Positions 1 through 64,000 of a DNA stretch of 64,000 nucleotides are shown here, piece after piece. The notes under the pieces were generated by a model. It saw only the letters and a program-made list of their open reading frames with translations, ran no database searches and was not told the origin of the DNA. The position numbers were made by a program, and so were the translations under genes. The DNA is from an uncultured Alphaproteobacteria bacterium (lineage in GTDB: Bacteria; Pseudomonadota; Alphaproteobacteria; UBA7879; VGCX01): contig CAJXSI010000002.1 of assembly GCA_913061155.1 (NCBI GenBank), forward strand, positions 1,167 to 65,166. The letters are read 5' to 3'. How positions within the stretch are numbered: position 1 is the first letter of the stretch; every line of letters starts with the position of its first letter.

Positions 1-2838
1 GGAACTTGCCGCGATTGTTTCAACTTCTTCGTCGTCATCTGTGTCAGCTAGCCAGCTGGCATTCAAGGGTTGTGATAATTTGGATCCATCACGATACAAA
101 GCATTGGCTTTCAGACCCAATTTCCATGATAGGAAATAGGCTTCTTTACAGTCTTCAATTGTGGCAGAACTTGGCATATTAACGGTTTTGGAAATTGCTC
201 CTGAAATAAACGGTTGGGCCGCTGCCATCATACGAATGTGGCTTTCTGCAGAAAGATAGCGCTTTCCAGTTCGTCCACAAGCATTCGCACAGTCAAAAAT
301 GGGCAGATGTTCATCTTTTAAATGCGGCGACCCTTCCAATGTCATGCTGCCACAACAGTATTCATTGGCTGTATCAATATCTTGTTTTGTGAACCCAAAT
401 TCTGTCAACATATCAAAGGAAGGACTATCCAATTGGGCTTGGGTGAAGCCAAGTTTTTCTATGCAAAAGTCTTCCCCAAGGCTCCATTTATTAAAGGCAA
501 ATTTAATGTCAAAAGCTGACTTTAAGGCCCCTTTTAATTGATCGATTTGATCTGCCTCAAATCCTTTTTCAAGTAATTTGGCAAAGTTAATCGTTGGGCA
601 TCCTTCTAAGGTTCCATGACCCACTGTATACTTTTCAATATCTTTAATTTGGTCAGCTGTGTACCCAAGATTTCTTAAGGCACGGGGCGCCATACGGTTG
701 ATAATTTTAAAGTATCCGCCACCAGCAAGCGTTTTGAATTTAACCAAAGCAAAGTCTGGTTCAATCCCTGTTGTATCACAATCCATCACCAATCCGATTG
801 TTCCCGTTGGCGCAATCACAGTTGTTTGGGCATTACGATATCCATACTTTTCACCCATACTTAAGGCGTTATCCCAGGCTTTCTTTGCATGGTCGACCAA
901 TCCTTTGACAGGGCAGTCAGTTGCATCTAAAGGCACAGGCAGAATTTCAAGATTTTCATAGTCTTCTTTTTCACCATAAGCTGCTTTGCGGTGATTCCGC
1001 ATGACACGCAGCATATCTTCAGTATTATCTTTATATCCTTTGAAAGGCCCATGTTCTTTCGCCATTTCTGCCGATGTTGTATATGAAACGCCTGTCATAA
1101 CGGCTGCGATTCCGCCGGCAACGCTGCGGCCTTCTTCGCTGTCGTAAGGAATGCCCATAGCCATTAACAAACCACCGATATTGGCATAGCCCAGACCTAA
1201 TGTGCGATAATTATAAGTCCCCAAGGCAATTTCATCAGAAGGTAATTGGGACATTGTCACAGCAATTTCCAAAGTCAAAGTCCATAGGCGCACTGCATAT
1301 TCAAAGCCCTTAATATCGAATTCGGCTTTGCCTTTTGCGGCTTCTTTATAGAATTTGATTAAGTTGATGGAGGCCAAGTTACAAGCCGTATCGTCCAAGA
1401 ACATATATTCAGAGCAAGGATTGGATGCATTAATGCGCCCATGTTGTGGGCATGTATGCCATTCATTAATGGTTGAGTCATATTGAATTCCTGGATCAGC
1501 ACACGCCCATGCGGCATAAGCCACTTTGTTCCAAAGGGCAGCGGCATCAACAGATTTAAAAGGTTTTCCATTTGTCCGACGAATCAAATCCCAACTTTCC
1601 CCTTTTAAGGCTTTGCGCAAGAAATCATTGGATACACGAACAGAGTTATTAGAGTTCTGTCCAGAAACAGTATTGTAAGCTTCGGATGTCCAGCCTGTAT
1701 CAAAGGTATCAAAATCAAATGATTTTTGTCCTTGATTGGCCAGTTGCAAAATACGTTGGATATAGTTATCAGGAACCAGGGCATTACGGGCTTTTTTAAT
1801 GGCCATTTTTAAGTCGTGATTTTGTTTCACATCTGTGACAGCATCCTCTGTCCCATCAGGAAAGCAAGCTGTCATAACGGCGTCAAGGCTTTTCTTTGTT
1901 GCTTTTGATCCACAAACCAAGGCGGCAACTTTTTGTTCTTCGGCAACCTTCCAGTTGATGTATTCTTCGATATCTGGATGGTCAATGTTAACTGTTACCA
2001 TTTTTGCGGCACGGCGGGTGGTTCCCCCTGATTTAATGGCGCCGGCTGCACGATCACCAATGCGAAGGAAACTCATCATCCCCGAAGATTTTCCACCACC
2101 AGACAAGGATTCCCCACTGCCACGTAAGGCAGAAAAGTTTGTACCCGTTCCAGAACCAAATTTGAAAAGACGGGCTTCGCGGATCCAAAGATCCATGATG
2201 CCCCCGTCGCCAACCAAGTCATCTTTAATACCTTGGATAAAACAGGCATGGGGTTGCGGACGTTCATAGGCCGTCTTTGATTTCACTACTTCTTCTGTTT
2301 CAGGATCAACGTACGAATGTCCTTGTGCAGGCCCTTCAATACCATAGGCCCAGTTTAAACCTGTGTTAAACCATTGGGGTGAATTTGGGGCCCCCATTTG
2401 TTCACACAAGATATGACGCATTTCATCAAAATAAGCTTGGGCATCTTCTTCTGTATCAAAGTAATCGTGCTTCCATCCCCAATAAGTCCAAGTCCCAGCC
2501 AGGCGGTCGAATACTTGTTTGGCGGATGTTTCAGAGCCATACTGTTGATCTTCTGCTAAGTTTTCTAAGGCTTTGTCATCTGGTTTGGATTTTTGCAACC
2601 AAGTGGGAATACCTTTTTCAGTAACTTTCTTTGAATGTGCGGGAACACCAGCCTTGCGGAAATATTTCTGGGCGATTACATCAGCGGCAACTTGGGACCA
2701 TTCTTCGGGAACTTCCAAAGATTCCAGATTAAAAACAATACTTCCATCAGGATTTTTAATCTGACTGGTTGTGGTTTTAAATTTGATTGAATCATAAGGG
2801 GATTGTCCGGCAACTGTAAAACGGCGTTGAATTTTCAT
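1..2838 (-). CDS. nrdJ: Vitamin B12-dependent (class II) ribonucleotide reductase, N-terminal 946 codons. The gene continues past the window start, so the C-terminus is missing.
   Basis: ATG (rc) at 2836-2838. The read-through translation contains class II RNR hallmarks (…[23 protein letters not shown]…, …[21 protein letters not shown]…, …[21 protein letters not shown]…). The frame runs open to position 1. It is absent from the ORF track because no stop lies in the window. Confidence 0.85.
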
Positions 2839-3067
2839 GGTCCTGTGTTCCTCTCAAAGGCAAAAGTATATAAAAAGTTAAATTTTTTTCTTAATTTTTT
2901 CTAATGTAGGTAAAACCTATAAAAACCGCCCATTTAACCATATATTGGGTTATCCGGGGGTGATGGCTTCTACATCTAGTATTATGATTATATAGTTACG
3001 ATAGCTATTTCAAGTAAAATTTCTGCAAAATAGGAACTTTTTTTTCTTGAATTTTTTTTGAAATTAT

Positions 3068-3433
3068 GTGTCAACTGTATTCATGAGGTCTAGGACACAA
3101 TTAATAATTTCAGAAGTAAAAACATTTTGTAAACTTGCACAATTTATAGGCAAGGATGTATTCGAAAATAAATATTATGAATCATCAAATAAATTTTTTA
3201 GTAAAAGTAAAGCGAATAGTCGACGATGGGTTGTCTATAAAGGATATGCTGAAGGGTCAAAGGTAAGCCCCAATTGGCATGCGTGGCTGCACCATGCCGT
3301 TGAAAAGAAACCGGCAAGCCCCAGTAAAAAGACCACATCGTTTGTGCCAAATTTAACAGGCACCCCTTATAAGGACAAACCCAAATTTCAAGAAAAAAGG
3401 CATAAAGACGGATACCAGTCTTGGCGACCTTAG
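3068..3433 (+). CDS. NADH:ubiquinone oxidoreductase 17.2-kDa subunit (NDUFA12) family protein. The start is ambiguous: GTG at 3068 or ATG at 3083.
   Basis: Motifs …FENKYYESSN…RRWVVYKGYAEGSKVSPNWHAWLHH… are typical of bacterial NDUFA12-like proteins. It sits divergent from nrdJ across an AT-rich promoter region. Confidence 0.6.
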   Translation: MSTVFMRSRTQLIISEVKTFCKLAQFIGKDVFENKYYESSNKFFSKSKANSRRWVVYKGYAEGSKVSPNWHAWLHHAVEKKPASPSKKTTSFVPNLTGTPYKDKPKFQEKRHKDGYQSWRP

Positions 3434-3622
3434 GACACTTGTGTATAGTAAATATTAATGGACTGTTGCAAGGCGTCCTTTTTGGATGATTTTTAGTGTC
3501 AAAGTTTGGGGGCGGTACTTATGTACATCAAGTACAGCATGCTTGCCCAATTTTGTCTTTCCTAGAACGCATTTCAAAAATATCATCCTGCAGCAAGCCC
3601 TTAAATATTAAGGAGAAAATTT

Positions 3623-4081
3623 ATGCGCGGAAATCTTGTTGAAACAATCGCCGGGGGTATCGTTTTAATAATTGCCTGCCTTGTTCTGGTATTTGCTTAT
3701 AAAGAAAACAGTGGACAGGACGTTTCAGGTTATAATGTAACGGCAAAATTTGACCGTGTTGACGGGTTGGCTGAAGGCAGCGATATTAAACTTAGCGGAA
3801 TTAAAATTGGAAAGGTCACGTCTTTAAAAATTGATCCAAAAATTTATATGGCTATCGCAACGTTGACAATTTCAGATAATATTAAATTACCCATTGATTC
3901 AAGTGCCGCGATTATAAGTGAAAGTTTGTTGGGCGGAAAATATCTTTCCATCACACCAGGGGGGGAAGAAGATATGCTGAAAGAAGGGGATGAAATCTAT
4001 AATGTTCAATCATCTTTGATTCTTGAATCCTTAATAAGTCAATTGATTTTCAAAGACAAAGATAAAGAAGAAAAAGCATAA
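3623..4081 (+). CDS. mlaD: Outer-membrane lipid asymmetry maintenance protein MlaD (MCE-domain)
   Basis: Strong SD (AAGGAG) 8 nt upstream. N-terminal TM anchor followed by an MCE-like domain (…VTAKFDRVDGLAEGSDIKLSGIKIGKV…). Confidence 0.7.
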   Translation: MRGNLVETIAGGIVLIIACLVLVFAYKENSGQDVSGYNVTAKFDRVDGLAEGSDIKLSGIKIGKVTSLKIDPKIYMAIATLTISDNIKLPIDSSAAIISESLLGGKYLSITPGGEEDMLKEGDEIYNVQSSLILESLISQLIFKDKDKEEKA

Positions 4082-4082
4082 G

Positions 4083-4535
4083 ATGACAGGACCCTGTCTG
4101 AAAATTTTGATTTTATGCTTTATCACAGGACAAGCAATGGCCTTGCCAGCAAAGTACGTGACATTGCGGGGGCTTGATAAAGTTACGGCGCGTGTTTTTG
4201 ATTTGGACGCTGAAGTTGGGAAAACATTTCGATTTGGTAATTTGGAAATTGAAATCCATGCGTGTGATAAAACCCCTGAAGTAGAAATTCCTGAATGCAA
4301 AGCCTATCTGGAAATATGGGAAAACAAGGCAAACGAAACCCCAAAACGATATTTCAGTAGTTGGATGTTTTCATCCAGCCCTTCCATTTCAGCCATGGAT
4401 CACCCGGTCTATGATATCTGGATCAGTGGGTGTAAATTCAGTAAAGACAAGAAAAACCTGAAAACCGATTCAGACAATGTGGATGAAATTGATCATATCA
4501 GTAAAGAATCCACACTTTTGACAACAGATGAATAA
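4083..4535 (+). CDS. Secreted protein, DUF2155-like. This is the usual partner of NDUFA12/mlaD in alphaproteobacteria.
   Basis: Signal peptide. It starts 2 nt after the mlaD stop. The family assignment is from memory of the conserved neighbourhood, not from a search. Confidence 0.4.
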   Translation: MTGPCLKILILCFITGQAMALPAKYVTLRGLDKVTARVFDLDAEVGKTFRFGNLEIEIHACDKTPEVEIPECKAYLEIWENKANETPKRYFSSWMFSSSPSISAMDHPVYDIWISGCKFSKDKKNLKTDSDNVDEIDHISKESTLLTTDE

Positions 4536-5031
4536 GTTTGAAATGAATGATTTTGAAATAAAATATCTTGCAGATGTTCCTCAGCATATACAAGCTTGTG
4601 CAGCTTGGTCCTTTGGCCGGTGGGGTGTACAAAGAAAAGGGGCAAATCTTGAAAACAACCTTAGAATTTTTAAATCCAGTGCCCAGAAAAATCAAATTCC
4701 TTTAACATTGGTTGCCATTAATAAAAAAACAAAGTTGCCCATCGGTATGGGAAGTTTATGGGACCAAGATGGGGACGAGTGGCCTGATAAAACCCCCTGG
4801 ATTGCTTCTATATATACATTGTACAGGTATCGTGGGTTAGGGGTGGCGACTGCCCTTGTCCAAAATTTAGAACGGCAAGCTAAGAAACTTGGCTTTTTAG
4901 AAGTTTATCTTCAATCAGGTTCAGCAGCAGGTTTTTATGCCAATAAGGGGTATGAAAGTCTTGAGGTGATAAAAACATCCTGTACTACTTCAGGAACAGC
5001 TACCTTGTTTGTTAAAAATTTAAGCAAATAA
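4528..5031 (+). CDS. GNAT-family N-acetyltransferase
   Basis: Acetyl-CoA-binding core …YRYRGLGVATALVQNLERQAKKLG…. Overlaps the upstream gene by 8 nt. Confidence 0.6.
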   Translation: MNKFEMNDFEIKYLADVPQHIQACAAWSFGRWGVQRKGANLENNLRIFKSSAQKNQIPLTLVAINKKTKLPIGMGSLWDQDGDEWPDKTPWIASIYTLYRYRGLGVATALVQNLERQAKKLGFLEVYLQSGSAAGFYANKGYESLEVIKTSCTTSGTATLFVKNLSK

Positions 5032-5224
5032 ATGATCTTGTTGATTTGATGTTTTTGAGGGCTTTGATAGGGTCTTTCTTCTTGCAAGCTTTTAAGAATT
5101 ATTCCTTGGTTTTCTTGCAATTATATTACCATTAAATCTTTCCCAAATCCACTGTTATCAACACTTTTACCCTTTGTTCAGAGCCGATGAACCCGCATCC
5201 CCAGCCCAATCTTTTGAAAACTAA

Positions 5225-5746
5225 TTAAGTATAAGCGGGGGGTGCGACAAATTCTTGTTCGCCAATTAAAACGCCCTCTTGACTGAACCTTCTTACTATG
5301 ACCATTCCTCCGCCGATAAACGCGGTATTAAGACGTAGGGTATCAATATCCGACGTTGTTTTAATCACGCACATATTTTCGCAAGAAATTATTCCGTGGA
5401 ACCCCCATGTTTTGGCGTCTATGGACAGATAGTCCCCTTCAATACGCCCTTTACCGTCAAGGATACCACAGGAAATATTCAAAAGATTCTTACCAGGCTG
5501 TTTCAATAGCCCTAAAATAGATAAAGCTTCTTCAGGATTTTCTGTGTGGACTTGATTTCGATGCGGACCTATGGGGGTATCGTCGTGATAGACCACGCCG
5601 CCACATACATTTAACAAAATGGGGGCCGCCCCATTTTCTGGATTAATTTCATCTTCAGCTGCCAAGCATTGACCGTTGAATGTCAAAATAGTTATAATAA
5701 TAAATAGAAATTGTTTCATCTTCATCCTTTTAAACTTAATTCTCAT
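5225..5746 (-). CDS. Secreted hypothetical protein, possibly a degenerate Cu/Zn-superoxide-dismutase-like fold
   Basis: Signal peptide (…FLFIIITILTFNGQCLAAED). Weak resemblance to SodC segments (…GPHRNQVHTENPEE…, …AFIGGGMVIV…), but metal ligands are not conserved in order. Confidence 0.45.
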   Translation of the reverse strand: MRIKFKRMKMKQFLFIIITILTFNGQCLAAEDEINPENGAAPILLNVCGGVVYHDDTPIGPHRNQVHTENPEEALSILGLLKQPGKNLLNISCGILDGKGRIEGDYLSIDAKTWGFHGIISCENMCVIKTTSDIDTLRLNTAFIGGGMVIVRRFSQEGVLIGEQEFVAPPAYT

Positions 5747-5899
5747 GTAGTGTTCGATATCAAATTCATCAAGAAGATAAAAGTATTTATTTTAAATATT
5801 TCCCAATAATTGCAATTAATTTTTGATTATTCGAAGGTTTAAAGTGGAACACAAGCTTAGGAAAGGCCAAAATTAGGTATCAGGAGGTATTTGTATAAG

Positions 5900-5988
5900 T
5901 GGAAGAGAGAGAGGGATTCGAACCCTCGATACGCATAACGTATACACACTTTCCAGGCGTGCGCCTTAAACCACTCGGCCACCTCTCC
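5900..5988 (-). tRNA. tRNA-Ser, anticodon GGA, with long variable arm and encoded CCA
   Basis: The reverse complement gives GGAGAGG-TG-GCC-GAGTGGTTTAA-GGC-G-CACGC-CTGGAAA-GTGTG-[17-nt variable arm]-GAGGG-TTCGAAT-CCCTC-TCTCTCT-T-CCA. The acceptor stem has G1·U72 and G7·U66 wobble pairs, and position 73 is U. Confidence 0.85.
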
Positions 5989-6109
5989 AATTATGATCTT
6001 ATTACTACAATAAATATAGAGATTCCTCAAGATAAAAAAAGGGTCATCTTTAAATTTCTGGACATTTTTCAAAGCCTTGCTATATAAATAAATTTATAAA
6101 GAGGTAAGA

Positions 6110-6469
6110 ATGATGAGACTATTTCTATTAATTATAAGTTTAACATTTGCAAATTTTGCAGATGCCGCAGCAGGTATAGAAGAAGACTTGAAAGAATTAA
6201 AAGTTACTGTTGTGACACCTTCCCCTTTGGTTGGAAATGCTGCCCTTTTAGTTTCTGGGGATGATAATAAAACTTACGAATGGCTTTGTACTGTTGTTCC
6301 TTCATCAAATAAAGAGGAAAAATCATATAAGATGTCTATTTCTTTTTTGATTAATGCATCAGATAAAAAACATGTGCGCGGAATCAGATTTATAAGACCA
6401 GGCGAAGTTCCTGTTTCTTTGGGTATTCCTGTCGATACTTGGTTTCGTTTATTTGATCTTAGATCTTAA
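6110..6469 (+). CDS. Small secreted hypothetical protein
   Basis: SD AAGAGG upstream. Signal peptide MMRLFLLIISLTFANFADAAAG. No recognisable domain. Confidence 0.5.
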   Translation: MMRLFLLIISLTFANFADAAAGIEEDLKELKVTVVTPSPLVGNAALLVSGDDNKTYEWLCTVVPSSNKEEKSYKMSISFLINASDKKHVRGIRFIRPGEVPVSLGIPVDTWFRLFDLRS

Positions 6470-6515
6470 AAAACCCATTTCCAATTTGAATGACTTTCCG
6501 GTATAACTTTTAACT

Positions 6516-7289
6516 ATGGTGGATAAAACACGTATTAAAAATCAGTTACTAAGTATGGGGGTGGATCAACTTATGTCCGAAACCCCAACGGATCGTGTTG
6601 CGCAAAAAACAGAAGAACCCAAACCAGAAACGCCCCAACCAAAACAAACGATATCCCGGCCTGCGGTTGCGGCAAAAGGGGTGTCAACCCAGATCCAAGA
6701 AACAGAGGCATTGGCTGCCTCTGCACAAACCCTTGATGATTTAAAACGGGCCATTCAAAACTACGAAGGTTTGGCTGTTAAAAAAACCGCATTGAACATG
6801 GTTTTTTGTGACGGGAATTCCAAGGCCAAAATCATGTTGGTTGGCGAGGCCCCTGGCGCGGAAGAGGATAAACAAGGCAAACCCTTTGTCGGCCAAAGTG
6901 GCCAGATGTTGCGTAAAATATTCAAGTTTGCTGGCTTTGATCTTGATAATATTTACATCAGTAATGTCTTGAATTGGCGCCCACCAGGAAATCGCACGCC
7001 AACGCCGCAAGAAATTGCCATCGCCCGTCCTTTTATTCAACGCCACATAGAATTGGTTAACCCCGATATGGTTATTATGGTGGGGGGAACATCCTGTAAG
7101 GCATTGATTAATGCTAAAGATGGGATCACAAAATTGCGCGGTAATTGGTACGATTTGGATTTTTTGAAAGAGGGATCAACTGTTAAAGCAACCGCCATTT
7201 ATCATCCAGCCTATTTAATGCGCAGCCCGTCACGGAAAAAAGATGTGTGGCAAGATGTCTTGAAAATCAAAAATTACGTGGGGTCATGA
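6516..7289 (+). CDS. Family-4 uracil-DNA glycosylase (SPO1 polymerase-related type) with an N-terminal low-complexity extension
   Basis: Family-4 UDG motif …CDGNSKAKIMLVGEAPGAEEDKQGKPFVGQSGQ… and the downstream …VIMVGG…HPAYLMRSP…. Confidence 0.7.
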   Translation: MVDKTRIKNQLLSMGVDQLMSETPTDRVAQKTEEPKPETPQPKQTISRPAVAAKGVSTQIQETEALAASAQTLDDLKRAIQNYEGLAVKKTALNMVFCDGNSKAKIMLVGEAPGAEEDKQGKPFVGQSGQMLRKIFKFAGFDLDNIYISNVLNWRPPGNRTPTPQEIAIARPFIQRHIELVNPDMVIMVGGTSCKALINAKDGITKLRGNWYDLDFLKEGSTVKATAIYHPAYLMRSPSRKKDVWQDVLKIKNYVGS

Positions 7290-7329
7290 CACCTAAAAGC
7301 GGCGGCCTATAACTAAACAATCATCCTCC

Positions 7330-7995
7330 TGCTGATTCCCAAAACCTGTCAACGAATTTGTGCGCTTATACAGTCCCGGACTTGATGCGGGGCTCAGCCC
7401 CATTCTTTACCAGGTTTCCCGTTAAAATTTCCCAAAATCTGGACATATTGACACAGATATGGTTAACCTCAGCCAATGGGTTTTTTCGCTTTGCTTCATA
7501 ATTGCATTAAAGTGCCTAAAAAATAGGCAGGGAAAACCGCGAAAAATAATTTTTTTATTAAAAAAGTACCTACGCGCGCATGGCTTGGGCAAAATAGGCC
7601 CAACCAATTAATGCGGGCTACAGGCCCATAATAAATATAACTAACTGAAATAGCTGACTTATTTACCCATGCGTAAAACGCATACCATTTCCCGTTAATT
7701 TTACCCAGCCCCCCTTCATTGTCATTCCGGACTTGATCCGGAATCCACAGCGGTGTTTATTACAGACAATTTGATTGCCGTAGACTTCTAGCACCAGGGC
7801 GACGAGGTAAAATAGTCCGCTCATAACCTTAATGACAAACGATCCTACCCTGGTAATCTTATACGTATCGTCATCCCGGACTTGATCCGGGATCCAGTCA
7901 TAAACTAAACGGCAGGCGGGTTGTATCCAGTGACTACCGCCCTGGACTCCTGGCCAATCCTGGAATGGTAAGCAAGCGGCATCCCAATGCTTGAT
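7330..7995. repeat. Cluster of REP/MITE-like hairpin repeats. Includes a composite ~165-bp element (7790-7955) present as an inverted copy of elements in 12440-12720.
   Basis: Hairpins attccgga-CTTGA-tccggaat (7724-7744) and atcccgga-CTTGA-tccgggat (7873-7893), plus a degenerate copy at ~7374-7400. The block …gacaaacgatcctaccctggtaatcttatacgtatcgtcatcccgga… is the reverse complement of 12440-12530 and 12604-12700. Confidence 0.7.
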
Positions 7996-8129
7996 CAGGG
8001 GATAAAGTATTAATTTCCGGTATTTTAAAATTCTACCTTGTTAAATCCCAGCATTTTTTCTATACTGCTGACTATAATTAAGAAATCTATCTGGTTTCTT
8101 CATAAGTTTTATTTCAAGGTTATTTAAGA

Positions 8130-9440
8130 ATGCACGCAAATTTACCCCTAACACAAATTACTGTGATTGTTTTATGCGCACTGGTATGTGGATTATTATT
8201 CACACGGTTTAAACAGCCCGCTGTTTTGGGGTATGTCTTGGCGGGGGTTGTTCTGGGCCCGAACGTTTTATCGAATGGCGAGGATGTTTCGATGATTCGC
8301 GCCTTGGCAGAACTGGGCGTATTCATGTTGATGTTTTTAATCGGGGTGGAATTAAACTTAAGATCGTTTAAGGAAGTATGGCTACAGACCATTGGGGTGG
8401 TTACCTTGCAATTTGCAGGCAGTTTGGGGGCGATGTTCTTGGCATCTTTGGTGTTTAAATGGCCCTTTGCGTTGACGTTTTTGTTTTCTTGTATTGTGGC
8501 GCTAAGCAGTACGGCTGTCTCTATCAAAATGTTGGAATCAACGGGTGAGTTGCGCACAAATGTTGGACGCCTGACGGTTGGTATTTTAATTGCGCAAGAC
8601 CTTGCCTTCGTTCCGATGATTATCACCATTCAGTTTTTGGGTGGGGGGGATGTTTCCATTGCCATGCTGATATGGAAAGTCGCCTTAGCCGTTGGTATTA
8701 TCGCAACGTTGACTTGGTACCTTAGCCGGAATGAACGGATTTCATTGCCAGTGATTCATAAGACATCGCAAACAACAGAACTTGTTCCGTTATTGGCCCT
8801 GACATTTTGTTTTGGGTTGGCGGCGATTGCGGGTTTTTTGGGGTTGTCCGCGGCTTACGGTGCCTTTTTGGCTGGATTAGTTCTGGGGAACACAGCCGAT
8901 CGCCATTCAGTTATTAATGTGACACGTCCGATTCAAAGCACTCTGTTAATGGTTTTCTTCTTATCTGTTGGATTATTGGTTGATCTGAATTACATCTGGG
9001 ATAATATCCTTAAGGTAGCTTGGTTGTTGCTTACTATTGCCTTGGGGAAAACCATTTTAAACGCCACAATTTTGCATTTTTTCAAACAGCCGTGGTCCAT
9101 GTCTTTTTTATGTAGTTTGATGTTGGCCCAGATTGGAGAGTTTTCATTTGTTTTGGCAGACACAGCCGTAGAAGCAGGGGTGCTAAGCGTAGATGAAAAT
9201 AAACTGGTAATTTCCTTAACTGTTTTATCTTTGGTCTTCAGCCCATTTTGGGCAAAGGCAGCCAGTAAATTACAAGGCATGGATACCCTGAACTTAAGGA
9301 CGTTCCGGGATGGCATTAACACAATTTATGGGGCAGGGTTGCCAACGGCCCAATATGTATCAAAGTACGTTGTCCGCATCACAAAATATGGGAATAAAAT
9401 TGCCAAAACAATTAAACGTAAATTCCGAAAAAAGTCCTAA
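8130..9440 (+). CDS. Monovalent cation:proton antiporter-2 (CPA2/Kef-type Na+/H+ exchanger) family membrane protein
   Basis: About 12 TM segments. N-terminal …VLGYVLAGVVLGPNVL… and …ILIAQDLAFVPMI… are typical of the Na_H_Exchanger family. No C-terminal TrkA-N domain. Confidence 0.7.
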   Translation: MHANLPLTQITVIVLCALVCGLLFTRFKQPAVLGYVLAGVVLGPNVLSNGEDVSMIRALAELGVFMLMFLIGVELNLRSFKEVWLQTIGVVTLQFAGSLGAMFLASLVFKWPFALTFLFSCIVALSSTAVSIKMLESTGELRTNVGRLTVGILIAQDLAFVPMIITIQFLGGGDVSIAMLIWKVALAVGIIATLTWYLSRNERISLPVIHKTSQTTELVPLLALTFCFGLAAIAGFLGLSAAYGAFLAGLVLGNTADRHSVINVTRPIQSTLLMVFFLSVGLLVDLNYIWDNILKVAWLLLTIALGKTILNATILHFFKQPWSMSFLCSLMLAQIGEFSFVLADTAVEAGVLSVDENKLVISLTVLSLVFSPFWAKAASKLQGMDTLNLRTFRDGINTIYGAGLPTAQYVSKYVVRITKYGNKIAKTIKRKFRKKS

Positions 9441-10071
9441 GGCCTATGCCCCCAGCTTTGAATTTGAATCAAAATTTAATGGCATTGTGGCAGGTGTTGA
9501 CGAAGTAGGCATCGGGTCATGGGTTGGTCCCGTGATGGCGGCGGCAGTCATTCTTAAACCAGGGGTTTCCAAAGATATTTTGCAAAATCTGCAAGACTCC
9601 AAAAAATTATCCACCCCAAAACGGAATTTTATTTATCATCAGTTGTTAAAGTGTCCCCACGTTATTTATGGTATTGGGCAGGCAAGCGTTGATGAGATAG
9701 AGGCCTTGAATATTCGCCAGGCCACCTTTTTGGCCATGTCCCGCGCGGTCGATGCGTTGGGTGTAAAACCAGACGCCGCCATTGTGGATGGAAAGGCGCG
9801 CCCAATTTTGCCGTGCCCGATTCAAATGGTTATTAAGGGGGATCAACGAAGTTTTTCCATCGCGGCCGCGTCCATCATTGCCAAAGTAACACGGGATCAA
9901 TTTATCAAGGACTTGGCTGAAAAATTCCCAGAATATGGTTGGGATAAAAATGCAGGCTATGGAACACAAAAACATCGCGACGCCCTTAATAATCAAGGTG
10001 TAACTGACTTCCATCGCAAGGGATATGCGCCGATTGCAAGGCTTCTATGCCCAGAAAGACTTGAAAATTAA
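9388..10071 (+). CDS. rnhB: Ribonuclease HII. The start is uncertain. The ORF is open from 9310, and the ATG at 9388 overlaps the antiporter 3' end.
   Basis: …GIVAGVDEVGIGSWVGPVMAAAVIL… and …SIAAASIIAK… catalytic motifs. Confidence 0.75.
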   Translation: MGIKLPKQLNVNSEKSPKAYAPSFEFESKFNGIVAGVDEVGIGSWVGPVMAAAVILKPGVSKDILQNLQDSKKLSTPKRNFIYHQLLKCPHVIYGIGQASVDEIEALNIRQATFLAMSRAVDALGVKPDAAIVDGKARPILPCPIQMVIKGDQRSFSIAAASIIAKVTRDQFIKDLAEKFPEYGWDKNAGYGTQKHRDALNNQGVTDFHRKGYAPIARLLCPERLEN

Positions 10072-10205
10072 GGGTTTTCTTGTTTTTTCGCCTTGAATTA
10101 TTGTTGGCATCCTCTTACATTATCCGTTGAATAATCATTTTATCATGTAAAAGTAATTTTACTATTGGGCAATCAAAAACGTCGAAACGAAAGGAAACTT
10201 AAGAA

Positions 10206-10964
10206 ATGAAGAAAATTTTAATGTGTACAGCTGCGGCAACCATGCTTGCAGGATCCGCCTTTGCAGATAACGGCGCTTACGTTGGTTTTGGCCTTGGGAA
10301 TACCTTTGCGAATATATCAAATAAAACAAATGCCTCAGCTTATGATGTAGATACAGGCAAAACTGAATATCACTCTTTTGGTAACAGAAGATTAAAAGAT
10401 AAAACAGGAACTACAGGAAAATTATATGCAGGGTATGAATATGAAATGCAAGAATTTTCATTGCTTTTTGAAGGTGGATATACCCTTGATACTTCTGAGG
10501 CTGAATATGGAAATGAAACCAGTGGTGAAAACAATCTGGAATTAGATGGAACACCATCTTCTGTCGGGCCTGATGACAGTGATCCCGTTATTACTTCTAT
10601 GAAGTTAAAAAGAAACCACATTGTTTCTGTTGGAATGGGGATAAAAAAGGAAGTGGCCGCGAAATTTTCTGTAATGGGTGGTTTGGACCTTTTACATAGT
10701 CAATTTAAATTCCAAAGTAAAGGGACGGCTGATTACACGACAGGTGTTAACTCTGTTGTTAAGAAGAAATCTAAGTTTGGACTGGCACCGTGGGTTGGAA
10801 TGTCCTGGGATGCAGGAATTGTTGAAGCAGGATTAAGATATCAATATTCCAGATATCAACAGTTGAAAACTGGCGGGGATTATACTCCAAACAAGTTTAA
10901 CATCGCCAATAAAATCAAACCTGAATACCATACAATTATGGTAACAATTTCAAAGAAAATATAA
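10206..10964 (+). CDS. Outer-membrane beta-barrel-type protein, paralog A. Same family as 23361-24098.
   Basis: SD AAAGGA. Signal peptide …AGSAFA|DNG. About 45% identical to the 23361-24098 product, with shared blocks …YHSFGNRRLK…GKLYAGYE…KFGLAPWVG…AGLRYQYSRYQ…KPEYHTIMVTISKKI. Confidence 0.6.
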   Translation: MKKILMCTAAATMLAGSAFADNGAYVGFGLGNTFANISNKTNASAYDVDTGKTEYHSFGNRRLKDKTGTTGKLYAGYEYEMQEFSLLFEGGYTLDTSEAEYGNETSGENNLELDGTPSSVGPDDSDPVITSMKLKRNHIVSVGMGIKKEVAAKFSVMGGLDLLHSQFKFQSKGTADYTTGVNSVVKKKSKFGLAPWVGMSWDAGIVEAGLRYQYSRYQQLKTGGDYTPNKFNIANKIKPEYHTIMVTISKKI

Positions 10965-10991
10965 ATTTAATAAAAAGTTAAGAGGTTCATT

Positions 10992-12065
10992 ATGAAAAAT
11001 ATAAAAACAATTCTTTTAGGCGCATCGATGCTGATGTCATTAAATTCAATAGCAACACAATACAATAGCTATGATGAATTACCGGCTAAAGCAAAAAGAA
11101 GGGCAATTAAGTGCGCAACTGTAGTTCCAGAATACCAAGGTATTACGCCTGAACAAGTTGCACGCAATTTTGGTTGGATAGTCGGAGAGGCTATTCCTAA
11201 AAATGATGCAGAAGCACGTGAAAGGTTGAGAACAGCTGCCGCCGCAGCAAGAACAGCTGCCGCCGCAGTTGCTGCCGCTGCTCAACCAGTAGCAGGAGCT
11301 CCAGGATCAACAAGATCAGCATTGCGTTCAGCATCTGCAGAATCAGATTCAGAGGACGATGCACAAGCAGGAGCAGGAGCTCCAGGATCATCACGGTCTT
11401 CAGTAGCCTCAGGAGCAGGAGCTCCAGGATCAGCAAGAACAGCAGCCGGCGGTAGAACTCCAGGATCATCACGGCATTCAGCCGCCACAGGTAGGCCAAC
11501 TTTAGCATCACGGCTAGCAGCAGAAGCAGCAGAACCAGATAGCCATGAATCAGGCTACTCTGTTGCAAGGCTTCCTAGTGATTTGGAGGGTATCATTCTT
11601 GACCTTGACGCGGGAAATCCTATAAAAATATGGATGGGAAGTAATTCTATTACGATGGATGATCTAGGCAAAGCCTATGGTAAATTAACAGGTTCGGATA
11701 AAGATAAGCGTGAAAAACTTGCCCAGGTTTTAAATGCATTTGCCGCGGCGAGTGGAACTGAAGGCTTTCTCGAAGATATGCTAAATGCTTGTGCTTGTCT
11801 AGAAGGTGCCGCAGCAGCAGCCGCAGCTCCAGCCGATGAAACTCCAGCAGCCGCCGCTGGCAATGGGACAAAGCCAACATGGGCTACTGTTGTCGCTCCA
11901 CCAGAAGGTGCAGCAGCCGGCGCAGCCGCAGCTCCAGCAGCTTCACCAGCAGCAGCCGCAGCAGCTCCAGCTCCAGCTCCAGCCGATGAAACTCCAGCAG
12001 CTTCAGAAGGTGGTGCAGATGGCGCAGCAGTAGGCGATAGAACTCCAAAAGGAAAAGGAAAATAA
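10992..12065 (+). CDS. Secreted low-complexity, tandem-repeat protein. GC-rich Ala/Gly/Pro/Ser core and a Lys-rich tail.
   Basis: SD AAGAGG. Signal peptide MKNIKTILLGASMLMSLNSIA. Repeats GAGAPGS(x)RS… at nt ~11280-11480 and a duplicated APADETPAA unit (11823-11851 and 11970-11998). Ends …RTPKGKGK. A rho-independent terminator follows. Confidence 0.65.
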   Translation: MKNIKTILLGASMLMSLNSIATQYNSYDELPAKAKRRAIKCATVVPEYQGITPEQVARNFGWIVGEAIPKNDAEARERLRTAAAAARTAAAAVAAAAQPVAGAPGSTRSALRSASAESDSEDDAQAGAGAPGSSRSSVASGAGAPGSARTAAGGRTPGSSRHSAATGRPTLASRLAAEAAEPDSHESGYSVARLPSDLEGIILDLDAGNPIKIWMGSNSITMDDLGKAYGKLTGSDKDKREKLAQVLNAFAAASGTEGFLEDMLNACACLEGAAAAAAAPADETPAAAAGNGTKPTWATVVAPPEGAAAGAAAAPAASPAAAAAAPAPAPADETPAASEGGADGAAVGDRTPKGKGK

Positions 12066-12115
12066 CCGAAAGGTTAATCTACTAATTCTTTAACTAATAT
12101 TGAATAAATAAAAAA

Positions 12116-12138
12116 CCCCGCACACTGCGGGGTTTTTT
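12116..12138 (+). terminator. Rho-independent terminator after 10992-12065
   Basis: ccccgca-cac-tgcgggg followed by TTTTTT. Confidence 0.7.
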
Positions 12139-12159
12139 GCATGACAGGGAAAAATTAGG

Positions 12160-13075
12160 ATTATTCATTAACTTTGCCACAATGGCCTTCCGGCCACTCC
12201 GTCATCGCAAGTAGCCAAAGGATGCGTGGTAATCCATACGCCATCGACCTCCTCCAACTTCGTCGCCCCGCGCTTGATGCGGGGCCCAGGGCGGCAGTCA
12301 TCGGACACAATTTTCGTCATTCTGAATTTAGTTCAGAATCCATGTATCTCTGGCAGGTAAGGTATTTGTGATGAACACCGCTGTGGATTCCGGATCAAGT
12401 CCGGAATGACAATGAAGAAAGATGTCTAAGGTGGACTGGATTCCGGATCAAGTCCGGGAGGACGATACGTATAAGATCACCAGGGTAGAATCATTTGTCA
12501 TTAATCCTATGAGCGGACCTATTTTACTTCGTCGCCCCGTGCTTGACACGGGGTCCAGGGCGGCACTCACCGGATACAACCCGCCTGCTTTTTAGTTTAT
12601 GACTGGATTCCGGATCAAGCCCGGGACGACGATACGTATAAGATCACCGGGGTAGGATCGTTTGTCATTAATCCTATGAGCGGACCTATTTTTATTCGTC
12701 GCCTCGTGTATAGGTTCAGTAATTCGATGGCTATTTTACTTCGTCGCCCCGTGTATAAGTTCAGTAATTCGATGGCTATTTTACTTCGTCGCCCCGTGCT
12801 TGACACGGGGTCCAGGGCGGTATTCACCGGACACAATTTTCGTCATTCTGAATTTAGTTCAGAATCCATGTATCTCTGGCAGGTAAGGTATTTGTGATGA
12901 ACACCGCTGTGGATTCCGGATCAAGTCCGGAATGACAATGAAGAAAGATGCCTAAGGTGGACTGGATCCCGGATCAAGTCCGGGAAGACAATGAAGAAAG
13001 ATGTCTAAGGTAGACTGGGTCCCACGGTCAAGCCGTGGGATGACGGCAAAAAAGAAGTATCAAGGGCTGGGCAGA
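12160..13075. repeat. Dense array of REP/MITE-like elements. Contains ~180-bp direct repeats (12276-12460 and 12792-12975), a 52-bp tandem array (~12698-12830) and many CTTGA-loop hairpins.
   Basis: Hairpins at 12276-12294, 12387-12407, 12440-12458, 12538-12556, 12792-12810, 12912-12932, 12966-12984 and 13020-13040. Near-identical 180-bp blocks. Unit ttcgtcgccYcgtgtataRgttcagtaattcgatggctatttta repeated 2.5×. Confidence 0.75.
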
Positions 13076-13189
13076 CAAAACGAAGACGTCTATGATTTAA
13101 AACCACAAGGAGATGTTAATAACAATTTTCAAGCCACGAGGAGAGAGTGATGAAAACATTAGGGCTACAAGGAGAAGGGGATGAAAACC

Positions 13190-14086
13190 TTAAGAGCGTG
13201 GGTGGGTTTTTGTATAAATCTGTTTTAGTTTTTCCCGGTTAATATCGGTGTAACGTTGGGTGGTGGATAAGGAGGCATGCCCCAATAATTCTTGGATGGT
13301 GCGCAGGTCGCCGTCTGTCTCCAACAAATGGGTGGCAAATGTATGGCGTAATGCGTGGGGTGTTACCGTTTCTGGCAAGCCTATTCTTCGCCGGATATCG
13401 CGAATTTGTTTTTCCGCCACACTGATATTTAACCGTCCCCCCTTTTCTCCGTAAAACAATGGGCCTGAATCAAAAGGGCAAAAACTTATATACTTTTTAA
13501 TGGCACTGGCAACCACTGGCAACACGGGAACCAATCGTTCTTTGTTGCCTTTTCCTTTAATCCGCAAAACTGTATCAGCCATATCTTTTTTATCCAGCGC
13601 CAATGCCTCACTGATACGAAGGCCGCATCCATAAAGCAGTGTAAATAAGGCCAAGTTTCGTCGGTTGATCCAATCATCGCGATCATCTTCTTCGCAGGCA
13701 TCCAACAAATCGATTGCTTGGGATTTTGATAACCCACGCGGAATTGACTTTGGTATTTTGGGGGATCTTATATTTTGAATAATGGGATTGTGAAGAATAT
13801 CTTGACGGTCCAAATATTTATAAAAACTACGTACCACACTTAAGGCCCGGGCAATGGATGATTTGGCCAATTTATTTTCATTCAACTGACCAAGCCAGGC
13901 GCGGAAATCAATCGCCTTTAAACCTTCCAATGTTTTCAGGGTGGGCGCCCCCCCTTGATAGTGGGTGATGAAATTTAAGAATTGATCCAAGTCTTTTGTA
14001 TAGGCCAAAAAAGTATTGGTGGATAATTGGCGTTCTGATTGCACCCATGTTATCCACCTTTTAATGACTTGTTCGATGTTTTGCAT
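13190..14086 (-). CDS. xerC: Tyrosine recombinase XerC. The start is taken at the ATG overlapping the tal stop by 1 nt; the ORF is open to 14122.
   Basis: C-terminal …HALRHTFATHLLETDGDLRTIQELLGHASLSTTQRYT…HPRS catalytic R-H-R-Y region. Confidence 0.8.
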   Translation of the reverse strand: MQNIEQVIKRWITWVQSERQLSTNTFLAYTKDLDQFLNFITHYQGGAPTLKTLEGLKAIDFRAWLGQLNENKLAKSSIARALSVVRSFYKYLDRQDILHNPIIQNIRSPKIPKSIPRGLSKSQAIDLLDACEEDDRDDWINRRNLALFTLLYGCGLRISEALALDKKDMADTVLRIKGKGNKERLVPVLPVVASAIKKYISFCPFDSGPLFYGEKGGRLNISVAEKQIRDIRRRIGLPETVTPHALRHTFATHLLETDGDLRTIQELLGHASLSTTQRYTDINREKLKQIYTKTHPRS

Positions 14087-14748
14087 TAATCCTCGATAAT
14101 TGACTGTCCTGTCGATTGCCAATCTTTCAAAAAGGCATCCAGTCCATTATCTGTTAGGGGATGCTTAACCAATTGCTTGAAAACTTTGGCTGGCAAGGTT
14201 GCCACATCTGCACCAATTTCTGCCACCTGTTTTACGTGCAGTGGATGGCGCAAGGATGCCGCCAAAACTTGGGTGGTGATTTCAGGATAATTATCATAAA
14301 CCTGACAAATTTCTGAAATTAATGTCATGCCTTCCTGGCCAATATCATCCAAGCGTCCAATAAACGGGGAAATAAATGTTGCCCCTGCTTTTGCTGCCAT
14401 CAGGGCTTGCATAGATGAAAAACACAGTGTCACATTGACCAAGATATTTTCTTGGCGCAAACGATAACAGGCCTTTAATCCATCTTCTGTTAGGGGAACT
14501 TTGACACACACATTACTTGCAATTTTGGCCAAATATTTTCCTTCCCGGACCATGCCTTCAACATCAGTTGCCGTAACTTCGGCACTGACAGGACCGTCGA
14601 CAGCTTCGCAAATTTCGGCAATCACATCTTTAATCTTACGGCCTGTTTTGGCAATAATCGAAGGGTTTGTTGTCACCCCATCAACCAGCCCCATTTCTGC
14701 CAATTCTTTAATTTCTTTTACATTTGCGCCATCAACAAAAAACTTCAT
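14086..14748 (-). CDS. tal: Transaldolase / fructose-6-phosphate aldolase (type 3B, ~220 aa)
   Basis: [34 protein letters not shown]… signature N-terminus. Confidence 0.8.
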
Positions 14749-14805
14749 TTATATATCCTTTTGTGTTTGAATTCGTTTACTATATCATACAGAAATATGG
14801 ATCAT

Positions 14806-16779
14806 ATGTCAGATAATTTTGTCAAAATTTTAATTCCGCAAAGAATCGATTTTTCATTAACTTATGGAATACCGAAAGGGATAACTGTGCAAATGGGGCA
14901 GTATGTTAAGGTTCCTTTTCGGGCCAAATCCCAATGGGGTATTGTGTGGGGAATTGATGAAAATCCTGAATTTGACAGAAAAAAGATAAAAGACATTACG
15001 GCTGTTTCGGACCTGCCGCCCATGAACCAAATTAACCGACAGTTTATTGATTGGGTATCAAAATATACGATGTCCCCCATTGGATTGATTGCAAAAATGG
15101 CCATGGGAAATCCTGAGTATTTTGAGAAAATAAAAGAAGGCACAAAGGTCATCCCGAACCTGAATCTTGCGAAATTGGAAGGGGAGCAGAAAAACGCTGC
15201 CGCCCATCTTTCAAAATCTGTATCCGCCAAAAAGTTTGCCCCGATTCTTTTGGAAGGTGTCACAGGATCTGGAAAAACCGAGGTTTATTTTAAAGCCATG
15301 GAAACATGCTTGAATCAAAACCAGCAAACCCTTATTTTACTGCCTGAAATTTCTTTAAGCACCCAGTGGCTGGATCGGTTTAAAAAACGTTTTGGCTTTG
15401 CCCCAATCGTATGGCATTCCGATATTACCAAAGCCCAAAAACGCAATGCTTGGCAGGCCATTATTCAAAACAAAGCCCCTGTTGTTGTGGGCGCCAGGTC
15501 GGCCTTGTTCACCCCGTTTGACAACCTTGGCCTGGTTATTATTGACGAGGAACATGACAGCAGTTTCAAACAAGAAAGTCAGGTGATTTATAACGCCCGG
15601 GACATGGCTATTAAACGGGCCAGTCTTGGTAATTGCCCTGTTGTTTTATCATCCGCCACCCCTTGTGTTGAAACTTTGTATAATGTGGAATCTGGCAAGT
15701 ATGATTCCCTGTTTCTGCCCAATCGACATGGAAAGGCCCAAGTCCCTGCAGTTAGTTTAATCGATATGCGGGAAGAAGACTTAAAGGTAGGATCAAGTTG
15801 GTTATCAAATACATTGATCGAAGAAATAAAACAAACTGTTGCCAAAGACAACCAAACTTTGCTGTTTATGAATCGTCGCGGATATGCCCCTTTGGCTTTG
15901 TGTCGTGCCTGCGGACACCGATTGCAATGCCCAAGTTGTTCATCTTGGTTGGTGTATCACAAACAATCAAACCAAGTGCAATGTCACCACTGTGATTTTC
16001 ATTATACTTTGCCCAATACCTGTGAAAATTGTGATGAATCAAATTCCTTTATTTTATACGGTCCAGGGGTTGAACGCATTGCTGAAGAATTGGCAGAAAA
16101 ATTACCAGGCGTTCCCTTTGAAATCATTTCAAGTGATCTGTTGACTACCCCCAAAAAAATGCGCGAAGCCTTTGATCGAATTGAACAAGGGAAAGTTAAA
16201 ATTGTCATTGGCACCCAAATCATGGCAAAAGGCCATCACTTTCCTAACCTAACTTTGGTCGGTGTCTTGGATGCAGACCTTGGATTGGTTGGCGGGGATT
16301 TGCGTGCCGCAGAAAGAACCTTTCAATTACTGCATCAAGTTTCTGGTCGGGCTGGGCGGGCCGAACAACCTGGAAAAGTTTTATTGCAAACCTACAGTCC
16401 AAATAATGAAATGATGCAGATTTTACAACAGCAAAATTACAAAGCCTTCGTTGAAATTGAAAAACAAAATCGGGCCGAAATTGGGTTGCCGCCTTATGGC
16501 CATCTTGGGGCCATTATTATTTCGGCAAGGTCAACTGATGCAGGGGAATTATTTTGCCGGAAATTAAGCCAATCTATTCCCAAACACGATTCAATTTCTG
16601 TTTTCGGGCCGTCACCTGCCCCCATGTTCCAATTAAAAGGTTGGTATCGTTGGCGCTTTTTAATCAAAGGATCCAAGTCTGATAAAATTCAGCCTTATAT
16701 TGATTCTTGGGTTTCAAAAATTCAAGTACCGTCCACCTTAAAAATGCAAATTGATATTGATCCTTATTCCTTTATGTAG
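14806..16779 (+). CDS. priA: Primosomal protein N' (PriA helicase). The ORF is open from a TTG at 14761; an ATG at 14806 is the likely start.
   Basis: Walker A …LEGVTGSGKTEVY…, DEEH box (…VIIDEEHDSS…) and a Cys-rich zinc region (…CRACGHRLQCPSCSSWLVYH…CHHCDF…CENCDE…). Confidence 0.85.
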   Translation: MSDNFVKILIPQRIDFSLTYGIPKGITVQMGQYVKVPFRAKSQWGIVWGIDENPEFDRKKIKDITAVSDLPPMNQINRQFIDWVSKYTMSPIGLIAKMAMGNPEYFEKIKEGTKVIPNLNLAKLEGEQKNAAAHLSKSVSAKKFAPILLEGVTGSGKTEVYFKAMETCLNQNQQTLILLPEISLSTQWLDRFKKRFGFAPIVWHSDITKAQKRNAWQAIIQNKAPVVVGARSALFTPFDNLGLVIIDEEHDSSFKQESQVIYNARDMAIKRASLGNCPVVLSSATPCVETLYNVESGKYDSLFLPNRHGKAQVPAVSLIDMREEDLKVGSSWLSNTLIEEIKQTVAKDNQTLLFMNRRGYAPLALCRACGHRLQCPSCSSWLVYHKQSNQVQCHHCDFHYTLPNTCENCDESNSFILYGPGVERIAEELAEKLPGVPFEIISSDLLTTPKKMREAFDRIEQGKVKIVIGTQIMAKGHHFPNLTLVGVLDADLGLVGGDLRAAERTFQLLHQVSGRAGRAEQPGKVLLQTYSPNNEMMQILQQQNYKAFVEIEKQNRAEIGLPPYGHLGAIIISARSTDAGELFCRKLSQSIPKHDSISVFGPSPAPMFQLKGWYRWRFLIKGSKSDKIQPYIDSWVSKIQVPSTLKMQIDIDPYSFM

Positions 16780-16845
16780 GGGGTTTATTATCCTTGCCCC
16801 TTGTCAGGAAATAAGGTAAATTTTATGTAATTAAGGGAATACCTC

Positions 16846-17793
16846 ATGAATCGTATTTTTTACGCACTTATTATAATTTTACAGCTTCTTCCCAACGTTT
16901 TATTGGCAGAAGATCAGCCCTCTGAATACACCAATCCTGAAAAAATCCGGGCGGATCTGGATCGTCTTGAACAATATGTTCACAAGAAACTGGGGTTAAA
17001 TGATTTGGAACAACCAACCGGATTGCCGAAACCTGAAGCTGCTGAAAAAACAGCGTCTATTTATGAAAAAGGTGACCTGTCCCACCTTCATTCAAAACTG
17101 GACGATCAAAATACTTTGGTTGCGAATCTGATGGATCGTATTGAAAGATTAGAACATCAAGATGATATTTTTGGCCAGTCAACCCAAAAGAAAAATAATG
17201 AAATTGACCAGTTGAAAGAACACTTTGCGGCCCTGCAAGGTCAATTGGATGTTGCCCTTTTAGAAATTGAAAAATTAAAAAAATCTGGGGAAACTGCCCC
17301 AAAAGAAAAAGAAGATTCAAAGAAAAAATCTGAAGATACCCCTACGGAAAAGATCGCCCCTAAACCTGTTGAAGAAAATAAAAATGTTGATTTGGATGGA
17401 AAGTCCCCGGAAGAAATTTTCGACCTGGGGGAAAAAACTCTTAAGGCCGCAGATTATCAAACAGCCCAAAATATCTTTGATCAATACGTGGAATTGGATG
17501 GGGATAAATCTTCAAAATCAAAAGCCCATTATTATCTGGGGGAAATTTGTAATTTAACAAAACAGCCTGCCAAAGCATCCGAGCATTACCTGAAATCTTT
17601 CCAGTTAGATACTTCTGGGGATCATGCCGCAGAAAGTTTGGTGAAACTTGGCATTACTTTGCATGACGGCGGAAAGGCCAAAGCTGGTTGTGCCGCCCTT
17701 AAAAAAGCAAAAACCGAATATCCGGAAATGACAAGTTCTTCAAGATCTTTATTAGATGCTAAAATCAAGGAATTTAAGTGCCAAACAAGTTAA
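16846..17793 (+). CDS. cpoB: Tol-Pal system protein CpoB/YbgF. Signal peptide, coiled coil, C-terminal TPR.
   Basis: Signal peptide, long coiled coil (…LEHQDDIFG…QLKEHFAALQGQLD…), C-terminal TPR-like …AHYYLGEICNLTKQPAKASEHYLKSF…. The ybgF-tilS-ftsH synteny is conserved in alphaproteobacteria. Confidence 0.65.
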   Translation: MNRIFYALIIILQLLPNVLLAEDQPSEYTNPEKIRADLDRLEQYVHKKLGLNDLEQPTGLPKPEAAEKTASIYEKGDLSHLHSKLDDQNTLVANLMDRIERLEHQDDIFGQSTQKKNNEIDQLKEHFAALQGQLDVALLEIEKLKKSGETAPKEKEDSKKKSEDTPTEKIAPKPVEENKNVDLDGKSPEEIFDLGEKTLKAADYQTAQNIFDQYVELDGDKSSKSKAHYYLGEICNLTKQPAKASEHYLKSFQLDTSGDHAAESLVKLGITLHDGGKAKAGCAALKKAKTEYPEMTSSSRSLLDAKIKEFKCQTS

Positions 17794-19088
17794 GGCTGGA
17801 AACCACTTTACAGAATTTCTTAAACGGCATAACTTTCACGGCAGATTGCAAAATTGCCATCGCTGTTTCAGGGGGGGCTGACAGTTTGGCCCTGGCTTTT
17901 TCATTGAAATCTTTCGAAAAACAATACGGATACAGATTGATTGCTTTGCATGTTAATCACAAATTACGTGCCGAGGCATCGACAGAGGCCACCCAGGTAA
18001 AACAATGGATGAATGCCGCCGGAATTCCTTGTTATATTCTTGAATGGGAACATGCGGGCATTTCAACCAAGATCCAAGAACAAGCCCGCGATGCGCGATA
18101 TAACTTGATATCAACTGTTTGCAAAGACCAAAATATTAAAGGGGTTTTCCTTGGCCATCATAAAGAAGATCAATATGAAACCATTTTATATCGTCTAAGC
18201 TGTGCAACAGGGCCTGATGGTTTGGCAGGGATTCCCCCCATTTCAATCAAGCAAAATATTCCTTATTTAAGGCCGTACCTACCTTTGTATAAAAAGGATC
18301 TGGTCGACTATTTGGAAAATCATCCGTTTATTCAAGATCCCAGCAATGCCAATCTTAAGTATACACGGGTAAAATTTCGCCAAGAAACTGACCATCTGGC
18401 ACAGCTGGGTTTGACCATTGATACCCTTGTTGATGTGGCGGGTAAGGCAGCCCAAAATCGATTGTTTATTGAAGGTCTTGTTGATAAGGCTTCTGTGAAA
18501 TATACCCAGATTAATCCTTTGGGTTACGCCACTTTGGACCCTGCCTTATTTAAAGAAACTAATTTTGAAATCCAGTATCGACTTTTAAATAATTTGCTGA
18601 TGAAAATTGGGGGGAATACCAGTCCTCTTCGCCAGAAAAACTTGAAAGAATTTCTTGAGAAATGCCATAAAAATACTGCATTTAAAGGCGAAAGCATTGG
18701 AAATTGTTTAATTCGTCCCTATAAAAAAGAATGGCTAATTATCCGCGAACCTGAAAAAATTTCAGATAAAAAACCAGTGGGTAATCTTATTTTTTGGGAC
18801 AACCGTTTTATAATTTCAGGGCTTGAAAAGAATGAAAACCATTTCGTCGCAGCCCTTGGTGGGAATTGGGAAAATTATAAAAAAGTTTTTTCTGATATTG
18901 CCCAACTTCCCAGTTATTTTTGGCAGACAATTCCTGCCATATATGGTAAAAATGGTATAGTTTTAGAAATAATACTGCAAGACAGAGGAAATTCAGATAG
19001 TCTGACCAAGGGCTTTGACATAGAATTCTTCCCTTACTGCATGCAACATAAATCAATTTTTGATTTAACGAAAAGGATCACTTTATGA
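17778..19088 (+). CDS. tilS: tRNA(Ile)-lysidine synthetase
   Basis: PP-loop …IAVSGGADSLALAF…. Overlaps cpoB by 16 nt and ftsH by 4 nt. Confidence 0.8.
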   Translation: MPNKLRLETTLQNFLNGITFTADCKIAIAVSGGADSLALAFSLKSFEKQYGYRLIALHVNHKLRAEASTEATQVKQWMNAAGIPCYILEWEHAGISTKIQEQARDARYNLISTVCKDQNIKGVFLGHHKEDQYETILYRLSCATGPDGLAGIPPISIKQNIPYLRPYLPLYKKDLVDYLENHPFIQDPSNANLKYTRVKFRQETDHLAQLGLTIDTLVDVAGKAAQNRLFIEGLVDKASVKYTQINPLGYATLDPALFKETNFEIQYRLLNNLLMKIGGNTSPLRQKNLKEFLEKCHKNTAFKGESIGNCLIRPYKKEWLIIREPEKISDKKPVGNLIFWDNRFIISGLEKNENHFVAALGGNWENYKKVFSDIAQLPSYFWQTIPAIYGKNGIVLEIILQDRGNSDSLTKGFDIEFFPYCMQHKSIFDLTKRITL

Positions 19089-20995
19089 ACAATAACATTC
19101 GTAATTTTTGGCTTTTGACGATTATCGCCTTTGGCTTGTTCACCATATACAATATGTTTGATAATGGTAATGAGCAAAGTGGGGCCAAAATTATTGATTA
19201 TTCTGCCTTTAGAACAGCTGTCACACAAAACCAAATCAGCGAAGTTATCCTTAAGGGTGATACCGTTGTTGGTCGCCAAAATGATGGGCAAAAATTTATT
19301 ACCCGTGTTCCAGAAAATAACTTGTTTGCCGATGATTTGGCCAGTAAAGGCGTGAAAGTTGAAGCCGTTAACCGCGATGAAAACTATCCCTCTCTGTTCA
19401 GTGTCCTTATTTCTTGGTTCCCTATTTTATTATTTATTGGTGTTTGGGTTTACTTTTACCGTCAAATGCAATCTGGCGGCGGCGGTAAATCTATGGGATT
19501 TGGTAAATCAAAAGCAAAAATGCTGACCGAAGATAAATTAAAAATCACCTTCAAAGATGTTGCTGGTATTGAAGAAGCCAAAGATGAATTGGTGGAAATT
19601 GTCGACTTTTTAAAAGACCCCGAAAAATTCCACCGTATTGGCGGGCGCATCCCCAAAGGTGTCTTGTTAATGGGGTCACCTGGAACGGGTAAAACATTGT
19701 TGGCCAAGGCCATTGCGGGCGAAGCCCAAGTTCCTTTCTTTTCCATTTCAGGATCTGACTTTGTTGAAATGTTCGTTGGGGTGGGGGCCAGCCGTGTGCG
19801 TGACATGTTTGCGCAGGCTAAAAAGAACTGTCCTTGCATTATTTTCATTGATGAAATTGACGCTGTTGGACGTCATCGTGGGGCCGGCGTTGGCGGCGGC
19901 AATGATGAACGCGAACAAACTTTAAACCAATTATTGGTTGAAATGGACGGCTTTGATGAAAATGAAAGCGTTATCATAATTGCCGCCACCAACCGACCCG
20001 ATGTTCTGGACCCAGCTTTGATGCGTCCAGGCCGTTTTGACCGTCAAGTTGTTGTTCCATTACCGGATCTGGAAGGCCGTGAAGCCATTTTAAAAGTGCA
20101 TATGCGCAAGATTTCTTTGGCAGATGATATCAATGCAAAAGTTATTGCCCGGGGAACCCCTGGTTTTTCTGGGGCAGATCTTAGTAACCTTGTGAACGAA
20201 GGTGCCCTTTTGGCCGCGCGTCTTAATAAGCGTGTTGTCAGTATGGCCCATCTGGAAGAGGCCAAAGACAAAGTCATGATGGGGGCAGAACGCCGTTCCA
20301 TGATCATGACAGACGAAGAAAAAAAATTAACGGCTTATCATGAAGGTGGCCACGCCTTGGTTGCTTATTATATGGAAGACTCTGATCCCATTCACAAGGC
20401 AACCATTATTCCACGTGGGCGGGCTTTGGGTATGGTGATGCGCTTACCTGAAAAAGATCAAGTTTCTGTTACATTGGCCAAGTTAAAAGCTGACATTGCT
20501 GTTGCCATGGGGGGGCGTATTGCCGAAGAAATTATTTTTGGCAGAGAAAAAGTAACCACAGGGGCCTCTTCTGACATTCGGATGGCAACTGATTTGGCCA
20601 AGCGCATGGTCATGGAATGGGGGTTAAGTGAAAAGCTTGGACCCCTTGCATATGGCGCACCACAGCAAGAGGTATTCTTGGGACACTCTGTCACACAAAC
20701 CCAAGATATGTCAGAAAAAACACAGGAACTTGTGGATCAAGAAATCCGGCGTTCTGTAGATGATGGTTACGATGTTGCCTGTAAATTAATCAAAAAACAT
20801 ATTAAACAATTACATGCTTTGGCTGGGGCTATGTTGGAATTTGAAACCCTAAGTGGGGATGATATTGATAAGATCATGAAGGGAAAAAAGTTAGATCGTG
20901 ATCCACCTGCCAAAGGTAAAAAGAAAGCTGTGAAAAAGTCTAAGTCCTCGATCCCGGGAATGTCTGGACCAACACCGGCACCGCAAGGGGCATAA
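19085..20995 (+). CDS. ftsH: ATP-dependent zinc metalloprotease FtsH
   Basis: Two N-terminal TMs, AAA+ Walker A …[13 protein letters not shown]…, second region of homology, HEGGHAL zinc motif. Confidence 0.95.
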
Positions 20996-20997
20996 TC

Positions 20998-22347
20998 GTG
21001 ACGCGCAAAATATTTGGTACAGATGGCATTCGGTCCTTGGTTAATCGTGGGCCGTTGACCCCTGGGACTATTTTAAATGTGGCCCAGGCAACGGGCTTGC
21101 AATTTATGCGTGGGGATCACCGCCATCTGGTCATCATTGCAAAAGACACACGGCTATCTGGTTATATGCTGGAACCTGCTTTGACCGCGGGATTTACCTC
21201 TGTCGGAATGGATGTCATTTTGGTTGGGCCCATGCCAACACCCGCCGTTTCTATGTTAATTCGATCTTTGCGGGCAGATTTGGGCATCATGATTTCGGCT
21301 TCGCACAACCCTGCTGACGATAATGGCATTAAAATTTTTGGACCTGATGGACAAAAGCTGCCTGATTCTGTTGAAAAGGATATAGAGGCCAAAGCCGATT
21401 CTTTGACAGAAACTGACCTGGTTATACCGTCTAAACTGGGGCGCGCCCGTCGTTTGGACGATGCCCCTGGTCGTTATATCGAACACGTCAAAAGCACTTT
21501 TCCAAAGGGCAAAACGTTGCAAGGCCTTAAAATTGTTATTGATTGTGCCAATGGGGCTGCTTATAAAATTGCCCCAACCGTTCTATGGGAACTGGGCGCC
21601 GAAATTATTCCAATTGGGATCCACCCAGATGGGCGCAATATCAATCAGAATTGTGGTGCCACATCCACAGATGCCTTGCAAAAAAGTGTCGTTGATAACA
21701 AAGCAGATATTGGCATCGCCCTGGATGGGGACGCCGACCGTATTATTGTATCCGATGAAAAAGGGCATATTGTTGATGGGGATCAATTGATCGCAACCCT
21801 TGCATGTCATTGGCAAGAAAATGATAAATTAAATCATAATACTGTTGTTACCACCTTGATGTCCAACATTGGCCTTGAAAATTATTTGGCGACAAAGGGT
21901 ATTAAAATGATCCGTACCCAGGTGGGGGATCGATATGTTTCTGCTGAAATGTTGAACAATAATTATAACCTTGGGGGCGAACAGTCTGGTCATATTATCC
22001 TAAGTGATTATGGTACAACAGGGGATGGTTTATTGGCTGGATTACAAATTCTGTCCATTTTGGTGGAATCCCGCCAGCCCGCCAGCAAAGTATTACAGAA
22101 ATTTAAGGCAGTGCCCCAATCCCTTAAAAATTATAGATTCAAAGATCAAACACTTCTTGAAAATTCAATAGTAAAAAATTGTATGGATGTGGCTGAAAAG
22201 AAATTAACGGATGCCGGTGGGCGTTTGCTTATTCGAAAATCAGGGACAGAGCCTTTGGTTCGCGTTATGGCTGAATGTGAAGACGCAGATCTTTTGAACA
22301 CGGCAATTGATGATGTGATTCAGTGTCTGGAAAAAACAGATAAATAG
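20998..22347 (+). CDS. glmM: Phosphoglucosamine mutase (GTG start)
   Basis: …KIFGTDGIRS… and the phosphoserine loop …GIMISASHNP…. Confidence 0.9.
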   Translation: MTRKIFGTDGIRSLVNRGPLTPGTILNVAQATGLQFMRGDHRHLVIIAKDTRLSGYMLEPALTAGFTSVGMDVILVGPMPTPAVSMLIRSLRADLGIMISASHNPADDNGIKIFGPDGQKLPDSVEKDIEAKADSLTETDLVIPSKLGRARRLDDAPGRYIEHVKSTFPKGKTLQGLKIVIDCANGAAYKIAPTVLWELGAEIIPIGIHPDGRNINQNCGATSTDALQKSVVDNKADIGIALDGDADRIIVSDEKGHIVDGDQLIATLACHWQENDKLNHNTVVTTLMSNIGLENYLATKGIKMIRTQVGDRYVSAEMLNNNYNLGGEQSGHIILSDYGTTGDGLLAGLQILSILVESRQPASKVLQKFKAVPQSLKNYRFKDQTLLENSIVKNCMDVAEKKLTDAGGRLLIRKSGTEPLVRVMAECEDADLLNTAIDDVIQCLEKTDK

Positions 22348-22464
22348 ATCACCTAAGTTAATGACGGCGCATACTTTTTATAAAGCTTACCAATGATCGA
22401 ACGTTTTCATAAATCCGAAGACCGTTTATAATTGGGCCCCCCCATTGATCGGGGGCGGTTGAAA

Positions 22465-23337
22465 TTATTTTTTGCCCTGGGCTTTCCTCATTGGGTTTAC
22501 GCTTGAAAAACTTATGTCAGATGCTGCCCCTGCAGCATGTCCCGCAAAATCCACACCACTATAACCAGAAGATGCTGCCGCAGCGGCGGCAGGATCTCCA
22601 GTGCCTGTTGCCCCCAGGCCAGAAACATGCCGGCGCAATGCGTCGCGTATACTTGATTCTGGATCAGCACTTTCTGCGCCGGCATCTACGGTTGATTCAT
22701 AATCATCATAGGACAAACCTGCCCTTACTGCCTCTGTCGCCACAGCATCAGATAACCGCATAATTTTTGTCAGCAAATGAATGGCTTTGACCGTTACATC
22801 CCCTGCGGGCAACCCATCAAACCATTTCCCGAATGTATGCGGCGCAATTCCTTTTTCATGGGCTTTTCCTATGAGGTCATTTATTTGGTCCTCAATCTCA
22901 GAAAATGATCTTAACTCTCCTTCTTTTTTATATTGTGCACACAATACCCATATGATCTTTCTTTTTTCATCTACATTTCCACCATCAAAGTCATCTTTAT
23001 GAGTGCTTTCAATAAATCTTTTTAACTGTTCGCCAGTTACAGGAAATTCTGGTATTCCATAAAATAAACTTACAGGGATTCCTGATGATCTTGATATTTC
23101 TTCCCTTTTAAGTTTTTGGCCTTTAACCAACCTCCATACATCATCAGAAGTTGATTCCCCTTTTTTCATGGCCCTAAACTGCTCAAAAATTTCATCTTGA
23201 CTTAAGACACCGTTTGTTGATCTCCACATTTTTAAAGCAGCCCTTCTTTCTTTGTTTGAAAATTCATCTGCTGCAGATAAAGTTATGTTACTTAATAGTA
23301 AAAAAAAGACCCCTAAAACTATTGTATTAATTCTCAT
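22465..23337 (-). CDS. Secreted hypothetical protein with an Ala/Gly-rich C-terminus and Lys-rich tail. This is the partner of OMP paralog B.
   Basis: Signal peptide MRINTIVLGVFFLLLSNITLSAAD. C-terminus …GATGTGDPAAAAAASSGYSGVDFAGHAAGAAS…RKAQGKK. Starts 23 nt downstream of 23361-24098. Confidence 0.55.
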   Translation of the reverse strand: MRINTIVLGVFFLLLSNITLSAADEFSNKERRAALKMWRSTNGVLSQDEIFEQFRAMKKGESTSDDVWRLVKGQKLKREEISRSSGIPVSLFYGIPEFPVTGEQLKRFIESTHKDDFDGGNVDEKRKIIWVLCAQYKKEGELRSFSEIEDQINDLIGKAHEKGIAPHTFGKWFDGLPAGDVTVKAIHLLTKIMRLSDAVATEAVRAGLSYDDYESTVDAGAESADPESSIRDALRRHVSGLGATGTGDPAAAAAASSGYSGVDFAGHAAGAASDISFSSVNPMRKAQGKK

Positions 23338-23360
23338 ACTTATTATTCCCTGCTATTGTT

Positions 23361-24098
23361 TTAAATTCTTTTTGATAACGTGATAAAGACTGTATGGTAT
23401 TCAGGCTTTGTTTTTGTCATAATATTGAATTTTGAAGGGCTATAATCCCCTGACATTTTTAATTCTTGATACCTGGAATATTGGTACCGAATACCTGCTT
23501 CCATCCCATTAAAATCCAAGGAAGCCCCAACCCAAGGCGCCAGACCAAGTTTATATTTTTTCTTATTTACATCTGAAACTGTAGGAGAGTAATCTGCCGA
23601 TGGCGCGCTTTCCATTTCAAATCTGGAATACAAAAGATCCATGCCTATTTTTGCACTTAGGGCAGAGTTAATTTGTTTTCTGGCACCAATACTAACTGAA
23701 AAAGTATGTTTTCTGTTTAGTTTAACAATGCTGATTTCTGGCTCATCCGGCGGAGTGGCTGAATCAAATGTATCATCTAAAGTTAATATTTTTGCATGTT
23801 TTGCAGTCAGCCCATCATACAGATAACCAGATTCAAAAAAAATCGGCAAGGTATCCATTTCATATCCAAAGAATAACTTTCCTGCAAATGCGCCATTGTG
23901 TTTTAGGCGACGGCCACCAAAATAATGATATTCTATTGGTCGTCCCATTTCCACTCTATCTTGTGCACTGGCGTAGACATCGTTTTGCATATCGGCAAAG
24001 TTAAGGCCGGCACCCAGGCCTATATAGTAATTGCCTTCTGCCTTTGTGCCACACGCGCCAATAATAAAGATAAGTAAGAATTTATAGAATGCCTTCAC
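23361..24098 (-). CDS. Outer-membrane beta-barrel-type protein, paralog B
   Basis: Signal or lipoprotein-like N-terminus (…FIIGACGTKAEG). Shares blocks with 10206-10964, down to the C-terminal KPEYHTVFITLSKRI. Confidence 0.6.
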   Translation of the reverse strand: MKAFYKFLLIFIIGACGTKAEGNYYIGLGAGLNFADMQNDVYASAQDRVEMGRPIEYHYFGGRRLKHNGAFAGKLFFGYEMDTLPIFFESGYLYDGLTAKHAKILTLDDTFDSATPPDEPEISIVKLNRKHTFSVSIGARKQINSALSAKIGMDLLYSRFEMESAPSADYSPTVSDVNKKKYKLGLAPWVGASLDFNGMEAGIRYQYSRYQELKMSGDYSPSKFNIMTKTKPEYHTVFITLSKRI

Positions 24099-24209
24099 CT
24101 GATAACCCCTTGTGATTTATTTATATTTTATATATAGTAAATTAATATATTTTGTTGAGGGATGCAAACATATTTATAAACACCAACATCCCCTTTTTTG
24201 ATTTTCAGA

Positions 24210-27200
24210 TTATGCTTTCTTGCTACGCCAAGTGCGGTAATTCTCACGCAGTTGCAAGGCGCAAGGGGTGACAATCAATGTAAAGATTGATGCAAAGAAA
24301 ACCCCGAATACAATGGCACTGGCCAGCTGTACCCACCACTCACTGGACGGCGCCCCAATGGTGATATAACGGGACAGGAAATCAATATCCATCCGGAATA
24401 AAATCGGCAGCAACCCCAAAATGGTTGTAATTTGCGTTAACAAAATGGGCCGCAAACGTTGGGCTGCTGTTCTTAAAATGGCCTCTGTTTTATTGGCTGT
24501 CTGGCTTTTTAAATCATCAAATGTATCAATGAAAATAATGTTATTACTGACAATAATACCGGCCAGGGCGATAACGCCAATCCCACTCATCACGATACTG
24601 AAAGCTTGGTTCATGACAAGCAATCCAACCAGAACCCCAACAGTGGAAAGACCAATAGAACTGATAACCAGCATTGAACTGAAAAAGCTGTTGAATTGGG
24701 TGACCAAGATAATAACAATTAAAAAGATCGCAATCATGAAGGCCTTGATTAAAAATGATCCAGTTTCTTTTTTATCTTCTTCTTCGCCTTTAAAGGTGAC
24801 TTTGACTTTTTTATTCCCAGGGTTTTTTTGTAACCAACTTTGAATTTCTTTTACTTTGTCATTAACCAAAAATTGACTGTTCACATTGGCTTGAACATTC
24901 ATGTAGGGTTTTCCATCAATTCGTTCAATGGATGCCACCCGTTGTTTCGCGATCCGCTTGACAAAATTTGTAATGGGGACTTGACCATTTTTATTTTGAA
25001 TACGAATTTGATCCAGTTGATCCAGATTGCGATATTTTTCAGGGAATCGGACAACCACATCAATTTCATCCCGACTGTCTTCGGGGCGGTAAGTACCAAA
25101 TTTCATGCCGTCTGCAACAAGTTGGGTGATGGCCCCCACGCCCATTACATCGGCACCATATTTTCCAGCCTCAGAACGATCGATTTTTAATTCCCATTCA
25201 ATACCTGGCTTTGGTTTCGAATCTTCGATATCTTCAATTCCTTTAACTGTTTTCAAGTAATTTTCAATACGATCGACCTCCGGGGCCAACAGATCATAAT
25301 CATCCGCAGAGATTTCAATATCAATAGGCTTTCCTTTTTGAGGGCCTTTTTTATTGGTCTTTAATTCAACAATTACACCCGGAATATTATTGACGTTTTT
25401 CAAGGTGCGCTCCAAAACCACATTTGATTTTTCACGATTCTGCCAGTGAATTAATTCAACTGTAATGGCCCCAATGGTGTCTTCAGAAAATTCCCGGTTT
25501 TGTAAATTTCCTGCCTTTGTATAAATGGTTTTAAATTCTTTTGTATTAAGAATTTGGGTTTCAACTTTTCTGGCAAGGCGGTCTTTTTCTTTAACAGATA
25601 AATTACCACGGGCCTTTACCATATAGATGGCAGAGTCAGGTTCGATGTTTGGAAAAAATTCAATGCCGCGCCCAAAAGTGGAATATAAAAAGATAACAGA
25701 ACATAAAATAACAGAGGATCCAATTAATGTTTTCCCCGGCATTTCAACAAAGCCTTTCAGGGTGTTGACATAATATCCGGCAATGCCCTTGATGTCTTCG
25801 ATCTTGCCAGTTTCGGCAGCAATAATTGATTTAATGGCGGCTTTATCAGGTTGGGCAACGTTACCAAATAAACTGCCCAAGGCTGGGATGAAAATCAAGG
25901 CCACGAATAAAGAGGACGTTAAGGTTGCAATTAAGGTAATGGGCATAAATTTCATGAACTGCCCAACAACCCCTGGCCAGAAAAGCAAGGGCATAAACAC
26001 AACCAAAACAGTAACGGTTGATGTGATAACAGGAAGGGCCATTCGAATAGATGCCTCTTTATACGCTGCCAACTTGCTTTTGCCTTCGATCATTTTTCGG
26101 TCAGCATATTCAACCACAATGATGGCCCCATCAACCAGCATGCCGACTGATAAAATCAAACTAAAAAGAACAACAATATTTAAGGTATATCCCATTAATC
26201 CCAGAATAAAAATTCCCGCAAGAAAGGATGTTGGAATGGCCGTCCCCACAAGTAATCCAGATCGCCATCCCAAGGCAGTGATAATAATGACCATCACCAA
26301 AATGATTGCCATAATAATATTATTTTGCAGTTCTGATAGCATGTCACGAATGCGTTGCGAATCATCTTGGGCAAAAGTTACGGAAACTTTGCCTTTATAG
26401 GGTTTTAAAAATTGAATAGTTTTTTCGCGAACTTGCTCTATCGTTTCAATAATATTTTCGCCCATACGTTTTGATACTTCAACAATGATGGCAGGTCGTC
26501 CCTTGTCCCGGGCATAAGACAATCTGTCTTTGTAAGTTCGTTTAACATTTGCCACATCCTTTAATCGAAGGACAGAATCAGTGCCGCTTGTCTTAAGGGG
26601 AAGGTTGGCAATTTCTTGGACATTTTCCAAAAGGCCAGGGGCTTTTAACATGAAACTACCCGCACCAGATTTAATATTTCCTGATGGAACCATAATATTG
26701 TTACTGCTGAATAATTGCATTACATCTGATAAAGATATGTTGAAACTTTCAAGATGCATCGGGTCGATGATAACCTCTACAACTTCTTCTCGGTTGCCTA
26801 AGACTTTGGCCTCTAGAACACTTTTGATGGTTTCAATTTCATCTTGCAAATCCCGCCCAATATTGAACAGCGTACGTTCAGGAATATCGCCCGCAATTTG
26901 AATAACCAGGACAGGAAAAAGGCTGATATTAATTTCTTTAACAATGGGATCGTCCGAATCCATGGGTAAATCTGCTTTGGCTGTATCAATTTTATCGCGC
27001 ACATCAAGCAAGGCTTTGTCGATATTATGACCGGCATAAAATTCCAAAATAAACGTGCCAAAATCTTCGCTGGCGATGGCTTTGATTTCTTTTAAGCCTT
27101 CGATGCTGCGGACATGCTGTTCAATCGGTTTTAAAATCAGTCGTTCAGAATCTTCGGGGGAAATACCTTGGTGATGAATACTGACATAGACGATGGGGAT

Positions 27201-27326
27201 TTTAACATCAGGGGCAGATTCTTTCGGAATGGTGACATAGGTGTAAAGGCCGCCAATGAACAAAAAGAAGAACAGCAAAAGAACAGTACGTACATGATTT
27301 AAACAAAAATTAATTAACTGATGCAT
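24210..27326 (-). CDS. RND efflux transporter permease (AcrB/AcrD/AcrF family, 1038 aa)
   Basis: 12-TM topology with two large periplasmic loops. Conserved …GLLVGTAIPTSFLAGIFILGLMGYTLNIVVLFSLILSVGMLVDGAIIVVE… TM4 region. Confidence 0.9.
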   Translation of the reverse strand: MHQLINFCLNHVRTVLLLFFFLFIGGLYTYVTIPKESAPDVKIPIVYVSIHHQGISPEDSERLILKPIEQHVRSIEGLKEIKAIASEDFGTFILEFYAGHNIDKALLDVRDKIDTAKADLPMDSDDPIVKEINISLFPVLVIQIAGDIPERTLFNIGRDLQDEIETIKSVLEAKVLGNREEVVEVIIDPMHLESFNISLSDVMQLFSSNNIMVPSGNIKSGAGSFMLKAPGLLENVQEIANLPLKTSGTDSVLRLKDVANVKRTYKDRLSYARDKGRPAIIVEVSKRMGENIIETIEQVREKTIQFLKPYKGKVSVTFAQDDSQRIRDMLSELQNNIIMAIILVMVIIITALGWRSGLLVGTAIPTSFLAGIFILGLMGYTLNIVVLFSLILSVGMLVDGAIIVVEYADRKMIEGKSKLAAYKEASIRMALPVITSTVTVLVVFMPLLFWPGVVGQFMKFMPITLIATLTSSLFVALIFIPALGSLFGNVAQPDKAAIKSIIAAETGKIEDIKGIAGYYVNTLKGFVEMPGKTLIGSSVILCSVIFLYSTFGRGIEFFPNIEPDSAIYMVKARGNLSVKEKDRLARKVETQILNTKEFKTIYTKAGNLQNREFSEDTIGAITVELIHWQNREKSNVVLERTLKNVNNIPGVIVELKTNKKGPQKGKPIDIEISADDYDLLAPEVDRIENYLKTVKGIEDIEDSKPKPGIEWELKIDRSEAGKYGADVMGVGAITQLVADGMKFGTYRPEDSRDEIDVVVRFPEKYRNLDQLDQIRIQNKNGQVPITNFVKRIAKQRVASIERIDGKPYMNVQANVNSQFLVNDKVKEIQSWLQKNPGNKKVKVTFKGEEEDKKETGSFLIKAFMIAIFLIVIILVTQFNSFFSSMLVISSIGLSTVGVLVGLLVMNQAFSIVMSGIGVIALAGIIVSNNIIFIDTFDDLKSQTANKTEAILRTAAQRLRPILLTQITTILGLLPILFRMDIDFLSRYITIGAPSSEWWVQLASAIVFGVFFASIFTLIVTPCALQLRENYRTWRSKKA

Positions 27327-27329
27327 GGC

Positions 27330-28400
27330 TTATTCGTTCATTTCCACAGGGACGACAGTATTGCCTTCTTTTACAAATTCGTGACCAACTGTAATAATAC
27401 GAATACTATCAGGTAGGCCGGCAATCCATAAGCAGTCGCTGCTGGATTCAACCATTTCAGCCGGATAAAATTCCACAATATTGGCCGCGTTAACCGTTTT
27501 TATGCCGTAAACGCCTTCGTCAGATAATGTCAAAGAACTGGAGGGAACCTTGTGTGCCATAGATTCTTTTAAGGGTAATTTAACGGATGCAGAAATGCCG
27601 GCTGGAATTTCAAAGTCAGGATTGTATATTTTTATTTCAACCCGGAATGTGTGTGTATTTGGATCTGCCACAGTTGAAATGTATGAAATAACCCCTTGAA
27701 TTTTTGTTCCATCTGTAAGAACAACATCTACATTTTTACCTTTTTCAAGATACTTGTAATGTCTTTCTTCCACGTAAACAACAATCAACAAGGGATCCAA
27801 TTCAACAAATGTTGCCAGAGGTGTGTTTGAAAATTCAGAAACAATACCCCCAATTTCAACATCATATTTATTCAAGATTCCATTAAAGGGGGCTTTTATA
27901 ACAGAGTTATTTAAATCAATTTGGGCTTTCTTATAATCAGCCCGGGCCTTTTCCAAATCTGCCAAAGATTTTGCCAAAGAAGTTTTGGATCGATAGTTTT
28001 TCTTTGCCAATTTCCTGGCAGCGGTATATTCCAGTTCCCGCTGGCTTAATAAGGCTTTGGCACTTTGTAATTTTTCTTTGCGGTCTTCCAATTTCAGGGT
28101 AATAAGTTTTTGGCCTTCTTTAACAAAATCCCCTTCTTTTACGTGCCTGTTTTGCACAGTTCCATCTGTTTCTGCCCGAATAATAACTTTGCGTCCAGCC
28201 TCTGTTTTTCCATTTAATTCAAGATTAAGGATATGTGGAACAGCTTCGGATGTTTTTACTTGGACAGAAAATAATTTTCCATAATCTGTATTTTGGTTTT
28301 TTTCCCCTTCAGGTGTTGAAGGGAATAAAAAGCCCGATCCAAACCAAACAGTAAGAATCAAAAGGATAAAGGCAGATATAATATAAGATGATTTTTTCAT
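27330..28400 (-). CDS. RND efflux periplasmic adaptor (membrane-fusion protein)
   Basis: N-terminal anchor, coiled-coil hairpin (…LQSAKALLSQRELEYTAARKLAKKNYRSKTSLAKSLADLEKARADYKKAQIDL…), beta-barrel domain. Stop lies 4 nt before the permease start. Confidence 0.8.
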   Translation of the reverse strand: MKKSSYIISAFILLILTVWFGSGFLFPSTPEGEKNQNTDYGKLFSVQVKTSEAVPHILNLELNGKTEAGRKVIIRAETDGTVQNRHVKEGDFVKEGQKLITLKLEDRKEKLQSAKALLSQRELEYTAARKLAKKNYRSKTSLAKSLADLEKARADYKKAQIDLNNSVIKAPFNGILNKYDVEIGGIVSEFSNTPLATFVELDPLLIVVYVEERHYKYLEKGKNVDVVLTDGTKIQGVISYISTVADPNTHTFRVEIKIYNPDFEIPAGISASVKLPLKESMAHKVPSSSLTLSDEGVYGIKTVNAANIVEFYPAEMVESSSDCLWIAGLPDSIRIITVGHEFVKEGNTVVPVEMNE

Positions 28401-28546
28401 GACTATAACTTTATAAATTAAGGATTAACCATACCATATTTATCAGGAATTAAAATAGGAAAGCTGATGAAATACTTTGGGCAAAAAATTAAGTTTTCAT
28501 CTGTTGCATATGGTGTACAATAAAAAAATATTAAGGGAGTTTAAAT

Positions 28547-28672
28547 ATGAAATCTAAGAAGTTTTTATTAGCCATGCTGGCCTTAATGGCCTTAACAAGT
28601 TGCGAACCTTTATTTTGTGAATGTTATAAAGACAAGAACAATACGGCTTGGGCAAAGAAAGACAAAATTTAA
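28547..28672 (+). CDS. Possible small lipoprotein (41 aa)
   Basis: SD AAGGGAG 7 nt upstream. MKSKKFLLAMLALMALTSC lipobox. Below the ORF-track length cutoff. Convergent 4-nt overlap with rlmE. Confidence 0.3.
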   Translation: MKSKKFLLAMLALMALTSCEPLFCECYKDKNNTAWAKKDKI

Positions 28673-29367
28673 TCTTCTTTCTTTTTGAACCCAATCGCGA
28701 CAACGAACATTTCGGATGAATCTTTGCGGCTTGATGGCGGTTTGAAATGATGCACTTTGTCAAAATTTTGTTTTAATCTTTTTAAGATTTCTTGTTCCGT
28801 TCCCCCTTGGAAAACTTTGGCAACGAATGTACCACCAGGGGCCATGATTTGTTCAGAAAAATCATAAGCCATTTCGACCAAGGACATAATGCGCAAGTGA
28901 TCTGTGTTTTTATGCCCCGTCGTTGGGGGCGCCATATCACTTAATACTAAATCAGCCGGCCCAGTCATTTTGCTTTTTAATTGATCGGGGGCGTCATGGT
29001 CTTCGAAATCCATTTGCATGACTGTTACGCCTGGCATAGGCTCCATTTCTAAAATATCGAGGGCCAGAACTTCATTTCCAGGTTTTGTTGTATCGATATG
29101 TTGGGTTAATATTTGACACCATCCACCAGGGGCTGCCCCAAGATCTACCACCCGCATATTGGGCTTAATAATATTATATTTTTCATTAATCTGAAGTAGT
29201 TTAAAAGCCGCACGGGAACGATATCCCATACGCTGGGCCTCTTGCGTATAGGGATCATTCAGCTGGCGTTGCAACCATCGTTGGGAAGAAATCGACCGGC
29301 CACGGCTTTTTTTTAACTTAACCGTTAAATTGCGGCTGCCTGATCCTTTTGTGCTTTTTGTTGACAT
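28669..29367 (-). CDS. rlmE: 23S rRNA (uridine2552-2'-O)-methyltransferase RlmE/FtsJ. The start is taken at M9 of the ORF; the ORF is open to 29391.
   Basis: …[36 protein letters not shown]… SAM-binding motif. Confidence 0.8.
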
Positions 29368-30566
29368 GATGTTAATCCGAATTCTTTCCAAACTGTTGTT
29401 AAACTTTTAATAAGATGATCAATCATCTCTGGGGTATGATACGGCGTTACAGTAATGCGCAGCCTTTCTTGCCCTTTTGGGACAGTCGGGTAATTAATGG
29501 GTTGAATATATATCTGATAATTTTTCAACAACGCATCACTGATCCCTTTGCAATTCTCTGCATTCCTAACCATTACAGGAATAATATGGCTTTCGCTATC
29601 CAAAAATTCAATAGGGGTCTGTCTCAGCTGGCTTTTGACCAAGGAAACCTTTTGATGCATTTGCAATCGTTCAGTCGGATCTTTGCGAATATGTTGAAGG
29701 CTTGCCAAGGCACCAGCCGCGATAGAAGGGGGTAGGGACGTTGTGAAAATAAAAGGGGAAGCATGACTGCGGATGAAATCAACCGTTTCTGCATTGGCAG
29801 TAATATACCCGCCAAGCACACCAATGGCCTTGCCAAAGTTGGCACAAATAATATCAATATCATTCTGTAGGCCAAGTTCATCAACAATGCCAGCCCCATT
29901 TGGTCCATAAAGACCAACGGCATGAACCTCGTCAATATAGGTCAAGGCTTTGTATTTTTTGGCCAGGGCACATATTTCTTTGATGGGGGCAATATCACCA
30001 GCCATGGAATAAACAGATTCAAACGCAATGATTTTTGGACGATGGGGGTCGATGCTTTGTAATAATTCTTCTAAATGGGCCACATCATTATGGCGGAAAA
30101 TCATTTTTTCTGCTTTTGAATATCGGATTCCATGAATCATGGATGCATGATTTTGAACGTCTGATAAGATAACACAGTTGGGGAGGCGGCTTGCCAATGT
30201 GGATAAGGCTGATTCATTTGCGACATAGCCTGATGTGAATAATAGGGCACTATCTTTTTTGTGTAGGTTGGCCAATTCTTGTTCAAGTTTTGTATGCCAA
30301 TGATGGGTTCCGCCAATATTGCGTGTGCCACCTGATCCAGCCCCATCTTGATCCAAGGCTTGGTGCATTGCCTTGACAACAGCGGGGTGGTTGCCCATGC
30401 CAAGATAGTCATTAGAACACCAGATCGTAATTTCTTGGGATTGCCCCTTGTTTTGATATTTCGCGCGCGGGAAAGCCCCTGGAATTTTTTCCAGTTCAAT
30501 AAAAACCCGGTAACGCCCTTCAAGTTTAAGGTGATCCAAGGATTGTCTGAATATTTCTTTGTACAT
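29325..30566 (-). CDS. hemA: 5-aminolevulinate synthase, the alphaproteobacterial C4 pathway enzyme. Start taken at the ATG preceded by AAGGGA; the ORF is open to 30644.
   Basis: …[22 protein letters not shown]… and the PLP-lysine region …[16 protein letters not shown]…, class-II aminotransferase fold. Confidence 0.85.
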
Positions 30567-30882
30567 AAATCCCTTTGTTCTATGTGGCGATAGGTAGCCA
30601 ATCTTATGTATGTCAGTTATGTAGTGCCGACAGATAGCCTGCATTTTGTAAGCGCCATAGTTTTCTGTCTATCGCAAAATTAAAATAATATGGGCATAGT
30701 TTACCACACTAAGAAAGCAAAATAAAAGATATTTACAAAGGAAAAATCATGTCCTTTGAAGGAGGTTTTGAAAAAATTAGGAAGATATTTTGGCGCGTTA
30801 AGAAGAGGCTGGTTATTAACTTTTTTAACAATCTTAATAGGATAAATCCCCGTAATATAAAGCGCCTATAAGGGTCTTAAGT

Positions 30883-31833
30883 CTAAGCAACGGCCTGATG
30901 GCCTGGTGTTAAGATCGCTTGGTAATGGGAATGACTAACCTTGGTTTGGGCAGGTTCTGTTTCATTAACAAGTTCCCATGCAGCAGGGTTGTTAAACAAA
31001 GCACAAAGAAGTTGGTTGTTTAAGGCATGCCCGGCACCATTTCCATGAAAATGACCATAGATCATGTGTCCGGAAAGGTATAAATCGCCAACAGCATCCA
31101 AGGCTTTGTGACGCACACATTCATCTTCGTAACGAAGGCCTTCAGGGTTTAAAATGTTATCCCCATCAAAAACAACCGCATTTTCCAGGCTTCCCCCTTG
31201 AGCAAGACCATTCTTGCGAAGCATTTCAACGTCTTCGTAAAAACCAAAGGTACGCGCACGGGCCAGATCTTCTTTAAAACAATCTTGAATGTTTGTTGAA
31301 ATATATTGTTGATTTGCAAGGTTATTACGTCTTGAGAAATCAAATTCGTAACTTACCTTAAAGGCATCATGGGGCATAAGGCGGGCCGAAGTCACCCCAT
31401 CTTTACCTTTAACTTCGATGCTTTTTAATATTTTTATAAATTTTGTTTTGGCAGATTGCTCTTGGATACCGGCACATTCAATAAGGAATAAGAATGGGGC
31501 GGCACTTCCATCCATGATGGGAACTTCTGGTCCGGACACTTCAACAATAACGTTGGAAATGCTTGTGCCGGCCAAGGCTGCCATCACGTGTTCAACTGTA
31601 GAAATGCTAATACCATGTTTGTTTTGAATTTTTGTGCAAAGACGGGTGTCTGTCACATTGTCCCATTTCGCAGGGATTGTGGCCATTTCTTTATTTGATG
31701 TATCAACATCTGTCCGCACAAACTGTATACCAGTGTTTTCTTTTGCAGGGCGCAATGTTAGTGTAACGGGTACACCAGAATGAACGCCAACACCGCTGCA
31801 TGAAATAGATTGTCCAATTGTTTTTTGATACAT
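30883..31833 (-). CDS. lpxC: UDP-3-O-acyl-N-acetylglucosamine deacetylase
   Basis: MYQKTIGQSISCSGVGVHSGVPVTLTLRPA… and …HKALDAVGDLYL…. Confidence 0.9.
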   Translation of the reverse strand: MYQKTIGQSISCSGVGVHSGVPVTLTLRPAKENTGIQFVRTDVDTSNKEMATIPAKWDNVTDTRLCTKIQNKHGISISTVEHVMAALAGTSISNVIVEVSGPEVPIMDGSAAPFLFLIECAGIQEQSAKTKFIKILKSIEVKGKDGVTSARLMPHDAFKVSYEFDFSRRNNLANQQYISTNIQDCFKEDLARARTFGFYEDVEMLRKNGLAQGGSLENAVVFDGDNILNPEGLRYEDECVRHKALDAVGDLYLSGHMIYGHFHGNGAGHALNNQLLCALFNNPAAWELVNETEPAQTKVSHSHYQAILTPGHQAVA

Positions 31834-32074
31834 AAAATAATCCTCTATCTACAATCTAATAAGTTTTTATGTAAATTAAAAATAAACAAATGTTGCAGAA
31901 TGTTACATTCGGGGTTCATTTGCCTTTTGTCGGATAATTCTGCTTGATTGCACAGATCATTTCGCGTTTAAATAAAGGGGCTGATGCAAAGAACAATTTC
32001 TGGAAAAGGCTTTAACGTCTTAATATCATGCAAACAAAAAGCCTATGAATTAATAAAAAATCGGGGATGGCTTA

Positions 32075-32527
32075 ATGAAAATAATAATTTTACTGTTGGT
32101 ATTGTTGGTTCCTTTTAAGACAGTTGCCTTTGAAAAGGCGGACTGTAGCTTGAAATGCAAAGGAAGGTTCTATAGCCAAAAAGGGCTGAAGATCCTGCAA
32201 GATATTTTAAGGGATAAAAAGAAACTTAGTGAAAAAGATGTGGCGGCCATTATCAATGGGGGTGACGCTGACAAAAGTTTGACCATGGGTTGTTTGACGG
32301 CCTGTAATGCCAAAGATATTAGGGATACTCTTTGCTTTGTTTTAAGTCAGGAAAGTGATGAAAGTTTTGTTGAAAAGTTATCAGATGTTCTTCGTTCAAG
32401 TAAAAAAGCATCTGATTTCAGTTTGAGCCACGAGAAAGCTTGCAAGAAAATATTCCCAAAAAAGACAGGAAATATTTCAATGAATTATAAGGCAATCAGA
32501 AAAAACCTGGGGCCTAAGTCAGGCTAG
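32075..32527 (+). CDS. Small secreted Cys-containing hypothetical protein
   Basis: Signal peptide MKIIILLLVLLVPFKTVAFE. Six Cys. No recognisable domain. Confidence 0.45.
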   Translation: MKIIILLLVLLVPFKTVAFEKADCSLKCKGRFYSQKGLKILQDILRDKKKLSEKDVAAIINGGDADKSLTMGCLTACNAKDIRDTLCFVLSQESDESFVEKLSDVLRSSKKASDFSLSHEKACKKIFPKKTGNISMNYKAIRKNLGPKSG

Positions 32528-33710
32528 AACAGGCTTTTTTAATACGCTTTAAGGCTTCTTTAATTTGATCCAAACTGGTGGCATAAGATAGTCTTACATA
32601 AGGGGAAAACCCAAAAGCACTTCCTGGGACAACGGCCACTTCCGCAAAATCTAACAAAAATTCAGCAAAGTCAGTATCCGTTTCAATGACGGCCCCAGCC
32701 GGTGTTTTCTTGCCAATGAATTCTTTGCAATAAGGGTATACATAAAATGCCCCAATAGGTTCAAGACACGTCATGCCTTTGATGGTGTTTAATTCTTTGA
32801 CGATATAATCCCGACGTTCTTTAAAGCATAAAGTGCGTTCTTTTAGAAAATCTTGATCGCCTTTCAGGGCAACAGCTGCGGCCGCTTGACTGATGGAACA
32901 AGCATTTGATGTGCTTTGGGATTGTATTTTTTTCATGGCTGAGATCAAATCTTTCGGCCCCCCTGCATAACCAATACGCCACCCTGTCATCGCATAAGAT
33001 TTTGATACGCCGTTCACTGTAAGGGTCCTATTAAATAAACTTGGGCATGCTTCGGCAAAGGCATAAAATTTATGTTCATATATAATGTGTTCATAAATTT
33101 CATCAGATAAGACATAAATATCTGGATGCTTTTTTAAGACATCTTCTATAGCTTGGAATTCTTCTTTGCTATAAATACTGCCCGTTGGATTGTTGGGAGA
33201 ATTCAAAACCAACCACTTTGTTTTGTTTGTAATCGCTTTTTTCAAATCATTGGGCGTGATCTTGAAATTATTTTCTGCAGCCCCTTCAATAAAAACAGGC
33301 ACCCCTTCGGCGATTCGGACCATTTCAGGATATGAAACCCAATAAGGGGCAGGGATGATGACTTCATCTTGGGGATTTAACGTTGCCAAGAAAGCATTAA
33401 ACAGAATTTGTTTGGCCCCGGTTCCCACAATAATTTGGTCAAGGTCATAGTTTAAATTATTTTCATCGCGAAATTTATCAGCAATGGCTGATTTTAAATA
33501 AGTTGTTCCATCAACCGAGGTATATTTTGTTTGCCCATCTTTTATGGCTTGGATGGCAGCGTCTTTAATAAAATCAGGCGTGTCAAAATCTGGTTCACCG
33601 GCGCTAAGGCTGATAACGTCTTTGCCGTCTACTTTCATCGCGCGGGCTTTTGCCGAAATGGTTAATGTGGGCGATGGTTTGATTTGGCTTAATCTGTCAG
33701 CAAATTTCAT
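32514..33710 (-). CDS. Class-I PLP-dependent aminotransferase (aspartate/aromatic aminotransferase family)
   Basis: …LSAGEPDFDTP…, …LNSPNNPTGS…, …NGVSKSYAMTGWRIGYAGGP… (PLP-Lys). Confidence 0.8.
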   Translation of the reverse strand: MKFADRLSQIKPSPTLTISAKARAMKVDGKDVISLSAGEPDFDTPDFIKDAAIQAIKDGQTKYTSVDGTTYLKSAIADKFRDENNLNYDLDQIIVGTGAKQILFNAFLATLNPQDEVIIPAPYWVSYPEMVRIAEGVPVFIEGAAENNFKITPNDLKKAITNKTKWLVLNSPNNPTGSIYSKEEFQAIEDVLKKHPDIYVLSDEIYEHIIYEHKFYAFAEACPSLFNRTLTVNGVSKSYAMTGWRIGYAGGPKDLISAMKKIQSQSTSNACSISQAAAAVALKGDQDFLKERTLCFKERRDYIVKELNTIKGMTCLEPIGAFYVYPYCKEFIGKKTPAGAVIETDTDFAEFLLDFAEVAVVPGSAFGFSPYVRLSYATSLDQIKEALKRIKKACSSLT

Positions 33711-33779
33711 ATCAATTTCTTTACATTACAAGGTTGGTGGATTATTAATAAGAGTCAATAGTATTCAAGAGATAAGAAA

Positions 33780-34388
33780 ATGTCCAAAAAAAATTTAATA
33801 ATTTTACTTTCTGCCTTCATTACCTTTGCATTGGGAATGGGATATTACGTTTCTACCTATGTTCAGCCGGCAAAAACAAGTACACAAACGGGTAATGCTT
33901 TGTTGGGGGGCGACTTTATCCTAACCAGTCATAAGGGCCAAAATATTGATACAAAACAATTTCGGGGTAAATATATAATGGTTTATTTTGGGTACAGTTT
34001 TTGCCCAGATATTTGCCCAACAGCCTTGGAAAATATGTCAGAAGCCATGATGAAATTGGCGGATATCGGCCATAAAATTCAACCCATTTTTGTGACAGTT
34101 GACCCGGACCGTGATACGGTTCAGCAACTTGAAACGTATATCCAAAGTTTTCATCCAAGATTTTTGGCTTTGACGGGGACGAAAAAAGCGCTGGATAAGG
34201 CTATTAAAGCTTACAGAGTTTACGCCCAGAAAGTTGATGATGAAGGGGCCTCTGATTATTTGGTGGATCACTCTTCGATCGTTTATGTGATGGGGCCTGA
34301 TGGTCAATATGTTGCCCACTTTTCCCATAAGACTTCGGGGGAAGAAATGGCGTTTAAACTCCGTGAAATTATAAAGTCAGGGGCTTAG
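33780..34388 (+). CDS. SCO1/SenC copper chaperone for cytochrome oxidase assembly
   Basis: N-terminal TM and thioredoxin-like …YFGYSFCPDICPTAL… CxxxCP motif. Confidence 0.8.
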   Translation: MSKKNLIILLSAFITFALGMGYYVSTYVQPAKTSTQTGNALLGGDFILTSHKGQNIDTKQFRGKYIMVYFGYSFCPDICPTALENMSEAMMKLADIGHKIQPIFVTVDPDRDTVQQLETYIQSFHPRFLALTGTKKALDKAIKAYRVYAQKVDDEGASDYLVDHSSIVYVMGPDGQYVAHFSHKTSGEEMAFKLREIIKSGA

Positions 34389-34389
34389 G

Positions 34390-35559
34390 ATGATTAAGCT
34401 TGTTAGGCAAAATCTGCCCATTAAATTAATGTTATTGATCTTGATGGTTAGTATTTTTGGTGTCCATGTTTCAGCCGATATCAAAAGTTTTTCATTGGCC
34501 TTAAGCCTTTCCATGAAAGAAGGGTTGGTTTTCGTTTTACCTGTCATTATTTTTTCTTTCCTGTTCAGTAGTTTTTCAAAATTCAGTGGTAATATTGTTT
34601 TGTTTGTCACGGCATTATTGGGGGTTGTCTGTGTGTCTAACTTTACCAGTACAATGGTGGGCTATGGGATTGCCTTTTTGTGGATGCCAGATTTTTCCGC
34701 CACTGTCGGGCAAATGGGGGGAAAAGAATTATTGCCTTTGTGGTCCTTTGCTTTGCCAAAATATATATCAAATGAATGGGCTTTGTTTTCAGGTTTTTTC
34801 GCCGGTGTTGTTGCCTCAGGGGGTGGCAATAAAAGATTGATCGCTTGGTCTGAAAAACTTAAGAATCTTTCAAATTTATTTTTAAATAAAGTATTTGTTC
34901 CGTTGGTCCCAATTTTTATCCTTGGGTTTATTTTTAAGATGGAATACGAAGGTAGCCTAAGGGTTGTTTTAACGTCCTATAGCTCTGTTTTGGGCGTTTT
35001 AATTTTGGTCTATATTGTTTATTTGTTCATGCTTTATTTCATTGGGTGTGGTTTTAATCTGCAGAAAACGATTACAGCCATTCGCAATGCTTTGCCAGCT
35101 GGGTTGATGGGGTTCAGCACCATGTCAAGTGCGGCGTCTATGCTCTTAACCTTCCGTGCAGGGGAACGTAATACGGGCAACGAAAAACTGGTCAAAGTTG
35201 TGACGCCAACAACAGCCAGCATTCATTTGGTGGGGGACAGCATCGGGGTGCCGTTAATTGCGTTAACAATCTTGTTGGCCTTTGGTTATCCATTCCCAGG
35301 TATCTCAGAATACTTGGTGTTTGTTTTATATTTCATTCTGGCAAAATTTGCGATTTCTGCTGTGCCAGGTGGGGGAATGGTTGTCATGCTGCCGTATATT
35401 CAAAAATACCTTGGGTTTAATGATCCGATGTTGGCCTTGATTATGGCAATTTATCTGTTGTTTGATCCCATTTTTACATCTGTCAATGTTATGGGAAATA
35501 ATGCATTCTTAATTATCTTTAACAAGCTGATGGGCAAGAAAATTTCAAAACCGGAATAG
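34390..35559 (+). CDS. Dicarboxylate/amino-acid:cation symporter (SDF/DAACS)-like membrane protein
   Basis: Ser-rich HP1-like segment (…STMSSAASMLLTF…), …IHLVGDSIGVPL…, HP2-like …TSVNVMGNNAF…. Multi-TM. Assigned from motif resemblance only. Confidence 0.5.
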   Translation: MIKLVRQNLPIKLMLLILMVSIFGVHVSADIKSFSLALSLSMKEGLVFVLPVIIFSFLFSSFSKFSGNIVLFVTALLGVVCVSNFTSTMVGYGIAFLWMPDFSATVGQMGGKELLPLWSFALPKYISNEWALFSGFFAGVVASGGGNKRLIAWSEKLKNLSNLFLNKVFVPLVPIFILGFIFKMEYEGSLRVVLTSYSSVLGVLILVYIVYLFMLYFIGCGFNLQKTITAIRNALPAGLMGFSTMSSAASMLLTFRAGERNTGNEKLVKVVTPTTASIHLVGDSIGVPLIALTILLAFGYPFPGISEYLVFVLYFILAKFAISAVPGGGMVVMLPYIQKYLGFNDPMLALIMAIYLLFDPIFTSVNVMGNNAFLIIFNKLMGKKISKPE

Positions 35560-35593
35560 CCCCTTTTGTGCCTGATTGTGCTTGAAGATTTGG

Positions 35594-35622
35594 TTTAAAA
35601 AGTCTATAGTGTGATAAGACTT
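35594..35622 (+). promoter_or_regulatory. Candidate sigma70-type promoter for dnaN
   Basis: TTGAAG-N17-TATAGT, 30 nt upstream of the dnaN ATG. Confidence 0.35.
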
Positions 35623-35651
35623 TTAAAGCATATTGAAAAACAAGGCAGATC

Positions 35652-36770
35652 ATGAAATTAACCATCGAAAAATCTACGTTATTAAAAGCCCTAGGTCACG
35701 TTCAAACAGTGGTTGAGCGTCGAACAGTCACCCCAATTTTGGCCAATGTTTTATTAGAGGGGACTGATGGAAAGCTTAAATTAACAGCAACTGATCTGGA
35801 TATTTCGATTCAAGAAGAAACATCTGCGAAGGTTCAGCAAAAAGGCAGTGCAACCGTTTCGGCCCACACGTTTTATGATATTGTTCGCAAATTGCCAGAT
35901 GGATCAGATGTTGAATTATCCCATGATGCAAGTTCAGGACAATTTCAACTATCGGCAGGGCGGTCAAATTTCACCCTTCCTTCTTTGCCAGCTGAAGATT
36001 TTTCAAATATTAAAACGTCTGACTTTCCGCACAGCTTTGTTGTGACATCCGAAGAATTACGTCATTTGTTGGCCAGTACACGTTTTGCCATGTCAACAGA
36101 AGAAGCCCGATATTACCTGAATGGAATTTACCTGCACACAAAGAAAGTTGATAACGATATATTCCTGCGCACCGTTGCCACAGATGGCCACCGTTTGGCA
36201 ATGTCAGAAATTCCAGAACCAGATGGTGCAGATGGTATGCCGGATGTTATTATTCCACGCAAAACAATTGCTGAGGCAACAAAGGTATTGGAAAATATGG
36301 AAGGAAATGTAAAAGTTTCTTTGTCCCATACCCAGATTGCTTTTAACTTGGGGGCTGTCCAAATTACGTCCCGGTTGATCGATGGGGCTTTCCCTGATTA
36401 TGAAAAAGTAATCCCATATGATAACCAAAGCGTTTTGACCATCAGCCGCAAAAGCTTTGCTGAGGCTGTGGACCGTATCGCGACAATCTCATCAGATAAA
36501 ACACGATCAATTAAAATCACAATTGAATCGAACAAAGTCCAAGTTTCCGTTTCCAACAGCGATCAAGGAAGTGGGGCAGAGGAAATTGAAGCAACCTATG
36601 ATGGTAAGCGATTAAGTATTGGATTCAATGCCCGTTATGTTTTGGATATCTGTCAGCAAGTTGAAAGTGATACCTTGAAATTTTTATTGGCAGATGAAAC
36701 AGCGCCAGCCATTATCCGCGGCCTGGAAGACGAAGGCAGTCTTTATGTTTTGATGCCAATGCGTGTGTAA
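35652..36770 (+). CDS. dnaN: DNA polymerase III beta sliding clamp
   Basis: MKLTIEKSTLLKALGHVQTVVERRTVTPILANVLLE… canonical N-terminus. ~372 aa. Confidence 0.9.
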   Translation: MKLTIEKSTLLKALGHVQTVVERRTVTPILANVLLEGTDGKLKLTATDLDISIQEETSAKVQQKGSATVSAHTFYDIVRKLPDGSDVELSHDASSGQFQLSAGRSNFTLPSLPAEDFSNIKTSDFPHSFVVTSEELRHLLASTRFAMSTEEARYYLNGIYLHTKKVDNDIFLRTVATDGHRLAMSEIPEPDGADGMPDVIIPRKTIAEATKVLENMEGNVKVSLSHTQIAFNLGAVQITSRLIDGAFPDYEKVIPYDNQSVLTISRKSFAEAVDRIATISSDKTRSIKITIESNKVQVSVSNSDQGSGAEEIEATYDGKRLSIGFNARYVLDICQQVESDTLKFLLADETAPAIIRGLEDEGSLYVLMPMRV

Positions 36771-36820
36771 TAGCCTTAACAACAAGTGGCTATGGACACT
36801 TTTAACAAAGGTTACTAAGG

Positions 36821-37936
36821 ATGCAACAGATCCAGCCATGCTGGCTTAGAACACTTAAACTTCAGAACTTTAGAAATTTTTCTTCTTTAAACATAACTGT
36901 TCCGAAAGATCCGATTATTATCGCGGGGCCAAATGGCATTGGGAAAACCAATATATTGGAAGCGATTTCTTTGTTTTCCCCAGGAAAAGGTCTGCGCCAA
37001 TCAAAGCTTGGGATTATTAAAAAATCAGATGTCCAAGATCAGGGCTGGTTTATTAATGCAGACTTTGAACACCAACACCAAGATCTGAATATTGGCACTG
37101 GGCTGGATTTATCGACAGCTTCTGAACGGCGTATCGTTAAGGTCAATGGGGAAAAATCTTCCCAAACAGCATTGAACGATTGGATAAAAATTTTATGGCA
37201 AACACCCCAGATGGATCGTTTGTTTATTGATGGAATGACCATCCGCCGTAAGTTTTTTGATAAGTTATTGGTGAATTTTTCACCAGAGCATTCCAAGCAT
37301 CTTTATCGATATGATTATGCTTTGCGGGAACGATCCAAATTGCTTCGCGAGGGGATTATGGATCAAAAATGGCTGGCCGTTTTGGAACAAAAAATGGCCC
37401 AAGAATCAATTGCCATTACGGCGAACCGACTGGATTATTTGTCGCAGCTCCAGGGATTTTTGGAACAAGAAATTGAAGGCTTCCCTAAAATCGCGGTTTC
37501 TTTAGAGGGGGATGTTGAAACCCTTATTCATGAAAATTCCGCAACAGTGGCTGAAGAACGTCTCCAAGAAAGGCTTTGCCAGAATCGAAGTCGGGATTCT
37601 GTTATGGGTGGGTCAAAAATTGGGGCACATCAGTCAGAATTTCTTGTTTTGAACCTTGATTGTAACCAGCAAGCTGAGGTATGCTCTACGGGTGAGCAAA
37701 AAGCACTGCTATTGACTTTGATCATGGCAAATGCCCGGTTGCTTGCAACAGTTCATGAGGTTGCCCCCATCCTTTTGTTGGATGAGGTTGTTGCCCATTT
37801 AGATGAAAACAGACGACAAGTCTTATTCAACGAAATTTTAAAGCTTGGAATCCAGTCTTGGTTGACAGGGACAGATGTCCAAGTGTTTGAGCCATTAAGA
37901 AAACATGGTCACTTTATAAACTTAAACGAAAGATAG
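36821..37936 (+). CDS. recF: DNA replication and repair protein RecF
   Basis: Walker A …GPNGIGKTNILEAISL…, signature …LSTGEQKALLL…. Confidence 0.85.
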   Translation: MQQIQPCWLRTLKLQNFRNFSSLNITVPKDPIIIAGPNGIGKTNILEAISLFSPGKGLRQSKLGIIKKSDVQDQGWFINADFEHQHQDLNIGTGLDLSTASERRIVKVNGEKSSQTALNDWIKILWQTPQMDRLFIDGMTIRRKFFDKLLVNFSPEHSKHLYRYDYALRERSKLLREGIMDQKWLAVLEQKMAQESIAITANRLDYLSQLQGFLEQEIEGFPKIAVSLEGDVETLIHENSATVAEERLQERLCQNRSRDSVMGGSKIGAHQSEFLVLNLDCNQQAEVCSTGEQKALLLTLIMANARLLATVHEVAPILLLDEVVAHLDENRRQVLFNEILKLGIQSWLTGTDVQVFEPLRKHGHFINLNER

Positions 37937-37939
37937 TAG

Positions 37940-42137
<4,198 letters not shown>

Positions 42138-42221
42138 GAAGTTTTAAGATACGTTTTTAAATTTGGGGGATGCTATCTAATATGAAAATAGTTAGGGTTC
42201 ATAAATGCATGTAAAGCATTG

Positions 42222-42258
42222 TAAATTGAAAAGGCACAGCCCCTGACGGGGCTGTGCC
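42222..42258 (-). terminator. Strong rho-independent terminator (minus strand) inside the 560-bp spacer
   Basis: 11-bp stem ggcacagcccc-tgac-ggggctgtgcc. On the minus strand it is followed by TTTTCAATTT. Confidence 0.45.
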
Positions 42259-42697
42259 AATATTTAATTATCGTGGGTCTTTTTGTATTTTCTTTATCCC
42301 TGAAGAAAAAGCCTCCCAATAAAAAAGAATCCCGTTTTATAAGTAAAGGGGGCAATGTGTGTACAGGATGCCCCCTGGACTTATACCTTAACTATATAAC
42401 CAATTTAAAGGTCTGCAACCAATAATGTGATATAAATCGCGTATGTGCATAGTTTGTACTGTCTATTAAACTGAAATTAACAGACGGGCCTTGAATGCCA
42501 ATAAAGCAATTAGTAATAAATAAAAATTTCAACAAAATTGGTGGAAATAATAGGGTTTTAGGCGATGTTGGAAAATTGATGGGGGCAAATAATCTGACAA
42601 TTTGGTGCTTCAATCAGGCCTTAATTTTAAACCTAACTTATGGATTGCCTGGAGTTATAAAATATACGGTCGATAAAGCATGTGATGAAAGAAGCGA

Positions 42698-43552
42698 TTA
42701 AACTCTGGGTTCTTTCTGAGTAGCCAATTTTTTGTTTTTGTTAAAACAATGGGGACAAGAAACATCCTCAACATACTCTGGGCTTTCAAGGTCTTCTTGT
42801 GTCAACGGGTGTCGACAGCGATAACATAGTTCATTTTCTGTTTCTTTTAAGGTGGGGCTGACGGCCACACGATGGTCAAAAACAAAGCAGTCACCCTGCC
42901 AATGTTTACCACCACATTCTTCGAAATATTTCAAGACACCCCCATCAATTTGATGAACATCTTTAAAGCCTTTTTTTATCATATAAGGGGCCGCTTTTTC
43001 ACAACGAACACCACCAGTACAAAAAGTTACAATCGTTTTTTCTTTTAAGGAGTCATCAAGATCTGCAACAACTTCTTTAAAGTCTTTAAAGGAATCCATG
43101 TGGGGGGTTAAGGCGTTTTTGAACGTCCCAAGTTTAACCTCGTAATCATTTCGTGTATCAAGGAATACAATGTCTTTCCCTTCATCCAGCCATTTTTCAA
43201 GGACCTTTGGTTTAACAAAGGGCGCAGGGTTGTTAATGGGATCCAGATCATCTTCACCAAAAGCAATAATTTCTTTTTTCAAACGAACCAACATGCGGTT
43301 GAAAGGTTGGTGATCAGACGGGCTGTACTTAAACGTCATGTCTGCAAAGCGTTCATCACTTGTTAAAAAGTTTGTAAAGGCATCAATGTTTTCTTGGGTG
43401 CCAGCCATAACAATATTAATACCTTCAGGGCTGACCAAAATGGTTCCTTTAAGGTTTAAGGATAGGCATTTATTCCGCAGACGGGGGCGTAACGCGATAG
43501 GGTTCACGATTTTAATAAATTTATAACCAGAAATATTGATAACTTGTGACAT
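42698..43552 (-). CDS. trhO: Rhodanese-domain tRNA uridine(34) hydroxylase TrhO (YceA/UPF0176)
   Basis: …INISGYKF…, rhodanese active-site Cys region …VTFCTGGVRCEKA…, C-terminal Cys cluster. Confidence 0.75.
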   Translation of the reverse strand: MSQVINISGYKFIKIVNPIALRPRLRNKCLSLNLKGTILVSPEGINIVMAGTQENIDAFTNFLTSDERFADMTFKYSPSDHQPFNRMLVRLKKEIIAFGEDDLDPINNPAPFVKPKVLEKWLDEGKDIVFLDTRNDYEVKLGTFKNALTPHMDSFKDFKEVVADLDDSLKEKTIVTFCTGGVRCEKAAPYMIKKGFKDVHQIDGGVLKYFEECGGKHWQGDCFVFDHRVAVSPTLKETENELCYRCRHPLTQEDLESPEYVEDVSCPHCFNKNKKLATQKEPRV

Positions 43553-43618
43553 AATGACTTTAATTAAGTTTAACGTTGTTCTACACTATAGTCATCATAT
43601 AAGATCGAACACAGTAAA

Positions 43619-43915
43619 TTGTCAATAGGCAGGAAAATGAAAAAGTATATATTAGTTATATCATTGCTTGGTATTACAAGTTGTGATAACCATCAAAAAA
43701 CAACGGAAATGGATGATAAAGCCCCTGCATTCTATCAAAAAAAATGGGATAAACTTCCAGAAGATAACCAAGTTCTTGGACCTGTTGCAGACCCCAGTAA
43801 CTTGGATACAGTCAGTATCCGTGAAAAAAGGCAGCCTAAAGCTTTTGACGAAGATGATACGATTCGGGATGGTCATGCCCATCGTGCCGGATTTTTTCAA
43901 AACGAAGAAGAATAA
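43619..43915 (+). CDS. Small lipoprotein, hypothetical. The likely start is the internal MKKYILV…, at about 43637.
   Basis: Lipobox …LLGITSC. Confidence 0.45.
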   Translation: MSIGRKMKKYILVISLLGITSCDNHQKTTEMDDKAPAFYQKKWDKLPEDNQVLGPVADPSNLDTVSIREKRQPKAFDEDDTIRDGHAHRAGFFQNEEE

Positions 43916-43917
43916 AT

Positions 43918-44871
43918 ATGAACGAAGACATTAAGATTGCCCAATATGTTATAGAAACTGAAATTAAAGGGCTTCAGGCATTGAAGTCAGTATTTGATAA
44001 TGGTTTTGTTCAAGCCGTTGAAACGGTATTGAAATGCTCTGGGCGTGTTATTGTGACAGGTATGGGGAAAAGTGGTCACGTTTCCAATAAAATTGCGGCA
44101 ACGTTATCTTCTACTGGAACACCAGCTTTTTTCATCCATCCAGCTGAGGCAAGCCACGGAGATCTTGGCATGATCACAGGGCAAGACGTTGTTCTGGCTT
44201 TGTCAAATTCAGGGGAAACCCGTGAATTGTCTGATATTATTGCCTTTGCCAAACGTTTTAATATTCCCTTAATATCAATTACCCAGAATAAAAACAGCAG
44301 TTTAAGTAAAGCTGCCGACGTCAGCATAGTCTTGCCAAAGGAAGAAGAAGCCTGTCCAAATGGATTGGCGCCAACAACATCATCAACCATGATGTTGGTG
44401 TTTGGGGATGCCTTGGCCGTGACTTTGCTTAAAAGAAAAGGGTTTTCAAAAAATGATTTCAAAGTATTTCACCCAGGCGGTAAATTAGGGGCAAAGTTAA
44501 TGCATGTCAAAGATTTGATGCATAAAGGGGATCAAATTCCTTTGGTTCAGGAAGGAACCTTGATGTCCGAAGCTTTATTGGAAATGACAAAAAAACGTTT
44601 TGGCTGTGTGGGGATTGTAAATGCCCAAAACAGATTGACGGGTATCATTACAGATGGCGACTTACGAAGGACAATGTCACCAGGTCTTTTGAATGAAAAA
44701 GTTGAAAATATTATGTCGAAAAACCCCAAAACAATTGAAGAGGAAAGTTTGATTGAAAGTGCCGTCAGTAAAATGTCGGGGTCCATTACAACATTATTTA
44801 TTGCAGATGATGCTAAAAAAATTCTTGGGATTATCAGTATTCACGACTGTCTATTAGTAGGGGCTGTTTAG
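43918..44871 (+). CDS. kdsD: Arabinose-5-phosphate isomerase (KpsF/GutQ family; SIS + tandem CBS)
   Basis: SIS …RVIVTGMGKSGHV… and C-terminal CBS pair. Conserved position upstream of lptC-lptA-lptB. Confidence 0.85.
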   Translation: MNEDIKIAQYVIETEIKGLQALKSVFDNGFVQAVETVLKCSGRVIVTGMGKSGHVSNKIAATLSSTGTPAFFIHPAEASHGDLGMITGQDVVLALSNSGETRELSDIIAFAKRFNIPLISITQNKNSSLSKAADVSIVLPKEEEACPNGLAPTTSSTMMLVFGDALAVTLLKRKGFSKNDFKVFHPGGKLGAKLMHVKDLMHKGDQIPLVQEGTLMSEALLEMTKKRFGCVGIVNAQNRLTGIITDGDLRRTMSPGLLNEKVENIMSKNPKTIEEESLIESAVSKMSGSITTLFIADDAKKILGIISIHDCLLVGAV

Positions 44872-44874
44872 GCG

Positions 44875-45492
44875 ATGAATAAAGATTATCAAAAACTGGT
44901 GGCCCGGGCCAAAAAATCAAGAAAAGGCCGGAAAAAACTTAGGGGGTTATTGCTGGTTGGGGCATTGGCCGTTTTAATTTTGGTTCCAACAGTTTATAAA
45001 TTAATTGAAATCTACGAAGATACATTCTTGGTAAAAAGTAAGATTGAAGTGGATACAATCGATTTTGATAAAAAGTCTGTGATTAACCCAAAATATGTTG
45101 GTGTCGATAACAAAAACCAACCTTTTTTCATGACAGCCGATACAGCAACCCAACAAAAAGAAAATATGGTTCAGTTGGAAAATGTAAAAGGTGAAATCAA
45201 ATTAACCGATGGGGATACTGTGAATGTTCGGGCCAATAAAGGGTTTGTCAATACAGAGAATGATAAAAAAGCAGATCTGTACGGAGCCGTTCATGTTTTT
45301 CATGACAAGGGATATGATGCCAAAACAGAGGTTGCCCACATAGATTTTGCAGACAGTACAATTTCGGGTCCGCAGAAAATTAAAGCAAAAAGTAATCAAG
45401 GGACTGCTAGAGGGGATCGATTTATGTTAGACTATGGTAAGAAAATAATTACTTTGTATGGAAAACCACATCTTATTATTGTATCGAATTGA
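44875..45492 (+). CDS. lptC: LPS export protein LptC
   Basis: N-terminal TM anchor and OstA-like beta-jellyroll. Position between kdsD and lptA. Confidence 0.55.
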   Translation: MNKDYQKLVARAKKSRKGRKKLRGLLLVGALAVLILVPTVYKLIEIYEDTFLVKSKIEVDTIDFDKKSVINPKYVGVDNKNQPFFMTADTATQQKENMVQLENVKGEIKLTDGDTVNVRANKGFVNTENDKKADLYGAVHVFHDKGYDAKTEVAHIDFADSTISGPQKIKAKSNQGTARGDRFMLDYGKKIITLYGKPHLIIVSN

Positions 45493-46031
45493 GTGTTATT
45501 ATGAAATTTTTTTCAGCAGTCTTATTTGTTTTTTTAACTGGAACCGTTTGTTATTCTGTCAATGCAGACCCTGATAAAAAAGACCCCATCCATATTTTTT
45601 CAGATGAAAAGATGGTTTTCGACCAAAACAAACTTCAAGTATCTGCTTATGAAAACGCCGTTTTGACCCAGGGGGCTGATTCCATTAAGGCAGATGAAAT
45701 TCATGGGTATTTCAAAGAAGCCAAAGTAAGAAAAGAAAATGGGTCAAGATATGAACTTGAAAGAATCAAAGCCATTGGCCATGTTAAAATAATTTCCCCA
45801 GGCAAGTTGGCAACAGCGGATTATGGAACTTATTATGTCGACAAGGAACAGGTTATTCTTGAAAATAATGTCGTTATTTCAGATGGTGAAAATGAAGCCA
45901 AAGGCGCCTATGGCGTTATGGATAGAAACAAAGGGACCACCCAAATATATAGTTGTAAGCCCGGCCAAAAACATGGTAAAAAACAACGCGTAAAAGCATT
46001 ATTATCAAAAGGTAAAGATGACACTAAGTAA
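45489..46031 (+). CDS. lptA: LPS transport periplasmic protein LptA (OstA-N family)
   Basis: Signal peptide. …[29 protein letters not shown]… OstA-like fold. Overlaps neighbours by 4 and 14 nt. Confidence 0.65.
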
Positions 46032-46767
46032 GGTAAATAATCAGTTAATTTCTTTGGAAACCCACAATATTGGGAAGTCTTTTAAAAAACGTCCTGTCGT
46101 GCGGGGAGTTTCTATAAAAATTACCCAAGGGGAGGTTGTTGGCTTGTTGGGCCCAAATGGGGCTGGAAAGACGACTTGTTTTTATATTATTTGCGGTCTT
46201 ATTAAATCTGATTATGGAACCATTTCGTATGGGGGGCATGATATTTCTTCCCTTAGCATGTATCGCCGTGCAAGATTGGGGATTGGCTATTTACCCCAGG
46301 AAGCTTCGATTTTCAGAGGGCTTAACGTAGAAGACAATATCCGTGTTGCCTTAGAAGTTATTGAATCGTCTTCAGGAAAACAGGATGCAAAACTTGAAGA
46401 ATTATTGGCCGAATTTTCAATCAGCCATTTACGTCATACATCAGCCCTATCCTTGTCAGGGGGGGAACGACGGCGCGTTGAAATTGCCCGCGCCCTTGCA
46501 ACAAACCCCCAATTTGTGTTGTTGGATGAACCGTTGGCAGGAATTGACCCAATTGCTGTGAATGATATACGGGCCTTAATCCGTCAGTTAACGGATCGTA
46601 ATATTGGGGTGCTGATTACAGATCACAATGTAAGGGAAACCCTTAGTATTGTTGATAGAGCATACATTTTGAATGATGGAAAAGTTTTAACCGAAGGAAG
46701 CGCCCAAGATATCATTAATCACAAAGATGTTCGTCGGGTATACCTTGGCGAATCCTTTAAAGTATAA
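46018..46767 (+). CDS. lptB: LPS export ABC transporter ATP-binding protein LptB
   Basis: Walker A …GPNGAGKTT…, signature …[15 protein letters not shown]…, Walker B …LLDEP…. Confidence 0.9.
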
Positions 46768-46792
46768 CAAAATATAATAAATGGAGGAAACT

Positions 46793-47368
46793 ATGAATTT
46801 AGAAATATCAGGAAAGCATGTAGAATTAGGCGATGCTTTAAAGGGACATATTCAAGATAAACTTGAAAAAGCTGTTAGTAAGTATTTTGGAGATGTTGTG
46901 GATTCCCAAGTAATTGTCAGTAAAGATAATCATGATTTTCGTGTGAATATTGATATTCATGTGGGGCAAAATATTTTTGTGCGGGCAGAAGAAACGGCAG
47001 ATGATGCCCATGCTGCAACGGACAAAGCAGTGCATATTATTGAAAAGAATTTGCGGCGTTATAAAAAAAAATTAAAAGCCCATCACGGGAAACATGACGC
47101 CGGATTGGAGCAACGCGCGTTGCAATATGTTTTAAGTGGGGCCGTCTGGTCCGGAGACGAGGCTGAAGAAGAAGCAGAACCCACCATTATTGCAGAAACT
47201 GTTTCAAGTATTCCAATGTTGTCTGTCAGTAATGCGGTTATGCGCATGGACTTGGAAAATTTACCTGTGTATCTTTTTAAGAATGAAAAGAGTGGCGATA
47301 TTAATGCTGTCTATACCCGCAAAGACGGGAATATTGGTTGGGTGAACCCAGGGTCTAAGTCGTCATAA
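46793..47368 (+). CDS. hpf: Ribosome hibernation-promoting factor, long form. ATG at 46793 follows a GGAGGA SD.
   Basis: MNLEISGKHVELGDALKGHIQDKLEKAVSKYF… RaiA/HPF N-domain plus a C-terminal extension. Confidence 0.8.
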   Translation: MNLEISGKHVELGDALKGHIQDKLEKAVSKYFGDVVDSQVIVSKDNHDFRVNIDIHVGQNIFVRAEETADDAHAATDKAVHIIEKNLRRYKKKLKAHHGKHDAGLEQRALQYVLSGAVWSGDEAEEEAEPTIIAETVSSIPMLSVSNAVMRMDLENLPVYLFKNEKSGDINAVYTRKDGNIGWVNPGSKSS

Positions 47369-47393
47369 ATCTCTTTTCCCCACAGGGGGTGTG

Positions 47394-47402
47394 TGGTATA
47401 AT
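47394..47402 (+). promoter_or_regulatory. Candidate extended -10 promoter (TGgTATAAT) for the atpHAGDC operon
   Basis: TGGTATAAT about 20 nt upstream of the GTG start. SD AAGAGG at 47409-47414. Confidence 0.35.
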
Positions 47403-47421
47403 CCTGTGAAAGAGGTGTTAA

Positions 47422-47970
47422 GTGTCAAAAGCGAAGTTACAGCTTGTTGCAAATTCATATGCGACTGCTTTGTTTGAAGTAGCAACCAAAAATAAATCAA
47501 CTGAAGTTTTATATAAAGCTTTTAAAAAGAATGTGTCTTTTTTTGACTTAGCACAAGTTAGAAAAATACTGGATAACCCCCTTCTTTCTAAAGATGACCA
47601 CGAACACTTTGCCAAGGCTTTTGATCTTAAAGGCGTTGCCAATGATTTATTGATAGGTTTGATTAAGACATTATTTTCTTATTCTCGGATGGCAATTTTT
47701 CCGTATGTCCTTCAAAGTTATTGCGACCTTTATATGAAGGAAACGGGGGAATGTGAAGTTACTGTAATAAGTGCAGAAGATTTAAGTAGCGGACAGGAAC
47801 AAAACCTTAAGAAAAAATTGGAAGCCTATCTACAGAAAAAAGTTTCTTTCAATAAGAAAATTCAAGAAAACCTAAAGGCAGGATTTGTCCTGGAATTCAC
47901 AGGTAAACGACTTGATCTATCCTTAAAGGGTCAACTAAAACAATTTTTAAACCACGGGATGTTAAAATGA
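47422..47970 (+). CDS. atpH: F0F1 ATP synthase subunit delta (OSCP), GTG start
   Basis: …[13 protein letters not shown]… OSCP N-terminus. Directly precedes atpA with a 4-nt overlap. Confidence 0.75.
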
Positions 47971-49508
47971 AAATAGACATTAAACCAACAGAAGTAATTT
48001 CAGTCTTAAAAGAACATATTGAAGGCTTTGATAAAAAGACGAAGCTGGATGACACTGGAAAAGTGGTTTCTGTGGGGGATGGAATTGCCCATATTTATGG
48101 TCTGGATAAAGTTAAATCAGGGGAAATGATTAAGTTCCAAAGTGGCATTATGGGCATGGCCTTAAACTTGGATACAGATTCTGTTGGGGCTGTTATTTTT
48201 GGAAATACCCGGGGGGTAAAAGAAGGGGATACTGTTTCATTAACAGGAAAAGTTATTCAATGTCCTGTGGGAAAAGGATTGCTTGGTCGTGTTGTGGACG
48301 CTTTGGGAAACCCAATTGATGGAAAGGGTCCGTTAAAGGATGTGACCTATAAATCCGTGGAAACAGAGGCACCTGGAATTATTGCGCGCAAGTCCGTAAG
48401 CGAACCCATGTCAACAGGTATAAAAGCCATCGATGCATTAATTCCGGTTGGACGTGGACAGCGGGAATTAATTATTGGGGATCGTCAAACGGGTAAAACT
48501 GCCATTGCCATTGATACAATTCTTAATCAGAAATCAACGAATGATAAAGGCGGCGATAAAGACAAGCTTTTTTGTGTTTATGTTGCGATCGGTCAAAAAA
48601 GATCAACCGTGGCCCAAATTGTTAAAACATTAGAAGAAGCTGGTGCAATGGAATACTCTATCGTTGTGGCGGCAACAGCCTCGGATCCGGCTCCTCTACA
48701 ATTCTTAGCGCCTTATACAGGGTGCACCATGGGGGAATATTTCCGTGATAACGGGATGCATGCCTTGATAACTTATGACGACTTATCCAAACAAGCGGTT
48801 GCTTATCGTCAAATGTCATTGTTGCTGCGTCGTCCGCCAGGACGCGAGGCTTATCCTGGGGATGTTTTCTATTTACACTCTCGTTTGCTTGAGCGGGCTG
48901 CGAAACTAAGTGATGATCACGGGGGCGGTTCTTTAACAGCGTTGCCGATTGTTGAAACACAGGCAGGGGACGTTTCTGCCTATATTCCCACAAACGTTAT
49001 TTCCATTACGGATGGTCAGATTTTCTTAGAAACAGACTTGTTTTATAAAGGCATTCGACCTGCTGTCAATGTGGGATTGTCCGTTAGTCGTGTTGGGTCT
49101 GCTGCCCAAATTAAAGCCATGAAGCAAGTGGCTGGAACCATTAAATTAGAATTGGCACAATACCGTGAAATGGCTGCCTTTGCGCAGTTTGGATCTGATT
49201 TGGATGAGTCAACACAAAACCTATTATCCCGCGGGGAACGGTTAACAGAACTTTTGAAACAACCGCAATATTCTCCTTTAAAAAGCGAAGAACAGGTTGT
49301 TGTTATTTATGCGGGTGTTAACGGATATTTGGATGACCTTGACGTGGGTGAAATCCAAGATTTCGAAACGGCACTCCTGCATGACTTAAATAAGAATCAT
49401 TCTGATTTAATGAAAGCAATTGCAAAAGAAAAACAACTGAATGAAGACATAGGAAACAAGGTAAAGACCTTTATTGAAAAGTTTAAGAAACAATATAAAA
49501 CTGTGTAA
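47967..49508 (+). CDS. atpA: F0F1 ATP synthase subunit alpha
   Basis: Walker A …[15 protein letters not shown]…. Highly conserved throughout. Confidence 0.95.
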
Positions 49509-49510
49509 CG

Positions 49511-51843
<2,333 letters not shown>

Positions 51844-51847
51844 TTTT

Positions 51848-52258
51848 ATGACGTTAATCTTTCAAATTGTATCCCCTTTTACGACCATAGAACACGACAG
51901 TGTTTCCATGGTTACGCTGCCTGGGGCAGATGGGATGCTGGGTGTTATGCCCAAACATGCAACGTGCCTTGTTGATTTGCAGCCGGGGATTATTAAAATA
52001 TATAAAAATAAAGATATTTTAAAACGTTATATCACCCACGAAGGGGTGGCCAATATTACACCGGAACGATGCACAGTAAGCGTGGAAGAATTCCATGAAA
52101 TAGATGACCTTGATCCAAAAGTTTTGGAAGAAGATATTAAACGATATCACAATGACTTGGCTGGTGTGGATATCGAAGTCGAAGAACGAATTCTGGAAGC
52201 AAAAATTAAGGCAACAGAAAAAATGTTAGAGGTTGCACGTCAGCATTTTAAGAAATAA
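51848..52258 (+). CDS. atpC: F0F1 ATP synthase subunit epsilon
   Basis: Position after atpD. Beta-sandwich N-terminus plus helical C-terminus. ~136 aa. Confidence 0.8.
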   Translation: MTLIFQIVSPFTTIEHDSVSMVTLPGADGMLGVMPKHATCLVDLQPGIIKIYKNKDILKRYITHEGVANITPERCTVSVEEFHEIDDLDPKVLEEDIKRYHNDLAGVDIEVEERILEAKIKATEKMLEVARQHFKK

Positions 52259-52266
52259 AGTAAATT

Positions 52267-52626
52267 ATGGCTTATGATAAAAACAACATTTTTGCAAAAA
52301 TCATTCAGCGAGAAATTCCCTGTGATAAGGTTTATGAAGATGATTTTTCTTTGGCCTTTCGCGACATATCCCCTAAGGCAAAAATTCATGTATTGGTGAT
52401 TCCAAAAGGCATGTATACAGGCTTTGATGACTTTACTGATAACGCATCGGATAAGGAAAAAGTCGGATTTTCCACGGCTGTTTCCAAAGTTATTAAACAG
52501 TTAAATTTATCAGAAAAGGGGTGCCGCCTTATTTCAAATTTAGGCAACGATGGTGGGCAAGAAGTTCCCCATTATCACGTGCATATTTTAGGGGGCGAAA
52601 CACTGGGGGCGTTGATTGGAAAATGA
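52267..52626 (+). CDS. HIT-family (histidine triad) nucleotide hydrolase
   Basis: …VPHYHVHILGG… HxHxHxx motif. Confidence 0.8.
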   Translation: MAYDKNNIFAKIIQREIPCDKVYEDDFSLAFRDISPKAKIHVLVIPKGMYTGFDDFTDNASDKEKVGFSTAVSKVIKQLNLSEKGCRLISNLGNDGGQEVPHYHVHILGGETLGALIGK

Positions 52627-54203
52627 TGAAAAAAATATTTTTTATAGTAATATTCTTAGGCTTATCCTTTAAGTCATTTGCTGTTATCGAAACAGAAGAT
52701 ATCGGCGGTATCAACCCAGAAACAGTTGGGGTCAATACGTATGATACAAAATTTATTCCAACAGATCTTTGGGAAGGGCTTTCGCATACACAAGTTGTCC
52801 GGCTTATCAAAAATTTACCGACGAAATTTAAAAATAATTTTTGGACCCGCCTGCAAATATCTTTGCTTTTGTCCCCTATGAAAGTGCCTGAAAATAAAAC
52901 TGGTGAAAATAATATTTTCAATTTAAGATTTGAAAAACTGCTTGATATGGAAGCAGTTGACCAGGCTTATAATCTTGGGAAAAATCATGCGGATCAATTG
53001 GATGAAGATAGTTGGGCATGGTGTCAATTTATACATTTTCTGATTCATAATAATTATGATAAGGCCTTCAGTATTGCACAGGAATTTGCCTTAAAAGACA
53101 AGGATAACAAATGGCAACATGCGGTTATCACAATGCAATTATTGATGGGGAAAGATGACCAGGCTAACTTAAGTTTATCTTTGCTTGAAAAAGAAAATAA
53201 AAAACAAGATCATCATTTTATCAAAACCATCAAACAAATTCAGGCAGGGGAAAAAATCAAAGGCACTGAACATTCACCCCACCGTCCATTGATCATTAAA
53301 TTGATGGTATCTAAAAATATTATTCCTGAAGATATGAGTATTGAATCCATGTCAGATGACATCATTTTAATGATGATATTGGATCCTGGGTTTGAAAAAT
53401 TTTCAGATCGAATGAAGTTATCAATTCTTGAATATTATACAGAACAAAGTACACATAAGCCGCAATTATTAAAAGATCATTATCTGAAATTGGCAACAGA
53501 AGATCTGGTGAAAGAGGCTACTCAGAAAATTTCCAATAAAGAATATGATAAAGAAAATGATCCGTTAATTCGGGCGGCTTTGTATAAAATATTTGTTGAT
53601 TCAGAAGGCGAAGAAATAAAGAAAATGGCTTTTTCTGCTTTTTACAAAAATGCTTATGCAAATAAAATTTTAACGGTGGCGGTTGCTTGTTTTGGTAACG
53701 ATTATAATTATCCTGCTGCCGCTTATGACAAAGATTATTCCTTTGCGTTTGTTCTGCATAATTTAATGTTGCAAAACAAAAGCCAAATGAAGGCTTGGGT
53801 TGAAGGGTTGAATCAGGAAGAACTTTCTGAATTATCTTTGATTCTTCTTGCAAGTTGTAACTTGGATTATTTTTCAGGGGAAACACAAGAACATTTGATG
53901 GAAAACGTAAAAAAAATATATTTAGAACCTGCAAAAAAATTCTTATTTAAAGAGAAACTAAAGTTTTTACATAACGTTTCGTCCCCCTTTAAATTATCAG
54001 ATAGTCGTTTGATTGATGTCATTTCAGGGCAGTATGGTTTTGGGGCAGGTTTATCCATTCTTCTTAGTTCATCACAGTCCATATTATCAACAGATGTCTG
54101 GCAGGCTGCTGTTCAACTTCGTGTTTTAGAAGCCCTTAAACTGAAAAACCAGGCAACACAACTGCGACAGCTTTATGCTTATTCTTCTGCCAAGGATGAA
54201 TAA
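52623..54203 (+). CDS. Large secreted hypothetical protein (~526 aa), likely all-alpha
   Basis: The ATG overlaps the HIT stop (ATGA). Signal peptide MMKKIFFIVIFLGLSFKSFA. No recognisable motifs. Confidence 0.5.
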   Translation: MMKKIFFIVIFLGLSFKSFAVIETEDIGGINPETVGVNTYDTKFIPTDLWEGLSHTQVVRLIKNLPTKFKNNFWTRLQISLLLSPMKVPENKTGENNIFNLRFEKLLDMEAVDQAYNLGKNHADQLDEDSWAWCQFIHFLIHNNYDKAFSIAQEFALKDKDNKWQHAVITMQLLMGKDDQANLSLSLLEKENKKQDHHFIKTIKQIQAGEKIKGTEHSPHRPLIIKLMVSKNIIPEDMSIESMSDDIILMMILDPGFEKFSDRMKLSILEYYTEQSTHKPQLLKDHYLKLATEDLVKEATQKISNKEYDKENDPLIRAALYKIFVDSEGEEIKKMAFSAFYKNAYANKILTVAVACFGNDYNYPAAAYDKDYSFAFVLHNLMLQNKSQMKAWVEGLNQEELSELSLILLASCNLDYFSGETQEHLMENVKKIYLEPAKKFLFKEKLKFLHNVSSPFKLSDSRLIDVISGQYGFGAGLSILLSSSQSILSTDVWQAAVQLRVLEALKLKNQATQLRQLYAYSSAKDE

Positions 54204-54217
54204 CAGTGACAGCGCCC

Positions 54218-55114
54218 ATGAATGTTTTGGAACAATTTCTGGAAATGTTAATTGTGGAACGTGGGGTTGCAAAAAACACATTGGAATCTTACCGTCGCGA
54301 TTTATTATCGCTTTTTCAATTCTTTTCTGGGAAATCAATTAATCCCATTCAGGCCACATCAGAAAACTTAAAAATTTATTTATCTGGTTTACCTGATGGG
54401 GGATTGTCTGCCCGGTCGATTGCCCGGCATATTTCATCCATTAAACAATTTTATCGTTTTCTGATTTTGGAAAATACGATAACAATAGATCCAACAACAA
54501 TAATAGACAGCCCAAAACAAGCCAAGTCGCTGCCAAAAATTTTATCTGAAAAAGACATTGAATCTTTGCTGTTAACAGCAGCCGAAGATAACAGTCCGGA
54601 AGGACTTCGTTTAATGGCATTGCTTGAAACATTGTATGCGACAGGGCTGCGTGTGTCTGAATTGGTTATGTTGACCCATGGGGCTTTTTCTTATGAATCC
54701 GATACCATCATTGTCAAAGGGAAGGGGGCCAAAGAACGAATCGTCCCTTTGGGAAGTCATGCCCGAACTGCTCTTAAAAAGTATGTTGGGGTGCGGGGAT
54801 ATTTTGTACACCGCAAACAAAGCAAGTGGTTGTTTCCATCAACCAGTAAAGAAGGTCATTTAACCCGGCAGCGGTTTGGTCAATTGTTAAAACAGTTGGC
54901 AATGGATGCGGGGCTGGATCCATCAAAAATATCGCCACATGTTGTGCGTCATGCCTTTGCTACACATTTACTAAGTCACGGGGCTGACCTTATTTCTGTT
55001 CAGAAAATGCTGGGCCATTCCGATATCTCAACGACACAAATTTATACCCACGTTTTGCAAGATAAATTGCAAGACTTGGTTTTAAATCATCATCCATTGG
55101 GAAAGAAAAATTAA
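54218..55114 (+). CDS. xerD: Tyrosine recombinase XerD. An in-frame GTG at 54206 is also possible.
   Basis: …HVVRHAFATHLLSHGADLISVQKMLGHSDISTTQIYTHV…HHP… C-terminus is typical of XerD. Confidence 0.8.
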   Translation: MNVLEQFLEMLIVERGVAKNTLESYRRDLLSLFQFFSGKSINPIQATSENLKIYLSGLPDGGLSARSIARHISSIKQFYRFLILENTITIDPTTIIDSPKQAKSLPKILSEKDIESLLLTAAEDNSPEGLRLMALLETLYATGLRVSELVMLTHGAFSYESDTIIVKGKGAKERIVPLGSHARTALKKYVGVRGYFVHRKQSKWLFPSTSKEGHLTRQRFGQLLKQLAMDAGLDPSKISPHVVRHAFATHLLSHGADLISVQKMLGHSDISTTQIYTHVLQDKLQDLVLNHHPLGKKN

Positions 55115-55131
55115 GTTATTTTTGTCACATT

Positions 55132-56058
55132 TCATCGTAATGCGACTTCCAGTCTTTCAAGAATGGTGATGGTAAGGCTAGCATGAACAACATAATGAAA
55201 AAGGCGAACTTTCCAACCATTATACAGGCCGCTGATTCCGTATTTTCGGTAAAGATCCTGCATGGCTTTGAACAGGCGCGTACGTCCACTGGTTGTGTTT
55301 TTTTGTTGCTGGGTTTTAACGCAGTCAAAGGGCATAATAAACAAAGTATTTATAATTCCTACAAGAATACTGATGATAAATAAAATCCAAAAATCCAATG
55401 GCCCATCCGTTTCAAAATGTTTACGGGCGCTGCCTCTGAAAAAATCATCCGCCACTAAAAAAGTTATCCAAGATACCATTTGTTTTACATATACAGGGCG
55501 AAGTCCTGCCATAAGTTGAAGGCCTAAGCCCTTTCTGTTTTTTGTAAAAAAGTAAAGCAAGCCCCTTTTGCTTTTGTAATGTGTCATCAGCCAAACTTTG
55601 ATCCGTTCAAGGGGCGTGATGATAAAGCATTCAAAATTGGCAATGATAATGGCAGATACCAATTTATTCATTTCAGACCGCTTAAAAACTTCCAAAGATT
55701 CCAGCCCCAAAGGAATAAATAACATCATTGGCCACCGATAGATTTGTTTGATGACAACACGCAGGGTGTTGGGGATGTATCCCCGATAAAATCCCATCAG
55801 GCCATTACTGCGATAGATGTTTTTTGTAACAGCCAGGGCGCTATGGTTGTTGGGCAAGGCCTGCATATTTGTTTTAATACAATCCAAAGGATGTTCAAGA
55901 GGCAGGGCAAGCGCCCCGCGGACGGCGCCATAAAAACTGACCTTTGCGTATTGGTCCCACGTAAAACTTTTGGCAACGCAAGGTTTGGGGGGCAGGACAA
56001 TAAAGGTCAATAAAAATATAAAAATTCGATATTTCTGCATGGTGCCTAAACATATCAC
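55132..56058 (-). CDS. Mitochondrial carrier family (MCF/SLC25-like) transporter
   Basis: Three tandem ~100-aa repeats, each with an odd-helix Px[DE]xx[KR] signature (PLDCIK, PLERIK, PFDCVK). Each is followed by the G..G…YRG/GL.P motif (…GFYRGYIPNTLR…, …GLGLQLMAGLRPVYVKQ…, …GISGLYNGWKVRL…). Confidence 0.75.
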   Translation of the reverse strand: MICLGTMQKYRIFIFLLTFIVLPPKPCVAKSFTWDQYAKVSFYGAVRGALALPLEHPLDCIKTNMQALPNNHSALAVTKNIYRSNGLMGFYRGYIPNTLRVVIKQIYRWPMMLFIPLGLESLEVFKRSEMNKLVSAIIIANFECFIITPLERIKVWLMTHYKSKRGLLYFFTKNRKGLGLQLMAGLRPVYVKQMVSWITFLVADDFFRGSARKHFETDGPLDFWILFIISILVGIINTLFIMPFDCVKTQQQKNTTSGRTRLFKAMQDLYRKYGISGLYNGWKVRLFHYVVHASLTITILERLEVALR

Positions 56059-56078
56059 TAAGACTAAAAAGGGTCAAT

Positions 56079-56489
56079 CTATTGCCTAAGGATGCCCATT
56101 AACGTTTCGTTAAGATTTTGAATTTTATCTTCTTTGAAGAATTCTGTGTGGTTTTTTGCGGCTATTTTATAGGCTTGGGCCAGCGTATCTTTTCCCAAAT
56201 CAGTTAAAACAGGGTATCTGGATTTATTGTTTTCTTTGCGGTGAATGCGTTCAATCATGCCTTTTGACTCAAGCTTTCGCAAAGATTGGGATGTTACGTT
56301 AACATCAGTGCGACAATACTTTGAAAGATCTTTCTGGCGTACATGGCATTTATTTTGGGCAAAGCGATCCAACCCGGCCATTAAAATAAATTGAACCTGG
56401 CTGATATTTAAAGGGGTTAAGCTGTTTTCAGTTTTCTTATTCCAGGCATTGGCCACTTGCCAAAGCAGATAACCTGTATTTTTTTCCAT
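56079..56489 (-). CDS. MarR-family transcriptional regulator
   Basis: 136-aa winged-HTH (…QKDLSKYCRTDVNVTSQSLRKLESKGMIERIHRKENNKSRYPVLTDLGKD…). Confidence 0.7.
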   Translation of the reverse strand: MEKNTGYLLWQVANAWNKKTENSLTPLNISQVQFILMAGLDRFAQNKCHVRQKDLSKYCRTDVNVTSQSLRKLESKGMIERIHRKENNKSRYPVLTDLGKDTLAQAYKIAAKNHTEFFKEDKIQNLNETLMGILRQ

Positions 56490-56502
56490 TATATCACCAT
56501 AT

Positions 56503-56518
56503 AATATGTATACATATT
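56503..56518. promoter_or_regulatory. Perfect 16-bp palindrome AATATGTATACATATT, 14 nt upstream of the marR start. Candidate MarR operator.
   Basis: Exact dyad symmetry, in the divergent promoter region between marR and the symporter. Confidence 0.4.
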
Positions 56519-56928
56519 ATTTTGCCATGGTTTGGACAGATGTAAAGTCTTTTTTCAAAAATCCTACTTAGCTATGGGACTTTTAATAAACTTTTATTTC
56601 ACCGCGATGGTCGTATTGGAAAAAATATGCAGAGAAATAATAATCATGCAGGGGAATAATAAAAAACCTCATATTATCCTCTTTTTCTTACAGTTCTCTC
56701 TCATTCAAAAAAGAAGTAGAAAAAGGCTGGCTTGACTTTTGTTCGTTGGCACAGCATATTAAGGGTATGACTAACCTAAAAAACATAATTGAACTTATCT
56801 TCAGCAACTACGTTGTAGCTGCTGCCCATACCCCTGTCCACCACGCGGCATAGTGCTGCGTTTCTTTTTATATCTCTATTTATATTTTTAATTTTACAAC
56901 TTTAATTTTTCAAAAAAGGAAAAGTGTT

Positions 56929-58233
56929 ATGAACACGTATATTTTTTGGAGTGCTATTGCTGGATTAGCTGTGGCCTTTATTGGATCTGGTTTTAAAGGT
57001 AAACAGACAGACCAAACAATCGAAGACTATTTTATTTGTCGATCATCCTTAAAATTGGGCTGGTTAACGTTAACGATATTGGCCACCCAATTGGGGGGCG
57101 GTGCTGTCATCGGGGCCGCTGAAACAGCCTACACAAGTGGTTGGGTGGGGTGTTTTTACTCCTTAGGGATTTGCTTAGGCCTCCTGATTATGGGAATTTT
57201 CGTCGCCCCAAAATTAAAAACGTATAACTTAATGACGATGGCCTCTGTTTTCGGCGAAGTATATCAATCACGAAGGTTGCGGACTTTTTCCGCTTGTTTA
57301 TCCGTCATTACATTATTCTTTATCTTGGTGGCCATTGGGGTGTCTTGCCGAAAATTATTTACCTATTTGGGATATGATTCCCCATGGATATTGGCTGGAT
57401 TCTGGTTTGTGATTTTGGGGTATACCGTTATGGGTGGCTTACGCGCAGTTGTTATAACGGATGCTATTCAGGTTATTTTTATCTTAATTGTTTTTTCGGG
57501 TATTGCCTTATACGTTACCCAAATGCCGGATCTAAAGATGACTATTGTTGCTTATTCCCCACCTGAAAATACAGATATTCGTTGGACGGATTGGGTATTA
57601 ATGCCGCTTTGTTTTATGATTATCAGTCAGGACATGGGGCAACGGTGTTTTGCCGCAATGGACAAGACCGCCATTCAAAAAGGAATGATTATTGGGGCTT
57701 TGGTCTTGATGGTTGCTTCAACCGTTCCGGTTGTTATTGGTATTTTGGGGGCCCAGACGGGAATTGTTTCACATTCGGGCAGTATTTTAATGACGGTGGT
57801 GGAAAATATTTTTTCACCCACAATGGTTAGTTTAATTGCCATTTCGATTATCATTGCCATTGTTTCCACAGCAGATTCTTTGTTGTGTGCCATCAGTTCC
57901 AATATTTCAATTGATATTATGCGCAACAGTTCTGTCTTAAAAAGTAAAGGTATTACCTTTTTGATTGGGGTGGCGGCGATGATGTTTTCTTATTCAAAAT
58001 CAAACGTTATTCCAGTGATGATTATTGGCTATGAAATTTCAGTTTTTGCTTTGTTTATTCCTTTTTTAATGGGGTTGTATAAAAAGCCTGTAACTGAAAA
58101 GCAGGCCTTAATTTCAATTGGCGTAGGGGGGCTGTTTTTTATTCTTAAAAAAATGGCCCCTTTCCCTGGATTGGAATTTTTGATGTTAATAGGGTGTTCT
58201 TTGCCCTACATGTTTAAAAAGACAATTAGTTAG
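56929..58233 (+). CDS. Sodium:solute symporter (SSS family) transporter
   Basis: SD AGGAAAAG. N-terminal …LKLGWLTLTILATQLGGGAVIGAAETAYTSGW… is typical of SSS. ~13 TM. Confidence 0.8.
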   Translation: MNTYIFWSAIAGLAVAFIGSGFKGKQTDQTIEDYFICRSSLKLGWLTLTILATQLGGGAVIGAAETAYTSGWVGCFYSLGICLGLLIMGIFVAPKLKTYNLMTMASVFGEVYQSRRLRTFSACLSVITLFFILVAIGVSCRKLFTYLGYDSPWILAGFWFVILGYTVMGGLRAVVITDAIQVIFILIVFSGIALYVTQMPDLKMTIVAYSPPENTDIRWTDWVLMPLCFMIISQDMGQRCFAAMDKTAIQKGMIIGALVLMVASTVPVVIGILGAQTGIVSHSGSILMTVVENIFSPTMVSLIAISIIIAIVSTADSLLCAISSNISIDIMRNSSVLKSKGITFLIGVAAMMFSYSKSNVIPVMIIGYEISVFALFIPFLMGLYKKPVTEKQALISIGVGGLFFILKKMAPFPGLEFLMLIGCSLPYMFKKTIS

Positions 58234-58268
58234 GCAAAAGAAAAAGGCTGGGATAAAAAACCAGCCTT
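58233..58268 (-). terminator. Terminator-like hairpin between the convergent symporter gene and the cNMP-permease/SBP operon. Its T-run is on the minus strand.
   Basis: aaggctgg-gataaaaaa-ccagcctt. On the minus strand it is followed by TTTTTCTTTTG. Confidence 0.45.
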
Positions 58269-58383
58269 GCCGCCTAAAGAAGTTGTCAGCCTATTATCTG
58301 ACAGGGGATTCTTTGTATAGGCAGGAACCCCGGTTATATAAACGTGTAAGATGATTGTAACCTAATCTGTATGCTTCAAGTTT

Positions 58384-59415
58384 TTAGCCAATAGTTTGGA
58401 TATTAGGCATTATTTCTGAATTAAAAGGAACAAGTCCCTGGTTAATAAGGATTCCTTTATTGCTAGAAATTTCCGAAGATTGATAGAAATCAATAAATTT
58501 TTGAAGGCCATCCACCATGCGCAGTCTGTCTTTTCGGGCATAGATATATAAAGGCCTTGATAAAAGATAGTCTTGTGAGGCAATACTATCAAAAGAGGGG
58601 GCCACCCCCCCAATTGTGATGGCCTGAATTTTGTCTTTAAATTTTTTAATAAAACTGTATCCCATAATGCCCAACATTCCAGGGTTATCGTTAATCTTTT
58701 GAACGAATAAATCATGGGAATCGCCTAAATCATATTTTGTGGCAATAATAACGTGATCGCTGTCTTGCCTATAGGTGTTACAGATTTTTTCATATCGATG
58801 TGGGTTTGATTCTTTGATCTTTTGAATCCATTTATTGGTGGCACACCCTTTATCCATGGCAAGTTCTAGGAAAGATCCATAAGTTCCGTTTTTGACTTGG
58901 GGTAATAATAATTGGATTTTTATATTGGGAAGTTTGGGGTTAATATCCCGCCATTTTTTATAAGGATTCTTGATCAGTTTTCCATATTTATTTGGAACTT
59001 GTTTTGCCATCGCAAGAAATAATTCTTCAAGTGTAATGTTGAAGTTTTTGGTTCCTTTTTTGACGCTTAAGATAATACCATCATAGCCAAAAGGAACCTC
59101 TAAAATAGGACCCACCCCATTTTTTTGACATAAGGTGATTTCCGATTCTTTTATTTTTCTGGATGCCCCAACTATGTCAGGTGAAAAGTTATGCTTGGCT
59201 GGGCCGCAAAAAACAGCCATTCCCTGACCTGTGCCAGTCCCTTCGACAAAGGGTTCTATTTTATTAAAATTCTTTGAAAAATTCTTGGCAACTTCAACAG
59301 AAAATGGATAGACAGTTGTGGATCCAACAGATCGAATTTGCAACCTTTTTGCGGCTGCATTCCCCGCCAATAGGCAGAATAAAATTAATAATATTTTATA
59401 ATTTGTATTTACCAT
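58384..59415 (-). CDS. PstS-family (PBP-like_2) periplasmic phosphate/anion-binding protein
   Basis: Signal peptide and the …VGSTTVYPFS… plus …EGTGTGQG… motifs typical of PstS-like binding proteins. No pstCAB nearby. Confidence 0.7.
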   Translation of the reverse strand: MVNTNYKILLILFCLLAGNAAAKRLQIRSVGSTTVYPFSVEVAKNFSKNFNKIEPFVEGTGTGQGMAVFCGPAKHNFSPDIVGASRKIKESEITLCQKNGVGPILEVPFGYDGIILSVKKGTKNFNITLEELFLAMAKQVPNKYGKLIKNPYKKWRDINPKLPNIKIQLLLPQVKNGTYGSFLELAMDKGCATNKWIQKIKESNPHRYEKICNTYRQDSDHVIIATKYDLGDSHDLFVQKINDNPGMLGIMGYSFIKKFKDKIQAITIGGVAPSFDSIASQDYLLSRPLYIYARKDRLRMVDGLQKFIDFYQSSEISSNKGILINQGLVPFNSEIMPNIQTIG

Positions 59416-60454
59416 TTATCTTATTTCCTTCGTAATAAAGCCCAGAGGCAATGGCAAAAGATTTATAAATTTCTGGAATTCCTAAATCATCATACATTGA
59501 ATATTTTGTGTTTAAGCTTATTAAAAAATGTTCCGTTGTTAAGACTTTTGTTTTAACGGCTTTTTCTTGAATAATTTCCAAGACAAGTTGGGCCGTATTT
59601 TTTCCTTCAGATAAAGAAGATGTTGATACAGACAGGGGGACGCCATCTTTTGAATTTGTTTCATATAAACCAATGACGGGGATGGCCGAATTTTTAACTG
59701 TCCAAGAAATAACATCTTTAGAAGAAACAATCGTATTATCTGTCATTGATGTTTTCAGGTTCCTGTAATTTGACAAAAAGATAAAATCAACCTCAGCCAG
59801 GTGGTTTAGCTTTTTGACAGATTCCTTCCATTCTTCAAAGGTATCAACCATGATTGAATCTGTTAAAACATGGGGATCCCATGAATGGGTTAAGATAAAC
59901 TTATCATCCACTTTCATTAAGGTAGTTTGATCCCCAATGGAGGCAAGCTTCAGGCTTTTTTTGTTTTTCTTTAGGCTGGATAAAACTTTCTTAACATCAT
60001 TTAACGGAAATTGTTCTTGAACGCCTGAAACATTTTTTGCATTTGTATAGTCATAAGAAGAAGGATCCTTGATTTTTGCATAGACAAGGCTGATATGGGG
60101 GTTGCCAATATAGTTTTTCCCCACATATTCTTGTGCTTCCTCGCCAACGGCGACGATGACTTCTGGTTTTAGATCCTCAATAATATTTTCTGCAGATATT
60201 CCTGATGAAACTTTATAACGTTCAGATTGTTTATTTAACGTGTTCATAAAATAATTTAAGATAGAAGGATTCTTATCATGTTGAAGCTTTTTTAAAAACC
60301 CTTTGTTAAAGGCACGGACAGAAGACAGCGTCGTATCATAACTATGAATAATAATAATTCTGGGCCGGTTTAAGTTATAAGATAAAATAAACCAAAAAAT
60401 AACCAGAATCAGTATTCCCTTAACAATAAAAAATCTTTTTTTAATCATCATCAT
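59396..60454 (-). CDS. Periplasmic substrate-binding-like protein (type-I PBP fold / 'ABC_sub_bind'-like). The start is the ATG overlapping the upstream TGA.
   Basis: N-terminal anchor MMMIKKRFFIVKGILILVIFWFIL, then …RIIIIHSYDTTLSS… alternating beta/alpha pattern. Family assignment is tentative. Confidence 0.45.
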   Translation of the reverse strand: MMMIKKRFFIVKGILILVIFWFILSYNLNRPRIIIIHSYDTTLSSVRAFNKGFLKKLQHDKNPSILNYFMNTLNKQSERYKVSSGISAENIIEDLKPEVIVAVGEEAQEYVGKNYIGNPHISLVYAKIKDPSSYDYTNAKNVSGVQEQFPLNDVKKVLSSLKKNKKSLKLASIGDQTTLMKVDDKFILTHSWDPHVLTDSIMVDTFEEWKESVKKLNHLAEVDFIFLSNYRNLKTSMTDNTIVSSKDVISWTVKNSAIPVIGLYETNSKDGVPLSVSTSSLSEGKNTAQLVLEIIQEKAVKTKVLTTEHFLISLNTKYSMYDDLGIPEIYKSFAIASGLYYEGNKINGKYKL

Positions 60455-62328
60455 AGGCTTAATAATCCTATTGATTTCCAATAGGGCAAACTTAAATAGA
60501 TAGCTGCCAACTTTAATAAGTTAAGAATCGCATTTAAGGTTAAAACAGAACGTTCTTTAAAGGGATGATTTTTCATTAAAACAAATCGAAAGTTTGAATA
60601 TTCGGGTGATTGAAAAGGAAAGTAAAAAGATTCGCCAAAAATTAAAATAATGAAGGCCATAATCCAGGGGGATATTCCAATTGTTTGGGCAATCGGAATA
60701 AGGATGGACCCAAAAATAAAAATTGTGGGGCCTTTGGGCATAACAAAACGGGTTAAGGTAATTAAGACGAATAAAATCGCAATCGTTTTATTGAAATTGC
60801 CTAAGATATAATTTCCAACAAATTCAAGTTTATCTGAAATCATGTGCAATAGGCCAATATGATTGGCTGTGGATAGCAATCCCGTTAACCCTGCCAGATA
60901 AACCAACTCTGTCCAGTTGATGTCAGTATTAAACCCATCGCGTCGGATGAAACTGAAAGTTAAAAATGTTGACATGACAAGCAAGGCAATGGTTTCAGGA
61001 TTAATTCGATGATACCGAGATGTCGCCATGCCAATAAAACAGATCAGGGTTCCCACCGCGGCAGCCCATTCATAAGAAGTTGGGGGACCCAAGGTTTCAA
61101 GCTGCCGGGAAATCAGGGTTTTTGACAATTTTATTTTTGTGAACCCCCGCATTAGAATGGCCATGGCAATAGAATGCAGAACAATTAAAATAAGGGCTGT
61201 GACGAAGGATGCCTTAAGCCAACCCATCCATTGGAATTGCGCCTGATATTGTCCCCAGAATAATCCAAGTAATACATAATTGCGTACAGAACTACTAAGA
61301 AAAGAAGGGCCTAACAACGTAACGCTTTGCAACGCATTGGCAACAACAACAGTCCACATCTTTTCTTTGTAATGAAGGCGTAAGGTGGCATACGCATCTT
61401 TTACAAAAGAGGCCGATAAGTTAACCCTGTTTGTCATATCAGGAACAGTAGGCGTCAGAATCGACCCCAGGGTAAACATGGACATGTTAACCAAAATATT
61501 ATTCTTAGGCACCTTATTTAACAAATTTAATAAGATCCTATAAAGTAACCCAGAAGACATAATAATAGCGGCAATTCCAAAGATACCAAGGGCCATGATA
61601 AAGGTTCTGGACGAAAATCCAGATAAAATAACTTTGGGATCTGTTAACCCAATCCCCAAGCTGATCAACAAGGCGAAGATAGATGGGATGAATTCAGGAA
61701 CCAACCGGAATGCCCATGTTATAAGGGTTCCAGATAAAATACATAAAAATAACTTTTGTTTTATTTGGAAATCGTAATAATTCCCCAAAACATAAAATAA
61801 AATAATGGGCGTTAAAATGGCCAAAATCCATCCGAATAAGTAAATGTTTTCATTAAAAGGAAGGTCGACTTTTTTCTTTCGGATACCTTTTTCAGGTTTC
61901 TGCTGAAATTTTCTTGTGAATTCACGCGAAAAATTCAAAATTAATTCATTCAACATTTTCCGATCATTTTTGACAAGCTGAATTAAATCATATTTATGAA
62001 TTCTTGCAACTGTTACATCCTGGGATGTTGCCGTGGCTGTTCCAATATAATCTTTTTGATCCAGGGCACATTCTTCACCAAAAAGCATGCCTTCTTTTAA
62101 AGGAATAATTTGGTCTTTTATTTTAAGATTTATGGCGCCTTCAACCAAGAAATATAAAAAGTCAGCTTCTTTCGATGGGCGTGTGATCAGTTGATTTCTT
62201 TTATAAGTATGTAGGGAAAATAGGGCGATTAAGCGTGCTTTTGATCCTTGGGGAAGGACAGAGAAAGGACCTAATTCATTTTGGACTATTCTTTTTATTT
62301 TCTTTAAGCATCTGCTTTCAATCGTCAT
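60451..62328 (-). CDS. Cyclic-nucleotide-binding domain fused to a multi-TM anion permease (ArsB/NhaD/SLC13-like superfamily)
   Basis: N-terminal cNMP-binding fold with …GMLFGEECAL… and …ATATSQDVTVARI…. About 12 further TM segments. Confidence 0.65.
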   Translation of the reverse strand: MTIESRCLKKIKRIVQNELGPFSVLPQGSKARLIALFSLHTYKRNQLITRPSKEADFLYFLVEGAINLKIKDQIIPLKEGMLFGEECALDQKDYIGTATATSQDVTVARIHKYDLIQLVKNDRKMLNELILNFSREFTRKFQQKPEKGIRKKKVDLPFNENIYLFGWILAILTPIILFYVLGNYYDFQIKQKLFLCILSGTLITWAFRLVPEFIPSIFALLISLGIGLTDPKVILSGFSSRTFIMALGIFGIAAIIMSSGLLYRILLNLLNKVPKNNILVNMSMFTLGSILTPTVPDMTNRVNLSASFVKDAYATLRLHYKEKMWTVVVANALQSVTLLGPSFLSSSVRNYVLLGLFWGQYQAQFQWMGWLKASFVTALILIVLHSIAMAILMRGFTKIKLSKTLISRQLETLGPPTSYEWAAAVGTLICFIGMATSRYHRINPETIALLVMSTFLTFSFIRRDGFNTDINWTELVYLAGLTGLLSTANHIGLLHMISDKLEFVGNYILGNFNKTIAILFVLITLTRFVMPKGPTIFIFGSILIPIAQTIGISPWIMAFIILIFGESFYFPFQSPEYSNFRFVLMKNHPFKERSVLTLNAILNLLKLAAIYLSLPYWKSIGLLSL

Positions 62329-62346
62329 TCTTTGGCATCTATTTTA

Positions 62347-62538
62347 CTATTTTAGCTTTTCTCTTTTATACGAAGTTTTTTTAGAATGGTCATTAATGGA
62401 AATTTCAAATTCCCCTTTTTCACCTGTAAAAAGACCTGGGCCATTAACCTGGTCTGTGGGTAAAACTTCTTGACCCTCGTAGTTGCTGCAACTAACAAGG
62501 GTCAAGATTGCGAAAAGGGCACTTAAAAGCTTTTTCAT
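62347..62538 (-). CDS. Small lipoprotein (63 aa)
   Basis: Lipobox …LTLVSC. Lies between the porin and the permease operon. Confidence 0.4.
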   Translation of the reverse strand: MKKLLSALFAILTLVSCSNYEGQEVLPTDQVNGPGLFTGEKGEFEISINDHSKKTSYKREKLK

Positions 62539-62549
62539 TTATGGGCGCT

Positions 62550-63797
62550 CTAGAATTTTAGACGTGCACCAAGCATGACTACGTGAATATCTTTATAATC
62601 TTTTGTGCTTGATTTTTGAACATCAAATTGATGACCACGCCATGTTAAGAACATTTCTGTTGCGGCACTATCAAATTTTTGCAATGCTGTCGCACCAAAT
62701 AATTTTGCCGTTCCTTTTTTGTCCGCATCTGTTGATAGGTTACGTGTTTGACCATAGTCAACAGAGAAGATTGTTTTACCACAATCCAACATATCAACAT
62801 GTTGTCCAAGTTTTACAAAATAGTTTTCAGCATTTGATCCACCAGGACGGTTTCTGTAATCACGTGTTCCCCCTGCAAAACTGATGTTTGTACCAAAAGG
62901 TGCAAGAACGGACAAACTTCCGTTATATTGCTTGTATTGACCCCCATCGTTTCTGACGGCTGCGGCAGCTGCACGAACTGTGTAGCCACTGATCTTTGCG
63001 CCATAGAACAAGGCGGCATCATGTGTGCTGTTATTACCAGTTGTTGATCCTGAGGCACTGTGTCCTACGCGAAGTTGGACCCCTTGAAAGATTGGTGAGT
63101 CATAACGAATGCGTTGCTTACGACCATTCCCGTCGAATGGGTCGTATACTTCAATTAAGCGTGGGCTTGTTTTTGGATCAGTGGTTATTTCGCCTTTGTT
63201 CACGAAATAAGATGAATCTGTCAAGTAAGATGATGTTGCAAGATATGTTCCCGAAAGATCTTGTTCAGATGAATCGTCTGTTGCACTTGGTCCTTTACCC
63301 ATATATAAAGTACCCATTTTTTGACTCATCAACAAAAATTCTGCCCGCCTTGGATCAAGGTTATTTTTCTTAGCAGCGCCGGATCGAAGACTTACATCGG
63401 AAGAGTTATTAGGTCGGTAACCAAATTCAAAAATACTTTTTGCCGTTAAATCGTCACTGATGGGTGCTTCAGCAATAAAATGCGTACGTGTTGTACTGTT
63501 ATTGTTTGTTACGTGATAAACACCAGTTTTGGCCCCATCATCAGCCCAAGCTGTGGCAACGCTTACGTGTCCACCAATTGTTAGTTTAACTTTTTCATCA
63601 CGGGAATGAACAACTGTATTATCAGATTGTTTATGCATACGGCTGGACCCAGAAGATTTCCCTTCCAAGGCATCCAAACGTGCATTTAATTCATTAATTT
63701 GTTGGCGCAAAGTCATTACTTCGCTGGAATCTGCATGGCTTATTCCTGCAGAAAGAATCGCTGCTACAGCTGCAAAACCTATTAGAACTTTTTTCAT
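62550..63797 (-). CDS. Outer-membrane porin-like beta-barrel protein with an N-terminal coiled-coil segment
   Basis: Signal peptide …ILSAGISHA|DSS, coiled coil (…LRQQINELNARLDALEG…), alternating amphipathic strands, C-terminal …VMLGARLKF ending in aromatic Phe. Confidence 0.55.
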   Translation of the reverse strand: MKKVLIGFAAVAAILSAGISHADSSEVMTLRQQINELNARLDALEGKSSGSSRMHKQSDNTVVHSRDEKVKLTIGGHVSVATAWADDGAKTGVYHVTNNNSTTRTHFIAEAPISDDLTAKSIFEFGYRPNNSSDVSLRSGAAKKNNLDPRRAEFLLMSQKMGTLYMGKGPSATDDSSEQDLSGTYLATSSYLTDSSYFVNKGEITTDPKTSPRLIEVYDPFDGNGRKQRIRYDSPIFQGVQLRVGHSASGSTTGNNSTHDAALFYGAKISGYTVRAAAAAVRNDGGQYKQYNGSLSVLAPFGTNISFAGGTRDYRNRPGGSNAENYFVKLGQHVDMLDCGKTIFSVDYGQTRNLSTDADKKGTAKLFGATALQKFDSAATEMFLTWRGHQFDVQKSSTKDYKDIHVVMLGARLKF

Positions 63798-63958
63798 TAT
63801 ACCCCCCTTAAGGTTATTAAATATTAAATAAATATTAACTTAATGAATAATTTATTGCAATAGATTTTTTGAAATGGAAAGGGTTGCTATGACTTTACAA
63901 AAAAAAATCACAAGTTTAATAAAAACCTGTACGCTGTAATTATAAACAGGAGGCAAGT

Positions 63959-64000
63959 ATGAAAAAAATAATATTTCTGTGGGGGGTATTAATGATATCA
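63959..64000 (+). CDS. 5' end of a signal-peptide protein gene (MKKIIFLWGVLMIS…) that runs past the window end
   Basis: SD GGAGG 7 nt upstream. Only 14 codons are visible. Confidence 0.3.
   Translation, partial: MKKIIFLWGVLMIS

Follow-up and report, generated by a model that had tools for sequence, protein, structure and literature searches.

A gene for a hypervariable, putatively exported low-complexity protein next to an outer-membrane β-barrel gene in an uncultured alphaproteobacterium

The open reading frame at 10992–12065 of the window (the whole 64-kb stretch of DNA that was analysed) is a real gene, the second in a two-gene unit that consists of an outer-membrane protein (OMP) gene, the gene itself (the target) and a terminator. 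Everything after the N-terminal domain of its product is hypervariable between close strains. The explanation that we favour, with modest confidence, is that the target encodes an exported, low-complexity protein next to an OMP and that its diversity is maintained or tolerated by pressure acting at the cell surface. The familiar kind here is the fast-evolving bacterial envelope protein, of which the target is an unnamed example. All comparators were metagenome assemblies; one of them, L009, is the positional orthologue in GCA_034669985.1, with flanks 96.7–98.2% identical to the window. The features of the locus are as follows.

10206–10964, + strand: OMP gene, encoding a 252-aa outer-membrane β-barrel with a signal peptide (AF2 model, Foldseek)
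10313, no strand: left-hand breakpoint of an exchangeable cassette, located 108 nt inside the OMP gene, where blastn homology to L018 and L027 stops
10347–10361, + strand: tip of OMP loop 1 (loop taken from the model), VDTGK to EGIST, with seven substitutions in 14 nt, all nonsynonymous
10980–10985, + strand: ribosome-binding site AAGAGG, read from the sequence, 6 nt 5' of the ATG and identical in L009
10992–12065, + strand: target gene, encoding a 357-aa exported Ala/Gly/Pro/Ser-rich low-complexity protein; TAA at 12063–12065
10992–11054, + strand: Sec-type signal peptide MKNIKTILLGASMLMSLNSIA, predicted cleavage after S-I-A
11055–11249, + strand: conserved N-terminal domain of ≈ 65 aa (LPAKAKRRAIK...GITPEQVARNFGWIVGEAIPKNDAEARERL), the sole part common to the homologues
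11088–11144, + strand: mosaic hypervariable patch within the N-terminal domain, codons 33–51 (from the L009 alignment and the pN/pS figures)
11197–11568, − strand: spurious antisense ORF, 123 aa, Leu-rich, a by-product of stop-poor composition
11229–11519, + strand: low-complexity block 1, 55% GC, with RTAAAAA twice (a 21-nt unit), four APGSxR units and an acidic SAESDSEDDAQAG unit
11517–11810, + strand: orphan central module of ≈ 98 aa, 41.7% GC, without repeats and missing from the L009 allele
11806–12033, + strand: spurious ORF of 75 aa in another frame of the target strand, Gln/Pro/Leu-rich
11808–12062, + strand: low-complexity block 2, 61% GC, an Ala/Pro-rich tail with a basic KGKGK at its end
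11824–11851, + strand: first copy of an exact 28-nt repeat, CAGCTCCAGCCGATGAAACTCCAGCAGC (APADETPAA)
11974–12001, + strand: second copy of the 28-nt repeat
12110–12138, no strand: bidirectional intrinsic terminator AAAAAACCCCGCACACTGCGGGGTTTTTT, which closes the OMP–target unit and is conserved in L009

That the target is a real gene follows from its ribosome-binding site, signal peptide and terminator, an N-terminus conserved in three lineages and a reading frame that is kept despite a 231-nt difference between alleles. The opposite reading, a chance ORF in a stop-poor, GC-rich repeat tract in which one of the alternative-frame ORFs, or none, is real, can point to the other frames that are also open across the tract. 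Against it, the three expression and export signals are all present, the N-terminal domain is kept across lineages (pN/pS < 1), and the allele difference preserves both frame and stop codon. Moreover, the alternative ORFs sit on DNA that is missing from the other allele: most of the DNA under the antisense ORF at 11197–11568 (past 11378) has no counterpart in L009. The chance-ORF reading is effectively refuted and we give it next to no probability. The sequence-only reading was right to treat both alternative ORFs as by-products of composition but wrong to place both on the opposite strand; 11197–11568 lies on the minus strand and 11806–12033 on the plus strand.

The signal peptide has the classical n-h-c layout with a hydrophobic region of ≈ 12 residues, and inspection of its sequence revealed neither a lipobox Cys nor a twin-Arg motif. 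It is the most conserved segment of the family (pN = 0 against L009). A single-sequence AF2 model of the target protein was uninformative (pLDDT 42), so disorder was judged from composition alone; by that measure the protein would be mostly unstructured.

The marked GC deviation reported for 11200–12060 was borne out by computation. This stretch has 53.2% GC versus 40.2% for the whole window (a background of 40% rather than the ≈ 38% first given), only 0.06% of 860-nt windows are as GC-rich, and the 860-nt sliding maximum of the whole window (0.536) falls there, starting at 11181. Rather than one core, it consists of two GC-rich blocks, 11200–11560 (55%) and 11801–12060 (61%); the 240 nt between them are of ordinary GC (41.7%) and code for a module without repeats. 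Codon counts agree with the claimed dominance of GCN, GGN and CCN (29%, 11% and 7% of the 287 codons in 11200–12060), and Ala makes up 25.8% of target residues versus 7.5% in the 32 other genes. GC1/GC2/GC3 are 0.64/0.63/0.22 in the target versus 0.49/0.37/0.37 in those genes, and the target GC3 is below that of every one of them (mean 0.37 ± 0.05, minimum 0.28). Because GC3 is only 0.22, the GC excess of the target sits at the first two codon positions alone.

A local GC peak of 53–61% against 40%, together with codon preferences unlike those of the other genes (A-ending codons are favoured), could indicate GC-rich foreign DNA gained horizontally as an island or prophage remnant. However, the excess stems from amino acid composition (Ala, Gly, Pro and Ser), all of it at positions 1 and 2, and GC3 lies under the genome norm; the stretch is therefore not foreign DNA. 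The central module has native GC, the target fills a syntenic slot in all relatives, and the RNase HII–OMP–gene slot is kept in six lineages. Searches of PHROGs and viral contigs returned no match, and a phage origin of the target was rejected; a horizontally transferred GC-rich island is ruled out by the unraised GC3 and the unbroken synteny. We regard the foreign-DNA reading as effectively refuted and very improbable. The high GC of the target is a by-product of its Ala, Gly and Pro codons, and a striking GC anomaly can thus be purely compositional and needs no foreign origin.

The repeats of the target exceed chance but are degenerate and interspersed and form no clean tandem array. The longest exact repeat is 28 nt, whereas 1000 codon shuffles gave 11.1 nt on average and never more than 17 nt. 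Tandem Repeats Finder returned short or weak arrays only (the best, 21 nt × 1.9 copies, scored 80), so of the proposed tandem-repeat core the repeats hold and the tandem array does not. A GAGAPGS-x-RS-type unit had been counted three or four times; we found the motif APGSxR(S/T/H) four times, with GAGCTCCAGGATCA exact at 11296, 11377 and 11419 and a degenerate fourth copy at 11455–11468 (GAACTCCAGGATCA). The APADETPAA unit does occur twice, as an exact 28-nt repeat at 11824 and 11974 rather than as a 29-nt unit at 11823 and 11970, and as first spelled out it had only 26 letters. Spacings between units are 81, 42, 36 and 150 nt. The repeat periods found (6, 12, 15, 21, 30, 36, 48 and 63) are all multiples of 3, so that variation would alter the size and sequence of the protein and not its on/off state. 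A phase-variable contingency gene is ruled out, as there is no non-3n period and the alleles differ by 231 nt, that is, 77 codons.

Homologues of the target are few. An exhaustive phmmer search of 1.84 × 10^9 representatives matched only the query and a syntenic orthologue, P0007 (residues 4–86, 54% identity, E = 2 × 10^−14), and a profile of L012, L014 and L015 matched target residues 4–85 only, with 34–48 bits. Pfam, NCBIfam, PHROGs and PDB gave no match to the target; in Pfam nothing was found at E ≤ 10 for the two non-repetitive segments or at E ≤ 0.01 for the whole protein, and the N-terminal domain had no PDB or Pfam match. No close relative was found when GTDB species representatives were scanned with the target protein or with RNase HII, for which the best matches were Bacteroidota proteins at 40–45% identity. 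Scans of JGI metagenomes gave no match either, with the N-terminal alignment (whose patterns fell in the signal peptide) or with a degenerate 32-nt pattern for GWIVGEAIPKN. The central module had no homologue in any search; a weak resemblance to PDB 3pjy_A, which is annotated as "hypothetical signal peptide protein" (47 residues aligned with E = 1.8, common pattern G..R...G.L.D....P...WM...D.L), found no support in Pfam at E ≤ 10 and is at most a lead. Kinship of this module with those of L012, L014 and L015 is rejected because the profile covers residues 4–85 only.

The target nevertheless belongs to a recognizable group, which we call type A (the window, L009, P0007/L012, L014 and L015). All members combine a signal peptide with an N-terminal domain of the pattern ...G(L/I)TPE(Q/D)VAR..GWI...PK..AEARERL and lie downstream of RNase HII–OMP. 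In the alignments only the signal peptide and the N-terminal domain of ≈ 65 aa are conserved. In six lineages the gene after RNase HII–OMP always encodes a signal peptide followed by an Ala-rich repeat protein, and these proteins are of unrelated length (280 to > 540 aa) and sequence. The target marks a protein family without a Pfam, NCBIfam or PDB relative and with one distant homologue among 1.84 billion representatives.

Variation of the protein in length between strains, as the sequence-only reading had expected, was observed. The target has 357 aa and the L009 allele 280 aa, and only the first ≈ 115 residues are shared; between 11379 and 12046 nucleotide homology disappears, and it returns at the stop codon. 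The window has 1 copy of a 63-nt unit and L009 has 2.5 copies. The two alleles also contain different repeat families, and the L009 allele lacks the 98-aa central module and bears AAAKKAEEE-type helix-forming repeats. In a relative, two contigs (L020 and L021) differ over 7.6 kb by one 48-nt unit in this gene and one SNP, a difference that could be an assembly artefact because repeats are easily mis-assembled. The window-type allele shows no variation in eight contigs, but these are clonal (flanks 99.8–100% identical) and so speak neither for nor against variability; within the species only two type A alleles are known. Among short-read contigs, four are interrupted in block 2, at 11847–11929, and nine end within the target or its counterpart genes; such a locus explains the recurrent breaks of short-read assemblies here.

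Substitutions are also concentrated in the target. Between the window and L009, dN was 0.128 in the N-terminal 115 codons versus 0.003–0.031 in ten flanking genes. Within the domain, codons 33–51 had pS = 0.46 and pN = 0.32, and codons 52–100 had pS = 0.13 and pN = 0.04. The pN/pS ratio of the target is below 1 (0.55–0.70) and pS too is raised in the N-terminal domain, a pattern that would fit recombination of old alleles or relaxed constraint as well as positive selection. This locus is the fastest-evolving in its genomic neighbourhood and offers a practical marker for strain typing of an uncultured lineage.

The OMP gene takes part in the variation. Two near-conspecific strains, L018 and L027, are 91.6–97.5% identical to the window up to 10313; beyond this point their OMP is only 51–53% identical to that of the window and is followed by an unrelated gene encoding a signal peptide and Ala-rich repeats. 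Outside the loop-1 patch at 10347–10361, the window and L009 are identical for > 100 nt on either side. Of the ten OMP differences between the window and L009, nine, the seven of this patch among them, lie where the model places the tips of extracellular loops 1 and 2, and in the family alignment the variable columns coincide with the four loops. Slippage, which had been proposed as the source of length variation, is not the sole source of these differences. The routes seen are in-frame repeat expansion and contraction, gain and loss of modules, mosaic patches and recombinational replacement of the OMP together with the following gene.

Dedicated diversification machinery was sought as well. 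An XerC-type recombinase (13190–14086) is rejected as the driver, as its adjacency is not conserved: relatives have GlmM–FtsH–TilS there, and same-species contigs join XerC to other genes. No silent cassettes or paralogues were detected in the 64-kb window by tblastn or blastn-short, which returned only chance matches of 11–15 nt. A target of a diversity-generating retroelement is ruled out: the window holds no template-like copy of the variable region, no reverse transcriptase was found among the ≈ 36 of 52 window ORFs of at least 150 aa that were scanned, and the substitutions in the variable patches are of every kind (T>A, A>G, C>T, G>A, A>C) rather than adenine-specific.

The AF2 model of the OMP (pLDDT 77) is an 8-stranded barrel, and Foldseek matched it to OmpA-TM, OmpX, Ail, NspA and Pla. 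The OMP is 49–60% identical to its relatives. Its likeness to the small barrels of PF13505/OmpA-TM, OmpX, Ail and NspA lies in this model and in relatives that carry PF13505 (OMP_b-brl); it differs in that the window's own OMP gave no significant Pfam match and in that its TM-scores against experimentally solved barrels are modest (0.33–0.45). A gap of 27 nt with no terminator separates the OMP gene from the target. Judged from this spacing only, the two are probably co-transcribed; against this, in L012 the spacer measures 200 nt and the orthologue is preceded by a terminator of its own.

Is the target at the cell surface? The sequence-only reading had suggested a surface-exposed or host-interacting protein. 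Such a role is plausible, as judged from the Sec signal peptide, an OMP operon partner with variable loop tips and eukaryote-like genes in the same genome. The target itself has no lipobox, β-barrel, autotransporter domain, sortase motif or T1SS-type C-terminus. It could thus simply stay in the periplasm, as no feature for surface anchoring or surface export was found.

This bears on an alternative in which the target is an unconstrained periplasmic protein (a spacer, a chaperone-like protein or an OMP-associated factor) that drifts neutrally, with no selection from outside; its low-complexity body would vary for lack of constraint and through the rapid mutation of repeats. The missing surface-targeting signal fits such drift, as do the pN/pS below 1, indels that repeats would be expected to cause mechanically, the helix-forming repeats of the L009 allele, and the resemblance of the Ala/Pro-rich and Ala/Lys/Glu-rich segments to envelope spacers, of which those of TolA and TonB and the OmpA hinge are the classic examples. 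It is harder to reconcile with a non-repetitive N-terminal domain whose rate of evolution is 4–40 times that of the neighbours and which includes a mosaic patch with sharp borders, or with an adjacent OMP that varies specifically at its loop tips. Moreover, the pair has been exchanged as a unit between near-conspecific strains, with the breakpoint inside the OMP gene; such a pattern would hardly arise unless diversity were selected for or the locus recombined often, and it counts against neutral drift. We consider drift unlikely, though it deserves to be taken seriously.

In the explanation that we favour, the target protein would be exported and reside in the cell envelope, probably along with the neighbouring OMP. 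Docking or another function would fall to the conserved N-terminal domain, and the disordered tail would serve as a coat or an extended spacer. Diversity would be kept, or at least tolerated, by diversifying or frequency-dependent pressure at the surface, which phages, grazers or a eukaryotic host might exert. The target would then be a candidate cell-surface determinant recognised by phages, predators or a host.

The last of these sources leads to another alternative, a secreted effector or adhesin for a eukaryotic host whose disordered repeats bear short linear motifs. Among the proteins encoded in the window is a tripartite member of the mitochondrial carrier family that has three PX[DE]XX[KR] motifs and for which Legionella LncP is the comparison case (PMC3252375), and a same-species contig carries a protein with a signal peptide and RNI-type LRRs. 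These two proteins are consistent with a eukaryote association of the organism. The disordered, repeat-rich composition with acidic Ser/Asp/Glu units (SAESDSEDDAQAG) likewise recalls the tandem repeat proteins (TRPs) of Ehrlichia, which are disordered tandem-repeat effectors (PMC10028187). However, substrates of a T1SS or T4SS do not have the N-terminal Sec signal peptide that the target carries; the window showed no genes for a secretion system, the protein has no sequence similarity to any effector family, and the lifestyle of the organism is itself only inferred. An effector therefore appears improbable to us.

A more specific form of the surface explanation, to which we hold only tentatively and would not give even chances, is that the small barrel and the secreted, disordered protein are co-adapted and make up one module at the surface. 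Through its N-terminal domain the protein would dock on the barrel or at the peptidoglycan–outer membrane interface, and its hypervariable Ala-rich tail would protrude and serve as a shield or decoy. Recombination, together with negative frequency-dependent selection exerted by phages, grazers or hosts, might keep many old, mutually exclusive types (type A and type B genes, OMP alleles ≈ 50% identical) in a clade of uncultured, probably eukaryote-associated alphaproteobacteria. If so, both the family and this way of organising surface hypervariability would be new, and the module would be a tractable case in which a surface polymorphism is balanced in an alphaproteobacterium that is environmental and possibly intracellular.

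Several known systems resemble parts of this locus. The repeat number of VLPT is used in strain typing of Ehrlichia. TRP32/VLPT, TRP47 and TRP120 of Ehrlichia and other Anaplasmataceae share with the target disordered, acidic, Ser-rich alphaproteobacterial repeats in strain-variable, in-frame number (PMC10028187), and such copy-number changes were found here (the 63-nt unit in L009, the 48-nt unit in L020/L021). The TRPs differ in having no signal peptide and in using type 1 secretion, whereas the target has MKNIKTILLGASMLMSLNSIA, so that membership by absence of a signal peptide is rejected. They also have long, near-perfect units, whereas those of the target are degenerate and Ala/Gly/Pro-rich, and TRPs are not known to be linked to an OMP gene. 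Homology to TRP32, TRP47, TRP75 or TRP120 was not detected by phmmer among the 1.84 × 10^9 representatives or in Pfam and NCBIfam.

Neisseria Lip (the H.8 antigen) and the N-terminal H.8 domain of Laz are exported, carry AAEAP pentapeptide repeats and show a local anomaly in GC and composition. Like the target, they are exported envelope proteins with imperfect Ala/Pro/Glu repeats; they differ in being lipoproteins, with the Cys of a lipobox, and the target is not homologous to them. A Lip/H.8 lipoprotein is ruled out, as the target has no Cys in residues 1–40 and no AAEAP unit.

The extended-spacer segments of the target family are reminiscent of TolA domain II, the Pro-rich spacer of TonB and the Ala-Pro hinge of OmpA, most clearly in the L009 and L020 alleles, which bear AAAKKAEEE- and AKAEAEEAAKAK-type segments. 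The target differs in having no N-terminal membrane anchor and no TolA_C, TonB_C or OmpA_C domain. As its hydrophobic region has only ≈ 12 residues, the N-terminus is a cleavable signal; this region, followed by S-I-A, and the absence of a Pfam domain rule out membership of the TolA/TonB spacer proteins. To our knowledge, the TolA, TonB and OmpA spacer proteins are not hypervariable between strains.

Mycobacterial Apa (45/47 kDa) is Sec-exported, Ala/Pro-rich, largely unstructured and antigenic, and it resembles the target in the first three respects. It belongs to another phylum, and the target has neither homology to it nor a Pfam match; Apa is not known to vary between alleles through repeats or to have an OMP partner.

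Finally, the porB and opa classes of Neisseria and msp2/p44 of Anaplasma are allelic, recombining outer-membrane antigen loci. They share with the present locus hypervariation at the loop tips of a small OMP and whole-allele swaps between close strains. The target differs in that there are no silent donor cassettes within 64 kb and no frame-shifting repeats, and in that the variable unit here is a pair, an OMP and a separate secreted low-complexity protein.

The GC-rich stretch lies within one open reading frame (ORF), which follows a gene for an outer-membrane beta-barrel protein (OMP). An ORF scan also returned two alternative frames. Both had been read as long opposite-strand ORFs; the first is indeed antisense, and the second is on the plus strand.

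10206-10964, + strand: OMP gene, 252 aa, modelled as an 8-stranded beta-barrel
10992-12065, + strand: gene for the Ala-rich protein, an ORF of 357 aa spanning the GC-rich stretch
11197-11568, - strand: alternative-frame ORF
11806-12033, + strand: alternative-frame ORF, in another frame than the Ala-rich protein

The ORF at 10992-12065 bears the marks of a real gene. It starts 27 nt after the OMP stop codon, with no terminator between the two. An AAGAGG ribosome-binding site lies 6 nt before the ATG, and downstream of the TAA stop codon there is a strong hairpin terminator that is bidirectional (12110-12138). At its N-terminus the protein has a classical n-h-c signal peptide (MKNIKTILLGASMLMSLNSIA, cut before TQ) with neither a lipobox nor a twin-Arg motif. 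From composition and conservation, we divided it into six parts.

Residues 1-21: signal peptide, Sec-type, cleavable
Residues 22 to ~86: conserved N-terminal domain, helical
Residues ~80-176: low-complexity block 1, rich in Ala/Gly/Ser/Arg, with the acidic unit SAESDSEDDAQAG
Residues ~176-273: central module, non-repetitive
Residues 273-352: low-complexity block 2, Ala/Pro-rich
C-terminal end: basic tail, KGKGK

The protein had no matches in Pfam, NCBIfam or PHROGs and nothing significant in PDB sequence and profile searches; a single-sequence AF2 model was uninformative (pLDDT 42). When 1.84 billion cluster representatives were searched exhaustively with phmmer, the only hits were the protein itself and P0007 (305 aa), which aligns to residues 4-86 (54% identity, E = 2e-14). 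No relative of the central module was found in phmmer, Pfam or PDB searches. The match of its start (11517-11660, GYSVARLPSDLEGIILDLDAGNPIKIWMGSNSITMDDL) to PDB 3pjy_A, a 'hypothetical signal peptide protein', is not significant (E = 1.8 over 47 residues); the common pattern, G..R...G.L.D....P...WM...D.L, has no Pfam support. A word-indexed protein search gave unreliable negatives for such low-complexity proteins: it missed an 84%-identical N-terminus in a close strain and, queried with the non-repetitive parts alone, did not recover the protein itself.

The GC content of 11200-12060 is 53.2% versus 40.2% for the whole 64-kb window, and only 0.06% of 860-nt windows match it (maximum 0.536, starting at 11181). 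This window-wide scan bears out a GC-rich stretch in lower-GC surroundings, with the background at 40% rather than the ~38% of the sequence-only reading. What had been described as one core is two blocks, 11200-11560 at 55% and 11801-12060 at 61%, separated by a 240-nt spacer of ordinary GC (41.7%) that encodes a non-repetitive module. As had been read, GCN, GGN and CCN codons are abundant (29%, 11% and 7% of codons within 11202-12062); Ala makes up 25.8% of the residues versus 7.5% in 32 other window genes. The GC excess is wholly due to amino-acid composition, since GC1 and GC2 are raised (0.64 and 0.63; other genes average 0.49 and 0.37) while GC3 is only 0.22, the lowest in the window (other genes average 0.37, with a minimum of 0.28). 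A-ending codons are favoured relative to other genes (GCA 50% versus 25%, CCA 80% versus 30%, TCA 63% versus 23%, and also GGA), and the coding-strand AT skew over the repeats is +0.32 to +0.36. Low GC3 and the preference for A-ending codons rule out a foreign GC-rich island. The codon bias could stem from the ancestry of the repeats, from the level of expression or from an avoidance of GC-rich structure. The repeat genes of relatives are likewise GCA/GAA-rich.

The repeats themselves do not form a clean tandem array; their units are degenerate and scattered, and the arrays given by Tandem Repeats Finder are all short or weak. The unit read as GAGAPGS-x-RS, three or four times, is present as four APGSxR(S/T/H) motifs, with GAGCTCCAGGATCA exact at 11296, 11377 and 11419 and a degenerate copy at 11455-11468. 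A 21-nt unit encoding RTAAAAA is present twice (11229-11268). The unit encoding APADETPAA does occur twice, at 11824 and 11974, as an exact repeat of 28 nt rather than 29 nt. This is the longest exact repeat in the gene; 1000 codon-order shuffles gave a mean of 11.1 nt and a maximum of 17 nt. All repeat periods are multiples of 3, so that the variation is one of size and sequence and not of on/off switching.

An exact-sequence look-up found the identical 357-aa protein on contigs of several metagenomes. Over up to 9.4 kb, these contigs match the window at 99.8-100% identity; they represent one clone and are therefore uninformative on variability. Four further contigs with an identical OMP also match the window, and all end within the Ala/Pro tail (11847-11929), as is typical of assembly breaks at repeats. 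An informative allele came from P0003, the 96%-identical cluster representative of the OMP, on contig JAXMOI010000023.1 of GCA_034669985.1 (L009). Here the flanks are 96.7-98.2% identical to the window and the positional orthologue has 280 aa, so that the predicted difference in length between strains holds, with only two alleles of this N-terminal class (type A) known within the species and every comparator a metagenome assembly. The two alleles differ by 231 nt, or 77 whole codons. At the DNA level they are homologous from the promoter to 11378, not over 11379-12046, and again at the stop codon and terminator. The L009 allele has 2.5 copies (97% match) of a 63-nt unit, SALRSASAESDSEDDAQAGAG, versus one in the window, related SALHSADSPVA units, an AAAKKA(E/Q)EE array (30 nt × 3.4) and a single GAPGSAR unit near the C-terminus versus the window's four APGSxR units; the central module is missing. 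A contig from a third sample (L010) has the L009-type N-terminus and breaks in the 63-nt repeat.

The N-terminal part has also diverged (dN 0.128 and dS 0.22 over 113 aligned codons, versus dN 0.003-0.031 and dS 0-0.11 for ten flanking genes). Divergence is concentrated in a sharply bounded mosaic patch at codons 33-51 (pS 0.46, pN 0.32); codons 52-100 have pS 0.13 and pN 0.04, and the signal peptide has pN 0. Because pS is raised along with pN, the patch is better explained by old alleles having recombined than by new mutations under simple positive selection. Neither silent donor cassettes or paralogues within the 64-kb window nor DGR-like adenine bias among the window/L009 substitutions examined were found.

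Exchange also reaches beyond the gene. The flanks of three near-conspecific contigs (L018, L019 and L027) match the window at 91.6-97.5% identity as far as 10313, where nucleotide homology ends, 108 nt into the OMP gene and just past the OMP signal peptide and first strand. Their OMP is only 51-53% identical to that of the window at the protein level, and the next gene has a different (type B) N-terminus. For these reasons we conclude from the alignments that near-conspecific strains swap the OMP jointly with the secreted low-complexity gene, with 10313 as the left breakpoint; all three contigs end within the repeat gene, before the right one. The slippage proposed earlier is thus part of the picture: as judged by comparing alleles, the body of the protein varies by in-frame repeat expansion and contraction and also by module gain and loss, mosaic patches and whole-cassette replacement.

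The same arrangement recurs more widely. Searching with the OMP gave seven further homologues (49-60% identity), several with PF13505 (OMP_b-brl). In every lineage compared, the gene or genes right after RNase HII-OMP encode a signal peptide and an Ala-rich repeat or low-complexity protein, unrelated in length and sequence (386 aa, 326 aa, at least 198 aa, at least 145 aa, and a multi-module protein of >540 aa containing a 100-N scaffold gap). In L012, which is more distantly related, P0007 occupies the syntenic locus (MlaD, DUF2155, ..., UDG, Na/H exchanger, RNase HII, OMP (PF13505), a 476-aa gene, P0007); the 476-aa protein has a signal peptide and 6.7 copies (97% match) of a 36-nt unit with a consensus read as AARVKAEEEAAE. 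Type A N-termini occur in the window, L009, L012_305, L014 and L015, and type B (MKKTLKxLLLGTTL...) in L012_476, L018, L020 and L027. A profile of the L012, L014 and L015 type A proteins matches the Ala-rich protein at residues 4-85 only (34 bits; L009, 48 bits). Two 7.6-kb contigs from different assemblies, L020 and L021, differ by one SNP and a 48-nt indel of exactly one AKAKSEAKAKAAAEAK unit, which may be an assembly artefact. We regard the Ala-rich protein as a new family, as yet unnamed, that is confined to an uncultured lineage known from metagenome-derived data only.

Several further observations concern these loci. One terminator plus ~78 nt (AAACCCCGCCTTGGTGCGGGGTTTTTT..GGTAGGCTGTAAAAGTTTTAGGGAAATTCGTGCCATTTAACCTGGA) stands behind both the 476-aa and 305-aa genes (L012:7805-7900 and L012:8919-9020), which suggests that one of them was inserted or duplicated along with its terminator. 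The L014 orthologue (L014:8030-8129, L014:8899-10105) has recurring ~60-aa modules (AAHVRxAIE...PRDFGALF...) that probably caused the 100-N gap interrupting the gene; it is followed by another OMP copy, truncated to 199 aa, and by a further signal-peptide protein of 179 aa with the same modules. The gene content of the lineage (NDUFA12-like, DUF2155 and TilS-FtsH-GlmM) weakly suggests that it is alphaproteobacterial.

The OMP model, built from a 10-sequence alignment (pLDDT 77, pTM 0.72), resembles OmpA-TM, OmpX, Ail, NspA and Pla. The OMPs of the window and L009 show ten differences, of which nine map to the tips of modelled extracellular loops 1 and 2, clustered at 10347-10361 and 10554-10580; seven substitutions in 14 nt are all nonsynonymous, with >100 identical bases on either side. 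Variable columns of the family alignment fall on the four loops. On this model, the loop-tip variation looks like a signature of surface pressure that parallels the variability of the Ala-rich protein. The latter would be exported by Sec and work in the envelope alongside the OMP; its conserved N-terminal domain would be the functional or docking part and its Ala/Pro/Gly/Ser tail a disordered spacer or coat, and allele diversity would arise from pressure that is diversifying or frequency-dependent. In the main rival reading, the protein is periplasmic and unconstrained and has changed by neutral drift: its pN/pS stays below 1, and a search of it for a surface-targeting signal found none. Surface exposure or host interaction, as first proposed, is plausible.

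The surroundings bear on the host side of this proposal through one gene.

55132-56058, - strand: mitochondrial-carrier-family protein, 307 aa (Pfam PF00153 Mito_carr, E = 1.8e-34)

It is tripartite, with three PX[DE]XX[KR] motifs at positions 57, 149 and 243, spaced ~95 residues apart, and its GC (41%) is native. To our knowledge, mitochondrial carriers are essentially eukaryotic, and the gene therefore suggests that the source organism is eukaryote-associated, possibly intracellular. The known bacterial carrier for comparison is the Legionella effector LncP (PMC3252375). We give some prior weight to the Ala-rich protein being a host effector, in view of this carrier and of a same-species contig encoding RNI-type leucine-rich repeats together with a signal peptide and a poly-Ala stretch; a translocated effector is at odds with the Sec signal and with the absence of secretion-system genes from the window. 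Phage origin is excluded as far as the data reach (no PHROG or viral-contig matches).

The leucine-rich-repeat protein (L032:3892-4686) is another exported protein with an Ala-rich start (AAAAAAASSG), here before a eukaryote-like ribonuclease-inhibitor-type domain (LTRLTTLNLSGGGIGDAGATAIAES); its same-species contig is 99.97% identical across Tal-XerC. Past the terminator, 12140-13190 (and also 7714-7764) is dense in short palindromic MITE-like units, such as TGGATTCCGGATCAAGTCCGGAATGACA and CGCCCCGTGCTTGACACGGGGTCCAGGG, and holds a duplication spaced 526 nt that is collapsed in L002. Contigs of 99.7-100% identical strains part here, the window and L031 leading to the Ala-rich protein, L028 to UbiE-Fpg-S20 and L032 to the leucine-rich-repeat gene; the region may be a hotspot of rearrangement, or else its assembly is ambiguous. 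XerC/XerD-type tyrosine recombinase genes lie at 13190-14086 and 54206-55114. As far as the data reach, we rejected the neighbouring one as a driver of the variation, its adjacency not being kept in relatives, nor even within the species. A dnaN-recF-gyrB cluster (35652-40369) suggests that the region is origin-proximal. ORFs at 52521-54203 (+, 560 aa), 62550-63797 (-, 415 aa), 23361-24098 (-, 245 aa) and 5225-5746 (-, 173 aa) have no Pfam match at E <= 0.01, and the 560-aa and 173-aa ORFs have none in NCBIfam.

In its behaviour the Ala-rich protein is like variable-length repeat proteins of other bacteria, without homology in sequence. Ehrlichia TRPs (PMC10028187) behave alike, but the Ala-rich protein lacks their T1SS-type architecture; the same goes for Neisseria Lip/H.8, whose lipobox it lacks, for mycobacterial Apa, and for TolA/TonB-type spacers, although it has no TolA_C or TonB_C domain. 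The allelic behaviour of its OMP partner resembles that of recombining porin and opacity loci.

What the first reader, a model, noticed from the sequence alone, without database searches (positions are those of the whole stretch)
12160..13075. REP/MITE-like hairpin family with an invariant CTTGA pentaloop and co-varying stems
There are at least 12 hairpins in the two clusters (7330-7995 and here). All share the loop CTTGA, or TCAAG on the other strand. The GC-rich stems differ but stay complementary: attccgga/tccggaat, atcccgga/tccgggat, tcccacgg/ccgtggga, ccccgtg/cacgggg, ccccgcg/tgcgggg. Compensatory stem changes around a constant loop imply selection on the structure or on a protein that recognises the loop, rather than plain repeat decay. 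Candidates include REP-associated transposase targets, gyrase or IHF sites, transcript stabilisers, or a recombination-hotspot motif. No RAYT-type transposase is present in the window.
Basis: seen in the sequence. Interest (0 to 1): 0.6.

Follow-up and report, generated by a model that had tools for sequence, protein, structure and literature searches.

The report
CGTC-tagged REP hairpin repeat arrays
The hairpins are real, but they belong to an already described, very widespread class of small bacterial palindromic repeats (CGTC-tagged REPs), here stacked into two mosaic arrays that sit exactly where closely related strains differ in gene order.

Summary
The window has 13 directional units of the form (C/T)GTC – 8-9 bp stem – 5-nt loop – stem' – CCA. 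Eleven carry the loop CTTGA and two carry TTTAG. There are also relics and two half-units. All lie in two intergenic arrays (7370-8005 and 12262-13044) and nowhere else in the 64 kb.

This is the published anatomy of CGTC-tagged repetitive extragenic palindromes (Di Nocera et al. 2013, PMC3733652). Neisseria dRS3/NIME repeats are a branch of that superfamily, and no dedicated transposase is known for it.

Stem covariation is strong: 81 double-change cells against 22.7±3.9 in shuffles. The loop is not invariant, because GAAA, GAAG, CTCGA and TTTAG occur in the same frame. Some window copies decay without compensation.

No RAYT, IS110-type or other transposase is encoded in the window. The arrays resemble NIMEs: GC-rich hairpins separated by reused spacer modules. 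Strains that are ≥99% identical diverge in gene order exactly at them.

Verdict: a new instance of a known repeat class. Interest is modest. The open question, what mobilises CGTC REPs, remains open.

The parts
7370..8005 (+). Array 1. An intergenic mosaic between the UDG-family gene (6516-7289) and the Na+/H+ exchanger gene (8130-9440). All units read CGTC->CCA on the + strand.
   Evidence: It shares 71-143-nt modules, inverted and 85-91% complementary, with array 2 (I1-I4).
7370..7396 (+). Degenerate unit ACA-GTCCCGGA-CTTGA-TGCGGGGC-TCA. It has 6 WC pairs, 1 G.U and 1 mismatch, and its tag and tail are altered.
   Evidence: partial CM hit 7375-7391, E 0.18. It is conserved in strains L127-L129.
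7721..7747 (+). Intact unit (T)GTC-ATTCCGGA-CTTGA-TCCGGAAT-CCA.
   Evidence: 47.2 bits; -11.5 kcal/mol
7870..7896 (+). Intact unit (C)GTC-ATCCCGGA-CTTGA-TCCGGGAT-CCA.
   Evidence: 49.1 bits; -12.7 kcal/mol
7979..8005 (+). Possible relic unit GCA-TCCCAATG-CTTGA-TCAGGGGA-TAA. Only the 5 basal pairs are left.
   Evidence: The CM does not detect it.
12110..12138 (.). Canonical bidirectional intrinsic terminator between the end of ORF 10992-12065 and array 2. It is context and not part of the repeat family.
12262..13044 (.). Array 2. An intergenic mosaic between the convergent ORF 10992-12065 (+) and the xerC-like gene 13190-14122 (-). It holds 11 units, which make up 38% of its length, separated by reused 26-157-nt spacer modules. 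Unit order is + + - - | + - | half half | + + - - -.
12262..12288 (+). Unit (C)GTC-GCCCCGCG-CTTGA-TGCGGGGC-CCA.
   Evidence: 42 bits; -16.1 kcal/mol
12316..12342 (+). Same-frame unit with a different loop: (C)GTC-ATTCTGAA-TTTAG-TTCAGAAT-CCA.
   Evidence: D9; E 0.027; -7.5 kcal/mol, z -3.8
12384..12410 (-). Intact unit ATTCCGGA/TCCGGAAT. With 12316-12342 it forms a tags-outside (HH) dimer with a 41-nt spacer.
12437..12463 (-). Decayed unit CTCCCGGA/TCCGGAAT with 2-3 unpaired positions. It is a paralogue of the intact unit at 7870.
   Evidence: (z -0.18)
12531..12557 (+). Unit (C)GTC-GCCCCGTG-CTTGA-CACGGGGT-CCA.
12604..12630 (-). Decayed unit GTCCCGGG/TCCGGAAT. With 12531-12557 it forms an HH dimer with a 46-nt spacer.
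   Evidence: (z +0.52)
12697..12708 (+). Half-unit: tag plus left arm CGTCGCCTCGTG, followed directly by TATAGGTTCA... It lies within the 45-nt tandem repeat 12686-12775.
   Evidence: D13. The same half-unit junction occurs in L001.
12742..12753 (+). Second half-unit CGTCGCCCCGTG|TATAAGTTCA... Strain L001 leaves collinearity with the window at 12743.
12788..12814 (+). Unit GCCCCGTG/CACGGGGT. It is a paralogue of 12262-12288 and differs from it by a compensatory C-G to T-A pair.
12842..12868 (+). Second TTTAG-loop unit.
12910..12936 (-). Intact unit ATTCCGGA/TCCGGAAT.
12963..12989 (-). Unit TTCCCGGA/TCCGGGAT with 7 pairs and a basal mismatch.
13016..13044 (-). 9-bp-stem unit (C)GTC-ATCCCACGG-CTTGA-CCGTGGGAC-CCA. 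It is the first unit downstream of xerC.
   Evidence: 24.3 bits; -14.5 kcal/mol. It is perfect in strains L003 and L004.

Best explanation
The two clusters are arrays of CGTC-tagged repetitive extragenic palindromes (REPs). These are short, directional, non-coding, non-autonomous repeats built as an unpaired tag (C/T)GTC, an 8- or 9-bp GC-rich stem, a 5-nt loop (mostly CTTGA) and an unpaired CCA tail.

In this genome they are interleaved with a small set of reused spacer modules, forming mosaic arrays like the Neisseria intergenic mosaic elements.

Shown here:
- the unit anatomy;
- membership in a family present in very many bacteria;
- strong stem covariation with constant tag, loop and tail;
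- a preference for tags-outside (HH) dimers;
- a strictly intergenic position;
- no transposase nearby;
- decay of some copies;
- arrays coinciding with gene-order breakpoints between near-identical strains.

Inferred:
- The units are propagated, or were in the past, as folded single-stranded hairpins or hairpin dimers by a trans-acting enzyme encoded elsewhere. That enzyme would read shape plus the tag, loop and tail. This would explain why any stem sequence is tolerated as long as it pairs, and why copies that are no longer propagated drift.
- Once present, the arrays act mainly as dispersed homology that promotes recombination, unit gain and loss, and rearrangement.
- Copies that are transcribed will add stable 3'-UTR hairpins.

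I put identity as CGTC REPs at about 0.9. The mechanistic part is much less certain, about 0.4, because the mobilising enzyme of this superfamily is unknown.
For: Anatomy and family:
- All 13 units carry CGTC or TGTC, an 8-9 bp stem, a 5-nt loop and CCA. This matches the published definition: CGTC changed to TGTC in many repeats, stems of 8 or 9 bp, loops of 4 or 5, tail CCA, HH dimers predominant and no associated transposase (PMC3733652).
- That paper's supplement lists the REP-encoded peptide WTPDQVRGD in Sphingopyxis alaskensis truB. It back-translates to TGGACCCCGGATCAAGTCCGGGGTGAC, the reverse complement of the second commonest 27-mer found here.

Distribution:
- 112 of 143 matches are perfect over all 8 pairs.

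Covariation:
- 94.5% of cells are paired. All 5 unconstrained pairs show double changes. There are 81 double-change cells against 22.7±3.9 in shuffles, with 0 of 500 shuffles as high. Sliding the 3' partners by one to three columns drops the paired cells to 14-49% and the double-change cells to 0-11 (likewise).

Dimers:
- The tags-outside arrangement accounts for 59 of 71 adjacent pairs in genome loci and 67 of 87 in viral loci.
- The window has three such pairs: 12316/12384, 12531/12604 and 12842/12910.

No local enzyme:
- Pfam and NCBIfam scans of the window's ORFs found no transposase, RAYT or IS110 (and precomputed Pfam).
- No gene family is enriched next to units in 240 loci, apart from gene-transfer-agent-like (RcGTA-like) structural genes.

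Arrays as recombination substrates:
- Modules are shared between arrays at 85-95% identity, including a third array in L001.
- Strains 99-100% identical in the flanks leave collinearity exactly at the arrays. L128 and L129 leave at 7708, L135 at 7714 and L001 at 12743. L134 independently confirms the window's UDG-array-nhaP junction.
- In 96%-identical strains the array content beyond the first unit is completely different.

NIME-like GC alternation:
- Units average 57.5% GC, spacers 43.8% and the window 40.2%.
Against: - The mobilising enzyme is unknown, and no transposition event was observed here.
- The strain comparisons rest on short-read metagenome contigs, which can be mis-joined at repeats. 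Against that, the UDG-divIC junction appears in two independent assemblies and the UDG-nhaP junction in two others.
- The published description calls clusters 'rare' for CGTC repeats, whereas here arrays are the rule.
- Three units start their stem with G-C or G.U rather than the 'almost invariable' A-T.
- The figure that assigns family numbers is not held in the library, so I cannot say whether the authors would call these CGTC-2 or something else. Their supplement labels the S. alaskensis CTTGA-type unit CGTC-1.
- The near-identity of the unit across phyla is not obviously explained by selfish spread without a linked gene.
Confidence: 0.7

Rival explanations
1. REPIN/RAYT system. The units are GTAG-type REP doublets mobilised by a domesticated IS200-like tyrosine transposase (RAYT) encoded elsewhere in the genome.
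For: - Tags-outside dimers dominate, as REPINs do.
- Hairpin shape is conserved while stem sequence is free, as expected for a single-strand hairpin-binding HUH enzyme.
- The rest of the genome could not be searched.
Against: - The tag is CGTC or TGTC, never GTAG.
- No Y1 transposase is in the window.
- No such gene is enriched beside units in 240 loci.
- The survey that defined the family found RAYT genes in many CGTC-bearing species, but none flanked by CGTC units (PMC3733652).
Confidence: 0.1
2. Site-specific recombination sites. Each hairpin would be the binding or crossover site of a recombinase, as proposed for Neisseria dRS3, into which filamentous prophages integrate through a phage-encoded transposase/recombinase. 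The arrays would be a selected device for exchanging the flanked genes.
For: - The architecture is NIME-like.
- Gene-order breakpoints fall exactly at the arrays.
- Half-units end exactly at the stem/loop boundary at 12708 and 12753, and at three places in L001.
- A tyrosine recombinase gene lies 145 nt from array 2.
Against: - The adjacent recombinase scores as ordinary XerC (TIGR02224, 306 bits) and sits in a conserved tal-xerC-priA context.
- Recombinases are not enriched near units elsewhere.
- The breakpoints lie in spacer modules or at array edges, which is equally expected from plain homologous recombination between 85-95% identical modules.
- The genes between the arrays are housekeeping genes (nhaP-like, rnhB), not variable surface genes.
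- A crude scan for split hairpins with an insert was uninformative.
Confidence: 0.2
3. RNA elements as the primary function. Transcribed units would act as 3'-UTR stem-loops that block 3' exonucleases or attenuate read-through, and this would keep the stems paired.
For: - Intact units are stable as RNA, -11 to -16 kcal/mol.
- All are extragenic. Array 1 lies downstream of the UDG gene and array 2 lies between convergent genes.
- The defining paper reports REPs mostly just downstream of ORFs.
Against: - A canonical terminator (12110-12138) already precedes array 2.
- Units lack a U-tract.
- Eleven units in a row are far more than any 3'-end function needs.
- The apparent sense bias of the first unit after stop codons (70:18) vanished in singletons (14:10 in genome loci, 7:20 in viral loci). 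It is therefore a by-product of dimer geometry.
- Some copies decay freely.
Confidence: 0.2
4. Not a family at all: chance hairpins, or a single local tandem duplication that is decaying.
For: Part of array 2 is a recent 526-nt-spaced duplication, 210 nt at 95% identity (D3).
Against: - There are 8 core matches against 0.01 expected.
- The same unit sits at other loci of the same species (L001 16864-17239 and around 20250-20350).
- It is also present in at least 120 other species.
Confidence: 0.01

Closest known systems
CGTC-tagged REPs (Di Nocera, De Gregorio & Rocco 2013, BMC Genomics 14:522; families CGTC-1 to -4)
   Same: - Unpaired CGTC/TGTC tag.
- Stems of 8 or 9 bp.
- Loop of 5 nt.
- CCA tail.
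- Mostly A-T at stem positions 1-2.
- Tags-outside dimers, often heterodimers.
- Extragenic position.
- No adjacent transposase.
- Probably an alphaproteobacterial host.
- A CTTGA-loop unit is implied by a peptide in that paper's supplement.
   Different: - Here the units are organised almost entirely in arrays, which the paper calls rare for CGTC repeats.
- One sequence type starts its stem with G-C or G.U.
- The range of phyla seen here, judged from MAG titles, is wider than the five phyla reported in 2013.
- The exact family number cannot be checked because the figure is not held.
Neisseria intergenic mosaic elements (NIMEs: dRS3 inverted repeats flanking RS elements)
   Same: - Arrays of a 20-27-nt GC-rich palindrome alternating with reused, lower-GC spacer families of 19-214 nt.
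- Arrays differ between strains.
- Arrays are associated with recombination end-points.
- The 2013 paper classes the Neisseria elements clustered in these mosaic regions as CGTC-1.
   Different: - The dRS3 consensus ATTCCCN8GGGAAT (20 bp) is not met. The window units are ATTCCGGA-CTTGA-TCCGGAAT and similar (21 bp, 5-nt loop).
- The host is not a Neisseria.
- The flanked genes are housekeeping genes.
- No filamentous prophage or Piv-type transposase was seen.
- Bentley et al. 2007 stated that NIME arrays had not been observed outside Neisseria.
GTAG-tagged REPs / REPINs with RAYT transposases (E. coli, Pseudomonas, Stenotrophomonas)
   Same: - A short extragenic palindrome with one unpaired conserved tag.
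- Inverted doublets.
- Stem sequence types that co-vary.
- Many copies per genome.
   Different: - The tag is different (CGTC, not GTAG).
- No RAYT is linked.
- Unlike GTAG REPs, which are largely species-specific, the same unit recurs across phyla.
E. coli BIMEs (bacterial interspersed mosaic elements)
   Same: A mosaic of REP units in alternating orientation with a few conserved linker motifs, located between genes.
   Different: - The REP type is different.
- BIME linkers carry IHF and gyrase sites. Nothing comparable was tested or seen here.

Membership tests
CGTC-tagged REP superfamily | Unpaired 5' terminal tetranucleotide CGTC (variants TGTC, CCTC) | tested here: met
   All 13 units have it: 9 CGTC and 4 TGTC. 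The degenerate unit at 7370 has ACA in place of GTC.
CGTC-tagged REP superfamily | Stem of 8 bp (families 1, 2) or 9 bp (families 3, 4) | tested here: met
   12 units have 8-bp stems and one (13016-13044) has a 9-bp stem.
CGTC-tagged REP superfamily | Complementary A-T residues 'almost invariably' at the first and second stem positions | tested here: inconclusive
   AT...AT in 7 of 13 units. It is GC...G(C/T) in the three GCCCCGYG units, and mutated in three other units (12437, 12604, 12963). Across genomes, position 1 is A-U in 31 of 59 types and G-C or G-U in 15 of 59.
CGTC-tagged REP superfamily | Loop of 4 nt (family 1) or 5 nt (families 2-4) | tested here: met
   The loop is 5 nt in all 13 units: CTTGA in 11 and TTTAG in 2.
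CGTC-tagged REP superfamily | Short unpaired 3' tail fitting CCA | tested here: met
   13 of 13 units.
CGTC-tagged REP superfamily | Predominantly HH dimers (tags outside) | tested here: met
   59 of 71 adjacent pairs in genome loci and 67 of 87 in viral loci are tags-outside. The window has three such dimers inside array 2, plus tandem units.
CGTC-tagged REP superfamily | Extragenic, dispersed and multi-copy in the genome | tested here: met
   All window units are intergenic. Further arrays of the same species lie in L001 at 16864-17239 and around 20250-20350. The whole genome was not available.
CGTC-tagged REP superfamily | No flanking dedicated transposase gene | tested here: met
   No transposase domain was found in the window or in flanks. 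None is enriched in 240 loci.
Neisseria NIME / dRS3 | 20-bp dRS3 consensus ATTCCCNNNNNNNNGGGAAT | tested here: not met
   The window units are ATTCCGGACTTGATCCGGAAT, ATCCCGGA..., GCCCCGTG.... None fits ATTCCC-N8-GGGAAT.
Neisseria NIME / dRS3 | Arrays of the palindrome flanking families of ~50-150-bp repeat (RS) elements, variable between strains, with a GC wave | tested here: met
   Spacer modules of 26-157 nt are reused within and between arrays. Units are 57.5% GC and spacers 43.8%. Array content differs between strains.
Neisseria NIME / dRS3 | Integration target of Nf/MDA filamentous prophages via a phage-encoded transposase/recombinase | not testable with these tools
   No prophage or such transposase is in the window. 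The genome is not available.
GTAG REP / REPIN-RAYT | Terminal GTAG tag | tested here: not met
   The tag is CGTC or TGTC in every unit.
GTAG REP / REPIN-RAYT | A RAYT (IS200-like Y1 transposase) gene flanked by the REPs | tested here: not met
   None is in the 64-kb window. The rest of the genome cannot be tested.
MITE | Terminal inverted repeats bounding a defined element, plus target-site duplications | not tested
   No dedicated search was run. Reading the arrays and the strain junctions showed no element boundaries and no direct repeats flanking units or arrays.
Intrinsic terminator | GC-rich hairpin followed by a U-tract | tested here: not met
   No unit is called by the terminator scan. 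Of the four terminator-like calls in 7200-13300, the only strong one near the arrays is the separate 13-pair hairpin at 12110-12138.

The most novel reading that the evidence does not exclude
The same 27-nt unit (tag, loop and tail constant, stem free but paired) recurs in more than ten phyla with no linked gene. It may therefore be made or maintained by an as-yet unidentified, very widespread enzyme acting on the folded hairpin, rather than by a family-specific transposase. The half-units that stop exactly at the stem/loop boundary (12708, 12753; L001 three times) would mark its cleavage and joining point. The arrays at strain-specific gene-order breakpoints would be its products. If so, this window would offer a tractable natural system, with near-identical strains and different junctions, for finding what mobilises CGTC REPs. 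That question has been open since 2013.
Probability: 0.12. Interest if true: 0.65.

Novelty: new member of a known kind. Interest (0 to 1): 0.25.

Why it matters
As a discovery it matters little. The hairpins are an instance of a repeat class catalogued in 2013, and Neisseria dRS3 belongs to the same class.

Three things are worth keeping:
- NIME-style mosaic arrays, said in 2007 to be confined to Neisseria and in 2013 to be rare for this repeat class, are the normal organisation in this uncultured marine bacterium.
- The arrays coincide base-for-base with gene-order differences between strains that are otherwise 99-100% identical. They therefore break short-read assemblies and may drive rearrangement.
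- The unit's range, judged from MAG titles, extends well beyond the five phyla originally reported. This sharpens the unanswered question of how a repeat with no known transposase spreads and stays uniform.

Tried and rejected
- **Rfam.** At gathering thresholds the window gives only a tRNA (5903-5988) and no described RNA family.
- **Linked gene, genome loci.** All-against-all clustering of ORFs from 120 genome loci found only generic families such as ABC transporters.
- **Linked gene, with viral loci.** Adding 120 viral loci gave portal, protease, capsid, terminase and DUF2460 families. These are RcGTA-like clusters and prophages, not a mobilising enzyme, so the 'viral' hits are not evidence for a phage vector.
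- **Strand-specific RNA role.** The first unit after a stop codon is 'sense' in 70 of 88 cases. Singletons in co-directional contexts show 14:10 and 7:20. I attribute the bias to tags-outside dimer geometry and dropped it as evidence.
- **Split hairpins.** The scan for hairpins split by an inserted element was swamped by pairs of intact units and was uninformative.
- **Integron attC, or Xer-dependent element next to the recombinase.** The gene scores as ordinary XerC and lies in a conserved context. Rejected.
- **CRISPR-like array.** Rejected. Units occur in both orientations, the 'spacers' are themselves repeats, and there are no cas genes.
- **Protein-coding.** Only 50-73-aa ORFs cross the arrays, and the constraint is on base pairing. 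Rejected.
- **Excess substitutions in stems.** Between the two 210-nt paralogous blocks there are 6 differences in 64 stem nt against 5 in 146 other nt, p=0.09. Not significant.
- **Organism identity.** Exact-protein look-ups give only marine metagenome sources (Tara, ENA, one NCBI MAG GCA_034669985.1), and a literature search for the accession found nothing. 'Alphaproteobacterium' is an inference from NDUFA12 and DUF2155 homologues.
Full report
**1. Observation**

An exact-stem scan finds 11 perfect hairpins with loop CTTGA (or TCAAG on the other strand), all inside the two clusters. It also finds two trivial AT hairpins elsewhere. The core CCGGAYCAAGYCCGG occurs 8 times, against 0.01 expected.

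Orienting every copy by its loop shows that the unit is longer and directional. It reads (C/T)GTC, then 8 or 9 paired bases, a 5-nt loop, the complementary arm, and CCA.

A covariance model of this unit (R1) was run over the whole window without filters:
- 11 CTTGA units score E<=1.5e-5.
- Two units in the same frame have loop TTTAG (12316, 12842).
- One degenerate copy lies at 7370.
- Nothing credible was found anywhere else.

Intact units fold at -11 to -16 kcal/mol. Two copies (12437, 12604) have lost pairing and fold no better than shuffles.

**2. Surroundings**

Both clusters are intergenic.
- Array 1 lies between a UDG-family gene and a Na+/H+ exchanger gene.
- Array 2 lies between an unknown Ala/Pro-rich ORF, which has its own canonical terminator at 12110-12138, and a convergent xerC-like gene.
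- The arrays are inverted copies of each other in part: 143 nt at 88% and 85 nt at 91%.
- They bracket 4.5 kb of ordinary genes: an nhaP-like gene, rnhB and two unknown ORFs.

Array 2 is a mosaic. Units make up 38% of its length. The spacers of 26-157 nt are themselves reused modules, including a 53-nt tandem, a 45-nt tandem and a 210-nt block duplicated at 95% identity. Units average 57.5% GC, against 43.8% for spacers and 40.2% for the window.

No transposase, RAYT or IS110-type domain is encoded in the window (with precomputed Pfam).

**3. Elsewhere**

One scan of the one-genome-per-species collection used the pattern GTCNNNCCGNNCTTGANNCGGNNNCCA. About 70 chance hits are expected in 596 Gb, by my own estimate from 17 fixed bases.

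By record title the hits include:
- Alpha-, Beta-, Gamma- and Deltaproteobacteria;
- Campylobacterota;
- Chloroflexi;
- Patescibacteria;
- Ignavibacteria;
- Bacteroidales;
- Nitrospinota;
- Omnitrophota.

The loci range from 34 to 70% GC. Of 143 matches, 112 are perfectly complementary over all 8 stem pairs, including the five pairs the pattern left free. They are therefore not chance hits.

In the same loci the same frame also carries other loops: GAAA, GAAG, CTCGA, CCTGA and CTTGT. L045 (Sulfurovaceae) has an array much like the window's.

The recurrent neighbouring genes there are portal, S78 protease, capsid, terminase and DUF2460. These are RcGTA-like clusters and prophages, often with a dimer right after the portal gene.

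**4. Covariation**

I analysed the 59 distinct 27-mers.
- 94.5% of cells are paired, against 77.6±1.1% in shuffles.
- All five unconstrained pairs show changes on both sides.
- There are 81 double-change cells against 22.7±3.9, and 0 of 500 shuffles reach that.
- Sliding the 3' partners by one to three columns drops the paired cells to 14-49% and the double-change cells to 0-11.

The CM-collected set gives the same picture.

Inside the window the evidence is thinner and mixed. The two 210-nt paralogous blocks differ by a clean C-G to T-A compensation in one hairpin. The copies at 12437 and 12604 have drifted from the intact paralogue at 7870 without compensation. Stem positions are not significantly enriched for differences (p=0.09).

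So pairing is a property of the family, and probably a condition for a copy to be propagated. It is not maintained in every resident copy.

**5. What it is**

The anatomy matches point for point the CGTC-tagged REP superfamily of Di Nocera, De Gregorio & Rocco 2013 (PMC3733652):
- The tag is CGTC, changed to TGTC in many repeats.
- Stems are 8 bp (families 1-2) or 9 bp (families 3-4) and usually start with A-T.
- Loops are 4 or 5 nt.
- The tail is CCA.
- Tags-outside 'HH' dimers predominate (definition).
- The repeats are extragenic.
- They are commonest in Alphaproteobacteria.
- They are not associated with any transposase gene.

The same paper places the Neisseria elements clustered in mosaic intergenic regions (dRS3/NIME) in CGTC-1. 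Its supplement lists the REP-encoded peptide WTPDQVRGD in S. alaskensis. This back-translates exactly to the CTTGA unit GTCACCCCGGACTTGATCCGGGGTCCA, the second commonest 27-mer in my scan.

I verified dimer geometry independently. The tags-outside arrangement accounts for 59 of 71 adjacent pairs in genome loci and 67 of 87 in viral loci.

The window's host is probably an alphaproteobacterium, judged from NDUFA12 and DUF2155 homologues. That is an inference and was not tested.

**6. Arrays and strain differences**

Exact-protein look-ups recovered contigs of the same or near-identical strains.
- L002 and L127 are 100% identical to the window and end inside the arrays. This is the typical assembly break at a repeat.
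- L134 independently spans UDG, array 1 and the 4.5-kb segment, as in the window.
- L128 and L129 come from two separate assemblies and are 99.0% and 99.8% identical over the UDG region. They leave collinearity at 7708, the first base of the array. They continue through a different small array to divIC.
- L135 is 100% identical from 7714 onward but has another gene and an extra 9-bp-stem unit upstream.
- L001 is 99.85% identical over 12 kb. It leaves at 12743, at a half-unit, and continues to ubiE and fpg.
- In strains 96% identical (L003, L004) the array beyond the first unit is entirely different, including a 301-nt tandem.

This behaviour matches what Bentley et al. 2007 (PMC1797815) described for NIME arrays. 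They believed NIME arrays to be confined to Neisseria.

One caveat applies. These are short-read metagenome contigs, and a join across a repeat can be chimeric.

**7. How it most likely works**

Shown:
- the structure and family membership;
- covariation;
- dimer preference;
- extragenic position;
- lack of a local enzyme;
- decay of some copies;
- breakpoints at the arrays.

Inferred:
- Units, or tags-outside dimers, are propagated as folded single strands by a trans-acting enzyme that reads shape plus the tag, loop and tail. This explains free but paired stems.
- Resident arrays then serve as dispersed homology for recombination.

Half-units that stop exactly at the stem/loop boundary hint at a break-join point there. 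They occur at 12697-12708 and 12742-12753, and in L001 on the minus strand near 12020 and at about 16818 and 17273. Slipped-strand duplication on the 12-nt tag-plus-arm explains them equally well.

I tested an RNA-level role and found no specific support. The sense bias disappears in singletons. A true terminator precedes array 2.

The XerC gene next door is a housekeeping-type gene in a conserved context.

**8. Comparison, novelty and verdict**

The finding is a member of the CGTC REP superfamily. All defining features were tested and met, except that the A-T start of the stem is only partly met. It works like a NIME array but fails the dRS3 consensus, so it is not a NIME in the strict sense. 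It is not a GTAG REP/RAYT system, a MITE, a terminator, an attC array or a CRISPR array.

What is new is incremental:
- array organisation outside Neisseria;
- breakpoints between near-identical strains;
- a wider phyletic range than reported in 2013.

Interest is therefore low to moderate. The real unknown, what mobilises and homogenises CGTC REPs across phyla, is not resolved here.

Noticed in passing
window 55132-56058 (-): A 308-aa protein matches the eukaryote-type mitochondrial carrier family (PF00153, E 1.8e-34, two repeats). NCBIfam gives no hit. This is unusual for a bacterium and suggests a host-associated lifestyle or a gene of eukaryotic origin.
   Followed up: no
window 10206-10964 and 10992-12065 (+); 23361-24098 and 22465-23337 (-): These are two paralogous two-gene cassettes, about 69% nt identity over 10760-10965 against 23565-23360. 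Neither has a Pfam or NCBIfam hit. The 357-aa member is full of Ala/Pro-rich 9-15-nt periodic repeats (D1, D2, D4).
   Followed up: partly
window 12686-12775; L001 near 12020 (-), 16818, 17273: 'Half' REP units recur: the tag plus left arm CGTCGCCCCGTG is followed directly by TATARGTTCA... instead of the loop. The break is therefore always at the stem/loop boundary. In the window they form a 45-nt tandem, and strain L001 diverges from the window at one of them.
   Followed up: partly
window 7290-7708: About 420 nt of non-coding sequence downstream of the UDG gene is conserved at 99-100% among strains up to the array edge. It has no Rfam match. It contains the degenerate unit and a small terminator-like hairpin at 7389-7401.
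   Followed up: no
L150 2517-2587, L155 4377-4447 and other IMG/VR loci: In many RcGTA-like structural gene clusters, a tags-outside CGTC REP dimer sits next to the portal gene. In L150 it lies between the portal and prohead protease genes. This could be shared ancestry, or simply one of the few intergenic gaps in those clusters.
   Followed up: partly
L184 2815-6543 (IMGVR_UViG_3300025714_000452): Twelve CGTC units, all in the same orientation, lie within 4 kb, together with half-units CGTCATTCCGGGC|CCTGTAT. This is a head-to-tail arrangement, which the family description calls negligible.
   Followed up: no
window 9310-10071 against 8130-9440: The longest rnhB ORF overlaps the exchanger gene by 131 nt. 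Public gene calls start RNase HII later, giving 227 aa. The 253-aa form is absent from the protein collection, so the shorter start is likely the real one.
   Followed up: partly
window 1-2840 (-), 3068-3433 (+), 35652-40369 (+): This is context for the host. There is a class II ribonucleotide reductase (1215 aa in L127; its 5' end lies in the window and it runs off the window's left edge). There is also an NDUFA12 homologue with MlaD and DUF2155 neighbours, and a dnaN-recF-gyrB block (gyrB inferred from position and length, not scanned). Sources are marine metagenomes including Tara. The taxon was not identified.
   Followed up: partly

What the first reader, a model, noticed from the sequence alone, without database searches (positions are those of the whole stretch)
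22465..28400. Module copy B sits directly downstream of a TolC-less RND efflux pair
The minus-strand gene order is MFP (27330-28400), RND permease (24210-27326), a 110-bp AT-rich gap, OMP paralog B (23361-24098), then the secreted Ala/Gly-rich protein (22465-23337). Tripartite RND pumps need an outer-membrane channel of ~450 aa, and none is encoded here. The 245-aa barrel occupies the position where an outer-membrane factor would normally be. Either the pump uses a distant TolC or this small OMP/partner pair plays a role with the pump.
Basis: inference. Interest (0 to 1): 0.6.

Follow-up and report, generated by a model that had tools for sequence, protein, structure and literature searches.

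The report
Efflux pump beside unrelated small barrel protein
A two-gene drug-efflux pump lies next to a small outer-membrane barrel gene only because an 11-kb stretch of this bacterium's genome is flipped relative to its relatives, so the neighbourhood is ordinary and does not point to a new kind of pump exit.

Summary
The gene order is real and sits at the stated coordinates. On the minus strand it reads adaptor (MFP), RND permease, a 111-bp gap with 25% GC, the 245-aa OMP-B, then a 290-aa secreted protein. No TolC-type channel gene lies in the window.

The suggested link between pump and barrel is not supported.

1. OMP-B models confidently as an 8-stranded barrel like OmpA, NspA and OmpX. 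It has no periplasmic helical tunnel and no OEP repeats, so it is not an outer-membrane factor.
2. Two related lineages have the same pump (RND 92% and 88% identical). In both, the pump is followed by a convergent xerD–tal–priA…glmM block. In the one relative whose contig continues, the OMP and partner genes sit beyond glmM, in tandem next to RNase HII.
3. This window differs from those relatives by a single inversion of about 11 kb (13190–24098). That inversion placed OMP-B and its partner next to the pump.
4. About 20 related MFP–RND pairs in relatives lack a linked outer-membrane factor, as E. coli acrAB does.
5. The adaptor keeps a MexA-length α-hairpin, the part that docks TolC-type channels.

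The pump most likely uses an unlinked TolC homologue, but I could not check this. Read-through transcription across the gap remains possible. This is an ordinary arrangement of low interest.

The parts
27330..28400 (-). Periplasmic adaptor (membrane-fusion protein) of the RND pump, 356 aa
   Evidence: It matches TIGR01730 RND_mfp (2e-50) and Pfam HlyD_3 and HlyD_D23. It aligns without a gap to MexA residues 15-336, including the α-hairpin (query about 103-166). dN/dS against the 98-99% strain is 0.07.
24210..27326 (-). RND permease (HAE1-type, AcrB/MdtB-like), 1038 aa
   Evidence: It matches Pfam ACR_tran residues 5-1022 at E 4e-160. NCBIfam RND_permease_2 scores 483 bits, below the curated cutoff. 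The closest solved chains are MdtB, MexB, CmeB and TriC-type pumps. dN/dS is 0.02.
24099..24209 (-). 111-bp intergenic gap with 25% GC; one junction of the inversion
   Evidence: A hairpin, GGGGAUGU…GCAUCCCU, starts 13 nt after the RND stop. The whole gap folds at -17.6 kcal/mol (z -1.4) and no U-run follows the hairpin. The scan found no σ70 consensus site on the minus strand in the gap. An AAGGGG Shine-Dalgarno lies about 8 nt before the GTG. The gap differs at 1 of 111 positions from strain L012. Beyond a 16-nt patch it does not align with the region upstream of OMP-A.
23361..24098 (-). OMP-B: a divergent 8-stranded OmpA-like β-barrel of the OMP_b-brl superfamily, 245 aa
   Evidence: The AF2 model from a 50-sequence alignment has pLDDT 85.8 and pTM 0.82, with 8 long strands. 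Top Foldseek PDB matches are the OmpA TM domain (TMt 0.75), NspA (0.69), Ail, OmpX, OpcA and Pla; no outer-membrane factor appears. Of 50 family members, 37 match PF13505. dN/dS is 0.18.
22465..23337 (-). Partner B: a secreted, lineage-specific 290-aa protein with an Ala/Gly-rich C-terminal tail
   Evidence: It has a signal peptide and no Pfam or NCBIfam family. A word-indexed search of 5.8e9 proteins found only itself and an 86% variant. It shows weak homology to the partners in the relative (32% over 84 aa, E 4e-5). dN/dS is 0.89, from 22 nonsynonymous and 7 synonymous differences.
13190..24098 (.). Segment of about 10.9 kb inverted relative to related lineages (xerD, tal, priA, cpoB-like, tilS, ftsH, glmM, partner B, OMP-B)
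   Evidence: This is shown by comparing the gene order of the window with L015+L007 (contig CAYGKW010000001.1) and with L044-L046.
10206..12065 (+). Module copy A: OMP-A (10206-10964) plus partner A (10992-12065), in the position conserved across relatives, downstream of RNase HII
   Evidence: Relatives L007, L008 and L009 have NaH-RNaseHII-OMP-partner in the same order. The upstream region has a conserved TTGACA-like element and a 5'-leader motif shared with L007 and L008.
12160..13150 (.). Cluster of local direct repeats (units of 45-210 nt with palindromic cores) at the other inversion junction, between partner A and xerD
   Evidence: See repeat finder families D2, D4, D5, D6 and D9. The core motif occurs only here in the window and in none of the fetched loci. 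There is no Rfam match.

Best explanation
Two independent units lie side by side because of a genome rearrangement.

**Unit 1: the pump.** It is an ordinary two-gene RND efflux operon (adaptor plus permease) of the AcrAB/MdtABC kind. Like its relatives across this alphaproteobacterial (Holosporales-like) clade, it has no linked outer-membrane factor. It most likely docks, through the adaptor's α-hairpin, onto a TolC-family channel encoded elsewhere in the genome. This last step is inferred.

**Unit 2: the surface module.** It is a lineage-specific two-gene module: a small 8-stranded OmpA-like β-barrel followed by a fast-evolving secreted Ala-rich protein. In relatives the module sits between RNase HII and glmM, and in one relative it is tandemly duplicated.

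**The rearrangement.** This window differs from its relatives by one inversion of about 11 kb (window 13190-24098). The inversion carried the glmM-proximal copy (OMP-B and partner B) to the 3' end of the RND gene.
- Shown: the difference in gene order, the fold class of OMP-B, and the absence of an outer-membrane factor near the pump in relatives.
- Inferred: the direction of the change (this lineage derived), the distant TolC, and the independent function of the module.
For: **Fold**
- OMP-B models as an 8-stranded barrel with pLDDT 85.8.
- Foldseek PDB matches are OmpA, NspA, Ail, OmpX and OpcA, with no TolC, OprM or CusC.
- The family profile weakly hits OmpA and NspA sequences.
- 37 of 50 family members match PF13505.

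**Synteny**
- The contig from one relative (RND 92% identical) reads MFP> RND> 287-aa hypothetical> <xerD <tal priA> … glmM> <partner2 <OMP2 <partner1 <OMP1 <RNaseHII.
- A third lineage (RND 88% identical) reads MFP> RND> (31 bp) <xerD <tal priA> … glmM>.
- The window and its 98-99% strains read MFP> RND> OMP-B> partner B> <glmM … <priA tal> xerD>.
- A single two-breakpoint inversion converts one order into the other.
- A 1-kb repeat cluster marks the other junction.

**Outer-membrane factor**
- No OEP protein lies next to the MFP-RND loci examined (17 plus the lineages).
- phmmer with a validated TolC query found nothing in 682 kb of fetched sequence, window included.

**Adaptor and permease**
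- The adaptor aligns gap-free to MexA, including the hairpin.
- The nearest solved permeases are pumps described with TolC-family channels (plus my own knowledge of those systems).

**Selection**
- The pump genes and OMP-B are under purifying selection: dN/dS 0.02, 0.07 and 0.18.
Against: - No tolC homologue of this organism was seen, because the rest of the genome could not be searched.
- All four genes are on the same strand.
- The gap has no convincing intrinsic terminator.
- The gap has no consensus promoter, so read-through co-transcription is possible.
- The three lineages are about equidistant. The direction of the inversion therefore rests on parsimony: tandem duplicates first, inversion second, with a repeat scar at one junction. 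There is no clean outgroup.
- In an NJ tree OMP-B is a long basal branch and does not pair with the relative's OMP2. Its orthology to the glmM-proximal copy is positional only.
Confidence: 0.75

Rival explanations
1. OMP-B, with or without partner B, is a functional outer-membrane component of the RND pump. It would be either a non-canonical exit in place of TolC or an accessory that stabilises the complex.
For: - The genes share a strand and are separated by 111 bp with no strong terminator.
- The arrangement is kept in all strains of this species that were sampled.
- No outer-membrane factor lies in the window.
- OMP-B is the most divergent copy of its family, which could reflect a new role.
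Against: - An 8-stranded monomeric barrel without a periplasmic domain cannot meet the adaptor's hairpin tips across the periplasm (TolC architecture is from established knowledge).
- The adaptor hairpin is of canonical length.
- The adjacency is absent from lineages with 88-92% identical pumps.
- It is also absent from the more distant related loci.
- The strains that keep it are only about 4-5% diverged at synonymous sites, so their agreement says little.
Confidence: 0.04
2. The inversion created a transcriptional fusion. OMP-B and partner B are now co-transcribed with the pump by read-through, so the two units are co-regulated without forming a physical complex.
For: - The gap has only a weak hairpin with no U-tract.
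- It has no consensus σ70 site on the coding strand.
- The leader motif conserved upstream of OMP-A and its orthologues is missing upstream of OMP-B.
- The gap shows 1 difference in 111 bp between strains, against about 5 expected from dS of about 0.045. This is weak evidence of constraint.
Against: - The AT-rich gap contains many near-consensus -10 and -35 combinations, and a 16-nt patch resembles the OMP-A promoter region.
- A strong Shine-Dalgarno and 111 bp of spacing are typical of an independent gene.
- There are no expression data.
Confidence: 0.3
3. The window's arrangement (RND next to OMP-B) is ancestral, and the xerD-next-to-RND order in the other lineages is the derived inversion.
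For: - The three lineages are roughly equidistant, and some genes group the two non-inverted lineages together. One event on either branch therefore fits.
- OMP-B is a basal branch.
Against: - This would need an inverted duplication 10 kb apart as the first step, with a later inversion happening to restore a perfect head-to-tail tandem next to glmM.
- The RND-xerD junction is tight, 31 bp in L044. The window's partner A-xerD junction carries a 1.1-kb repeat cluster.
- Even if this were true, loss of the adjacency in two lineages with a conserved pump still argues against functional coupling.
Confidence: 0.2

Closest known systems
E. coli acrAB / mdtABC-type RND operons that use the unlinked tolC
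   Same: - The adaptor and permease genes are adjacent, and no outer-membrane factor gene lies in the operon.
- The permease matches ACR_tran end to end, and its nearest solved relative is MdtB.
- The adaptor has lipoyl, β-barrel and α-hairpin regions that align with MexA and AcrA.
   Different: - Identity to the characterised pumps is low: the match falls below the NCBIfam family cutoffs.
- No regulator gene is adjacent.
- The substrate is unknown.
- The tolC partner was not seen.
- The host is an uncultured Holosporales-like alphaproteobacterium (record titles).
mexAB-oprM-type three-gene RND operons
   Same: A third gene encoding an outer-membrane protein follows the permease on the same strand.
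   Different: - The third gene here is a 245-aa 8-stranded barrel, not a 450-500-aa OEP-repeat protein with a helical tunnel.
- Its position is not conserved in relatives.
Small 8-stranded outer-membrane barrels (OmpA TM domain, OmpX, Ail, NspA; Pfam OMP_b-brl PF13505)
   Same: - The predicted fold and strand number match, with long strands extending beyond the membrane.
- Family members match PF13505 and OmpA_membrane.
- There is a signal peptide.
   Different: - OMP-B itself does not reach any Pfam threshold.
- The close family is small: 71 hits at E<=1e-3 among 1.84e9 representatives, 5 of them at E<=1e-30.
- The gene is always followed by a secreted Ala-rich partner gene.

Membership tests
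Tripartite RND efflux pump (HAE1-type, AcrAB-TolC-like) | An inner-membrane RND permease of about 1000-1050 aa matching ACR_tran over its full length | tested here: met
   PF00873 matches residues 5-1022 of 1038 at E 4e-160. MdtB, MexB and AcrB are matched over the full length.
Tripartite RND efflux pump (HAE1-type, AcrAB-TolC-like) | A periplasmic adaptor encoded next to the permease, with an α-helical hairpin for docking the outer-membrane factor | tested here: met
   TIGR01730 scores 171.6 bits against a cutoff of 94.9. The alignment to MexA 15-336 is gap-free, and query residues 103-166 cover the hairpin. The helical character of that stretch is inferred from the alignment, not modelled.
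Tripartite RND efflux pump (HAE1-type, AcrAB-TolC-like) | A TolC-family outer-membrane factor encoded somewhere in the genome | not testable with these tools
   It is absent from the 64-kb window and the right flank. The rest of the genome could not be retrieved.
Tripartite RND efflux pump (HAE1-type, AcrAB-TolC-like) | Proton-relay residues in TM4 and TM10 (AcrB D407, D408, K940) | not tested
   The residue-level alignment was not inspected. A dN/dS of 0.02 indicates a constrained, presumably active gene.
Outer-membrane factor (TolC/OprM, Pfam OEP PF02321), considered for OMP-B | About 430-500 aa with two OEP repeats | tested here: not met
   OMP-B is 245 aa. Neither it nor any of 50 relatives hits OEP. 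The validated TolC query finds nothing.
Outer-membrane factor (TolC/OprM, Pfam OEP PF02321), considered for OMP-B | A long periplasmic α-helical tunnel joined to a trimeric 12-stranded barrel | tested here: not met
   The AF2 model is all-β with 8 strands. The only helix is the signal peptide. No outer-membrane factor is among the 50 best Foldseek PDB matches listed.
OMP_b-brl / OmpA-like 8-stranded barrels (PF13505, MBB clan) | A sequence match to PF13505 or OmpA_membrane | tested here: inconclusive
   OMP-B itself has no Pfam hit at E<=0.01. Its homologue P0004 carries PF13505, and 37 of 50 aligned relatives match it. The family profile hits OmpA at 3.6e-5.
OMP_b-brl / OmpA-like 8-stranded barrels (PF13505, MBB clan) | An eight-stranded antiparallel β-barrel preceded by a signal peptide | tested here: met
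   The model has 8 long strands at pLDDT 85.8. The best structural matches are OmpA TM (TMt 0.75) and NspA (0.69). A hydrophobic N-terminal leader is present.

The most novel reading that the evidence does not exclude
The inversion fused the OMP-B/partner B module to the 3' end of the pump operon. The relocated barrel is the most divergent member of its family. It may since have acquired a pump-related role, for example as an outer-membrane accessory co-expressed with the pump in an organism that has a reduced or absent TolC repertoire.
Probability: 0.04. Interest if true: 0.6.

Novelty: new member of a known kind. Interest (0 to 1): 0.15.

Why it matters
It matters little beyond annotation. 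An RND pump operon without a linked outer-membrane factor is the common acrAB-type arrangement.

The useful lesson is a caution. In this genome, gene adjacency is not evidence of shared function, because a lineage-specific inversion created the neighbourhood.

The OMP-plus-Ala-rich-partner module is a small family found so far only in this group of marine, protist-associated alphaproteobacteria. As a candidate surface or host-interaction module it may deserve attention in its own right. That question is separate from the pump.

Tried and rejected
**Searching for a tolC homologue of this organism**
- Look-ups are limited to window proteins, so the rest of the genome could not be reached.
- Only the window, about 10 kb of its right flank and 47 related loci could be screened. 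All were negative.

**Looking for an outer-membrane factor next to related pumps**
- I scanned 20 candidate ORFs, most of 290 to 560 aa, against Pfam.
- They turned out to be SHMT, HslU-like AAA, RsmB, a permease, a sigma factor, ExoVII, a T3SS ATPase and others. None was OEP.

**Calling a promoter or terminator in the 111-bp gap**
- Consensus scans and folding were inconclusive.

**Aligning the OMP-B upstream region**
- I aligned it with the regions upstream of OMP-A and of the relatives' OMPs. Only a 16-nt patch is shared.

**Testing whether inverted repeats at the two junctions drove the inversion**
- None was found between 12066-13190 and 24099-24209.

**Polarising the inversion with an outgroup**
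- The three lineages are about equidistant.
- The next relative (RND 59% identical) shares no downstream synteny.

**Assigning partner B to a family**
- There were no Pfam or NCBIfam hits, and no homologues beyond the species.

**Testing for an actively invertible (phase-variable) segment**
- I rejected this for lack of evidence. All contigs sampled from this species show the same orientation.
Full report
**Observation**

- 27330-28400(-), 356 aa: an RND periplasmic adaptor. TIGR01730 scores 171.6 bits against a cutoff of 94.9, and it matches Pfam HlyD_3 and HlyD_D23.
- 24210-27326(-), 1038 aa: an RND permease. PF00873 matches residues 5-1022 at E 4e-160.
- 24099-24209: a gap of 111 bp with 25% GC.
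- 23361-24098(-), 245 aa: a signal-peptide protein, OMP-B. It is a clear paralogue of 10206-10964(+), OMP-A, with 47% identity and E 8e-70.
- 22465-23337(-), 290 aa: a secreted protein whose C-terminal 60 residues or so are Ala/Gly-rich.

These are the only two OMP copies in the window. No OEP/TolC-type protein was found among the window's larger ORFs or in 10 kb beyond its right end.

**What OMP-B is**

The close family is very small.
- The word-indexed search of 5.8e9 proteins returned four clusters.
- A full HMMER profile search of 1.84e9 representatives returned 71 hits at E<=1e-3, only five of them at E<=1e-30.
- Of 50 aligned members, 37 match Pfam OMP_b-brl (PF13505) and 11 match OmpA_membrane.
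- OMP-B itself reaches no Pfam threshold.

With the 50-sequence alignment, AlphaFold2 gives pLDDT 85.8 and pTM 0.82, with eight long β-strands. The only helix is the signal peptide.

Foldseek against the PDB returns the OmpA transmembrane domain (TMt 0.75), NspA (0.69), Ail, OmpX, OpcA and Pla/OmpT. No TolC, OprM or CusC chain appears. The family profile weakly hits OmpA and NspA sequences.

OMP-B is therefore a small monomeric OmpA-like barrel. A TolC-family factor is a protein of 430-500 aa that trimerises into a 12-stranded barrel with a periplasmic helical tunnel of about 100 Å (established knowledge). OMP-B fails every testable defining feature of that family.

**What the pump is**

The permease's nearest solved relatives are MdtB, AdeB-like pumps, MexB, CmeB and TriC. 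From my own knowledge, these pumps work with TolC-family channels.

The adaptor aligns without a gap to MexA residues 15-336. Query residues of about 103-166 cover the α-hairpin. That hairpin is the element that contacts the periplasmic tips of TolC or OprM (established knowledge). The pump therefore looks built for a canonical outer-membrane factor.

Both genes are strongly constrained, with dN/dS of 0.02 and 0.07 against a strain with dS of about 0.04-0.05.

**Is an outer-membrane factor normally linked in this clade?**

A genome-contig scan with the permease found 25 related loci. Most are MAGs labelled Alphaproteobacteria, Candidatus Finniella, Holosporaceae or Midichloriaceae.
- I listed the ORFs within about 4.5 kb of the pump in 17 of them.
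- I scanned 20 candidate ORFs, most of 290-560 aa, against Pfam. None is OEP.
- Two further lineages found by protein search also lack one.
- As a control, phmmer with E. coli TolC against all ORFs of 150 aa or more in the window and 43 loci (682 kb) found nothing at E<=10.
It scores 999 bits to PDB TolC and detects OprM, CmeC and SilC at E<1e-6.

An unlinked factor is thus the conserved state here. E. coli acrAB and tolC are likewise treated as separate genes (background in PMC12817139; that they are unlinked is my own knowledge).

**Why OMP-B sits next to the pump**

Gene orders in the lineages compared, written in the pump's orientation:

| Lineage | RND identity | Gene order |
|---|---|---|
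| Window and its 98-99% strains (L001-L004, L012) | – | lpxC> … ftsJ> MFP> RND> OMP-B> partner B> <glmM <ftsH <tilS <cpoB-like <priA tal> xerD> … <partner A <OMP-A <RNaseHII <NaH |
| Relative GCA_964350815.1, one 243-kb contig | 92% | lpxC> … ftsJ> … MFP> RND> 287-aa secreted hypothetical> <xerD <tal priA> cpoB-like> tilS> ftsH> glmM> <partner2 <OMP2 <partner1 <OMP1 <RNaseHII <NaH |
| JGI metagenomes (L044-L046) | 88% | MFP> RND> (31 bp) <xerD <tal priA> … glmM>, then the contig ends |
| L008/L009 | – | NaH> RNaseHII> OMP> partner>, then the contig ends |

Flipping the block xerD…glmM–partner–OMP, which is window 13190-24098, converts the relative's order into the window's order. One junction of that inversion is the 111-bp gap. 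The other is the 1.1-kb interval between partner A and xerD. That interval is filled with local repeats found nowhere else in the window or the fetched loci.

The RND–OMP-B adjacency is therefore not conserved, even among genomes whose pumps are 88-92% identical. It is explained by a single inversion.

**Direction of the change**

The three lineages are about equidistant. MFP and RND group the window with the 92% relative, while LpxC, FtsH and FtsJ group the other two lineages. Phylogeny alone therefore cannot polarise the event.

I favour the window as the derived state, at about 0.8, for two reasons.
- A tandem duplication followed by an inversion is simpler than an inverted duplication 10 kb apart followed by an inversion that restores a perfect tandem.
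- The RND–xerD junction is tight in L044, whereas the window's partner A–xerD junction carries a repeat 'scar'.

In an NJ tree OMP-B is a long basal branch, and the relative's OMP1 and OMP2 pair together. This fits gene conversion between tandem copies, with rapid divergence of the relocated copy. It also fits an older paralogy, so the orthology of OMP-B to OMP2 is positional only. The relative's OMP2 carries an in-frame stop.

**The partner gene**

Partner B has no Pfam or NCBIfam family. It has no homologue beyond an 86% variant. It is weakly related to the relative's partners (E 4e-5) and shares only its N-terminal 40 residues or so with partner A. Its dN/dS of 0.89, from 22 nonsynonymous and 7 synonymous changes, contrasts with 0.18 for OMP-B.

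The 'barrel plus fast-evolving secreted Ala-rich protein' pair is conserved as a module in every lineage seen. This suggests a surface or host-interaction unit, though that reading is an inference.

**Transcription across the gap**

This is unresolved.
- The gap RNA forms an 8-bp-stem hairpin starting 13 nt after the RND stop, but no U-tract follows. The whole gap folds with an unremarkable z-score of -1.4.
- The scan finds no consensus σ70 site on the coding strand there.
- The leader motif conserved upstream of OMP-A and its orthologues is absent upstream of OMP-B. Only a 16-nt patch is shared.
- A strong Shine-Dalgarno precedes the GTG start.

Read-through co-transcription created by the inversion is therefore possible, at about 0.3. 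That would mean co-expression, not a shared machine.

**Verdict**

The 'distant TolC' reading is the supported one, though TolC itself was not seen. The 'small OMP serves the pump' reading is not supported. The arrangement is an acrAB-type operon that happens to abut an unrelated surface-protein module. It is of low interest.

Noticed in passing
window 55132-56058 (-): This is a 308-aa ORF; the called gene is 302 aa. It carries the eukaryotic mitochondrial-carrier domain (PF00153 Mito_carr) according to the precomputed Pfam hits for the matching contig. From my own knowledge, such carriers in bacteria are typical of intracellular species such as Legionella.
   Followed up: no
window 12160-13150: A dense cluster of local direct repeats with units of 45-210 nt. 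Some have palindromic cores such as CCCCGTGCTTGACACGGGG. They lie between partner A and xerD, occur nowhere else in the window or the fetched loci, and have no Rfam match. They sit at one inversion junction.
   Followed up: partly
window 3623-4081; locus L042 (GCA_905221625.1, CAJNDU010008580.1): An identical MlaD-domain protein is encoded on an 81-kb contig of GCA_905221625.1. That accession is cited in papers on Symbiodiniaceae genomes, which I did not open. The RND protein also occurs in a Tara dataset. The bacterium is probably associated with marine dinoflagellates or other protists.
   Followed up: partly
L007 12770-13498: The second tandem OMP copy in the relative's genome has an in-frame stop codon (…AYANM*NKTT…). 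It is either a pseudogene or an assembly error. The neighbouring partner1 gene contains a run of N, an assembly gap in Ala-rich repeats.
   Followed up: no
window 62550-63797 (-): A 415-aa orphan with a signal peptide, a short N-terminal coiled coil, a β-rich body and a C-terminal …ARLKF. It looks like a porin-type outer-membrane protein. It has no Pfam, NCBIfam or PDB sequence match.
   Followed up: partly
window 28401-28668 vs L012 3823-5330 and L015 6451-7952: The 98% strain and the 92% relative both carry two extra minus-strand genes between ftsJ and the adaptor gene, of about 390 and 102 aa. The 389-aa protein from L015 has no Pfam hit. The window lacks both genes, so there is an indel just upstream of the pump operon.
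   Followed up: no
window 10140-10205; L007 and L008 about 9940-10000: A conserved leader motif, TTGGGNAATCNAAAAAGCGGAAAGGA, lies just upstream of the start codon of the L007 and L008 OMP genes. It is preceded by a TTGACA box. OMP-A has a diverged version of both, and OMP-B has neither.
   Followed up: no
window 52521-54203 (+): A 560-aa ORF with an internal signal-peptide-like start (MMKKIFFIVIFLGLSFKSFA). It has no Pfam, NCBIfam or PDB match and is another lineage-specific secreted protein.
   Followed up: no
L015 13188-14051: In the relative's genome the slot just downstream of the RND gene holds a different 287-aa secreted hypothetical protein. It has no Pfam hit and no homologue in the window.
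   Followed up: partly

What the first reader, a model, noticed from the sequence alone, without database searches (positions are those of the whole stretch)
55132..56058. Eukaryote-type mitochondrial carrier family (MCF) transporter in a bacterial chromosome
The protein has the full tripartite MCF architecture. Three ~100-aa repeats each carry Px[DE]xx[KR] (PLDCIK, PLERIK, PFDCVK) followed by a G…YRG/GL.P motif. MCF proteins are essentially eukaryotic. The few bacterial cases, such as the Legionella effector LncP, are in intracellular bacteria and are thought to be host-derived. Codon and GC usage look native, so the acquisition is probably old. A ~35-aa hydrophobic N-terminal extension precedes repeat 1. 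The gene lies beside a marR regulator and xerD. This supports an intracellular lifestyle and suggests either nucleotide/metabolite parasitism or an effector targeted to host mitochondria.
Basis: partly seen in the sequence, partly recalled or inferred. Interest (0 to 1): 0.75.

Follow-up and report, generated by a model that had tools for sequence, protein, structure and literature searches.

The report
Signal-peptide mitochondrial-type carrier in an alphaproteobacterium
A marine alphaproteobacterium carries a genuine mitochondrial-type carrier gene with a bacterial export signal, and its relatives in other bacteria sit in vitamin B1 salvage operons, so it most likely works in the bacterium's own membrane and not as a toxin sent to host mitochondria.

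Summary
Window 55132-56040 (-) encodes a 302-aa protein; the real start is ATG 56040, not GTG 56058. It has three Mito_carr repeats (117.7 bits against a cutoff of 22.3), three intact Px[DE]xx[KR] motifs and a confident six-helix carrier fold that matches only mitochondrial carriers.

The gene is native to the chromosome. It keeps the same slot (marR-like, MCF, xerD, atp operon) in three species and is under purifying selection (ω about 0.09).

It is not LncP-like:
- It belongs to a distinct subfamily (100% bootstrap) shared by alveolates (Paramecium, Tetrahymena, Vitrella, Chromera) and MAGs labelled Holosporaceae, Parachlamydiaceae, Gammaproteobacteria and others.
- In at least four clades of that subfamily the carrier is fused to thiamine pyrophosphokinase or sits in operons with it and with thiM/thiE/thiD/tenA.
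- The window protein and several relatives carry a Sec-type signal peptide. Its matrix-side loops hold 22 K+R against 1 D+E, which fits insertion into the bacterium's own inner membrane in the mitochondrial orientation.
- Contact point II is K-Q, not the nucleotide type.

Best reading: a MarR-regulated inner-membrane carrier, probably for a thiamine-related compound. The substrate is unproven, and the window holds no thiamine genes.

The parts
55132..56040 (-). MCF (SLC25-type) carrier gene: 302 codons plus the TGA stop at 55132-55134. The start is ATG 56040. The GTG at 56058 listed by the ORF finder is probably not used.
55972..56040 (-). Predicted Sec-type signal peptide, aa 1-23 (MQKYRIFIFLLTFIVLPPKPCVA|KS): K/R n-region, an 11-residue hydrophobic core (mean Kyte-Doolittle 3.35), and small residues at -3/-1.
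   Evidence: AF2 gives a separate helix at 2-15 and pLDDT below 50 at 21-23. Only 33% identical to the sister species but hydrophobicity is kept. Cleavage is inferred, not shown.
55687..55959 (-). Carrier repeat 1 (aa 28-118): H1 with PLDCIK plus Q60, a matrix helix, and H2 with contact point I R94 and the invariant K98, Y101 and R102.
55402..55686 (-). Carrier repeat 2 (aa 119-213): H3 with the subfamily signature PLERIKVWLMT, and H4 with contact point II K186-Q187, invariant W191 and the only canonical cytoplasmic-gate pair, D199..R202.
55135..55401 (-). Carrier repeat 3 (aa 214-302): H5 with PFDCVK plus Q246, and H6 with R279, contact point III H282, Y283 and E295..E298.
56079..56489 (-). 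Divergent MarR-family winged-helix regulator (136 aa). It lies 38 nt upstream of the MCF gene on the same strand with no terminator between them, so the two are probably one operon. The pair is conserved in L001 and L025.
56501..56520 (.). Perfect 20-bp palindrome ATAATATGTATACATATTAT just 5' of the marR-like start codon. It is unique in the window, identical in L001 and 18/20 in L025 while the flanks diverge. Candidate MarR operator.

Best explanation
The gene encodes a functional mitochondrial-carrier-family transporter that an uncultured marine alphaproteobacterial lineage has made its own. It belongs to a distinct MCF subfamily that is shared by alveolate protists and many, mostly host-associated, bacteria.

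Inferred mechanism:
- A cleavable Sec signal peptide places the N-terminus in the periplasm.
- The six helices then insert into the bacterial inner membrane in the same orientation as in mitochondria: the cytoplasmic side of the carrier faces the periplasm, and the strongly positive matrix-side loops face the bacterial cytoplasm.
- With an intact matrix gate but a weak cytoplasmic gate, it probably acts as a facilitator or uniporter, not a strict exchanger.
- Its cargo is most likely a thiamine-pathway compound: thiamine itself trapped by pyrophosphorylation, ThMP/ThDP, or a carboxylated or phosphorylated precursor.
- Expression is probably controlled by the upstream MarR-like repressor through the conserved palindrome.

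Shown: family membership, fold, subfamily monophyly, synteny, purifying selection, and the link to thiamine pyrophosphokinase (TPK) and thiamine-biosynthesis (thi) genes in other members.
Inferred: signal-peptide cleavage, membrane location and orientation, transport mode, substrate, and regulation.
For: Family and fold.

Native and selected:
- The gene lies mid-contig in a 124-kb bacterial contig and was recovered in several independent assemblies.
- The same slot is kept in three species.
- gyrB and the MCF gene appear to lie on the same contigs in sister species, judged from matching contig lengths.
- dN 0.098, dS about 1.1. Composition is native.

Subfamily:
- Profile scores run 470 to about 180 bits for members and 126 bits or less for generic MCFs.
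- 100% NJ bootstrap against generic MCF outgroups.
- R94, K98, Y101 and W191 are invariant and R102 nearly so (52/53); the window protein keeps all of them.

Thiamine link:
- TPK-MCF fusions in two clades whose carrier domains are only 38% identical.
- TPK adjacent or one gene away in L002/L014, L005, L006, L007, L017/18 and L019.
- thiM/thiE/thiD/tenA, a ThiBPQ-like ABC system, ThDP enzymes, and HAD and NUDIX genes in the same clusters.

Own-membrane reading:
- Signal-peptide-like leaders in 17 of 194 subfamily members and 0 of 39 generic MCFs.
- m-side K+R/D+E is 22/1 against 8/8 on the c-side.
- LncP must avoid Sec/YidC.
- A regulator gene lies upstream here and in L024, and the operator-like palindrome is conserved.

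Weak c-gate and uniport: with PMC7611774.
Against: - The window and the flanks I could see contain no TPK or thi gene, so the thiamine link is transferred by homology only. The window genus is a long separate branch, at most 46% identical to other members.
- No TPP riboswitch was found in the window or in 11 related loci.
- Contact point II [RK][QSN] resembles carboxylate carriers, not the G[IVLM] of known ThPP carriers.
- The cavity is rich in R/K, which fits an anion better than cationic thiamine.
- Signal-peptide cleavage is judged from simple rules, not a trained predictor or an experiment.
- Most subfamily members, including the TPK fusions, lack a leader, so orientation may differ between members.
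- L003 (Parachlamydiaceae) has effector-like neighbours, a protein kinase and a Fic protein.
Confidence: 0.55

Rival explanations
1. It is an inner-membrane carrier used by the bacterium itself, but for a substrate unrelated to thiamine, for example a di- or tricarboxylate or 2-oxo acid, or a MarR-controlled efflux substrate. On this reading the window lineage diverged in function from the TPK-linked members.
For: Contact point II is K-Q, in the R[QHNT] carboxylate class. Automatic annotations of relatives name citrate, 2-oxodicarboxylate or ornithine carriers. There are no thi genes near the window gene in three species. MarR regulators often control efflux genes (my own knowledge). TauD, transketolase and other 2-oxo-acid enzymes recur near relatives.
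Against: All subfamily-invariant cavity residues are retained. Contact point III is H/Q, whereas SLC25 carriers nearly always have a positive residue there, so the site is not a standard carboxylate site either. The dominant and repeated genomic signal in the subfamily is TPK and thi genes, including two independent fusions.
Confidence: 0.25
2. It is an LncP-like effector that is exported to a eukaryotic host and inserted into the mitochondrial inner membrane to tap or perturb host metabolism.
For: The only experimentally characterised bacterial MCF works this way. The subfamily occurs in MAGs labelled Holosporaceae and Parachlamydiaceae and on a contig with Ank/F-box proteins. L003 has effector-like neighbours. 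The subfamily has native alveolate members, so host import machinery would recognise it.
Against: A strongly hydrophobic Sec-type leader would commit the protein to SecYEG, the opposite of what LncP needs. No secretion system lies in the 64-kb window or the flanks. The gene is co-linear with a MarR-like regulator and, in relatives, sits inside metabolic operons with ABC importers and biosynthetic enzymes. The binding site is not nucleotide-type. The nearly acid-free m-side loops (22 K+R, 1 D+E) look like adaptation to the bacterial positive-inside rule.
Confidence: 0.12
3. It is an artefact: eukaryotic DNA mis-assembled or mis-binned into a bacterial contig, or a decaying pseudogene.
For: MCFs are overwhelmingly eukaryotic. 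One relative (L006) has a broken reading frame.
Against: The identical protein is on at least five contigs from different assemblies and sources, flanked on both sides by bacterial housekeeping genes. Synteny holds in three species. The ORF is intact, composition is native and purifying selection is strong.
Confidence: 0.02

Closest known systems
LncP (Legionella nucleotide carrier protein) and the other reported bacterial MCFs (L. longbeachae Llo1924, Llo3082, Llo1358; two in Neorickettsia sennetsu), PMC3252375
   Same: A bona fide three-repeat MCF encoded in a bacterial genome, presumably of eukaryotic origin.
   Different: LncP is a Dot/Icm-translocated ATP carrier that must bypass Sec/YidC. 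This protein has a Sec-type leader and a non-nucleotide contact point II (K-Q), sits in an alphaproteobacterium behind a MarR-like gene, and belongs to a subfamily tied to thiamine genes. Direct sequence comparison with LncP was not possible because I had no LncP sequence. Whether Llo3082, Llo1358 or the Neorickettsia proteins belong to this subfamily remains open.
Mitochondrial thiamine pyrophosphate carriers Tpc1p / SLC25A19 / DmTpc1p
   Same: An MCF functionally paired with thiamine pyrophosphokinase. In eukaryotes TPK acts on the cytosolic side and the carrier moves ThPP inward. The cytoplasmic network is weak, which is compatible with uniport.
   Different: Not orthologous. Candida TPC1 scores only 59 bits and falls in the outgroup. 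Known ThPP carriers have the nucleotide-type G[IVLM] at contact point II, whereas this subfamily has [RK][QSN], and contact point III is H/Q instead of R/K.
Alveolate 'carrier proteins' of unknown function (Tetrahymena thermophila XP_001019963, Paramecium spp., Vitrella CEL95658, Chromera A0A0G4HLB8)
   Same: Same MCF subfamily and the same signature residues. These are the closest eukaryotic relatives.
   Different: They are nuclear, intron-bearing genes without a signal peptide, about 36-40% identical, and uncharacterised.
PnuT/TPK-type vitamin uptake by facilitated diffusion plus metabolic trapping (from my own knowledge; not checked in the library)
   Same: A small facilitator encoded next to TPK. 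Phosphorylation of the imported vitamin would drive net uptake, which fits the adjacent and fused TPK and the weak cytoplasmic gate.
   Different: An unrelated fold and family. The analogy is functional only, and it does not explain the leader-bearing TPKs in L014 and L019.

Membership tests
Mitochondrial carrier family (SLC25 / Pfam PF00153) | Three tandem ~100-aa Mito_carr repeats above threshold | tested here: met
   117.7 bits against a cutoff of 22.3, with three stretches
Mitochondrial carrier family (SLC25 / Pfam PF00153) | Px[DE]xx[KR] on H1, H3 and H5 (matrix gate), with Q braces | tested here: met
   PLDCIK, PLERIK, PFDCVK; Q60 and Q246. Nearly invariant across 53 subfamily members
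Mitochondrial carrier family (SLC25 / Pfam PF00153) | Six-TM three-fold pseudo-symmetric bundle with three matrix helices | tested here: met
   AF2 pLDDT 88.7, pTM 0.82. Foldseek against the PDB returns only MCFs, TM up to 0.79
Mitochondrial carrier family (SLC25 / Pfam PF00153) | [FY][DE]xx[KR] cytoplasmic network on H2, H4 and H6 (typical, with variable strength across SLC25) | tested here: inconclusive
   H2 has no charged pair, H4 has D199..R202, and H6 has E295..E298 (acid/acid). Weak networks do occur in accepted members such as TPC
Mitochondrial carrier family (SLC25 / Pfam PF00153) | [quoted passage not shown] | not testable with these tools
   The gene is bacterial and chromosomal. 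Its location has to be determined experimentally
LncP-type T4SS-translocated MCF effector | Avoids Sec/YidC; no N-terminal signal peptide | tested here: not met
   Sec-like leader with n-, h- and c-regions. The requirement is stated in PMC3252375
LncP-type T4SS-translocated MCF effector | Nucleotide-type binding site / ATP transport | tested here: not met
   Contact point II is K186-Q187, not G[IVLM]. Transport itself was not tested
LncP-type T4SS-translocated MCF effector | Host genome encodes a Dot/Icm or other translocating secretion system | not testable with these tools
   None lies in the 64-kb window or the flanks, and the rest of the genome was not available
LncP-type T4SS-translocated MCF effector | Sequence orthology to LncP/Llo1924 | not tested
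   No LncP sequence was available. No Legionella-named protein is among the best 120 profile hits
ThPP carriers (Tpc1p / SLC25A19) | Clusters with TPC and has nucleotide-type contact point II G[IVLM] | tested here: not met
   Candida TPC1 scores 59 bits and falls in the outgroup. Contact point II is [RK][QSN]
TPK-linked alveolate/bacterial MCF subfamily (unnamed; defined here) | Monophyly with the subfamily, and the signature EHP[LF]D, R94/K98/Y101/R102, PLER[IL]KVWLMT and W191 | tested here: met
   100% bootstrap. All signature residues are present
TPK-linked alveolate/bacterial MCF subfamily (unnamed; defined here) | Fusion to, or operon with, thiamine pyrophosphokinase or thi salvage genes | tested here: not met
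   No TPK hit in the six-frame window, L001, L008 or L025. The feature is met in L002/14, L004, L005, L006, L007, L017/18, L019, P0183 and P0246
MarR family (the upstream 136-aa gene) | MarR-type winged helix above family threshold | tested here: inconclusive
   Pfam MarR scores 21.8 bits against a cutoff of 24.6. There are full-length but sub-threshold NCBIfam matches to BilQ, OhrR, SlyA and MarR. A conserved palindrome lies upstream

The most novel reading that the evidence does not exclude
A mitochondrial-carrier-family protein has been naturalised as a true bacterial inner-membrane transporter. It has acquired a Sec signal peptide that reproduces the mitochondrial orientation (N-terminus out, matrix side in), and it is inherited vertically in a marine alphaproteobacterial genus. 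It would be part of a widespread, undescribed thiamine-linked MCF subfamily. In some members the thiamine pyrophosphokinase is fused to the cytosol-facing N-terminus, and in others the kinase carries its own export leader. That would mean that at least some of these bacteria handle vitamin B1 the way a mitochondrion does: the kinase works outside and the carrier brings the product in. A far less likely extension (at most 3%) is that such alphaproteobacterial carriers are ancestral to SLC25 and not derived from it.
Probability: 0.4. Interest if true: 0.85.

Novelty: new variant of a known kind. Interest (0 to 1): 0.72.

Why it matters
Bacterial MCFs are known almost only as Legionella effectors that work in host mitochondria. 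A carrier that has gained a bacterial signal peptide, is vertically inherited and works in the bacterium's own membrane would be a different evolutionary outcome of host-to-symbiont gene transfer. It would also be a practical tool: an MCF that naturally expresses in a bacterial membrane.

The repeated fusion and operon linkage with thiamine pyrophosphokinase and thi salvage genes gives a directly testable substrate hypothesis for a whole orphan SLC25 subfamily, including uncharacterised carriers of Tetrahymena, Paramecium and chromerids. It would also add a new class to the known bacterial vitamin B1 transporters.

Finally, it bears on the open question of whether SLC25 has any prokaryotic history. 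A 2026 preprint still describes the family as lacking known prokaryotic homologues.

Tried and rejected
- **TPK in the window.** I searched the six-frame translation with an HMM built from five TPKs and found none. There is also none in L001, L008 or L025.
- **TPP riboswitch.** Rfam found none in the window or in 11 related loci. The first attempt exceeded the size limit.
- **Second MCF copy in the window.** None.
- **Viral origin.** The signature pattern is absent from IMG/VR, and BFVD gives fold-level hits only at 12-20% identity.
- **AFDB50 fold search.** Unavailable, so I obtained no UniProt organism names for structural neighbours.
- **Direct comparison with LncP, Llo1358, Llo3082 and the Neorickettsia MCFs.** Not possible, because I had no sequences.
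- **Promoter and terminator scan.** Hit counts are not above the shuffled expectation, so no promoter is claimed.
- **Co-variation of leaders on MCF and TPK.** I tested this on two more leader-bearing members, but their contigs carry no TPK, so it rests on one lineage only.
- **Closest characterised carrier.** All PDB carriers match equally weakly, at E about 1e-16 to 1e-18, so none can be named.
- **Literature.** Searches for bacterial MCFs linked to thiamine, Holosporales, Holospora or Paramecium found nothing relevant.
- **Submitter's taxon label.** The 'Rhizobiaceae' label on L001 is not backed by the GyrB neighbours and I did not adopt it.
- **Lipoprotein signal.** Rejected: there is no lipobox before C21.
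- **Mitochondrial presequence.** Rejected: the leader is hydrophobic, not amphipathic and basic.
Full report
**1. Observation**

The ORF finder lists 55132..56058 (-), 308 aa from a GTG. All homologs begin six codons later. The ATG at 56040 has an AGG 7-9 nt upstream, so the gene is 55132-56040 and encodes 302 aa.

- Pfam Mito_carr matches with E=1.8e-34 and 117.7 bits (cutoff 22.3) in three stretches.
- AlphaFold2 on a 53-sequence alignment gives pLDDT 88.7 and pTM 0.82. It shows six long helices (28-61, 88-115, 122-153, 180-209, 217-247, 276-301) and three short matrix-side helices.
- Foldseek against the PDB finds only mitochondrial carriers (UCP1 TM 0.76/0.79, then AACs and Tetrahymena carriers) before the list turns to noise.

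**2. Setting**

The window is ordinary chromosome near the replication origin. It holds dnaN-recF-gyrB, priA, tilS, ftsH, glmM, lpxC, a PBP1 gene, kdsD-lptCAB-hpf, atpHAGDC, xerC and xerD, an AcrAB-type pump and many solute transporters.

- The identical MCF protein lies on at least five contigs from ENA, NCBI, Logan and Tara Oceans assemblies, the longest 123,984 bp.
- GyrB places the organism among uncultured Alphaproteobacteria. Two congeners are 89% identical, unnamed MAGs are 73-75%, and free-living Rhodospirillales (Dongia, Hypericibacter, Magnetospira, Nisaea) are 67-69%.
- The slot SSF, marR-like, MCF, xerD, a 526-aa hypothetical, HIT and atpC is kept in L001 (79% MCF identity) and L025 (76%).
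- Composition is native: GC 0.413 against 0.402, with GC3 and codon distance inside the range of the other membrane-protein genes.
- Against L001 the carrier region has dN 0.098 and dS about 1.1.

So the gene is old, vertically inherited in this genus, and under purifying selection. Nothing in the 64 kb indicates an intracellular lifestyle.

**3. Which MCF**

A word-indexed search found only seven relatives. A profile search found about 85 proteins scoring 470 to about 180 bits, followed by a drop to generic MCFs at 126 bits or less. An exhaustive phmmer search of 1.84 billion representatives gave 95 hits at E ≤ 1e-30 out of 4,343 MCF hits.

- In NJ trees with 200 bootstraps the subfamily is monophyletic against generic fungal and protist carriers (100%). 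The window genus is its own long branch (100%). The backbone inside the subfamily is unresolved.
- Bacterial members include MAGs labelled Holosporaceae, Parachlamydiaceae, Gammaproteobacteria and Proteobacteria.
- True eukaryotic members include Paramecium (intron-bearing, nuclear context), the Tetrahymena and Vitrella clusters and Chromera.
- Bdelloid rotifers (Rotaria) carry several intronless copies among intron-bearing genes, which looks like a secondary transfer.
- All solved carriers match equally weakly, at E about 1e-16 to 1e-18, so there is no close characterised relative.
- NCBIfam has no model for the protein.

**4. The thiamine link**

Gene neighbourhoods of bacterial members are consistent across loci.

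- **L014 (Holosporaceae MAG):** tenA, thiD-tenA, TPK, an ATP-grasp-like gene, MCF, a hypothetical, a ThDP-dependent enzyme, a ThiBPQ-like ABC system, HAD and NUDIX.
- **L019:** thiM, thiE, thiD-tenA, TPK, a hypothetical, MCF, a hypothetical, a ThDP enzyme, an ABC system and a thiL-like gene, beside a MobA/MobL relaxase.
- **L017/L018:** transketolase, then TPK, MCF and TauD.
- **L004:** a TPK-MCF fusion followed by thiM, thiE, thiE and thiD.
- **L005:** a thiM-thiE fusion, TPK, MCF, a second MCF and TauD.
- **L006 and L007:** TPK beside the MCF gene.
- **A 36-kb JGI contig:** an MCF near a TPK-containing gene, an E1 dehydrogenase, a DAO (possibly thiO-like) gene and thiC-thiS-thiG-thiDE-thiF.

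Pfam confirms two fusion proteins: P0183 (TPK_catalytic plus Mito_carr) and P0246 (TPK_catalytic, TPK_B1_binding and Mito_carr). Their carrier domains are only 38% identical and have different nearest neighbours, so the fusion arose at least twice. Five of the seven loci from the species-level genome scan have TPK fused to the MCF gene or within two genes of it.

thiM, thiD and thiE plus a HAD phosphatase and TPK make up the yeast- and plant-style route ThMP to thiamine to ThPP (PMC9311062). The L017 TPK is slightly closer to human and mouse TPK1 (E 3e-6) than to a bacterial TPK (E 4e-3).

Three points weaken the link. No TPP riboswitch was found in any locus. The window genus has no thi or TPK gene in the regions I could see. 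L003 (Parachlamydiaceae) has a protein kinase and a Fic protein as neighbours instead.

**5. Binding site and gates** (302-aa numbering, 53-sequence alignment)

- **Matrix gate:** complete and nearly invariant.
- **Contact point I:** R94 (53/53), with K98 and Y101 also invariant and R102 nearly so (52/53) on H2.
- **Contact point II:** K186-Q187 in the window; [R43/K10][Q33/S13/N4] across the subfamily. W191 is invariant.
- **Contact point III:** H282 (Q24/H21 across the subfamily), whereas SLC25 carriers nearly always have a positive residue there.
- **Cytoplasmic gate:** weak. H2 has no charged pair, H4 has D199..R202, and H6 has E295..E298.

The reviews state three relevant rules. G[IVLM] at contact point II marks nucleotide and cofactor carriers, including the ThPP carriers. 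R[QHNT] marks carboxylate carriers. Weak cytoplasmic networks permit uniport, as in TPC. So this subfamily is not a TPC ortholog and not a nucleotide carrier. If it carries a thiamine compound, it does so with a new kind of site.

**6. The N-terminal extension**

The window protein starts MQKYRIFIFLLTFIVLPPKPCVA|KS. This has a basic n-region, an 11-residue core with mean Kyte-Doolittle hydropathy 3.35, and small residues at -3/-1.

- AF2 models it as a separate helix (residues 2-15), followed by a low-confidence linker with pLDDT below 50 at residues 21-23.
- Between species the leader is 33% identical but stays hydrophobic, while the carrier is 84% identical. That is how signal peptides usually evolve.
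- A simple n/h/c-region rule flags 17 of 194 full-length subfamily members and 0 of 39 generic MCFs. The flagged members fall in several lineages, with leaders such as ...LSVGLSWA|STE...FCYCAQA|MED and ...NINVYA|MQQ.
- The matrix-side loops of the window protein hold 22 K+R and 1 D+E, against 8 and 8 on the other side. This positive-inside bias is stronger than in the eukaryotic members.

A leader that puts the N-terminus in the periplasm, together with positive matrix loops in the cytoplasm, reproduces the mitochondrial orientation in a bacterial inner membrane. The LncP paper argues that LncP must escape SecYEG/YidC to reach the T4SS. A Sec leader does the reverse.

In the one lineage where both can be seen (L014, L019), the TPK also carries a leader of about 25-30 aa. 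In five systems where the MCF has no leader, the TPK has none either. This rests on a single evolutionary event, so it is suggestive and not statistical. An exported TPK remains unexplained unless the periplasm of a cytosol-dwelling symbiont contains host ATP.

**7. Regulation**

The 136-aa gene 38 nt upstream on the same strand gives full-length but sub-threshold MarR-family matches. No terminator-like site lies between the two genes. A perfect 20-bp palindrome, ATAATATGTATACATATTAT (56501-56520), sits just before its start codon. It is unique in the window, identical in L001 and 18/20 in L025, while the flanking DNA has diverged. This looks like an autoregulated MarR-MCF operon, which is typical of a transporter the bacterium uses itself. 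Another leader-bearing member (L024) follows a GerE-type regulator.

**8. Verdict**

- The LncP, nucleotide-parasitism and effector reading is not supported.
- The most likely mechanism is a Sec-inserted inner-membrane facilitator for a thiamine-pathway compound under MarR-type control (confidence about 0.55).
- The main rival is the same location with a non-thiamine, carboxylate-like substrate (about 0.25). An effector role is about 0.12, and an artefact about 0.02.
- I found no description of this subfamily, its signal peptides or its TPK linkage in the searchable literature, though that library is incomplete.
- I rate it a new variant of a known kind, with interest 0.72.

Noticed in passing
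window 10992-12065 (+): A 357-aa ORF with GC 0.50 but GC3 of only 0.22. It encodes an Ala/Gly/Ser/Pro-rich low-complexity protein with a Sec-like leader (MKNIKTILLGASMLMSLNSIA|TQ). It has no Pfam or NCBIfam match and is the compositional outlier of the window.
   Followed up: partly
L014 4090-4893 and L019 8045-8848: These thiamine pyrophosphokinases carry signal-peptide-like leaders of about 25-30 aa (MMKKITGLIVGVFLTANGA|VE and MKKIFGETLRKKLFGLIVCGILSANGA|AE) in the same operons as leader-bearing MCFs. A predicted extracytoplasmic ATP-dependent kinase is unexpected.
   Followed up: partly
L011/L012 8001-8882 (Rotaria sp. contigs): Bdelloid rotifer assemblies hold several intronless copies of this MCF subfamily among intron-bearing eukaryotic genes (VASt, TPR, sulfate transporter). 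This looks like horizontal transfer into rotifers.
   Followed up: partly
L006 9983-10880: The MCF homolog is split into two overlapping ORFs (9983-10444 and 10383-10880). It is either a frameshifted pseudogene or an assembly error.
   Followed up: no
L005 8674-9768, L017 10867-11931, L020 11686-12708, L023 2037-3158: A TauD/TfdA-family Fe(II)/2-oxoglutarate dioxygenase recurs directly beside subfamily MCFs in four loci, twice with transketolase nearby. Its role with respect to thiamine or the carrier's substrate is unknown.
   Followed up: no
L005 7752-8639 and L020 10876-11727 (also L020 19996 onward): Some bacteria carry a second, very divergent MCF paralog (about 23-28% identical) immediately after the subfamily member, and L020 has a third next to a NUDIX gene. 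So MCF gene families have expanded inside bacterial genomes.
   Followed up: no
window 60451-62328 (-): A DASS-family sodium:anion symporter with an N-terminal cyclic-nucleotide-binding domain, which is an unusual regulatory fusion. It is conserved in L008 and L025.
   Followed up: no
window 52623-54203 (+): A 526-aa protein with a signal peptide and no family match lies between the HIT gene and xerD. It is conserved in L001 and L025.
   Followed up: no
L019 1-3224: A MobA/MobL relaxase lies next to the thiamine-salvage and MCF cluster, and IS-type transposases flank the clusters in L014 and L017. The cluster may move on mobile elements.
   Followed up: no
L025 8333-9519: The third species has two extra small genes (213 and 173 aa, no Pfam match) inserted between the SSF transporter and the marR-like gene. 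The window and L001 lack them.
   Followed up: no
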